Shown: positions 1-31,202, counted from the stretch's first letter. The stretch is 31,202 nt of DNA from a virus (IMGVR_UViG_3300028583_002208); one strand, 5' to 3'. Notes: generated by a model not told the origin, from the letters alone. Made by a program: numbers and translations.

Positions 1-435
1 ATTCTCCCAAATCATCCCACCCTTTCCCTCTCCCACAGAGTCCAAAAGACTGTTCTATACATCTATGTCTCTTTTGCTGTCTCGCATACAGGGTTATCAT
101 TACCATCTTTCTAAATTCCATATATATACATTAGTATACTGTATTGGTGTTTTTTTTTCGGCTTCACTCTGTATAATCAGCTCCAGTTTCATCCACCTCA
201 TTAGAACTGATTCAAATGTATTCTATTTAATGGCCGAGTAATACTCCATTGTGTATATGTACCACAGCTTTCTTATCCCTTCGTCTGCTGATGGACATCT
301 AGGTTTCTTCCATGTCCTGGCTATTCTAAACAGTGCTGCGATGAACATCAGGGTACATGTGTCTCTCTCAATTCTGGTTTCCTCGGTGTGTATGCCCAGC
401 AGTGGGATTGCTGGGTCATAAGGCAGTTCTATTTC
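1..435 (-). mobile_element. Ruminant (bovine-type) LINE-1 fragment: end of ORF2 plus 3' UTR, decayed copy
   Basis: Minus strand reads EIELPYDPAIPLLGIHTEETRIERDTCTLMFIAALFRIARTWKKPRCPSADEGIRKLWYIYTMEYYSAIK*NTFESVLMRWMKLE, recognisable as the mammalian L1 ORF2p C-terminus with a premature TAG (223-225) and a later frameshift; 1-110 matches my recall of the bovine L1 3' UTR. Confidence 0.95.
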
Positions 436-519
436 AAACCCTTCTAAAAGTTTCTCTAATTCTTCTACAGAAGTACCCGTTATTGCACTCAATTCTTCTA
501 TCAAAATAATTTTACTCAT
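436..519 (-). CDS. N-terminal 28 aa of a phage hypothetical protein, truncated by the L1 junction
   Basis: ATG at 519 with GGAGAGG SD; reading frame continues into L1 ORF2 at about 435. Confidence 0.6.
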
Positions 520-547
520 TTAACCCTCTCCAAATCAATTTCCCCAA

Positions 548-575
548 ATAATAGCACACCTTCTTCTCAAGTCAA
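548..575 (-). promoter_or_regulatory. sigma70-like promoter, leftward
   Basis: TTGACT-16-TATTAT on minus strand upstream of ORF 519. Confidence 0.5.
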
Positions 576-633
576 CACCTTTGTTCAAATAACACACTTT
601 TAAAACTTCTTCTTACTTATTCCAAATTTCTCC

Positions 634-662
634 TTGACACAAATATCATCTCCTCTTAATAT
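634..662 (+). promoter_or_regulatory. sigma70-like promoter
   Basis: TTGACA-17-TAATAT. Confidence 0.75.
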
Positions 663-690
663 AAGCTTATTATCTAAACAGGAGAGCACC

Positions 691-909
691 ATGACACAAA
701 TTGAAAAAGAATTTATAAAAGCATTCCACATCACCGAAGATGAATATTACTTTGACACAAATGGTGATTTACATTTCAAAAGTGACTACACCTTAACCCG
801 ATGTAATATTTTCGGAATGGGTTGGATTTTGGGGAGGCAACATGATGTCGATAATTACCCTGCTGTGTTAATTGATGTACCTGAAATAGAAGGAAACACT
901 AATGCATAA
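691..909 (+). CDS. hypothetical protein (72 aa; start moved from 634)
   Basis: AGGAGAG SD before ATG 691; the track start at 634 lies inside the promoter. Confidence 0.75.
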   Translation: MTQIEKEFIKAFHITEDEYYFDTNGDLHFKSDYTLTRCNIFGMGWILGRQHDVDNYPAVLIDVPEIEGNTNA

Positions 910-1201
910 TTGCACAGATGAACAGCGTTTAAAAGTTTGGAAAATGTGGGGCAAGTATTTTGGATTCCCTTCCTGCTGCATAGAGGCTTTCCTAAAAGGT
1001 GAACATAAAAAGGGTGGATACTTTTGTGGAACAGGATTTGTACCTTGTGAGAAGTGTTATGATAAACCTACAGAAGAAATATTAACCATTATCAAAGTCA
1101 ATCGTATTTGCCCAACACCTTTTGAAGAATACGGCAGAAATGGGTATTCTGAGGAAGAGAAAGAATTCATTGTTAAATTTTGGAAATCTTTCTTAAAATA
1201 A
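902..1201 (+). CDS. Cys-rich hypothetical protein
   Basis: GKYFGFPSCCIEAF and GTGFVPCEKC motifs; overlaps the upstream stop. Confidence 0.8.
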   Translation: MHNCTDEQRLKVWKMWGKYFGFPSCCIEAFLKGEHKKGGYFCGTGFVPCEKCYDKPTEEILTIIKVNRICPTPFEEYGRNGYSEEEKEFIVKFWKSFLK

Positions 1202-1204
1202 TGC

Positions 1205-1232
1205 TTGACAACTTAATCAATAATCTTATAAT
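1205..1232 (+). promoter_or_regulatory. sigma70-like promoter
   Basis: TTGACA-16-TATAAT. Confidence 0.75.
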
Positions 1233-1276
1233 GATTGCACAAACAGGCATTAACTAATTTAAAAAGAGGAAATATT

Positions 1277-1450
1277 ATGAACAACTTTTATTATTCTACA
1301 GATAGCGAAGAACATTCAATTAACATAGGTGAAAAATCAGAAGATCAATGGGATGAGTTAACCCGAATAGAAATGGAAGAAGATCTAACGGACTCTTGGG
1401 ATAAATTTATGGAATCAGATCACTCTTACTTTACCGCAGAAGAGGAATAA
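1277..1450 (+). CDS. small acidic hypothetical protein (57 aa)
   Basis: AAGAGGA SD before ATG 1277. Confidence 0.7.
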   Translation: MNNFYYSTDSEEHSINIGEKSEDQWDELTRIEMEEDLTDSWDKFMESDHSYFTAEEE

Positions 1451-1454
1451 CATT

Positions 1455-1736
1455 ATGAAAATGTCAATCACACCAGAAGAATTTGTACAAATGCAAACAA
1501 CCACTCGTTGTCTAATTGAATGTATTTTTGCTAAAGAAGATTCTTTTAAGAAGGATTTGATTAATGGTAATTGGAGTTGGACAAAAGAAGATTATCAATT
1601 AAACTTAGTGCATTTCTCTGGGTGGCGTGTTCGTGTAAATGTGGAATTTTTAGAAGATTACTCTTCTACAGATATTTACCTTGACCTAAATGATGTGTAC
1701 AATTGGTATGAAAATGAATTTAAAAAAGGAAACTAA
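1455..1736 (+). CDS. hypothetical protein
   Basis: SD present, tightly packed operon. Confidence 0.75.
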   Translation: MKMSITPEEFVQMQTTTRCLIECIFAKEDSFKKDLINGNWSWTKEDYQLNLVHFSGWRVRVNVEFLEDYSSTDIYLDLNDVYNWYENEFKKGN

Positions 1737-1739
1737 CTC

Positions 1740-1943
1740 ATGAAACAAATCATTACAAAGAAATCAACTTTCCACAGCAAGACTCCTTGTGAGCAACATG
1801 AACTTTTAGTAAACACTGAATTTCGTGTTCAAAGACTAGAACGTATCGTGGAAGGGTTGTTGTTTTGGAAGCAAGGTAGTCCTCCTTACGAAGATGCTAC
1901 TGAAGAATATAACCAGTATATGGAAGAGGAGAATCAATCATGA
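1740..1943 (+). CDS. hypothetical protein
   Basis: SD present, tightly packed operon. Confidence 0.7.
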   Translation: MKQIITKKSTFHSKTPCEQHELLVNTEFRVQRLERIVEGLLFWKQGSPPYEDATEEYNQYMEEENQS

Positions 1944-2176
1944 AAACTATGTCATTTTTCGAATTTAAACACCATTATTACAAAAACTATTCTCGCGGAA
2001 CAGTAAGAATGGGTCAATTGTTTATCCTTTTGTTCATGAAAGGAGACACTTCTAAATATGATTACCTTTGGAATGAAGAGGATGACACTTTAGCAGAAGA
2101 TTTAATTTACCGTTTGATTTTTAGTTGGAACTGGGATTCCATGAGCATGAGAGTAGTGAATGAGGAACTTTTATGA
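1940..2176 (+). CDS. hypothetical protein
   Basis: GAGGAG SD, ATGA overlap. Confidence 0.75.
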   Translation: MKTMSFFEFKHHYYKNYSRGTVRMGQLFILLFMKGDTSKYDYLWNEEDDTLAEDLIYRLIFSWNWDSMSMRVVNEELL

Positions 2177-2796
2177 TAGATGATCCCAACAACCCATTCC
2201 AACATTTAGAAGAAGATTACCACAGCGAGAATAACCAACGCCGAAGGCTCTCTGACGAACGTAAATCCTTTTGGAAGGTGTTTGCTTGGCTAAATGTTAT
2301 TCTCCTTTGTGTCGGTCTGTGTGATGCTGTATATGGCAAGGATTGCTCAGAATGGGACTCCCTTTCCGCTGAACAGCAATACCGTTTAGAATATGCTTAC
2401 AATTATGGGAAACCTTATAATCTAGGCTGGAGCTTAAGCAGTGTAGCGTGGCAGGAATCACATGGTGGCAAATATAGAGTCAACATTAAATCAAAGGATT
2501 TTGGGTTATTTCAAATCAATGAGAAAAATATATTCAATATATTAGGAGTAACATCCTATTGGAAAAAGCAGGAAATGATTACCAAAGTGGTGATGGATGA
2601 TGCACTAGGAGCATACCTTGCGCTGGATGTGTTACAACATTTTGAAAAGGTTCACAGAGGTAATTGGAAGAAAATGATCATGTCGTATAATATCGGCAAT
2701 AAAAAGGATGAAAAAAGTTTGAAGAAAGGTGTTGACTACTACAACAAAGTGGTTCATCATATGAACATATTGAAACGTTGTTCAAATTTTAAATAA
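2173..2796 (+). CDS. lytic transglycosylase (SLT-like) with N-terminal membrane anchor
   Basis: SVAWQES (catalytic Glu), DFGLFQIN and SYNIG motifs; hydrophobic segment at about aa 34-55. Confidence 0.85.
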   Translation: MIDDPNNPFQHLEEDYHSENNQRRRLSDERKSFWKVFAWLNVILLCVGLCDAVYGKDCSEWDSLSAEQQYRLEYAYNYGKPYNLGWSLSSVAWQESHGGKYRVNIKSKDFGLFQINEKNIFNILGVTSYWKKQEMITKVVMDDALGAYLALDVLQHFEKVHRGNWKKMIMSYNIGNKKDEKSLKKGVDYYNKVVHHMNILKRCSNFK

Positions 2797-2808
2797 CAGG
2801 AGAATATT

Positions 2809-3015
2809 ATGGATTATGTATTAGGATTGGTGTTAGGCCTAGTTTGTGGTTTTTATTGTACAGTGCTAGTTTATAGCCAACAAGACACAACCACCACACC
2901 AGAAAAAGTATCCTTTGCTGAAAGTAGTTGTAAACTTGGTGAATGGATCACTATTGACAAAAACGTCATCACTTGTAATGATGGTGCTATCTACGAATAT
3001 AACTTGGAGAAATAA
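2809..3015 (+). CDS. small membrane-anchored protein
   Basis: N-terminal hydrophobic helix; AGGAG SD. Confidence 0.75.
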   Translation: MDYVLGLVLGLVCGFYCTVLVYSQQDTTTTPEKVSFAESSCKLGEWITIDKNVITCNDGAIYEYNLEK

Positions 3016-3110
3016 TGAGTAACTTAGCGAAAGCATGGGACATGTTGTACAAACAGCAGCTTGATAAATCTAACCTTGAACAAAATAAACTTAAACAAGA
3101 GGAGAAGTAA
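3015..3110 (+). CDS. 31-aa hypothetical peptide (not in ORF track)
   Basis: MSNLAKAWDMLYKQQLDKSNLEQNKLKQEEK*; GGAG SD; TAATG coupling; fills the gap exactly. Confidence 0.55.
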   Translation: MSNLAKAWDMLYKQQLDKSNLEQNKLKQEEK

Positions 3111-3112
3111 TT

Positions 3113-3562
3113 ATGGAATTGGCATTATTGGTTTATATAGTGGATTTGGTTACAGGATTGGACTCTTTTCTAGCAAAGATTTTGGTTACTATCGCAGCCT
3201 TAAGTGGGTTAGGTGTAGTCTTTGGATTCCTTACCTCAGTTATTGAAAAGGTATATACTCTTACTCAGATGCGTGATTTCATTAAGAAATATTATCCTGT
3301 CAAGACTTTAGCATTTGCCCTATTGATTGTATGGCTAATACCTTCTACACAAACAATAAAATACATGGGGTCAGCTTACCTTATTCAGGAAACTTTTCAA
3401 TCTGAGTTTGTACAAGAAAGTATCACCCTTTCACAAAAAGCTGTGATTAATCAATTACAATCGTGGGCAGAAGATGACACTGAAATAAAATCACTATTAG
3501 AAAGTGCAGATATACCAGTACCAAAACTAATTACTGAAAAGGAGATCCCAAATGAAAAATAA
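3113..3562 (+). CDS. membrane protein (2-3 TM helices)
   Basis: Hydrophobic helices; AGGAG SD. Confidence 0.8.
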   Translation: MELALLVYIVDLVTGLDSFLAKILVTIAALSGLGVVFGFLTSVIEKVYTLTQMRDFIKKYYPVKTLAFALLIVWLIPSTQTIKYMGSAYLIQETFQSEFVQESITLSQKAVINQLQSWAEDDTEIKSLLESADIPVPKLITEKEIPNEK

Positions 3563-3719
3563 ATACACATTACAAACAGTAGGTGAGTTTTACGAAGTGT
3601 TCGATGAAACAAATAAAATCACAGTTTTTGCAAGTGAGAGTAAACCTTTGTGCGAAGTGACTCTTTTAAAATTACGACAAGGTAAGATTAATGTTGCCGA
3701 TTTGAAGCAAGGAGCTTAA
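3552..3719 (+). CDS. 55-aa hypothetical protein (not in ORF track)
   Basis: MKNKYTLQTVGEFYEVFDETN...KQGA*; AAGGAG SD. Confidence 0.7.
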   Translation: MKNKYTLQTVGEFYEVFDETNKITVFASESKPLCEVTLLKLRQGKINVADLKQGA

Positions 3720-3721
3720 TT

Positions 3722-3979
3722 ATGTCAAAGTTTTATCAACAGTTAACAGAAGCATTCAATGAAGCGGAAGAGGAAACCCTTGAGGCAATCTCAACATACA
3801 TTACAGATGTGGTGGTTGCTCATGCACGAAATGGTAGTGGTAGAATGATCCAATTACACAAGGATAAGGTTTCTAAAAGTATTCCATTCCGAGCAATTGA
3901 AAACTACTTGACAAAAGAGGGTGTCGATTTTACAATGGATGCTTCTAAGAATGTTATTACTTTTACGTTGGGAGATTGA
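3722..3979 (+). CDS. hypothetical protein
   Basis: AAGGAG SD. Confidence 0.75.
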   Translation: MSKFYQQLTEAFNEAEEETLEAISTYITDVVVAHARNGSGRMIQLHKDKVSKSIPFRAIENYLTKEGVDFTMDASKNVITFTLGD

Positions 3980-4818
3980 TTGTGGGTGTTAGTAACATAA
4001 AGGAAGGTATGATCTACCCTACAGATAGGTGTGGTTATTTGAAAGTCATTAAGTATAATAGTAAGTATGATATTGATGTAGAGTTTGTTAATACTGGAGG
4101 AAAAAGGAACATATCAGCACAGACCCTTAGAAAAGGGCAGGTAAAAGATTCTCTAGTAAAAACCTTATACGATGTGGGTTATGTGGGTTATGGGGTTTAC
4201 CATACTAGACTAGACGATGGTTCGGGTAAGAATACTGCTTACAAATATTGGTCTCGTATGCTAAAAAGATGTTACAGTGAGATATGTCCAGACTACTGCA
4301 ATTATGGAGGGGCGGGGGTGACAGTAGCTACTGAATGGCATAACTTTCAAAACTTCGCGGAGTGGTTTTATTCCCAGAAAAATTGCAAGGTTAAAGGTAT
4401 ACATCTGGATAAGGACCTGACAAGAATAGGTAATAAGGTATACTGCAAAGAGCTGTGTTATCTTGTACCACCAAGAGTTAATACTTTAGGGGTGGATAGG
4501 AAAACTGCAGGGGTATCTTGGCATCAGGCAGGTAACAAGTGGGTAACTCATCTAGAGAAAGGGAAGGCAGTTAGGTCGAAAGATGCTACATACCTAATAG
4601 CACTTTATGAACGTTATAAAAGAAATCATGTATATTCTGTACTGCAAGAAGAGTATTCAGCAGGTAACATATCCTCTGAGATATTAATGAGTGTATACAA
4701 CCACGTTAATTATGAATACAATACTATTAGTCATAAGGATGTGGTTAAATCTTCTACGGATAGTATAAGAATACTTTTCACACTACAAGGTGGTTTATTA
4801 GGAGGCAGTTATGAATAA
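3976..4818 (+). CDS. HNH-type homing endonuclease (start may be GTG 3982)
   Basis: Family pattern YW..MLKRCY...YGG.GV.V..EW.NFQNFAEW...HLDKD...GNKVY...C..VP..VN. Confidence 0.85.
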   Translation: MIVGVSNIKEGMIYPTDRCGYLKVIKYNSKYDIDVEFVNTGGKRNISAQTLRKGQVKDSLVKTLYDVGYVGYGVYHTRLDDGSGKNTAYKYWSRMLKRCYSEICPDYCNYGGAGVTVATEWHNFQNFAEWFYSQKNCKVKGIHLDKDLTRIGNKVYCKELCYLVPPRVNTLGVDRKTAGVSWHQAGNKWVTHLEKGKAVRSKDATYLIALYERYKRNHVYSVLQEEYSAGNISSEILMSVYNHVNYEYNTISHKDVVKSSTDSIRILFTLQGGLLGGSYE

Positions 4819-5929
4819 AGTGTATAAAACTAATTTTAGTAGAGGTTGTTTTCACCATTGGTCTGCAAGTAAGGCTATTGCTGAATACATTAGTAATTGG
4901 TTGGATTCTGACGGAGAACAATCTTACGAGTTTGGAGAAGATTACCTACTTCTTGAGAATAAGAACATCAGAGTAAGCAATAAGCTTTTGATGATGGGTG
5001 TGAGTGATAAAAGGGGTGATAATACAAAACGCGGATTATTTGGGTTAGGAGGCTGTCAGGCTTTAGTAGTACTTACAGATTTAAACTACGAAGTAAGTAT
5101 TAGTAATGATGATGTGTTTTGGACAGCCAGCTTTGAACATTGTGACAACTTTGATGAAGATGTGTTAGTCGTACAAGAGACATCTCAAGAAGCTACAGGT
5201 AATTTTTCTGTACGTATATCAGGTTTATCGGAAGATATTCTTGATGAAGTAAAACAGCGTTGCTTAGAGTTCCAAGAAAGAGAAGTGTTGTTCTCTACTA
5301 AATATGGTGATGTAATTGCTCACGGAGAGGATAATGGTGAAATATTCTGTGGTGATATGTACGTTTGTGAAAACAACTCTTTCAAGTACAGTTACAATTT
5401 TGCACCGAAAGTACTACCTTTGAACCAAGATCGTAACTCCGCTGATCAATGGGAAATAAGCCGTCTTACAGCTAAAATTTGGAAACAATGTCCCAATAAG
5501 GAACTCTTAGTAGAAGCTATCAAATCTAAGAAAGCAGATTGTGAATATGTAATGGATTCATGGTACACACGTGACAGTTCTTCATTGTCAGTATCAGAAG
5601 AGTTTGGTGAAGAATTCATCAAGAAGTATGATAATCACATTGTAACAAGTGACTTCGATGAGTATGAAGAATTAACTAAATGTGGTAACAAGGTTAAATA
5701 CTTGGATAACAGTAATCAAGTTAAGGCTATCAAGGAAAGTGTTGCCTACAATGATATGATTTCTTCAATGGAAATTATTGAAGTGGAATCCACTCGTACC
5801 AAAGTTGAAAGAATTATACAAGCTTTCCAACAACTGGTTATTGACCATGACCATGAAGAAATTGTGTACGAAGGGTTTACAATGCAAGAACATATTGATA
5901 CACTAGATGAAATTATTTACGAACTATAA
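4811..5929 (+). CDS. GHKL/HSP90-like ATPase domain protein (rIIA-like N-terminus)
   Basis: N box AIAEYISNWLD, G2 box KRGLFGLGG, acidic C-terminus. Confidence 0.65.
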   Translation: MNKVYKTNFSRGCFHHWSASKAIAEYISNWLDSDGEQSYEFGEDYLLLENKNIRVSNKLLMMGVSDKRGDNTKRGLFGLGGCQALVVLTDLNYEVSISNDDVFWTASFEHCDNFDEDVLVVQETSQEATGNFSVRISGLSEDILDEVKQRCLEFQEREVLFSTKYGDVIAHGEDNGEIFCGDMYVCENNSFKYSYNFAPKVLPLNQDRNSADQWEISRLTAKIWKQCPNKELLVEAIKSKKADCEYVMDSWYTRDSSSLSVSEEFGEEFIKKYDNHIVTSDFDEYEELTKCGNKVKYLDNSNQVKAIKESVAYNDMISSMEIIEVESTRTKVERIIQAFQQLVIDHDHEEIVYEGFTMQEHIDTLDEIIYEL

Positions 5930-5938
5930 GGAGAAATT

Positions 5939-6418
5939 ATGGCGAAATTAAGTACACGTGTTAATGTAGATCAATTACCTCAAGTGGATACCACTGTTTA
6001 TAATAGTGAAAATTCTACAAAAGGGGTTGATTTATTAACAGGAGAATTTATAACTAAAATTTCCAATACAGACGCACAATGTTTTAAAATTTACAAACAA
6101 CAGGAGAATAACATGAATACAAATACCCTTAAAGAAGTAACCCTAACTTTAATTGATAACAACATCCACTTAGAAGATGATCAGCGAATCGTTTTCCAAA
6201 AGAAAGGTGTTCGTACAAGTTTCACATTAGAAGAAACCAAGATGAATATTATCGCATCAGGTGAAGTTATGGAGAAGTTGAAAGACCATAACACAAATGT
6301 ACGTACTAAAGTTGTGAACGAGGATATCCTTGAACGCACAGGCCGTGAAGTGTTTCTTAAACCAATTAAACTTTTATCAGATTCTCAGCTACAGTGGCGT
6401 GTTGTTGAAACTGCATAA
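5939..6418 (+). CDS. hypothetical protein
   Basis: AAGGAG SD. Confidence 0.7.
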   Translation: MAKLSTRVNVDQLPQVDTTVYNSENSTKGVDLLTGEFITKISNTDAQCFKIYKQQENNMNTNTLKEVTLTLIDNNIHLEDDQRIVFQKKGVRTSFTLEETKMNIIASGEVMEKLKDHNTNVRTKVVNEDILERTGREVFLKPIKLLSDSQLQWRVVETA

Positions 6419-6434
6419 AATTTATAACTAACAG

Positions 6435-6480
6435 TTGACAGTAAAGCTTGTAGAGAGTAATATCTTTGCAGGCTTTTTAT
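6435..6480 (+). promoter_or_regulatory. sigma70 promoter embedded in an intrinsic terminator
   Basis: TTGACA(6435)-17-TAATAT(6458); 14-bp stem 6443-6456/6463-6476 followed by a T-rich tract. Confidence 0.75.
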
Positions 6481-6500
6481 TTATCTAAAGGAAAATTATT

Positions 6501-7577
6501 ATGAAAGTATTAGATTATTTGAACAAATACGGTTTAGAAAAATTAGTAGAGGAATTTTCAATCAAGGTTTCTGTTGATGAAAGGTTTCCTGACCTAAGAG
6601 TGTTAAACTATAACCAAATAGATTCCCCTAAAAATCACCCTATTGTACGAGAGTGTCGATCTCTTGTAATAAAAGAAGAATTAGGTGGTGTAACCTACTC
6701 TGTAGTAAGTCGTGCTTTTGATAGGTTCTTCAATCAAGGGGAAAACGGTGTCACTTTTGAACTCGAAGATTTAACCGTTTATGAAAAAGTGGATGGGAGT
6801 TTAATAAGTGTGTTCTATTATGAACCCTATGGATGGATGTACCGTACCAAAAGTATGCTAATGCCATTACTATCTGTTCAAGGTTGGGATCGTACTTGGA
6901 AAGATTTAATAGAATCTGCTTTAGATTGGAAAAATATGAAAGGGTTAGATAAATCTTGTACATATCTATTTGAAGTGGTTGGAAGAGAGAACCGTGTTGT
7001 GGTGAATTACCCTGAGGATAGAGCTTACCTCTTAGCAATTAGACATAACCAAAGTGGAGACTATTCGGAAATTGTTACAACTAAATACCACCTACCACGA
7101 AAATACTCTTTTAATACAACACAAGAGTGTATGGAAAGTTTAAAACACCTGCCTAATTTAGAAGAGGGTTATGTTGGTTATAAGGAGGGAATCCCTGTTG
7201 TAAAAGTTAAATCTCCTCAATACCTCACAGGTCATCTACTTCGCGGGGAGGGGTTATCACCTAAACGTGCTAAAGAGTTGGTCGTAATAGGTGAATTAGA
7301 TGAATACTTAGCAGTGTTTCCTGAGGATAAAGACTATTTCACACCATTTGTAGAAGCATGGAACACTTTAGAATCATTATGTACCACTCAGTTTGATAAA
7401 ACTAAAGCTATCACTGACCAAAAGGAATTTGCCCTTAATAACAAAGTGTTCTATTCAGGTGTAATGTTCCAAGCAAGAAATATTGGGATTTGTCCTTTAA
7501 AAGTGTTGCACAACCTAAAAGATTCCTATAAGATTAAGTTATTAGAAGCAACATTGGAGAATTTATATGAAAAGTAA
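6501..7577 (+). CDS. rnl1: RNA ligase 1 (T4 Rnl1-like)
   Basis: Motif I EKVDGSLI, then YLFE, EEGYV and VKVKSPQY. Confidence 0.92.
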   Translation: MKVLDYLNKYGLEKLVEEFSIKVSVDERFPDLRVLNYNQIDSPKNHPIVRECRSLVIKEELGGVTYSVVSRAFDRFFNQGENGVTFELEDLTVYEKVDGSLISVFYYEPYGWMYRTKSMLMPLLSVQGWDRTWKDLIESALDWKNMKGLDKSCTYLFEVVGRENRVVVNYPEDRAYLLAIRHNQSGDYSEIVTTKYHLPRKYSFNTTQECMESLKHLPNLEEGYVGYKEGIPVVKVKSPQYLTGHLLRGEGLSPKRAKELVVIGELDEYLAVFPEDKDYFTPFVEAWNTLESLCTTQFDKTKAITDQKEFALNNKVFYSGVMFQARNIGICPLKVLHNLKDSYKIKLLEATLENLYEK

Positions 7578-8481
7578 GAAACTTATTTATACAGTAGGTA
7601 TTAGCTGTTCAGGAAAGACCACTTGGGTTAATGAATTCCTTTCTCAAGGTAACAATAAAAACTCTTGGGTTAATATTAATCGTGATGATATACGAGGTTT
7701 CTTGTTCACAGGAGGAACTATTGATTGGAATAAATATAAATTCACAAAAGGTAATGAAAACTTAGTCACAGAGATGCAACACCATTTAATAAAGAATGCT
7801 ACTGAAAAGGGTAAGAATATTATCATAAGTGATACCAACCTTAACCCAAAGTATATAGATTACTTTAAAACGTGGGATTGTTTAAAGAATTATACTTTTG
7901 AGGGGAAGGTGTTTCATATTGACCTGTTAGAAGCCCTTGAGCGAGACGCTAAGAGATTTTCTGGTGTTGGGTATAAGGTTATCACTTCTCAATATAAAAA
8001 CTACGCAGACTGCTTCCTTAAGAAGAATTGGCATGATTCTAATAAAGAGAGTGTTCCTTCTGCTGTGATATTAGACATTGATGGGTCATTAGCCTCTATG
8101 CACAACCGATCTCCTTTTGAATGGGACAAGGTTGGAGAAGATTTACCTCGTGAAGAAATTATCCTTATGGCAAAAGGTCTTATTGCAGAAGGTTATGTTC
8201 CTATCTTTATGTCAGGGAGAGATTCTGTTTGCATGGAAGATACTCAACTTTGGATTGAAAAATATTTCCCTGAATTGGAAGGCCATTTCCATTTATATAT
8301 GCGTCCAGAAGGCGATTGTAGAAAAGATACTATTATCAAGAAAGAATTGTTTAACAAATATGTAAACCACAATTACAATGTAAAACTTGTATTAGATGAT
8401 CGACCTACAGTTTCAAGAATGTTCAAATATGATTTAGGTTTGAATGTTGTTAACGTAGGTAACCCTTGGTTAGAATTTTAA
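7567..8481 (+). CDS. pseT: polynucleotide 5'-kinase / 3'-phosphatase
   Basis: P-loop GISCSGKTT and RDD.R; HAD motif DIDGSLA; C-terminal LDDR. Confidence 0.95.
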   Translation: MKSKKLIYTVGISCSGKTTWVNEFLSQGNNKNSWVNINRDDIRGFLFTGGTIDWNKYKFTKGNENLVTEMQHHLIKNATEKGKNIIISDTNLNPKYIDYFKTWDCLKNYTFEGKVFHIDLLEALERDAKRFSGVGYKVITSQYKNYADCFLKKNWHDSNKESVPSAVILDIDGSLASMHNRSPFEWDKVGEDLPREEIILMAKGLIAEGYVPIFMSGRDSVCMEDTQLWIEKYFPELEGHFHLYMRPEGDCRKDTIIKKELFNKYVNHNYNVKLVLDDRPTVSRMFKYDLGLNVVNVGNPWLEF

Positions 8482-8503
8482 TTTAAATAAAGGAGAAAAT
8501 ATT

Positions 8504-9580
8504 ATGAAACCAGAAAAATACGCTTTCCATAACACAGGACAATTCCGTAATGTGGTTAAGGCTATTAAAACATCAGCACAATTCAAAGGTTTAGATGACG
8601 AAGGTAATCCTATCATCGATACTTTAGCAACTGCACCTAAACTTAATTTCATTGGTACGGTGAAAACGCATGGAACTAATGCATCTATTATCTTAGATGA
8701 GAACGGTGTTATCTCTTTTCACAGTAAGAAGAATATTCTGGGCTATGTTGATACTTCAGGAGAGTTTCATTTAGATTCAGACAACGCTGAGTTTGCACAA
8801 ACTATGTACCGAAGATTAGAAGGTGTAAAAGATATTCTTGATCAGACTAAGACATTATTAGGGGATAAGCTACGTTACCCTTTAAAACTTTCAGGTGAAT
8901 TTGTAGGTCAAGGTATTCAGAAAGGGGTTGGTGTAGCTTTCTTACCTCAGAAAACTCTAATACTGTTCGGTGTTAAGAATGGTGACACTTGTCAGAAAAG
9001 TAAACAGGGCTGGTTACCTTTGAAACTAATACAAGGTATTTACAGCAATGATTATCACATCTACAATGTTATGCAGTTTTCTACTTACGAAGTTTATATA
9101 GACTTTAATAATCCTGAGTTATCTCAAAACACCTTAGTAGAAAACACTAACAAGGTGGAGGAAGAGTGTCCTGTAGCTAAAACACTTGGTGTAACAGAAA
9201 CCCTGTTAGGTGAGGGTATTGTCTATCAACCAGAGGACTCTGATTACTGTTGGGATAGTGGTAATTGGTTCAAGGTTAAAGGTGAGAAACATTCTATATC
9301 AAAGGTTAAAACCCTTGCTGCAGTGTGCCCTGAGAAATTAGAATCAATCCAAAAGTTTGTTGAATATGCAGCAACTACTAATCGTTTAGAGCAAGGATTA
9401 CAAGAAGTAGGATTAGATCAAAAACTTGTAGGTACATTTATTGGTTGGGTAAATCGTGACATTAATAAAGAGGAAGGTGATGTCCTAGAGGAAAACAATC
9501 TTTCTATGAAGGATGTTGGTAAGAAAGTGTCTACTGTAGCTAGAAACTTTTACCTAACGGAATTAAGTAAAGATTTATAA
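8504..9580 (+). CDS. rnl2: RNA ligase 2 (Rnl2 family)
   Basis: Motif I KTHGTNA, GEFVGQGIQKGV, GEGIV and FKVK. Confidence 0.88.
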   Translation: MKPEKYAFHNTGQFRNVVKAIKTSAQFKGLDDEGNPIIDTLATAPKLNFIGTVKTHGTNASIILDENGVISFHSKKNILGYVDTSGEFHLDSDNAEFAQTMYRRLEGVKDILDQTKTLLGDKLRYPLKLSGEFVGQGIQKGVGVAFLPQKTLILFGVKNGDTCQKSKQGWLPLKLIQGIYSNDYHIYNVMQFSTYEVYIDFNNPELSQNTLVENTNKVEEECPVAKTLGVTETLLGEGIVYQPEDSDYCWDSGNWFKVKGEKHSISKVKTLAAVCPEKLESIQKFVEYAATTNRLEQGLQEVGLDQKLVGTFIGWVNRDINKEEGDVLEENNLSMKDVGKKVSTVARNFYLTELSKDL

Positions 9581-9589
9581 AATAATCTG

Positions 9590-9650
9590 TTGACTTAAGA
9601 ATTAACCCTGTTAATATAACTCCATCAACTGAGAAACGTTAACAGGGTTA
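9590..9650 (+). promoter_or_regulatory. promoter with a 12-bp inverted repeat overlapping the downstream RBS
   Basis: TTGACT-16-TAATAT; TAACCCTGTTAA (9603-9614) / TTAACAGGGTTA (9639-9650). Confidence 0.65.
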
Positions 9651-9654
9651 TCAA

Positions 9655-10347
9655 ATGAAAGTATCAGAAGCTAAATATAATCGTAAAAAGAAATCGACAT
9701 TATCAAAAAGAAACTGTGGTTTCGAATTAACCTTTGCAGAATTTAAAACTATTTATGAAAAAGCTACCACATGTGATTACACTGGAGTTGAATTTTCAAA
9801 TGAAGATACCAGTCTAATGCCAAGTCTAGAAAGAGTGGATAAAAATTTACCTTACAGAAAAGATAATTGCATCATAGTTACAACCTTAGCAAACCAGATA
9901 AAGGATATAGTGGAAGAGGGTACGGGGAGAGTTAGATTAGAGAATCAACCTGTGCTAGAAGCTATACAGAAAACTCTTAAAAATAAAACCAGAGAAGAAT
10001 TAGTTTCAAAATACTTCCCTGAAGATGAATTAAATAAAAAGGAAAATCCTATTATGAACGATGTAATCATTGCTAAAGATTTTATAAAATACTCTGAAAA
10101 AGAGGTTAATTTCAACGTAAGTTTCTCAAAATTCAAAAGTAAACTTATTAGAAAAACTTGCGAAATAACAGGAAAAGTTTTTGATGAAGACAATCATTAT
10201 ACAAAGAGTGTTATAATTAAAAAGGATCATGATTTGGAGTGGTCAGACGATAATATCCAAGTTGCATGTTTAATGGTAGCAAACATATTGAAGAATGAAT
10301 TATTCTCTGGAAAAGAATTAGAAAAACTTTCTAAAAATATAAAATAA
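9655..10347 (+). CDS. srd: T4 Srd-like protein with a duplicated domain
   Basis: KRNCGFELTF...CDYTGVEF...SLERVDKNLPYRKDNCIIV resembles the Srd N-terminal pattern (F.L....C.YSG..F...SLER.D...GY...N); degenerate second copy in the C-terminal half. Confidence 0.6.
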   Translation: MKVSEAKYNRKKKSTLSKRNCGFELTFAEFKTIYEKATTCDYTGVEFSNEDTSLMPSLERVDKNLPYRKDNCIIVTTLANQIKDIVEEGTGRVRLENQPVLEAIQKTLKNKTREELVSKYFPEDELNKKENPIMNDVIIAKDFIKYSEKEVNFNVSFSKFKSKLIRKTCEITGKVFDEDNHYTKSVIIKKDHDLEWSDDNIQVACLMVANILKNELFSGKELEKLSKNIK

Positions 10348-10351
10348 TCCC

Positions 10352-10411
10352 TTGACACAAACATAAAACCCCGTTATTCTTATTTACATTGAGGAAACGG
10401 GGTTTTCTTTT
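10352..10411 (+). promoter_or_regulatory. promoter embedded in an intrinsic terminator
   Basis: TTGACA-17-TATTCT; 11-bp perfect IR 10365-10375/10396-10406 followed by CTTTT. Confidence 0.7.
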
Positions 10412-10447
10412 GCCTGAAACAAACTTTTGATAAATAGGAGAATAATT

Positions 10448-10678
10448 ATGGGTGTACTGGCTTGTGATAGAAATGGTTGTGAAAATATTATGTGTGATAA
10501 TGTGTCACATGAACGCAATGAATACCTTTGTAATGAATGTAAACAAGAATTGAAAGAAGAGGGTGTTTGCTGCATAGATAACTTTATGCAAAGTAACAAA
10601 CAACAGCCTACAAGTTATCATCAAGAATGGGAAGACTACATTGATGAATTGTTTACTGATCGTTGGGAGGAGAGATAA
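10448..10678 (+). CDS. Cys-rich (possible Zn-binding) small protein
   Basis: C-x4-C-x4-C and CNEC motifs; AGGAG SD before ATG 10448. Confidence 0.75.
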   Translation: MGVLACDRNGCENIMCDNVSHERNEYLCNECKQELKEEGVCCIDNFMQSNKQQPTSYHQEWEDYIDELFTDRWEER

Positions 10679-10680
10679 TT

Positions 10681-10911
10681 ATGCAGATTCCAGAAATGCC
10701 TTTAGGTAAGCCTCCTAAGAAAGAGGTTAACATGACAGAATATAAATCGCTCAAGAAGATGCTCACTTATTTCAAAGAAGAACATGCCAAAAGTAATCAG
10801 GCTTTACAGGAAAGTGGTGATTCTGCTCATTGTTCTCCTTTCGATGCAATATCTGTTTCAGAATTGAAAGATTACATGTTAAACGTTTTAGAAGAGGAGT
10901 TGGATTTATGA
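10681..10911 (+). CDS. hypothetical protein
   Basis: GGAGGAG SD before ATG 10681. Confidence 0.7.
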   Translation: MQIPEMPLGKPPKKEVNMTEYKSLKKMLTYFKEEHAKSNQALQESGDSAHCSPFDAISVSELKDYMLNVLEEELDL

Positions 10912-11345
10912 GCATGATTGAACAATATTTCTCATCAAAAAATAAATTGTATAACAGAGTTTACCAAATATTAAATGTATTAGAGGATAAGTTCTCTTAT
11001 GGTGACTACTATTATAATAAGGTCACCTCTATACAAAACACTGAGAAAAGTTTAGTTTTAGATTTAGTTTATCAAGAACCATATGAAGATGACTCTGACA
11101 TAAAAAGGTTTATTTTCCCGAAAGATTTATTCACAGAGGAATTCCCTGAGGATAAAATCATTTCATTTTGGAAGGACTACATTAAGCAAGAGGAAACCTT
11201 TGAAATCAGACATACTTTAGAACAAACACTTCTAGGTTTAAGTGTAGATTTATTGGAAGAATTATCTGATTTAAATGTTGACTTCTCTAAGTTGAAAGAG
11301 TATTCTTATCGTAATGAAATTTTAAACAAGTTGATGGAGAAATAA
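10908..11345 (+). CDS. hypothetical protein (start moved from 10830)
   Basis: GAGGAG SD and ATGA overlap at 10908. Confidence 0.75.
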   Translation: MSMIEQYFSSKNKLYNRVYQILNVLEDKFSYGDYYYNKVTSIQNTEKSLVLDLVYQEPYEDDSDIKRFIFPKDLFTEEFPEDKIISFWKDYIKQEETFEIRHTLEQTLLGLSVDLLEELSDLNVDFSKLKEYSYRNEILNKLMEK

Positions 11346-11346
11346 T

Positions 11347-11502
11347 ATGAGTACTTGGTCAAAATGGCAGATTGCAATAGGTGGGTGGAGTTTAGGGTTG
11401 GGTATGATGGGTTGTGCATACGAAGTTGATACACTCAGCTTGTGTAATATAGGTATCGGCGTAGTAAATTTAACTATAGGGTGGTTACGAGATGAAAAGT
11501 AG
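11347..11502 (+). CDS. 51-aa Gly-rich membrane peptide (not in ORF track)
   Basis: MSTWSKWQIAIGGWSLGLGMMGCA...TIGWLRDEK*; GGAG SD; fills the gap. Confidence 0.65.
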   Translation: MSTWSKWQIAIGGWSLGLGMMGCAYEVDTLSLCNIGIGVVNLTIGWLRDEK

Positions 11503-11710
11503 TTACGCTTTTGAATGTGAAGAACAATTTATAGAATATGATTACCGAGATTGGAAGATAACACTTTCTGATGAAATAGATTACATTGGTATTAGTATTC
11601 GCCACAAGAGTAAGTCTGCTGGAAAAGATTGTTATACGACTAGTCTTGATGAGGAAACCGCCACACTTATAGCAGAACAGTGGTGTGATGAGTTTGACGG
11701 TAAATACTAA
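11492..11710 (+). CDS. hypothetical protein
   Basis: Overlaps the upstream ORF; phage-like composition. Confidence 0.7.
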   Translation: MKSSYAFECEEQFIEYDYRDWKITLSDEIDYIGISIRHKSKSAGKDCYTTSLDEETATLIAEQWCDEFDGKY

Positions 11711-11724
11711 AAAAGGGGGAAATT

Positions 11725-12297
11725 ATGAAAAATAACATTATGCAAACAATCAATAAAATGTACAAAAGTAACCCCACTTTAGAAGAAACAGAGATTTCTA
11801 AACTGGAATCACTTTTAACACAAGTGGGTGGTAATGCTAAAAATATCCTTCTTTCAGCAGAGGAAACTTCTATGGCGGCATTCATTGATACATGTGTCCG
11901 AAACGGGATCACATTTGAGCTACGCAAGGGGAGTTCTAATAAGGCAGGTGATGTTGGGGTAGATGCCTCACCTCTTTCTGAAACAGCCCCTGTGAGCAAC
12001 GATGATTCTTCACCTGTACAATCACCTTCGAAGAGTGAGAAACCTTCTGAGGATGTTTATGAAGAGCCACAGAAGCCTTTAACAAGGATTACTTTGGATA
12101 ATTGGAAGGAAGTTTTATTTATTGGAGAAGATGTTATATCTTTTGATGAAAAGGGTAACAAAGTGGTTAGTGAAGTTACCAATTTAGAAGATGACGACTA
12201 TGATTTGAACGGTTTTATAGAATTAAACGGAACTTGGGTTTATTTTGAAGATGACAGCACTTGTGAAAATGGTAGAGAATACTATGTGGAGAAGTGA
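11725..12297 (+). CDS. hypothetical protein with S/P/E-rich linker and acidic C-terminus
   Basis: AAGGGG SD; low-complexity middle segment. Confidence 0.75.
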   Translation: MKNNIMQTINKMYKSNPTLEETEISKLESLLTQVGGNAKNILLSAEETSMAAFIDTCVRNGITFELRKGSSNKAGDVGVDASPLSETAPVSNDDSSPVQSPSKSEKPSEDVYEEPQKPLTRITLDNWKEVLFIGEDVISFDEKGNKVVSEVTNLEDDDYDLNGFIELNGTWVYFEDDSTCENGREYYVEK

Positions 12298-12509
12298 TTA
12301 TGAATAAATATATAAAACACTTCACACAATTATTCCTCTTCTGGTGTCCAATGGTAAATCTTGTGACATTATTCATTTTGTTGAAAGTGGATTTCCTTGG
12401 GATGAGAGGGTATTGTGAGAGGGGGTATTCAAGTTTCTCAAAGACTATTCTTGTGGGGATGATTCAGGGTTGGAGCGGGGTGTTTGTTTTGTGGGTGGTG
12501 TTTGGTTGA
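12294..12509 (+). CDS. small membrane protein
   Basis: Two hydrophobic segments; GTGA overlap. Confidence 0.65.
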   Translation: MIMNKYIKHFTQLFLFWCPMVNLVTLFILLKVDFLGMRGYCERGYSSFSKTILVGMIQGWSGVFVLWVVFG

Positions 12510-12512
12510 GGT

Positions 12513-12541
12513 TTGACAAATATATAAAATCATATTATAAT
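12513..12541 (+). promoter_or_regulatory. consensus sigma70 promoter
   Basis: TTGACA-17-TATAAT. Confidence 0.85.
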
Positions 12542-12570
12542 TACTATATAAAACACGAAGGAGATAAATT

Positions 12571-12804
12571 ATGACTTCCAGAATAAAAGAAGGTTTCTGT
12601 GAAAAGTTAAATGCAATACGGTTAGAGGATAAACTGACCTACAAAGATTTCCGTTCTTTTGCAGAAGAGGATGGGTATAAATTAACAGACTCTCAATTAA
12701 ATGCTATCTTTACTAAAAAAGGTGATGGAGTTGGTATGGGAACTATCGAGAAAATTTATGAATCTTTAGATATTAAAATTGGCCTTTATATTGAAGAAGA
12801 TTAA
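12571..12804 (+). CDS. XRE/Cro-like helix-turn-helix protein
   Basis: Pattern L.AIR...KLTYKDF......LTDSQL..I...G...MGTIEKI..SL. Confidence 0.65.
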   Translation: MTSRIKEGFCEKLNAIRLEDKLTYKDFRSFAEEDGYKLTDSQLNAIFTKKGDGVGMGTIEKIYESLDIKIGLYIEED

Positions 12805-12873
12805 CATTAAAAAGTTAAGTTATTGATTTAGTAGCTTATTTGTATCATAACGCTTCCATAAGGTAATATCTAT

Positions 12874-13053
12874 ATGAATCTATTTATTCCTAAATATTTA
12901 ATAACTTATTTAGATGATAATAAGGGAAACACTCATTCAAGAGAGAGCTTGATAATTAGCTTAATCAAGTACGCACAGAAACATAACATTGACCTACAGA
13001 ATGTAAAAGAAGAGGATAGGCATGAAAGAATTAAAGGAGATGAGCAAGTTTGA
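12874..13053 (+). CDS. 59-aa ribbon-helix-helix-like protein (not in ORF track)
   Basis: MNLFIPKYLITYLDDNKGNTHSRESLIISLIKYAQ fits a strand-helix-turn-helix pattern; AAGG upstream. Confidence 0.5.
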   Translation: MNLFIPKYLITYLDDNKGNTHSRESLIISLIKYAQKHNIDLQNVKEEDRHERIKGDEQV

Positions 13054-14254
13054 CAGAATTTGTATCACAACTAATGTAATAGGCAAAGCACTAACATACC
13101 ACAAAAGTGAAATAAACACACCTTTATTTAAAGAAATTATAAATCTACTTCCTAAGAATGTTAGGTATATCCCTGAGACTTGGTTTATAATTTCTTGTAT
13201 GACTAAAGCTACTAATAATGGTAAAATTGGTGTTCATATTGGAAGAAGAGTGCAAGACTTTTCATCTGCAAGAAAACAATTTTCAAATAATATAAGCAGA
13301 GCTAAACTTCATAGATTAATAGAATGTTTAGAATCACTAGGCGTATTAGAAATATACTTAGGTTATTATGACTCTATCAAGGGCGGTAAACAAAGTTGTA
13401 TAGTTTTTAATGAAGATTGGATGGCTAAAGTTAATAAACATAAATCTTCTGAGGAAATGTTTGATTACGTGGAGGTAAAGTGCAGTGTTACAGGGGAATT
13501 ACTACCTGTAGAAAACTTTTATGGTGTTAAGAAGATAATCAAAGAAGTTTATGATTATGATAAAGTGTTATCTGATACAGAAATAAAAGTAAACGGTGTC
13601 ATAGTTAGACCAAAGTATAAAAGATTATTTACTGATAACTTAAATAGACACGGAAGATACTATACCAACGATGAATTTTTATCCCTGCCTAAAGACTTAC
13701 GTGCAACCATTAGTTTTTGGGACGAACCTGTAACTGGTTATGATATTGTATCCACACACCCTAGCATACTTTATGAGATTGAGGATATTGAATTGAAGCA
13801 TGACCCTTACTTTGTAGAGGGTGTTCCTAGAGTGTTCTGTAAATTCTTACTGATGTGTGCCTTGTACAATGATAATAAAAGAGATTGTGTAAATGCTGTA
13901 CGTAAGAAAATGATGAAGGATAAACGTAAAAGAAAAGTGTTCCCTGAAACTTGTCACAACTACACTTATAAGGATGTTTCAGAAATATGTGATCAGTTGA
14001 TCATTAATAATAAACCAATTGAAAAGTATTTCCTTTCTGATAAAATGTTGTGGGCTAAGTTACAAAATATTGATAGTGCTATAGCTACCTATGTGATAAA
14101 AGATTTCATATCAGATAAACAACCTATCTTACTTTGGCACGATGAGATGATTGTTGTGGAGAGTTTAGAGGGGAAATTGGTACAAAGTATCCCTTCTGCT
14201 TGGAAGAAAGTGCTGGGGTCAAATGTAAACTGTAGAATAAAGAAGGAATTCTAA
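13022..14254 (+). CDS. compact family-A polymerase-like protein (TV-Pol / T7-RNAP-like palm) with N-terminal domain
   Basis: GRYY; motif A GYDIVSTHP; motif B R-x3-K-x7-Y (RVFCKFLLMCALY); motif C WHDE. Confidence 0.7.
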   Translation: MKELKEMSKFDRICITTNVIGKALTYHKSEINTPLFKEIINLLPKNVRYIPETWFIISCMTKATNNGKIGVHIGRRVQDFSSARKQFSNNISRAKLHRLIECLESLGVLEIYLGYYDSIKGGKQSCIVFNEDWMAKVNKHKSSEEMFDYVEVKCSVTGELLPVENFYGVKKIIKEVYDYDKVLSDTEIKVNGVIVRPKYKRLFTDNLNRHGRYYTNDEFLSLPKDLRATISFWDEPVTGYDIVSTHPSILYEIEDIELKHDPYFVEGVPRVFCKFLLMCALYNDNKRDCVNAVRKKMMKDKRKRKVFPETCHNYTYKDVSEICDQLIINNKPIEKYFLSDKMLWAKLQNIDSAIATYVIKDFISDKQPILLWHDEMIVVESLEGKLVQSIPSAWKKVLGSNVNCRIKKEF

Positions 14255-14255
14255 T

Positions 14256-14828
14256 ATGCTTTACGGGAAAGGTTATTATAACGGAACGGTGTCTGTTGAT
14301 AGAGAGTCACATTGTTACAGGCAGTGGAAAGATATGATGACTAGGTGCCACTCTGCATCTTACAAAAAGAGAAACCCCACTACAAATTTCTCTGTTTGTG
14401 AAGAGTGGAATTGTTACGATAATTTCTACAATTGGTATAATACTAGGGGTTTTAAAGAAGGAACATTGACTTGTAACGCTAGATCACCTGATGACAAGGA
14501 GTTTAACCATTTTACAAGTACAATCTTACCTTTAGAATGGGGTCGGTTTTTATCATGGAGAAAGTCAAAAGGTGATTACAGTGAAGGCGGTTATGTAGTG
14601 AGTAAAGCTTTCGTGCTAAGGGTTAGAGATCCATTAGATAAAGGTAAAGGTACATCATCTTATCTAGGTAGATTCAATTCTGAAAAAGAATCGACAATGT
14701 TTTATGCAGAGTGGAAGAAAAGTAGAGTGAAAGTTCTTATTGACTTGTACGAAGGAGATTTGTACCTTAAAGAACAATTAGAAGATTACATTAAATATAT
14801 AGATAATTACATTGTAAAGGAAAGTTAA
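14256..14828 (+). CDS. degenerate HNH-type endonuclease paralogue
   Basis: Keeps W..M..RC and VCEEW..Y.NFY.W but lacks LDKD and the distal Asn. Confidence 0.65.
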   Translation: MLYGKGYYNGTVSVDRESHCYRQWKDMMTRCHSASYKKRNPTTNFSVCEEWNCYDNFYNWYNTRGFKEGTLTCNARSPDDKEFNHFTSTILPLEWGRFLSWRKSKGDYSEGGYVVSKAFVLRVRDPLDKGKGTSSYLGRFNSEKESTMFYAEWKKSRVKVLIDLYEGDLYLKEQLEDYIKYIDNYIVKES

Positions 14829-14829
14829 C

Positions 14830-15498
14830 ATGAGAGAAGAAGAATTTGAGTTTCCGATGGTGACTGCTAGTAAGGCAAGTCTTACTAAGAGAAAGTTAAT
14901 ATACGGTATTGGGGTGAACGATGCGGGGTATATTACACAACTGAACATAGAAGGTAAATTGAAATCTTGTCCATACTATACAAAGTGGAATGGTATGATC
15001 AAAAGAGGTTATTGTCCTAAATATAAAGAAAGACGCCCTACTTACAAAGACTGTACTGTTTGTGAAGAGTGGTTAACATTTTCTAACTTCAGATCGTGGA
15101 TGGAGAAACAGGATTGGGAGGAGAAACAACTTGACAAGGATATTATTGTACCTAACAACAAGGTATATTCTCCTGAGACTTGTGCATTTGTTAGTTGCAG
15201 GGTTAACTCTTTATTACTAGATAATGGTAAATCTAGAGGTAATTATAAAAAGGGTGTGTACTTTTTGGAAAAGACTAATAATTTCAAAGCTAGTTGTAGT
15301 AATGGTAATGGAAAAATAAAACACCTAGGCACATTCACCACCGAACAACTCGCCTACGAAGCATATGTCACATACAAACACGCACTCATCCTAAAAGTAG
15401 CTTCTGAGCAAGAGGATACACGTGTCAAAAATGGATTACTACTTCATGCAAATATACTTTTAGAAAGTTTAAATGAGGAAAATGAGACCCTGATATAA
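14830..15498 (+). CDS. HNH-type homing endonuclease with AP2-like C-terminal DNA-binding domain
   Basis: IYGIGVND, VCEEWLTFSNF, LDKD, YSPETCAFV...N; GV...FKA.C...HLGTF.T...AY.AY. Confidence 0.88.
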   Translation: MREEEFEFPMVTASKASLTKRKLIYGIGVNDAGYITQLNIEGKLKSCPYYTKWNGMIKRGYCPKYKERRPTYKDCTVCEEWLTFSNFRSWMEKQDWEEKQLDKDIIVPNNKVYSPETCAFVSCRVNSLLLDNGKSRGNYKKGVYFLEKTNNFKASCSNGNGKIKHLGTFTTEQLAYEAYVTYKHALILKVASEQEDTRVKNGLLLHANILLESLNEENETLI

Positions 15499-15547
15499 AA
15501 ATAATGTCACTTTATTTAAAATATATTAAATTTATTTAAAAACCCCC

Positions 15548-15620
15548 TTGACCAAATAGAAAGCTTGTATTAATATTACCTTATCGAAACGGAGGTGATG
15601 TTGGTGCAAGCTTTTTCGTT
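15548..15620 (+). promoter_or_regulatory. promoter embedded in a 23-bp terminator hairpin
   Basis: TTGACC-17-TAATAT; stem 15560-15582/15592-15614 with six U-G pairs, followed by TTCGTT. Confidence 0.75.
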
Positions 15621-15652
15621 TCTAAATATTAAAACTTTTTGAGGAGAATAAT

Positions 15653-15976
15653 ATGAATTTATCAGAAAAGATCCAGCAGGAAAAGAAAGTACACTTTATT
15701 AAAGAGTTTAAAGCTAGATATCCAGAAGTGTATTCTTGGTTCAATTCTTATGAGTTTTCAAGTTTGTTTAAAAATCGTCAAGAAGTTGATTTACAAATGC
15801 AGTATAATAAATATGGAAACATAGAGACTATTCCTACTCTTCCTTTTACGGATTCTTCTGGAGAAGTTCCTTTAGGAGATATACAAACTTATTTAGAGGA
15901 AGAAGGGTTTGATGTTGGTATTAAGATACAGTACTCGTTTTTCAAATTTCTTACTGTAAGATTAAAAGGAGAATAA
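15653..15976 (+). CDS. hypothetical protein
   Basis: GAGGAG SD. Confidence 0.75.
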   Translation: MNLSEKIQQEKKVHFIKEFKARYPEVYSWFNSYEFSSLFKNRQEVDLQMQYNKYGNIETIPTLPFTDSSGEVPLGDIQTYLEEEGFDVGIKIQYSFFKFLTVRLKGE

Positions 15977-15977
15977 C

Positions 15978-16424
15978 ATGAGTGAACAAAAATTGAGAAA
16001 ATTTCGTTTGATTGATAAAGAGGGTTATTTTTCTTCTTCAACTATGAATAAAAAATATTATGAAAATTATTACACTTCTAAAAACTATTATGAAGGTTAT
16101 GTGAACGATTGTGGTGACTTGATGTGTGAAGAAGAAGATAACCTTTTAATATCTTCGGATGAATTCTCTTTATTTGAAGAACTCCCTTTAGAAGAAGAGG
16201 GTAACATTCAACAAGAACATCTTAACAACGAAGTCTCAGGCACTTTCTCAGATGAGATGATACATTGTATTAAAGAGGATTGCCACGCTGTGAACGGCTC
16301 TCTCTGCTTCTATAAAGAGGGTGTTGTGTTCTTATGGAACGAAGATGAATACTTTATAGAAAGTGTTGAAGATTACAGCAAGGTGATTAATTCTATAAAA
16401 GTGTTGAACTCTTTTAAAAAGTAA
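15978..16424 (+). CDS. acidic hypothetical protein
   Basis: AAGGAG SD. Confidence 0.75.
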   Translation: MSEQKLRKFRLIDKEGYFSSSTMNKKYYENYYTSKNYYEGYVNDCGDLMCEEEDNLLISSDEFSLFEELPLEEEGNIQQEHLNNEVSGTFSDEMIHCIKEDCHAVNGSLCFYKEGVVFLWNEDEYFIESVEDYSKVINSIKVLNSFKK

Positions 16425-16462
16425 TTTATAGTGGGTAGGATTTAATTTTGGAGGAATAATTT

Positions 16463-16675
16463 ATGAACATTAAACGAATTGAAATGGATTGGCAAATGGG
16501 CAGTCACTATGACATTTGGACAAACGCTGTAACACTTGCAGAGGATCATTGTTGCGAAGTGAGTTTTCCTTTTAATGGCAGTGTTTACATTGTGAACGAG
16601 AAATCTATCTGGAGTACAGACATACATGAGAAAATTATGGATAATGTTGGTAAAGGTGTGGAGGTGATGTTGTGA
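16463..16675 (+). CDS. hypothetical protein
   Basis: GGAGG SD. Confidence 0.75.
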   Translation: MNIKRIEMDWQMGSHYDIWTNAVTLAEDHCCEVSFPFNGSVYIVNEKSIWSTDIHEKIMDNVGKGVEVML

Positions 16676-16836
16676 AATTTGAATTTTGGTTATGGGTGTT
16701 TATTTGGACAGTAGAAACCCTTATTATAAAGTATGGTTTCGGGGTGGAAAGTTGGATTATTAGTGTTATCCTTGCAGTTACAGTAGGTAGCTTTGCTGTT
16801 TGGATGGTAAGACAATTACCCGAGTTATTAGACTGA
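16672..16836 (+). CDS. 54-aa two-helix membrane protein (not in ORF track)
   Basis: GTG start overlapping the upstream TGA; GGAGGT SD; MKFEFWLWVFIW...LPELLD*. Confidence 0.7.
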   Translation: MKFEFWLWVFIWTVETLIIKYGFGVESWIISVILAVTVGSFAVWMVRQLPELLD

Positions 16837-16847
16837 GGACTGATAAA

Positions 16848-17150
16848 ATGAAAACTTACACACAAAAGGATATTCAAGGGTCACTCAGCAACTCCTATGG
16901 AATTTGGGAAGGTGTTTACTTCAAAGATGGATTCCACTTAGGGTATGATGTAAGATACACTCCAAGTTTTCATGGTTTGGCTACACCTAAGAGAATATTT
17001 GTTGAACAAGTTTACACTGAAGAAGGAGGTCTTTTGCAAAGAGATTTCCCTTCTGAAGAATACAAAGAAATTTTTAGAAAATTTATCTATGGTCGTGAAG
17101 GTGATTGGACTTTTGATGAAAGTGTTTATGAAAAGGGGTATAATTTATGA
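16848..17150 (+). CDS. hypothetical protein (start moved from 16800)
   Basis: GAGGA SD before ATG 16848. Confidence 0.7.
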   Translation: MKTYTQKDIQGSLSNSYGIWEGVYFKDGFHLGYDVRYTPSFHGLATPKRIFVEQVYTEEGGLLQRDFPSEEYKEIFRKFIYGREGDWTFDESVYEKGYNL

Positions 17151-17575
17151 CAACAGGAACAGACCCGCATTCACTAGATAATATACTTGAAGGATGGGAA
17201 ACTTTTGAAGAAGATTACACCCTGCCACAAAATTCATTTCCAAAAATTAACGATACTTTTGCACGAAGTAGGGATTTATCAGAAGGTACTGTTACAGCAA
17301 TACAAACTATTATGGACAGGATTTATATTATCCACAAACGACCTCTGTACTATTTCCAAACGTACAAAGATGCTGTAGAATGCGTGGAATCATTGGAAAC
17401 AACACTACAATTGTTATGGGGATTTCCTTATGATAAGAAATATCAAACATATAAGTTTGGTTTCAAAGAATGTACTTGTCCAAAGGTTGATAACGCTGAA
17501 AAGGTAGGTACGGGCATTTTTGTTTATAGTGAAGGGTGTATTGTGCATAATTATTTATTCGAAGAAGGAGATTAA
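17147..17575 (+). CDS. hypothetical protein with CTCP..DN...C.VH motif (possible metal binding)
   Basis: LLWGFP...CTCPKVDN...CIVH. Confidence 0.75.
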   Translation: MTTGTDPHSLDNILEGWETFEEDYTLPQNSFPKINDTFARSRDLSEGTVTAIQTIMDRIYIIHKRPLYYFQTYKDAVECVESLETTLQLLWGFPYDKKYQTYKFGFKECTCPKVDNAEKVGTGIFVYSEGCIVHNYLFEEGD

Positions 17576-17579
17576 ATTT

Positions 17580-18056
17580 ATGAAAATAGTGAAAGGTAAT
17601 GCGGTAGATGCTTTATTAAATGGTGAAATTGACTACTTGGTACATGGTACGAATAGCCAAGGAAAATTTGCAAGTGGGATCGCTGGTGAAATCAGAAAAC
17701 GTATTCCAGAAGCTTACCAAGCATACATGAAACAATACCAACAATGGATTGACTTCGGTAAAAAGAACATCCCTCTTGGAGATTTATCCAATGGTGGGAA
17801 AGTTATCAACCTTTGTAGTCAAGAGTATTATGGTAGAAGTGGTAAACGTTATGCAAATTATGGTGCCATTGCAAGTGGGTTTTGTAACTTGTACACATAT
17901 TTACAGGACATTGACTCAAGGCATCCACGAGATTTAAAGATTGGTGTTCCTTGGATCGGAGCTGGCCTTGGCGGATGTGAACAAGAAATTATCAAAGAAT
18001 TGATTGAACATTGTTTAGATGGGTGTTATGATAGTGTGACAATTTACGAACTGTAG
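17580..18056 (+). CDS. macro domain (ADP-ribose / Appr-1''-p processing) protein
   Basis: MKIVKGNAV, LVHGTNSQGKFASGIA, VINL..Q, VPWIGAGLGG; AAGGAG SD before ATG 17580. Confidence 0.88.
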   Translation: MKIVKGNAVDALLNGEIDYLVHGTNSQGKFASGIAGEIRKRIPEAYQAYMKQYQQWIDFGKKNIPLGDLSNGGKVINLCSQEYYGRSGKRYANYGAIASGFCNLYTYLQDIDSRHPRDLKIGVPWIGAGLGGCEQEIIKELIEHCLDGCYDSVTIYEL

Positions 18057-18065
18057 GAGAATATT

Positions 18066-18752
18066 ATGGGTACAGATATACACGGTGGCTTTATTAAGAA
18101 AGGTGGTTTTGGTCCTAGAGGAGAAACGCTTCACAATGTAGCTATCGAAACTTCTTGGGGATTAGGCCGTAATTATACTTTATTTGCAATATTAGCTGAT
18201 GTAAGAAATGGTTATGGGTTTGCTGGTAGTTACCGACACGAACCTTTACAAGCTATTGCACCCGACAGAGGTATCCCTACTTGGTTGGAGGTAGATGAGG
18301 ACAATTACTGTGCAGAGTTAGTAAATAAGTGGTACGGCACAAAATATGCTGACCCCGAAGAACATTTCATGGGTACAGACTTAGGAGAGCATAGTTTTAC
18401 TTATATGACTCTTTCAGAGATAATTAATTGGGAAGGTTGGGATAGCTGCCTATCACAAGGGGGTGTTGTTAGTAAAGAACATTATGAAGAAACTATCACC
18501 AAGGGTAACACTCCTGAATGTTGGTGTGGCGATGTAATTGGAGCTGATGTGCATGTCGTAGATGAGAGTATTTACAAAACCATTACAGAATTATGTAACT
18601 ACGAAGGTAAGCAAATTACTCATATAAGTTGTCGTTGGAAGTCGGAAGACACTTTACGAGAAATGTATCAATGGTTTTTAGATGAAGTTGTACGTATAGG
18701 TGATAAATATGGCTATGATGAAGTGTATCTTGTTGTAGGTTTTGATTCGTGA
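18066..18752 (+). CDS. conserved hypothetical protein
   Basis: MGTDIH, RNYTLFAILADVRNG, HSFT, terminal VGFDS motifs. Confidence 0.8.
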   Translation: MGTDIHGGFIKKGGFGPRGETLHNVAIETSWGLGRNYTLFAILADVRNGYGFAGSYRHEPLQAIAPDRGIPTWLEVDEDNYCAELVNKWYGTKYADPEEHFMGTDLGEHSFTYMTLSEIINWEGWDSCLSQGGVVSKEHYEETITKGNTPECWCGDVIGADVHVVDESIYKTITELCNYEGKQITHISCRWKSEDTLREMYQWFLDEVVRIGDKYGYDEVYLVVGFDS

Positions 18753-18866
18753 AACAAATAATCATCGGAGGCACACTATTGAAGAAGTAGAACCTTTTGA
18801 GAAAACTGTCACCATGTACAGAAGTGTAAAATAACTTCCACCAAAGGATAACCCTAATCACAAAAC

Positions 18867-18910
18867 AACCCCTTCTGCGCCTTCACACAGCGTACAAGGG
18901 GTTTTCTTTT
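18867..18910 (+). terminator. intrinsic terminator
   Basis: AACCCCTT/AAGGGGTT stem plus inner stem and T tract; shares the 17-mer GGGGTTTTCTTTTGCCT (18898-18914) with 10399-10415. Confidence 0.75.
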
Positions 18911-19057
18911 GCCTAATGGGTAATCACCTTATGAAATGGAAACTCTTGCGAGAGGGGCTTATTGACAAAATAGCACCTTATTGACAAATAACATCCTGAG
19001 GCTAGTTTCATTTGTGGTGAAGCGGATTGAATTTTTGAAAAGGGTATGGGATTCATG

Positions 19058-19086
19058 TTGACAGGGCAGGATTTTATTGATAAAGT
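19058..19086 (+). promoter_or_regulatory. sigma70-like promoter
   Basis: TTGACA-17-TAAAGT with extended -10 TG. Confidence 0.65.
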
Positions 19087-19116
19087 TATGTTTTAATTTT
19101 ATAAGAGGTAAGAGTT

Positions 19117-19416
19117 TTGAAAGGTTATAAATTTAAGATAGGAGTTAAGCTGTTGAAATGGGGTTCACTTTTAGTGTTCAAAGATCAACAGTCTAAAGAT
19201 TTATTAAAAGATGTGGTAAATCGTAACACTTTGATAGGAAGTATTGTCGAAAGTGGTAATCACATTGCAGGAGATGTACAACCTTTATGTGAGTATGATA
19301 CACAGTCAATTGTTAATGTATTGAAACAAGAGTTACTTATTAAAAAGGATCTTGCATTTGTGGGTATGTCACCTACTGACAAGATGAGTTGTTATAAGGA
19401 AAAGTGGAAGTATTAA
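19117..19416 (+). CDS. hypothetical protein
   Basis: TTG start, AGAGGT SD, own promoter. Confidence 0.6.
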   Translation: MKGYKFKIGVKLLKWGSLLVFKDQQSKDLLKDVVNRNTLIGSIVESGNHIAGDVQPLCEYDTQSIVNVLKQELLIKKDLAFVGMSPTDKMSCYKEKWKY

Positions 19417-19434
19417 AAATAGAAAACAAGGATG

Positions 19435-19646
19435 TTTCATTTGCAAAATTTTGAAACTGGGCACTCGTTTGATGCGGGTAATTTTGAACTCGGCATTAAT
19501 TTTATTTAGGTCCGTTTACTACTTTTATCTAAGGTAAACCCGTTTAAAATCAATAGGTTAGAATCCGTCCACGTTTTTCATTTGCCCGAAACAGGTTAAA
19601 ATTTTTATAGGCGGATATTTTCATCTGCCAAAAACTGAACCCGTTT
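19435..19646. repeat. cluster of short direct repeats in non-coding DNA
   Basis: TTTCATYTG at 19435, 19576, 19619 (also 19006); AATTTTGAA(A)CT at 19447 and 19480; AACCCGTTT at 19537 and 19638. Confidence 0.55.
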
Positions 19647-19809
19647 TGCAATGATATACTATATCAAAATATATGAGATATTATATCATCACATTTTAAA
19701 TTTCACGCAGCCTCGGTGTTTTATTCTTCACCGTTCCCGCTTTCGCTAAAGTTCGTATGCTTGTTTCTATATATTCCATTATACGCATATAATAATAGAT
19801 TACAATACC

Positions 19810-19917
19810 TTTTTAAAAATAAATTAAATTAATTTTATTGTGGATAACTTTTTAACTGTGGATAACTAAATAAGCTTGTGGGTAACTCTTCTAAACGCTA
19901 CCCTGCAGCGTGTATAA
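19810..19917. promoter_or_regulatory. DnaA-box cluster next to a 30-bp pure A/T tract
   Basis: TGTGGATAA at 19839-19847 and 19857-19865 (perfect); TGTGGGTAA 19877-19885 and CGTGTATAA 19909-19917 (one mismatch); A/T-only 19810-19839. Confidence 0.75.
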
Positions 19918-19984
19918 CACCGTATAAGCAGATCTAAACTTAACTATATAAAACTACCTTTATTAAAATAGCCTCTTAAAATCG

Positions 19985-20097
19985 CATACAGGCGCTCGCA
20001 GGAATGACAGGATCGGGTCCGTCCCGCAATAGCTTTGATCTTTAGCTCTTCGAGCCTATCGCGTCACCACCTTGCCGCCTGTTAACCTGTTATCTGC
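19985..20097 (-). ncRNA. candidate structured non-coding RNA
   Basis: GC-rich island without an ORF, just downstream of a strong minus-strand promoter; nested stems whose mismatches read as G-U only on the minus strand. Confidence 0.45.
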
Positions 20098-20102
20098 TAA
20101 TA

Positions 20103-20131
20103 ATTATAAGCCCTTACAAATAATATTGCAA
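20103..20131 (-). promoter_or_regulatory. sigma70 promoter, leftward, inside a hairpin
   Basis: TTGCAA-17-TATAAT on minus strand; IR 20108-20119/20126-20137. Confidence 0.7.
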
Positions 20132-20149
20132 GGGCTTTTTATAAATAAT

Positions 20150-20281
20150 TTATAAAGTTTCTAAAAATATCCTTTTTGCTCTGTCCATACCTTCTTCGAT
20201 AATAGCGCAGAACATCCCGTAATTATATACAGTGACAGATCCGTCTTTGTTTTGTTTAAACTTATAGTTACATGTATTCAT
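20150..20281 (-). CDS. 43-aa hypothetical protein (not in ORF track)
   Basis: MNTCNYKFKQNKDGSVTVYNYGMFCAIIEEGMDRAKRIFLETL*; AAAAGG SD; own promoter. Confidence 0.65.
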   Translation of the reverse strand: MNTCNYKFKQNKDGSVTVYNYGMFCAIIEEGMDRAKRIFLETL

Positions 20282-20326
20282 AATATACGCCTTTTAAATA
20301 ATATTAATCTTTGTTTGTGTGCCGCC

Positions 20327-20356
20327 ATTATATAAGCAAAGTTTTTACCCTGTCAA
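20327..20356 (-). promoter_or_regulatory. sigma70 promoter, leftward
   Basis: TTGACA-18-TATAAT on minus strand. Confidence 0.65.
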
Positions 20357-20413
20357 CAAAGATCACTAATTATTTGCAAAATAAATTAATTTAATAAATA
20401 TAGCTTTTATTTG

Positions 20414-20442
20414 TTGACAGGTGATCCGTTATTTGTAATACT
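20414..20442 (+). promoter_or_regulatory. sigma70 promoter with GATC in the spacer
   Basis: TTGACA-17-AATACT with extended -10 TG. Confidence 0.65.
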
Positions 20443-20484
20443 GGCATTGTTCCAACGGGGAACGGCTTATATTAAAGGCTTATT

Positions 20485-20646
20485 ATGAATATCTATCAAG
20501 AAAATGGATACACTGATCGCAAAGATTATCTAAATTGTTTAGCTGAAGACCTAGGCGTAGACCTTGAAACAGTACTTTTAACTGCTGAATTGCTCGGTTC
20601 AAGTGAAGACTTTGACGGCCTGATCAGTATGTTAGAAGATATCTAA
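20485..20646 (+). CDS. 53-aa highly acidic early protein (not in ORF track)
   Basis: MNIYQENGYTDRKDYLNCLAEDLGVDLETVLLTAELLGSSEDFDGLISMLEDI*; AAAGG SD; the YQENGY...EDFDGL pattern looks to me like a widespread small phage protein family. Confidence 0.85.
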   Translation: MNIYQENGYTDRKDYLNCLAEDLGVDLETVLLTAELLGSSEDFDGLISMLEDI

Positions 20647-20664
20647 AAATACTTTAAAAAGTGG

Positions 20665-20694
20665 TTGACAGGTTAAAAGGTCAACCGCTACAAT
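20665..20694 (+). promoter_or_regulatory. sigma70 promoter (twin of 22851)
   Basis: TTGACA-18-TACAAT. Confidence 0.75.
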
Positions 20695-20740
20695 ACAAAC
20701 AAGTTAAACAAACATAAACAACTTTAAAAGGTGGTATATC

Positions 20741-21517
20741 ATGAACAATTTTGATCAATCTTCAAGCGGTGTTAATTTAGAATTAAATATTAGTTTTGAT
20801 GCGGATCGCGCTCGTAGGGAATTTGAGGAAAATTTTTATATATTACAGTATAGCGACTATAGACAAACCAGTGTGCTAGTTTTTAACCAATTTGGCAATT
20901 TTGATGTAATAGATTTTACCTTAACAGATCTTAGTAATTATCACATAGAAGAGTTAACAGCAAAGCAAATCTTTAAGGCTTTTTATAATTACCAATACCC
21001 AACTGATATAGATCATGATCTTAAATGTTCAGATTTTGCCAGCATTAAAGATCTGTTACAAAATTTACAAATTGAAAATTTAAACACACTTGATCAAAGT
21101 GAAATATTAGAAGCAATCGAGACAGATCTTTATTGTGATAGCAGTTTTCAAGAATTTTTAAAAGATACCTTTACATGTAATTATTTGACTATAGATAGTC
21201 GCGGATATTCTCAAGGGGATTACTCACAGATCATCATACCTGCTCAAGTCTTAAAGAGTTACAAGGATCAAACACCGGAACAAATAGAGAATAATTTGCA
21301 GAGTGTTATTGATCATTTGCTATGGGATCAGCCTTTATCCGCTAGGTTGACAATTGATGACGAAGAATTTTATATTGACGAACATTTAAAAAATGAGTAT
21401 GAATATGATCAAGATGAGATCAAACAGATACTAACCGATCACTTAGAGCATGAACAAAAAGATTATATACTTGGCTGGGTAAACGATAACTTACCAACCG
21501 ATCCAGCTTACTATTAA
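20741..21517 (+). CDS. acidic early protein (258 aa) with RGYSQGD motif
   Basis: Long ORF with SD; about 20% D+E and about 6% K+R by hand count. Confidence 0.85.
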   Translation: MNNFDQSSSGVNLELNISFDADRARREFEENFYILQYSDYRQTSVLVFNQFGNFDVIDFTLTDLSNYHIEELTAKQIFKAFYNYQYPTDIDHDLKCSDFASIKDLLQNLQIENLNTLDQSEILEAIETDLYCDSSFQEFLKDTFTCNYLTIDSRGYSQGDYSQIIIPAQVLKSYKDQTPEQIENNLQSVIDHLLWDQPLSARLTIDDEEFYIDEHLKNEYEYDQDEIKQILTDHLEHEQKDYILGWVNDNLPTDPAYY

Positions 21518-21543
21518 TTTTAACATTTAAAAGGTTTTAATCT

Positions 21544-21717
21544 ATGTTTTACTTAATAATATTACATACTGAATATTACGGTGAAGAGTTGCAGGAATTT
21601 ACCACGCAAAGAGAACGACAACAAGTTATAGAAGGGTATAAACATATGTTTTTTAACAATGGCTTAGAAGATGCAAAATATATAACTTTTGAGGGTGATA
21701 TATATAATTATAAATAG
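21544..21717 (+). CDS. 57-aa hypothetical protein (not in ORF track)
   Basis: MFYLIILHTEYYGEELQEF...IYNYK*; AAAAGG SD. Confidence 0.7.
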   Translation: MFYLIILHTEYYGEELQEFTTQRERQQVIEGYKHMFFNNGLEDAKYITFEGDIYNYK

Positions 21718-21743
21718 CTCACTGTAAAGATAAACGTTAATCT

Positions 21744-21765
21744 AGCCGCTTAATTGCGGCTTTTT
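21744..21765 (+). terminator. intrinsic terminator
   Basis: AGCCGC-TTAATT-GCGGCT followed by TTTT. Confidence 0.75.
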
Positions 21766-21814
21766 CACGCTTGATAACACTTTTCTGCACGTAAAGATAA
21801 TTTTATAAAATGGC

Positions 21815-21842
21815 TTGCATTGATCTGTTAATAGTGTATATT
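21815..21842 (+). promoter_or_regulatory. sigma70 promoter with GATC in the spacer
   Basis: TTGCAT-16-TATATT. Confidence 0.55.
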
Positions 21843-21878
21843 TAAACTCAATGAAACCAGCAAACGAGGCTTTATATT

Positions 21879-22067
21879 ATGATTAAAATTAATCCAACTA
21901 ACAAAGAGTTGAACCAGCTAATTGAGGATCATGATCTACAGTTGATCATCAATAACACGCCTTCAAGTAATGAATTTTTTAAAAATGGCAATAAACTTTT
22001 ACAGGTTATTTTTGCGCCATGTGGTAGTTATAGGAAAGTTTTTATAAATTTTGAAATAGACCATTGA
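21879..22067 (+). CDS. hypothetical early protein
   Basis: GAGG SD; own promoter. Confidence 0.7.
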   Translation: MIKINPTNKELNQLIEDHDLQLIINNTPSSNEFFKNGNKLLQVIFAPCGSYRKVFINFEIDH

Positions 22068-22091
22068 CAGCGGATCAAATATCCTTATAAT
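22064..22091 (+). promoter_or_regulatory. sigma70 promoter with GATC in the spacer
   Basis: TTGACA-16-TATAAT. Confidence 0.75.
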
Positions 22092-22166
22092 GTGTACGTA
22101 TTGAAACAATGAACAATTAACACAAGGTAGTTAAACGCTACCTCTAATTAACAAAGGTATACAATT

Positions 22167-22544
22167 ATGTACTCACAATTAAAAGTTAAACTTGAAAAAT
22201 CATTAGGCTATAATCATTTTACATTAGATGATGGTGATCAGAGTTTTGTAACTGTACCCACTAATCATTTATATTTAGTAGATGACTTTTACAGCGTTAA
22301 CGTTGGTCATGTGGTTTATTCTAACGTATCAGAGTATGATCAAGTGCTAGTTAACATTAAAACCATCACAGACCACTGCAAGGCCGCACAAGATGAATTA
22401 AGCGACTATATACAAGTAGTTTATTTACAAGGTACTGATCACCCTTGGCGCGTTGTTTTTGGGGGGTTTGATAATGATTTACAAGACTTTGATTTTGAAG
22501 AATTGGATCAACTTTTAGATAAATTAAAAACTTTTGAATTTTAG
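22167..22544 (+). CDS. acidic hypothetical early protein
   Basis: AAAGGT SD. Confidence 0.8.
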   Translation: MYSQLKVKLEKSLGYNHFTLDDGDQSFVTVPTNHLYLVDDFYSVNVGHVVYSNVSEYDQVLVNIKTITDHCKAAQDELSDYIQVVYLQGTDHPWRVVFGGFDNDLQDFDFEELDQLLDKLKTFEF

Positions 22545-22555
22545 TAAATAAAAGC

Positions 22556-22584
22556 TTGCAATCAATAATCAATTGAATTAATAT
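22556..22584 (+). promoter_or_regulatory. sigma70 promoter
   Basis: TTGCAA-17-TAATAT. Confidence 0.7.
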
Positions 22585-22650
22585 TATTACATCGTTTACG
22601 ATGCTATTGGCTGGCAACGGGTTAGCCACTTTTAAAAATAAGGTTTTATT

Positions 22651-22836
22651 ATGGATTACTTCAAAGCTTTTAAACATTCTGCAAGTTGTAAATACATTTA
22701 CGATTGTTACCGTATACAAGCTAATAACAAGGATCACGCTATAGAGTTGATCAAGGCTAAAACAGGTGTTATTTGCGACTATGCAATGAAAAATGTTGGT
22801 AATTGGGATCACCCTCAAATCATAGACTTGGATTAA
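22651..22836 (+). CDS. hypothetical early protein
   Basis: TAAGGT SD; own promoter. Confidence 0.75.
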   Translation: MDYFKAFKHSASCKYIYDCYRIQANNKDHAIELIKAKTGVICDYAMKNVGNWDHPQIIDLD

Positions 22837-22850
22837 ACATTAAAAAGCGG

Positions 22851-22879
22851 TTGACACCACCAACGCCAACCGCTACAAT
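22851..22879 (+). promoter_or_regulatory. sigma70 promoter (twin of 20665)
   Basis: TTGACA-17-TACAAT. Confidence 0.8.
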
Positions 22880-22921
22880 CAGCACTCAATTAAACAATTA
22901 CATTATTAAAAAGGTTTTACC

Positions 22922-23296
22922 ATGAAATTAACAGATTTTGATCAATCAATTACACTAGCACAAAATAAGATATCTACCCTTAGCGCCGCCCGTTATGGTA
23001 AAGTATGGAAATTTTACTGTAAACATGTAACAGATGATCAAGGCTACGAATACGGTTTACCTTACAAAAGTAAACAAGCGATTTTAAATGATACTTATGA
23101 TTATGCTTTAAAACAAAGCGGTTTTAACTTTAAAGAATCGGATCTTTTACCTGTAGTGCCAAAACTTACAACGTTAACATTAACACAGGATCAAAAGGTA
23201 GCTATTAACACCGCGATTAGTTTAATCGGAAATAGTGAATCAGATCACGCTGAACAGTGTTACATGTATTTAAAGCAAATCGTAAAAAACTTTTAA
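22922..23296 (+). CDS. hypothetical early protein
   Basis: AAAGGT SD. Confidence 0.8.
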   Translation: MKLTDFDQSITLAQNKISTLSAARYGKVWKFYCKHVTDDQGYEYGLPYKSKQAILNDTYDYALKQSGFNFKESDLLPVVPKLTTLTLTQDQKVAINTAISLIGNSESDHAEQCYMYLKQIVKNF

Positions 23297-23302
23297 AACC
23301 GC

Positions 23303-23331
23303 TTGCACAATTAAACATTATCATTTAATAT
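23303..23331 (+). promoter_or_regulatory. sigma70 promoter
   Basis: TTGCAC-17-TAATAT. Confidence 0.7.
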
Positions 23332-23380
23332 TAAATTCATGGTTAGCAACGGGCTAGCCACTTAAACAAAGGCATACATT

Positions 23381-23587
23381 ATGAAAACTTTCACATTCCA
23401 AACACGTACAGCTTTACGCAACTTTATTAAATCAGTTAAAGCAGACAACCTTGTTAAAATCGAATCTAACGAGCGCAGTAAGGCCACAGGCGAAAAATGG
23501 GCCGCCACTATGCCAAGTGTTAAGCCAATTAATAAAAAGCGCTTTGAGGTTGTGAATGGGGCTGCAGTTGCTGCAAAATTAGTTTAA
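23381..23587 (+). CDS. basic hypothetical early protein
   Basis: AAAGGC SD. Confidence 0.75.
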   Translation: MKTFTFQTRTALRNFIKSVKADNLVKIESNERSKATGEKWAATMPSVKPINKKRFEVVNGAAVAAKLV

Positions 23588-23607
23588 CTTTTAAAAAGGA
23601 ATATAAC

Positions 23608-23814
23608 ATGCAATTTTTAAACTTTTTCGGTGAGAATGTTCAAGGTGTTGCGTTCAACTTTGATTATAAAGATTATAATATAAGTGTTAGCGGTTGCACA
23701 CCAACGGGTAATTTAGAAATTATGGTGTTTAATGATACTGAGAATATGCAAAAACGTTTTAACAGTGTTGAGTCTGCTATTATTGGTATTGATAAGATGA
23801 TTTTAAATAAATAG
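23608..23814 (+). CDS. hypothetical early protein
   Basis: AAAGGA SD. Confidence 0.75.
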   Translation: MQFLNFFGENVQGVAFNFDYKDYNISVSGCTPTGNLEIMVFNDTENMQKRFNSVESAIIGIDKMILNK

Positions 23815-23846
23815 TAGCATTTTATAAAAATAAAATGTTTTAGTTG

Positions 23847-23874
23847 TTGCGTTCTGTATTATCTTGTGTAAAAT
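23847..23874 (+). promoter_or_regulatory. sigma70 promoter within an inverted repeat
   Basis: TTGCGT-16-TAAAAT; GCGTTCT (23849) / AGAACGC (23875). Confidence 0.6.
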
Positions 23875-23940
23875 AGAACGCATCTGAACAAGAACATTTT
23901 AATACTGAAAATTTACATTAAACAAGGGTAGGATTTAAAA

Positions 23941-24171
23941 ATGGCTACACGTTACACTAAAAATTCATTAATTGCAGATTTAGAAGGTTTAAACAAAGAT
24001 CTTGTTAACAAAGGCTTATCTGAATATAAATTCAAGTACCAAGGGCGCAATGGTTATCATGCTGTAGATTTATACAAGAACGATAAATGTCTACGTTGTG
24101 TTGATTGTGCCGAACCACCAAAGGATCTTTATTTAGTGGCGTTGGAACAATTTGAAAATTTAACAAATTAA
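23941..24171 (+). CDS. hypothetical early protein
   Basis: SD present; own promoter. Confidence 0.75.
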   Translation: MATRYTKNSLIADLEGLNKDLVNKGLSEYKFKYQGRNGYHAVDLYKNDKCLRCVDCAEPPKDLYLVALEQFENLTN

Positions 24172-24184
24172 TTAAAACTTTTTG

Positions 24185-24213
24185 TTGACAACAGACAACA
24201 CTTAACCTAGAAT
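24185..24213 (+). promoter_or_regulatory. sigma70 promoter
   Basis: TTGACA-17-TAGAAT. Confidence 0.75.
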
Positions 24214-24271
24214 TACATTACTGAAACAAAACGCCACTATCGGCAAATTACATTTTAAAAGTGAGAATATT

Positions 24272-24550
24272 ATGACTACGTTTTTAGTTATCCAAGATCA
24301 ACAAATTATTGATACAGTTTTTTATACAGGCCATACAGCGGTAGAGGTTAAAGAGTCTTTAATCAGTCGAGGTGAATTTTCAGAAAATATTCATGTTTTA
24401 GAAGATAGTGAAATAACAAGGGATCTTGCTGAGACGGATAACAATGATTCACACTTTATTGCCAATAATGAAAACGCTTATTTATTGGCTATTGAAACAG
24501 GTTTTATGGATGAAAACACATTAGAAACTTTTGAAGACTATTTAAATTAA
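24272..24550 (+). CDS. acidic hypothetical early protein
   Basis: IDTVFY...EVKESLI motif; own promoter. Confidence 0.75.
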   Translation: MTTFLVIQDQQIIDTVFYTGHTAVEVKESLISRGEFSENIHVLEDSEITRDLAETDNNDSHFIANNENAYLLAIETGFMDENTLETFEDYLN

Positions 24551-24553
24551 AGC

Positions 24554-24592
24554 TTGCATTGTTGATGTGTTTAATATTATAATGAGCACATC
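24554..24592 (+). promoter_or_regulatory. sigma70 promoter with GATGTG/CACATC arms around the -10 box
   Basis: TTGCAT-18-TATAAT. Confidence 0.65.
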
Positions 24593-24679
24593 TTAACAAA
24601 GCCGCTGTTTAACCACGGTACTTTGTAAACAAAATTATTAACAGGCAATTACGCCATTATTTAAAAAGAGTATATTATT

Positions 24680-24931
24680 ATGAAAGCAATCCAAATTAAA
24701 TACCTATCAGCTACTAACACTAAAAATGCACGTTTAAAAGTTTGGGCAGAACAAGCTAAACCAGTACAATACAGTGTTGAAAGTTTTGACACTAACAGTG
24801 TTCAATCTATAGAATTACAAGCCGCTTATAAATTTGCACAAAGTAAGAACTGGTTACAAGATGGCAGTTACAAGCTTGAAATAGGCATGTTACCAAACCT
24901 TGATCACTGCGCTGTAATTGTTGCAAAATAG
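24680..24931 (+). CDS. conserved-looking hypothetical early protein
   Basis: MKAIQIKYLSATNTKNARLK pattern. Confidence 0.8.
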   Translation: MKAIQIKYLSATNTKNARLKVWAEQAKPVQYSVESFDTNSVQSIELQAAYKFAQSKNWLQDGSYKLEIGMLPNLDHCAVIVAK

Positions 24932-24934
24932 TAG

Positions 24935-24972
24935 TTGTTTTATTGATGTGATTATACTACAATGATCGCATC
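24935..24972 (+). promoter_or_regulatory. sigma70 promoter homologous to 24554
   Basis: TTGTTT-17-TACAAT; GATGTG/CGCATC arms. Confidence 0.65.
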
Positions 24973-25018
24973 TTAATAAAGTAATTAATTAAACCCTACA
25001 ATTTAAAAAGGTAATAGA

Positions 25019-25420
25019 ATGTTAAATATTAACAAGTTTGAATCAAAATATAAATCATTTGTAACTTTTCACGGAAATGTTAAGGATCTTTTTGAGTCCA
25101 TCAGAGTAGAGAAGCATTGCAGCAATGAGCCGCACGGATGGGTTAAAGAACTGACACTTTCCTTTCCTACTGGATTTTATAATGGTAAGAGTTACTATAT
25201 TAAACCAACCGAGGAATTAAACCATTTATTAAAAGAGTACAATATCTATGGTGATCCTCAGTATAAAGATATTTATTTAAGTATTGATAAGTTCGGAAAT
25301 GATGATCATTTTACAATATCAATAAAGTATCAACAAATATTAGGATCTTATAAATTAATCAAGATTAGTAATGATCAATTTAATACGTTGTTAGATGATC
25401 TTGGTTACACTAAAGACTAA
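25019..25420 (+). CDS. hypothetical early protein
   Basis: AAAGGT SD. Confidence 0.8.
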   Translation: MLNINKFESKYKSFVTFHGNVKDLFESIRVEKHCSNEPHGWVKELTLSFPTGFYNGKSYYIKPTEELNHLLKEYNIYGDPQYKDIYLSIDKFGNDDHFTISIKYQQILGSYKLIKISNDQFNTLLDDLGYTKD

Positions 25421-25428
25421 CCAACAAA

Positions 25429-25446
25429 GGCGGGAAAACTCCCGCC
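25429..25446. other. GC-rich hairpin (possible minus-strand terminator or mRNA stabiliser)
   Basis: GGCGGGA-AAAC-TCCCGCC; a T-rich tail exists only on the minus strand. Confidence 0.5.
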
Positions 25447-25477
25447 AATTACCCAAACTTTTAAAAGGCATTCAAAA

Positions 25478-25618
25478 ATGAACAACTTTATCAAAACAAC
25501 ACGCACCAACAAAAACAAACCACACACAAAAAATAACCAATTCAAACAGGATCATGACACTTTGCAACGTGAACGCAAGAATGCCCGCAAGGCTAAACAA
25601 TTCTTAAAATCGTTATAA
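25478..25618 (+). CDS. 46-aa basic peptide (not in ORF track)
   Basis: MNNFIKTTRTNKNKPHTKNNQFKQDHDTLQRERKNARKAKQFLKSL*; AAAAGG SD. Confidence 0.7.
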   Translation: MNNFIKTTRTNKNKPHTKNNQFKQDHDTLQRERKNARKAKQFLKSL

Positions 25619-25632
25619 CAGAGGCGGCAAAT

Positions 25633-25917
25633 ATGAGTTTATTCAAAGCATTATTCCCTAGTCAGCAAGACCAACAAATTGCACAAGCTAAGGCACAATT
25701 AAAACGAGATGAAACCGATACGTTTACCAAACTACGTTTGCAAGGCTTGGAACGTACACTCAAGGCAATGGATAAAACACAAGCTCAATGTGTGTTAAAC
25801 GCTTTTAAAAGCTTGTTACAATTGAAAGCTGAAGGGGAGCATATGCTATATATTAATAATGTTCATTATAAAGTGACGTTTAAAAATGGTGCATTGGCTG
25901 CAATTGAAGAAATTTAA
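25633..25917 (+). CDS. hypothetical early protein
   Basis: GAGG SD. Confidence 0.75.
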   Translation: MSLFKALFPSQQDQQIAQAKAQLKRDETDTFTKLRLQGLERTLKAMDKTQAQCVLNAFKSLLQLKAEGEHMLYINNVHYKVTFKNGALAAIEEI

Positions 25918-25940
25918 TTAAATTAATTTGTAAAAAGGGG

Positions 25941-25978
25941 TTGTTATTAAAATTTAGATGTGAGACTATAAGCACATC
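25941..25978 (+). promoter_or_regulatory. probable promoter with GATGTG/CACATC arms
   Basis: TTGTTA-17-GACTAT with extended -10 TG. Confidence 0.45.
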
Positions 25979-26018
25979 GGAGCAATACAGCCCGACAATT
26001 TAAAATTAAGGTGATACA

Positions 26019-26231
26019 ATGGAAAACTTAAATTTAACAGATCATCAGATTAAAAATTTAATCGATTTACACGAGCTAAAGTTAAGATCGTCCGAGGGGG
26101 TTACACTTGCAACAAATTATTATTCTAACGATGACCTTAGCTTTGAGCTGTTGATCATTTTTAATAATACCACTTGTGAAAAGTTAATTTACACGTGTGA
26201 AAATGAATCCATTTTTAATATCGATATTTAA
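26019..26231 (+). CDS. hypothetical early protein
   Basis: TAAGGT SD. Confidence 0.75.
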   Translation: MENLNLTDHQIKNLIDLHELKLRSSEGVTLATNYYSNDDLSFELLIIFNNTTCEKLIYTCENESIFNIDI

Positions 26232-26286
26232 ACTTACACGGCTAGCTATAAAAAGCTAGCCACCTTTAACAATAGGATAATTAAAC

Positions 26287-26412
26287 ATGATAACATTCAA
26301 ACAGAGGTTAAAACTTAAACTAAAATCAACCCATTGTAACCAGTGGCTAGTTATTGCGGGTTTATGTGTTACACTTGCAGCAACGTTATCATTTTTAATT
26401 AGCTTATTATAA
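26287..26412 (+). CDS. 41-aa peptide with basic N-terminus and C-terminal TM helix (not in ORF track)
   Basis: MITFKQRLKLKLKSTHCNQWLVIAGLCVTLAATLSFLISLL*; AGGA SD. Confidence 0.65.
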   Translation: MITFKQRLKLKLKSTHCNQWLVIAGLCVTLAATLSFLISLL

Positions 26413-26432
26413 TTTTAAACAAAGGTGATATA

Positions 26433-26663
26433 ATGAAAGAATCAGATAGAACAATATTAAATGTTATTATATGGGTGGTGGTTTTATCAGTGTTGTATAT
26501 TGCAGCAAACTTTAATACCCATTTATTCGAATTAGGTGGTATTGTAGCAGATACTCCAGCACCTTTTAACGAGATGATGTTCAAAATGACATTTAATCAA
26601 CTTGAAGTAAACGGCAATTATACAGATGCAATTTGCTTTACACTTGGCTATTACATTTATTAA
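26433..26663 (+). CDS. membrane-anchored small protein
   Basis: N-terminal TM helix; AAAGGT SD. Confidence 0.7.
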   Translation: MKESDRTILNVIIWVVVLSVLYIAANFNTHLFELGGIVADTPAPFNEMMFKMTFNQLEVNGNYTDAICFTLGYYIY

Positions 26664-26677
26664 CAGGACAATTAACA

Positions 26678-26821
26678 ATGAATATAACAATTAATTTTAA
26701 AAGCGGAAAATCTTTAAACGTCTACGCGGTGGATTATGCAGCAGCAAAGGCGATTAAATTTAGTAAAAAATATCGTGGTTTGATAAATAGTGTTGTTGAT
26801 CGTTTGGGCAATCGTATTTAA
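26678..26821 (+). CDS. 47-aa hypothetical protein (start moved from 26633)
   Basis: AGGA SD before ATG 26678. Confidence 0.65.
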   Translation: MNITINFKSGKSLNVYAVDYAAAKAIKFSKKYRGLINSVVDRLGNRI

Positions 26822-26835
26822 TTTGAAATAAAACA

Positions 26836-26874
26836 TTTACTTTTAAATTAATAGCCTGTAATATTCGGGTTATT
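26836..26874 (+). promoter_or_regulatory. promoter with the -10 box in a hairpin loop
   Basis: TTTACT-17-TAATAT; AATAGCCTG (26850) / CGGGTTATT (26866). Confidence 0.55.
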
Positions 26875-26930
26875 CCTTAAGAGATAACTTTTATTAAATC
26901 TTTACCAATAAACTAGAAAGGCTAAACACT

Positions 26931-27101
26931 ATGAAAACTTTAACAGAAATGGATAACCGTTTACAAGCTGCACTATTAGAACTAGCAACACTTGAACAAA
27001 AATTCTTTGATACAACGTGCCAGCATGAACAGCAACAATTAGCGCACAAGATTGTAAAGTGTGAAAACTTGATCATTGAGTTGGAATTAAAACTTAAATA
27101 A
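26931..27101 (+). CDS. 56-aa coiled-coil-like protein (not in ORF track)
   Basis: MKTLTEMDNRLQAALLELATLEQKFF...ELELKLK*; AAAGGC SD. Confidence 0.75.
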   Translation: MKTLTEMDNRLQAALLELATLEQKFFDTTCQHEQQQLAHKIVKCENLIIELELKLK

Positions 27102-27112
27102 AGGCTAAGATA

Positions 27113-27289
27113 ATGACAAATAATAAATTTTACTCAAAACGTACACAAGCTTACATGAAAAAGCAAACACTTAAACACAAGGGGGTTAACCTTGCTAAAA
27201 GCTTGTTGTGGTTAATGGTGCCGTGTGCGCTGGTGGGGATTGTTGTATTGGATTGGGTTGGGGTTATCCGTTTGAGTTGGATTTTTTAA
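27113..27289 (+). CDS. 58-aa peptide with basic N-terminus and C-terminal TM helix (not in ORF track)
   Basis: MTNNKFYSKRTQAYMKKQTLKHKGVNLAKSLLWLMVPCALVGIVVLDWVGVIRLSWIF*; AAAGGC SD. Confidence 0.7.
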   Translation: MTNNKFYSKRTQAYMKKQTLKHKGVNLAKSLLWLMVPCALVGIVVLDWVGVIRLSWIF

Positions 27290-27317
27290 AAAGATTGATT
27301 TAATTTGTGAAAAGGTA

Positions 27318-27346
27318 TTGCCTTTTATAAAAAGTTGTTGTATTAT
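27318..27346 (+). promoter_or_regulatory. sigma70 promoter
   Basis: TTGCCT-17-TATTAT. Confidence 0.65.
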
Positions 27347-27382
27347 TTAAACACTGAAATAAACAATTAAAAAGGCGATAAA

Positions 27383-27712
27383 ATGTTAAATACTACTGAA
27401 ATCGGGAAAACAATTACACGCGCTGCAAAGGGTAACTTTAAGTCTAAATTCGTTATTGCACACAAGGATGAAAAAGGTATATATGTTTTAGATGTTAAGT
27501 TTGATCCAAAATCAGCCACTTTAAAACCTGTCACATATGACAAAATAAAGTTAATACCTGTTAGCCAATATCCTTTATATAAAGTGGTTAGTGCATCTAG
27601 CATTATGGCTGGCACAATGGGGTCATCTCATGGTGATACATGCACACAAGATCAATTTGTAGAGTTACAAAACATTGCTTTAGATTTTATCAATAGAGGT
27701 GATGTTGTTTAA
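27383..27712 (+). CDS. hypothetical early protein (last gene of the module)
   Basis: AAAGGC SD. Confidence 0.8.
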   Translation: MLNTTEIGKTITRAAKGNFKSKFVIAHKDEKGIYVLDVKFDPKSATLKPVTYDKIKLIPVSQYPLYKVVSASSIMAGTMGSSHGDTCTQDQFVELQNIALDFINRGDVV

Positions 27713-27737
27713 TTATTAAAACCTTGTGCAATAAGAT

Positions 27738-27762
27738 GCCCACTTTAAACAGTGGGCTTTTT
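27738..27762 (+). terminator. intrinsic terminator
   Basis: GCCCACT-TTAAAC-AGTGGGC-TTTTT. Confidence 0.85.
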
Positions 27763-27809
27763 ACGTTGCATAATATAATAAACCTCTTAAAATAACCCAG
27801 TCCAAATAT

Positions 27810-28732
27810 AAACACATCTTGATAAAATCATAACACTTTGTTTTATAAACCTAGTATAAAACAATAATTACATCCTATCGTACAATAGTACACTCTTTAA
27901 TCTAATATTGCCCACTTTCAAAACAATGTTATCCTCTTACAACAATGTAATCCCATCTTATAAAATACCCTTCTAGCAATTATAAATATTAATAACATCA
28001 TACTGTTATATGAAATATGAGCCACTTTTAACAACGTTTGACAGCACTTAATACTAAAGTGGATACATTACACTATGAGAATGATTAAGATTACAGGTGG
28101 TCTATTCTAACAATGTATTACTAAAGCTTATTATATATGTAATAAAACATATAATAAAAATTACCTTTTGTAATGGTGGCTGTTTATCACATAGGATTAA
28201 GGTGTTTTTATGTGATAGAGGGGATTAATACATTAATAAATGAATTAGGGATTAGCTTGTAAAGCTTATAGGAATAGAGCTTAGTTAGTGGGGATTGTAT
28301 GTATAATAAGGGATAGCTATTAATACAACGTATTAGAATGATTATAATTCGTTACATAGTAACAAAGAGGGAACACTTCGACACGTTGTGTCAAATGGTA
28401 ATTATTCTTGTTTACATGTAAACAAATGGAGCTACTTAGGTTATAGATGAATATGAGGGAAAGGTGGGAGGATTTTGTGTCTGGTGTTTTTAACCATTTA
28501 AAAACGCAATGCCACAATCTATCCCACTCCCTCACCTATTTGTTACGAAGTAACACAAGTATCCCCACTTCTAAAAATATAATCCCACTTTCCACACCAA
28601 TTAAATAACTATTGATTAAATGTTAATAGTTTTAACACAATGTAATAATTGCACAAAGTGGGGTAATCTTTGTTTTATTGTAGTAATTGGGTTTATAAAA
28701 CAAAAGGGGATAATACTTTGATTGATGTGTTT
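27810..28732. repeat. long-range degenerate inverted repeat plus dispersed CCACTT motifs in non-coding DNA
   Basis: Four collinear blocks at 27810-27918 are inverted at 28655-28732. Confidence 0.65.
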
Positions 28733-29156
28733 TCCTTCATAACCTAGAAGCTACCTTATGTTAAATTACCTTTTGGAATAAGGAATCTATTTATTGAAAG
28801 GTTTTGTTATAAGGGTATTACTTGTTAATGAAAGGTTATTATTGTGGGAAGTGGATTATTGTGGGAAGGGGGATAGATATTGGCAAATATTTCTATATTC
28901 TGGTGAAATGAGAATGATTCGTATTCAAAGTGTTAAACGACTCAAACCTAAATGTTTGATATTTCTACAAATAACCTTTCTCAAAGGGTATCCTATTTAT
29001 CTCATAAGATTATTTTGAAAATATAAATTTACCAATAAAAACTAAACTCTCTAAAGGAATATTATTAAAAATAATAAGACTAATCTAAATAAGAATCACT
29101 ACTATTCACAATAAAACCAATCCATCCTAGAGCGTTTAGTTTTTTCTCAAAAGAAA

Positions 29157-29320
29157 TACTTTCACCTAAGGTATTCTCTCTTCGAGAGGTGCGTGGTTTG
29201 TACAGTAGATATATTTGAGCAAATAGATATTTTCACCTAGGGTATTTTGGATTGGTCTGGGAAATTTTAAGGGTAGATATTTTAGGCAGGGTATTTTAAA
29301 GTGAGGTGAAAAATCACCTC
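29157..29320. repeat. short direct/inverted repeat cluster
   Basis: TAYTTTCACCTARGGTATT at 29157 and 29228; TAGATATTTT at 29224 and 29274; AGGGTATTTT at 29239 and 29288; hairpin GAGGTGA-AAAA-TCACCTC 29303-29320. Confidence 0.65.
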
Positions 29321-31047
29321 TCATATTTTGATTTTATTGTATTGGATATATTCTGGAAAAACACATCACTCATAACTATAAATCTATTCTCACTTAACAT
29401 GTCAGAAAGTTTAATATAAATTGTACTTGACGATACTTTCCAAGTGTACTTATCTGTAAATTCCCTGATAGATATCAACACCCCGTCATCTAATATAAGA
29501 GGGCTAGACTTATAATACCCTCCTATAGATACAATTTCATCGTAAGATTTACCTTCCTTTAAAAGCTTTTTTACATCGTGACCTGTTAATGCTAAAAACT
29601 CGTTACTTATAAAACTTAATATAGATATTTTAACTCCATCTTCTCTGACTATAAAATCTTTTAGGTTATCCTGTTTCATTTTGTAAAACTCTTCAACTTT
29701 TTGTTGATACTTTGTTTCTAGTTCGTAGATATCTTTGAAGTGCCTATTCTCTTTTACAACATCACTTAGTAGTTTTTTATGTTCAAAAGGGAAATCTAAT
29801 CCTTCTAAGAATAAGCCTAAACTTATAGCTTTGTGGTCTCCTAAGGAATAGTATAGATTTTTAACTTCATCTAGTATATGGTCTAGGCATGAGGTATTGT
29901 TAAATAATTTTTTAGCAGGTACATTATCTTTAAGTATACCCAGTCCGTTATTCTTAAAGAACATAGCTCTATGAGGTATAAATACCCCAACACCTCTCCT
30001 ACTCTTTAATACATTGATGTTTTCGATAAAAGGTCTATTAACAACATAACTTATATCCTCTAACCTCAAGAAGTCTATATGCTCTTTATATTCCTCATTG
30101 AAATCAAGGAAATCTTGTCTGGTTAAACTGAAAACCTCTGAATACCCATCAAACAGCCGATCCCCTCTTTCTTTATAAACCATTTTGTCCTTGAAATAGT
30201 GGTGATATAATCTCTCTACATAAAAGGCAACTTGTTCAGAACTAAACCACTTTGTATCATACACATAAAAATCATGGTCATATTCTGTCTTACCTACTGA
30301 CTTTTGGATATTTAATCCTCTTTTGATAGGTTCATTACCTTTACCTATCTTGTATATACCTTTATTATTTCTGTCTACCAAAAGATATACTGCAGAGGCA
30401 TTTTCCACGTTATCATTAATGTAATGGCAAGGACATTTATCTTTAATCTCGCAACCTCTCTTCCTTACTTTAAAACCACAAGACATGCATTGGAATTCGT
30501 AACTACCTTTGTCGTCCCGACTCTCTAACACACCTTGATAATTGTATTTGTTAGCAATATTATCCATATCACAGTAATACCCGTAACTGTTATCCTTACA
30601 GGAACACCAGACACCTCTTTGTTGAGCACTATAGAATGTGTTGAAATTCTCCACTTCACCACAAACAGTGCATTCTACCTTACAAGGATGTTTTCTTCCT
30701 TTGTACTTGAGCACTTGGTAGTTGGACAGTAATGCTTCAGATGCCTCTCCTATGCTTACTGTGCCACCTCCTCCTGAATTATTTTTGTAATTACACCCGC
30801 AAGAAGTGGTTAAACCTTTTCGAAGGCTCCCTGTATTCACTAAAAAATAATCCGTTTCTTCACAAGAACATTTACACCACCAAACGTTTCTAGCCTTTTT
30901 CCAATCGCCGTATTTGTTAATACCCGCCCAACTAATAACACTAATCTTACCGAAACTCTGTCCTGTTAGGTTAGTAAAACTCCCTCGACAAGGGGTTTCA
31001 TAAGTGTTGGCCTTTACATATTCTTCTTTATAAAATTCTTTTGCCAT
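29314..31047 (-). CDS. mosaic homing endonuclease: Cys-rich N-terminus plus GIY-YIG (T5orf172/Seg-like) domain
   Basis: NLTGQSFGKISV...WWCKCSC...TTSCGC; several CxxC; AVYLL...YKIGKG...E...H...DGYSEVF. Confidence 0.75.
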   Translation of the reverse strand: MAKEFYKEEYVKANTYETPCRGSFTNLTGQSFGKISVISWAGINKYGDWKKARNVWWCKCSCEETDYFLVNTGSLRKGLTTSCGCNYKNNSGGGGTVSIGEASEALLSNYQVLKYKGRKHPCKVECTVCGEVENFNTFYSAQQRGVWCSCKDNSYGYYCDMDNIANKYNYQGVLESRDDKGSYEFQCMSCGFKVRKRGCEIKDKCPCHYINDNVENASAVYLLVDRNNKGIYKIGKGNEPIKRGLNIQKSVGKTEYDHDFYVYDTKWFSSEQVAFYVERLYHHYFKDKMVYKERGDRLFDGYSEVFSLTRQDFLDFNEEYKEHIDFLRLEDISYVVNRPFIENINVLKSRRGVGVFIPHRAMFFKNNGLGILKDNVPAKKLFNNTSCLDHILDEVKNLYYSLGDHKAISLGLFLEGLDFPFEHKKLLSDVVKENRHFKDIYELETKYQQKVEEFYKMKQDNLKDFIVREDGVKISILSFISNEFLALTGHDVKKLLKEGKSYDEIVSIGGYYKSSPLILDDGVLISIREFTDKYTWKVSSSTIYIKLSDMLSENRFIVMSDVFFQNISNTIKSKYER

Positions 31048-31202
31048 CTAATCTTGTCCTCTCTTCTTCTTGATCTCCCTAAACGCCATATTGTAATCAT
31101 CTTCGTTGTGGAAATCTAATTTCCTTCCAAATATACCTTTTTCTTTTTGTTGACGGTAAAACCAATTTTTCTCTTTCACCGTAAAATTGAACTCGCTAGG
31201 GA
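31048..31202 (-). CDS. C-terminal part of an upstream hypothetical protein (open at window edge)
   Basis: ...PSEFNFTVKEKNWFYRQQKEKGIFGRKLDFHNEDDYNMAFREIKKKRGQD*, stop adjacent to ATG 31047. Confidence 0.65.
   Translation of the reverse strand, partial: PSEFNFTVKEKNWFYRQQKEKGIFGRKLDFHNEDDYNMAFREIKKKRGQD

Follow-up and report, generated by a model that had tools for sequence, protein, structure and literature searches.

The window, by which we mean the whole 31,202-nucleotide stretch that was analysed, belongs to a marine Pseudoalteromonas myovirus of the ICP1-like group. The features relevant to this study are listed from left to right, counted from the first letter of the window.

634 to 19,416, plus strand: left operon, tightly packed, with an SLT lysozyme-like domain, two RNA ligases, PNKP and a macro domain
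19,417 to 20,484, no strand: control region upstream of the array, non-coding or small-gene, with 6 GATC versus 1.4 expected
19,839 to 19,885, minus strand: three DnaA boxes in the same orientation, two perfect (TTATCCACA) and one with a single mismatch
19,930 to 27,650, no strand: GATC-rich tract, 61 sites, 1 per 127 bp
20,150 to 20,281, minus strand: divergent gene of 43 aa, its protein 87% identical to ICP1 gp25
20,485 to 27,712, plus strand: array of some 20 small genes with gaps between them, none matching a known family
20,741 to 21,517, plus strand: first sizeable gene of the array, an ORF of 258 aa without a Pfam family, with 16 GATC, the tract peak
27,738 to 27,757, no strand: bidirectional terminator-like hairpin that closes the array
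27,760 to 29,300, no strand: stretch devoid of ORFs and GATC, syntenic with the ORF-less gap of ICP1 in which its pac site lies

Many array genes have near-consensus sigma-70 promoters (for example at 20,414, 20,665, 22,064, 22,851, 24,185 and 24,786), and the array is syntenic with the gp23-gp7 array of ICP1, which is 'Early' by RNA-seq. The divergent 43-aa gene has a consensus promoter (20,356-20,327) and a hairpin (20,108-20,137). The DnaA boxes lie behind an A/T-only tract at the left edge of the GATC-rich tract, the whole span being 19,810-19,885. Both ends of the HM1 record, which is circularly permuted relative to the window, map within the ORF-less stretch. On both strands together, GGAG occurs 4 times in the array and 99 times in the left operon.

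The hand counts of an earlier, sequence-only reading of this DNA (about 60 GATC in the tract, about 40 in its left part, 16 in the 258-aa ORF, about 33 to the left and none to the right) were borne out by exact counts. Apart from the 61 and 16 sites listed above, we counted 40 in 20,000-23,250, 34 in 436-19,900 (1 per 572 bp) and 0 in 27,660-29,300, the last being non-significant on its own after allowing for genome-wide depletion. Since G+C content is 30-34% in all regions compared, the contrast is not due to base composition. Calculated from trinucleotide counts, the observed/expected ratio (O/E) was 2.04 for the tract, compared with 0.61 on the left side and 0.22 on the right side. GATC density climbs over about 1 kb, reaches its maximum at 20.7-22 kb and then falls off rightwards. 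The tract had been described as sharply bounded; this holds for the left edge alone, which is fairly sharp, whereas the right side is a gradual decay from the peak. Other palindromes in the tract are merely un-avoided and show no enrichment.

Coding sites were compared with two null models, a synonymous-codon shuffle and a codon-order shuffle that breaks dipeptides. The excess survived both: the tract genes contain 51 GATC versus 38.3 expected from synonymous shuffling (z 4.2) and 20.1 from codon-order shuffling (z 7.5), and GATC ranked first among the 256 tetramers under either null. In the left operon GATC is counter-selected, with 34 sites versus 44.9 and 54.1, respectively. Relative to codon-based expectation, GATC is avoided in the rest of the genome (O/E 0.48-0.61), while in the tract the reverse is seen. 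Under the codon-order null, 42 sites of the tract genes fell in phase 0 (15.7 expected), 2 in phase 1 (0.6) and 7 in phase 2 (3.8). The intergenic spacers hold 4 GATC versus 1.1 expected (p 0.024), and the excess in the upstream non-coding kilobase is significant as well (p 0.005). All three codon phases and non-coding DNA are raised 2-4 fold.

As had been noted before, sites within genes mostly arise at GAT-C codon junctions (42 of the 51). GAT was followed by a C-starting codon in 38.5% of cases in the tract versus 6.9% in the left operon. The effect extends to the choice of codons and of amino acids, which upholds the suggestion that the GATC excess shapes protein sequence: CTN encodes 11 of the 15 Leu residues that come after GAT in the tract and 2 of 26 in the left operon, and Asp-His and Asp-Gln occur at 4.3 and 2.2 times expectation. 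In the same codon-context analysis, the residues in question were no commoner than expected after Glu or Asn. Bases flanking the tract sites are nearly symmetric and track codon usage. TGATCA was found 17 times versus 16 expected from flanking bases, so the selected unit is the bare tetramer; no RGATCY enrichment was found in the tract. The GATC word itself is under selection, in coding DNA (all phases) and in non-coding DNA.

We then compared 12 further genomes: HM1, J2-1, H101, six metagenomic contigs, the Vibrio phages ICP1 and PWH3a-P1, and Shewanella phage 1/40. All 12 are GATC-depleted genome-wide. The enrichment is shared by these relatives, as 11 of them have a single clear GATC-rich tract at the equivalent position and one contig (L015) has a weak rise only. 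In each of six complete genomes no bin is richer in GATC than the tract, the background codon-order O/E being 0.48-0.56. A composite of 11 genomes gave 1.5-2 GATC per kb upstream, then 5.4, 10.7, 8.1 and 4.4, going down to about 1. Density is highest over the initial 1-2 kb of the spaced array of small genes and decays along it from there. The non-coding DNA of ICP1 has 10 GATC versus 4.6 expected.

The array is strongly mosaic and gene-fluid across relatives, and gene content under the tract is often unrelated: the first-gene slot holds the 258-aa protein here, denV in HM1, J2-1 and H101, and unrelated genes in ICP1. The tract keeps its map position even over unrelated genes, and the rest of the genome counter-selects GATC. 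Members of the 258-aa protein family in this phage group contain 16, 11, 9, 9, 7, 6 and 4 GATC per gene, versus 2 and 0 in two unrelated phages with similar Asp content. Site positions mostly differ among members of this family; 25 of 36 aligned GATC sites were retained, versus a fraction of about 0.54 for tetramers generally. Three sites in promoter spacers (20,423, 21,822 and 22,073) that the sequence-only reading had pointed out are present as described but unconserved in relatives. GATC sites turn over among relatives; their density is retained.

The enrichment had been thought to extend across the early module. In ICP1, where timing has been measured, this is not the case: GATC is enriched only at the head of one array (O/E 2.0), and the remaining Early clusters are depleted (O/E 0.29-0.65). 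Genes of the ICP1 array peak at 4 min, and replication is going by 8 min (PMC7567579, PMC7145576). It had also been proposed that the tract is the first DNA to enter the cell. ICP1 packages by a headful mechanism from a pac site within its ORF-less gap (PMC7145576), so its genome ends are not unique. The first-step-transfer DNA of phage T5 resembles the present arrangement in being a pre-early block of small takeover genes beside a long ORF-less stretch. However, it shows no GATC enrichment (26 versus 35 expected), and ICP1-type phages differ in packaging by pac headful. The entry proposal is unsupported.

A search for a phage dam had been recommended, and relatives do carry putative adenine methyltransferases of Dam-type families. 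A Dam-type gene of family PF05869 occurs in HM1 and J2-1; it scores 46.7 bits against NCBIfam TIGR01712, for which the curated cut-off is 97. ICP1 gp196 is a D12-class (PF02086) methyltransferase expressed middle-late, and an N6_N4 enzyme is present in H101. With profile models, PF05869 and PF02086 had no match in H101, and PF02086 had none in Shewanella phage 1/40 or PWH3a-P1. These putative enzymes thus differ in family between relatives.

Recruitment of SeqA by the tract had been suggested too. SeqA binds best at two GATC sites no more than 31 bp apart on one helical face. The tract contains 10 adjacent pairs within this distance, versus 13.1 expected from uniform placement or 14.5 from local jitter, and their spacings (6, 6, 11, 11, 15, 17, 19, 24, 26 and 29 bp) show no helical preference. 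Since close pairs are not enriched, the tract sites are dispersed rather than clustered, which speaks against the suggestion. A search for phage homologues of SeqA or MutH found none. For V. cholerae, in which ICP1 grows, both dam and seqA have been reported as essential (PMC8826520).

Very probably, the tract is a selected, DNA-level GATC density signal: a position-specific density of Dam sites that heads the immediate-early array of a GATC-purging ICP1-like phage and acts in cis as DNA, not via the proteins encoded there. Our best overall explanation, which adds a way of reading this signal, is more tentative. Adenine methylation, by host Dam together with a phage methyltransferase that would be made middle-late, would be the means of reading. 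Virion DNA would arrive fully methylated, and the first replication round would leave the tract as the only GATC-dense part of the phage chromosome that is hemimethylated. A reader of hemimethylation, most likely host SeqA, could then bind the tract and shut down or sequester the strongest promoters for host RNA polymerase, so that immediate-early expression would be confined to the unreplicated parental genome. This specific SeqA and replication-timer mechanism is preferred but unproven, and we regard it as somewhat doubtful. The putative phage methyltransferases, the essential dam and seqA of V. cholerae and the timing in ICP1 speak for the explanation. The absence of a close-pair excess argues against it. 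Moreover, the other Early clusters of ICP1 are switched off without GATC excess, so GATC-based shut-off is not generally required. Also counting against the explanation are the differing methyltransferase families, with none found by the models used in H101, 1/40 and PWH3a-P1, and the negative search for SeqA and MutH in the phages.

Dispersed, unpaired sites are what a function of distance to the nearest site predicts, and they fit a zone of breaks or nicks. MutH or another GATC-directed nuclease would cut under-methylated replicating phage DNA, and the evenly spread sites of the tract would feed recombination. Such a function is rather unlikely, as is its corollary that the rest of the genome purges GATC because it is cut there, with recombination shuffling the accessory array or supporting recombination-dependent replication. 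The extreme mosaicism of the array and the genome-wide O/E of about 0.5 agree with it. The latter is also in line with the counter-selection of GATC by MutHLS in phages of enterobacteria, reportedly described by McClelland in 1985 and by Deschavanne and Radman in 1991. Counter-selection of that kind explains the background in these genomes, but it predicts depletion everywhere and does not account for a local two-fold excess that is conserved. Further, evolvability is weakly selected, breaks are costly in a genome that is packaged whole, and a candidate nuclease was not identified. In ICP1, the rolling-circle origin and the coverage discontinuity map to the pac gap, away from the tract (PMC7145576).

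About equally improbable is a role in defence or counter-defence. Dense methylated or methylatable GATC near the first expressed genes would be a self-like flag or decoy; just as improbably, it would act on a host surveillance system for incoming DNA or shield the region until anti-defence proteins are made. The array is the expected place for anti-defence and takeover genes, the early genes of ICP1 including the anti-BREX gene orbA (PMC9040626), and the phage group retains putative adenine methyltransferases of various families. However, a genome-wide flag would not be limited to a few kilobases, and the other palindromes of the tract are just un-avoided. Nor is any defence system known to us to respond to the density of GATC methylation.

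Selection could instead act on RNA, with GAUC in immediate-early transcripts serving as the site of an endoribonuclease or RNA-binding protein that gives messages a short life, and later messages avoiding it. Because GATC is palindromic, strand cannot separate DNA-level from RNA-level selection. T4 RegB cuts GGAG in early mRNAs, and the enriched DNA is that of the transcribed array and of the gene divergent from it, other regions being depleted; GGAG, too, differs between array and left operon. Still, we consider this quite unlikely. The palindrome is precisely the one on which Dam, SeqA and MutH of these host clades act, some of the sites are located in promoter spacers, ahead of the start points, other ICP1 Early transcripts have no excess, and to our knowledge there is no GAUC-specific RNase.

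The sequence-only reading had suggested mimicry of the host origin. In this view the A/T tract, DnaA boxes and GATC flank would imitate oriC so as to load host replication proteins or titrate SeqA and DnaA. The boxes themselves are real, and the pR promoter of phage lambda is a target of both DnaA and SeqA. As in the oriC and dnaA promoter clusters at which SeqA sequestration occurs, the same tetramer is concentrated in one place well beyond its background level, the host clade being one with Dam, SeqA and MutH, and in the window the tract adjoins DnaA boxes and an A/T tract. Yet E. coli oriC has 11 GATC in 245 bp with spacings that fit SeqA dimers, whereas in the tract about 60 sites are scattered across 7.7 kb, mostly in genes and without close-pair excess. 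Some 60 sites per genome would also be a poor titrator beside the host chromosome. DnaA boxes were found in 6 of 11 genomes, the window and, as box pairs, L014, L016, H101, J2-1 and HM1; they are absent from ICP1, L015, L017, L018 and L021, of which all but L015, with its weak rise, have the tract. The boxes thus appear dispensable for the tract. Furthermore, the theta origin of ICP1 lies near 60 kb and not at its tract (PMC7145576). Mimicry is very unlikely.

Least probable is that the tract has no function and is a side effect of acidic early proteins, of habits in codon pairing or of genes recently imported from GATC-neutral DNA: the prevalence of GAT-C junctions and the gene-fluid array would suit this, but it is largely refuted by the rejection of both nulls, and also conflicts with the enriched non-coding DNA, the unremarkable Glu and Asn contexts, an O/E of 2 with a gradient where import predicts about 1 without one, and the 0-2 sites in homologues of the 258-aa protein in other phages.

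Known Dam-controlled sites include pac and oriR of P1, the mom gene of Mu, the IS10 transposase promoter and lambda pR (SeqA, DnaA); IS10 couples expression to replication-fork passage. These likewise let the GATC methylation state gate phage or mobile-element functions. However, each comprises a handful of precisely placed sites within a promoter, origin or cleavage site, whereas in the tract sites turn over, promoter-spacer sites are unconserved and density alone is kept; the pac-like gap of the window is devoid of GATC. The E. coli 'GATC network' comprises clusters in coding sequences, proposed to control transcription via methylation, possibly with SeqA (Henaut 1996; Riva 2004, PMC493266). 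It shares with the tract in-frame GATC beyond codon expectation. It differs in consisting of tight clusters in scattered chromosomal metabolic genes with a hypothetical mechanism, while the phage feature is a single graded tract on the kilobase scale, fixed in map position within a GATC-purging genome.

We found no published description of such a tract. It may represent an unrecognised epigenetic cis-element in phages of Dam-positive gammaproteobacteria, a possibility we put forward with caution: a kilobase-scale, graded Dam-site tract heading the immediate-early array, whose methylation state, full on arrival and hemimethylated after the first fork, would mark parental versus progeny copies and so time the early programme. 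The conservation of the tract, including in the cholera phage ICP1, points to an undescribed methylation-linked DNA signal that is testable in a model phage.

By exact count, the GATC-rich tract at 19930-27650 contains 61 GATC (Dam) sites, that is, one per 127 bp, with 40 sites in 20000-23250 and 16 in the ORF 20741-21517, which encodes a 258-aa protein. In contrast, 436-19900 holds 34 sites (one per 572 bp) and 27660-29300 none. The difference between tract and flanks described in the sequence-only reading was thus confirmed. Base composition is not its cause, because the G+C content is 30-34% everywhere in the window. With expectations derived from trinucleotide counts, GATC had an observed/expected ratio (O/E) of 2.04 within the tract, 0.61 on its left side and 0.22 on its right side. 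The region is laid out as follows.

Features of the region (window positions)
634-19416, + strand: left operon, left of the array; packed genes with two RNA ligases, PNKP, an SLT domain and a macro domain
Interval from operon to array, in order: an A/T tract, three DnaA boxes, a G+C-richer stretch and a divergent 43-aa gene
19839-19885: the three DnaA boxes
20281-20150, - strand: the divergent 43-aa gene, with a perfect consensus promoter
20485-27712, + strand: array of about 20 small spaced genes under the tract, many with their own near-consensus sigma-70 promoter
27738-27757: hairpin closing the array
27760-29300: ORF-less stretch right of the array, 1.5 kb without reading frames

The window matches the Pseudoalteromonas phages HM1 and J2-1 (Qingdaovirus) with 84-87% identity over aligned patches and, also in patches, H101 (Shandongvirus). 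A Pfam search with all array genes gave no family above cut-off, and Rfam and tRNA scans of the window gave no matches. The G+C-richer, ORF-free stretch 19985-20131, located between the DnaA boxes and a strong hairpin, contains three GATC, lacks an Rfam match and may be a small RNA. Counting both strands, GGAG is nearly missing from 20485-27712 (4 versus 99 in 634-19416), and the array genes have a common upstream motif, TTTAAAAGG(T), in its place, which suggests that translation signals differ or that an activity directed at GGAG is avoided. The GATC-depleted operon carries a T4-like RNA repair set at 6501-9580, consisting of an RNA ligase 1 family member, a polynucleotide kinase-phosphatase and an RNA ligase 2 family member. 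In three related contigs (L014 3960-5411, L016 4833-5939 and L021 4356-5810), but not in the window, the operon preceding the array contains inserted TnpB or IS605 OrfB-like genes. Tandem and dispersed repeats occur in the ORF-less stretch, for example at 28838-28871 and 29150-29314, and both ends of the HM1 record meet at window 28104-28122.

Since 42 of the 51 coding GATC sites of the tract are GAT-Cnn codon junctions, we employed codon-preserving null models. Shuffling synonymous codons within each gene predicted 38.3 ± 3.0 coding sites versus the 51 observed (z 4.2), while shuffling codon order within each gene predicted 20.1 ± 4.2 (z 7.5). The tract excess thus survives the kind of shuffles that the sequence-only reading had proposed as a check. 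Under both nulls GATC ranked first of the 256 tetramers in the tract, whereas in the left operon it ranked 229 and 242. Sorted by codon phase, the tract contained 42, 2 and 7 sites versus 15.7, 0.6 and 3.8 expected from codon order. Outside genes, GATC is likewise in excess, with 4 sites versus 1.1 expected in the intergenic spacers of the tract and 6 versus 1.4 in the non-coding kilobase upstream of the array. GATC is under opposite selection in the tract and the left operon.

This selection is visible in codon and amino-acid choice. A codon starting with C follows 38.5% of the GAT codons in the tract and 6.9% of those in the left operon, while codons starting with C make up 14% and 12% of all codons, respectively. 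Leucine after GAT is written CTN in 11 of 15 cases in the tract and in 2 of 26 in the left operon. Asp-His and Asp-Gln dipeptides reach 4.3 and 2.2 times expectation in the tract; the same residues, checked after Glu and Asn, showed no such excess. The selected unit is the bare tetramer GATC, because TGATCA occurred 17 times versus 16 expected from flanking bases; the longer motifs TGATCA and RGATCY were rejected, neither being selected beyond the tetramer. An excess of GCGC in the tract (13 sites versus 2) was set aside, as it is explained by trinucleotide content (Markov O/E 1.01). CCGG is missing from 436-19900 (0 versus 8.8 expected) and still rare in the tract (1 versus 7.4), and GCGC is scarce in 436-19900 (2 versus 5.8 expected); the window probably avoids host restriction sites in this way.

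Six complete genomes of related phages, from Pseudoalteromonas (HM1, J2-1, H101), Vibrio (ICP1, PWH3a-P1) and Shewanella (1/40), displayed overall GATC depletion together with one rich tract in homologous position, which holds the genome-wide top bin in each.

GATC in complete relatives (observed versus mononucleotide expectation; richest region)
H101: 246 versus 451; 20, 12, 10 and 7 per 2 kb at 52-60 kb
J2-1: 233 versus 397; 13 and 19 per 2 kb at 60-64 kb
HM1: 250 versus 426; 7, 14 and 11 per 2 kb at 0-6 kb
ICP1: 264 versus 428; 35 sites in 6.3-11.1 kb
PWH3a-P1: 308 versus 423; 50 sites in 27-33 kb
Shewanella 1/40: 228 versus 471; 15 sites in 128-130 kb

Under the codon-order null, O/E in the complete relatives was 1.9-2.4 within the tract and 0.48-0.56 outside. 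The tract was also present in five contigs encoding homologues of the 258-aa protein (L014, L016, L017, L018 and L021), from phages down to 34% identity, and weaker, as a slight rise, in L015. A search of relatives, also suggested beforehand, thus recovered the tract in the corresponding position. The homologues of the 258-aa protein number 71; an IMG/VR scan with the protein gave no matches, and a scan with ORF 22167-22544 matched only H101 and an HM1-like contig.

When 11 genomes were anchored on the first sizeable array gene, mean GATC density was 1.5-2 per kb upstream, then 5.4, 10.7, 8.1, 4.4, 4.4, 3.5, 3.1, 2.9 and then about 1. The tract is therefore a peak at the array head with a tail along the direction of transcription, and not the sharply bounded block that had been described. 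The gene beneath the peak varies: the 258-aa family in the window, denV in HM1, J2-1 and H101, and unrelated genes in ICP1. In relatives, the first array slot is occupied by the 258-aa protein on its own, by the protein with denV (L015) or UvdE (L021) after it, or by denV on its own (HM1, J2-1, H101); UV-repair genes are recurrent at the array head. Members of the 258-aa family carry 16, 11, 9, 9, 7, 6 and 4 GATC in the ICP1-like group and 2 and 0 in two unrelated phages, with similar Asp content, and site positions differ widely between members. In DNA that can be aligned with relatives, 25 of 36 sites are retained, compared with a background of about 0.54 for tetramers, and 2-6 further sites have arisen in the relatives. 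Given this retention, the gains and the variable positions, density is conserved through site turnover. This is the signature of continuing selection on position, not of inherited particular sites or of a protein property.

ICP1 shares the map order of the window: first comes a packed operon (gp46-gp28), then gp25 and gp24 as small divergent genes, next gp23-gp7 as an array of small spaced genes, and finally terminators and a gap lacking ORFs. ICP1 homologues of the window's array genes were not found. The 43-aa protein (20150-20281, - strand) shares 87% identity with ICP1 gp25, and at the DNA level the identity is 78% over 116 nt; the gene is missing from the much closer HM1, J2-1 and H101, as well as six related contigs, all with other small genes in the slot, and is either unusually conserved or recently exchanged. 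The RNA-seq Early class of ICP1 includes gp8-21, gp25, gp28-52, gp61-66, gp95-106 and others (PMC7567579, Table S1). Only gp16-23 (O/E 2.0, z 3.8) and gp24-27 were enriched in GATC, while gp7-15, gp28-46, gp47-52, gp61-66 and gp95-106 had O/E values of 0.29-0.65. We therefore rejected the idea that all early genes are GATC-rich, and the proposed enrichment across the early module does not hold in ICP1, where the other Early clusters are depleted.

Nor can the tract be demonstrated to be first-entering DNA, as had been supposed. In ICP1, headful packaging uses a pac site located in the gap without ORFs that separates gp1 from gp2 and lies near the rolling-circle origin (PMC7145576). This gap is syntenic with window 27.76-29.3 kb, where the HM1 record is circularly permuted. 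The true first-step-transfer DNA of T5, unlike the tract, has no GATC excess (26 versus 35 expected), and we rejected the idea that such DNA is generally GATC-rich.

GATC, Dam, SeqA and MutH form the best-known bacterial epigenetic system, phages of such hosts are known to purge GATC, and the Alteromonadales are members of the Dam-SeqA-MutH clade; for Pseudoalteromonas itself, literature searches turned up no direct report of the three proteins. Related phages encode putative adenine methyltransferases of three families: a phage Dam-type gene (PF05869) in HM1 and J2-1 (L022, L023), a D12-class enzyme (PF02086) in ICP1 (gp196 of L029) and an N6_N4 enzyme (PF01555) in H101 (L003 31063-31848), which has others besides. 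Judged by family assignment, non-orthologous enzymes would have replaced one another in a function of the same kind. A PF02086 search of Shewanella 1/40 and PWH3a-P1 gave no match. Phage-encoded SeqA or MutH was not found, the only hits being sub-threshold chance matches interrupted by stop codons. The contig L019 (1-20648), from a 46-kb-class phage that is one of the two unrelated phages above, carries an N6_N4 methyltransferase gene and a homologue of the 258-aa protein with 27% identity, and has zero GATC in 20.6 kb versus 21-27 expected per half. ICP1 gp196 is listed as 'Dam', Middle-late (PMC7567579, Table S1), and in V. cholerae dam and seqA are essential (PMC8826520).

Our results show positive selection on the DNA word GATC at one fixed place of the map, and selection against it in the rest of the genome. 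We prefer to read the tract excess as a methylation-state signal. Virion DNA would be methylated on arrival; with the first fork, the tract would become the sole dense hemimethylated patch on the phage chromosome; and a reader, for which host SeqA is the obvious candidate, would then silence or sequester the strongest host-polymerase promoters. The times measured in ICP1 agree with this model: transcripts of the array are at their maximum at 4 min, and by 8 min the DNA is replicating (PMC7567579, PMC7145576). The GATC clusters proposed in E. coli coding sequences provide a precedent (PMC493266). Two observations count against a methylation-state signal: the shut-off of other early clusters works without GATC, and close pairs are not in excess. 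Tight clustering and helical phasing were rejected, with 10 neighbouring sites at most 31 bp apart versus 13-14.5 expected and no phasing; the tract is not built for SeqA dimers, which speaks against SeqA recruitment as it had been suggested. A promoter code was rejected as well: all three promoter-spacer sites that had been pointed out exist, but the single alignable one is not conserved.

MutHLS is reported to counter-select GATC in phages, and the background depletion matches this. The tract as a deliberate break zone for MutH or a nuclease, feeding recombination, seems unlikely to us. We give the same low credence to a defence-related mark or decoy. More doubtful still is a signal at the RNA level, GAUC. 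Origin mimicry, the explanation originally tied to the neighbouring DnaA boxes, is very improbable. Perfect box pairs occur in L014, L016, H101 and J2-1, and one perfect plus two near-perfect boxes in HM1, but boxes are absent in ICP1, L015, L017, L018 and L021, and four of these five genomes keep the tract (L015 having the weak rise). We therefore rejected the boxes as part of the element; moreover, the theta origin of ICP1 lies near 60 kb (PMC7145576). A by-product without function is largely excluded. A local GATC excess conserved at the cost of amino-acid changes in fast-evolving genes means that there is some reader of GATC on early phage DNA.

Searching the literature on ICP1 and GATC, and on GATC excess in phage early genes, we found no GATC-rich early tract described for ICP1 or another phage. 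The tract belongs with Dam-site cis signals, and the pattern is well supported. Since it is found in ICP1, for which genetics, transcriptomes and replication maps exist, the question is directly testable there. The outcome would be either a methylation-based timing or anti-defence device new to phage biology, or a new GATC reader. In uncultured phages of the ICP1-like group, the GATC tract is also a simple sequence signature by which to find the head of the immediate-early array.
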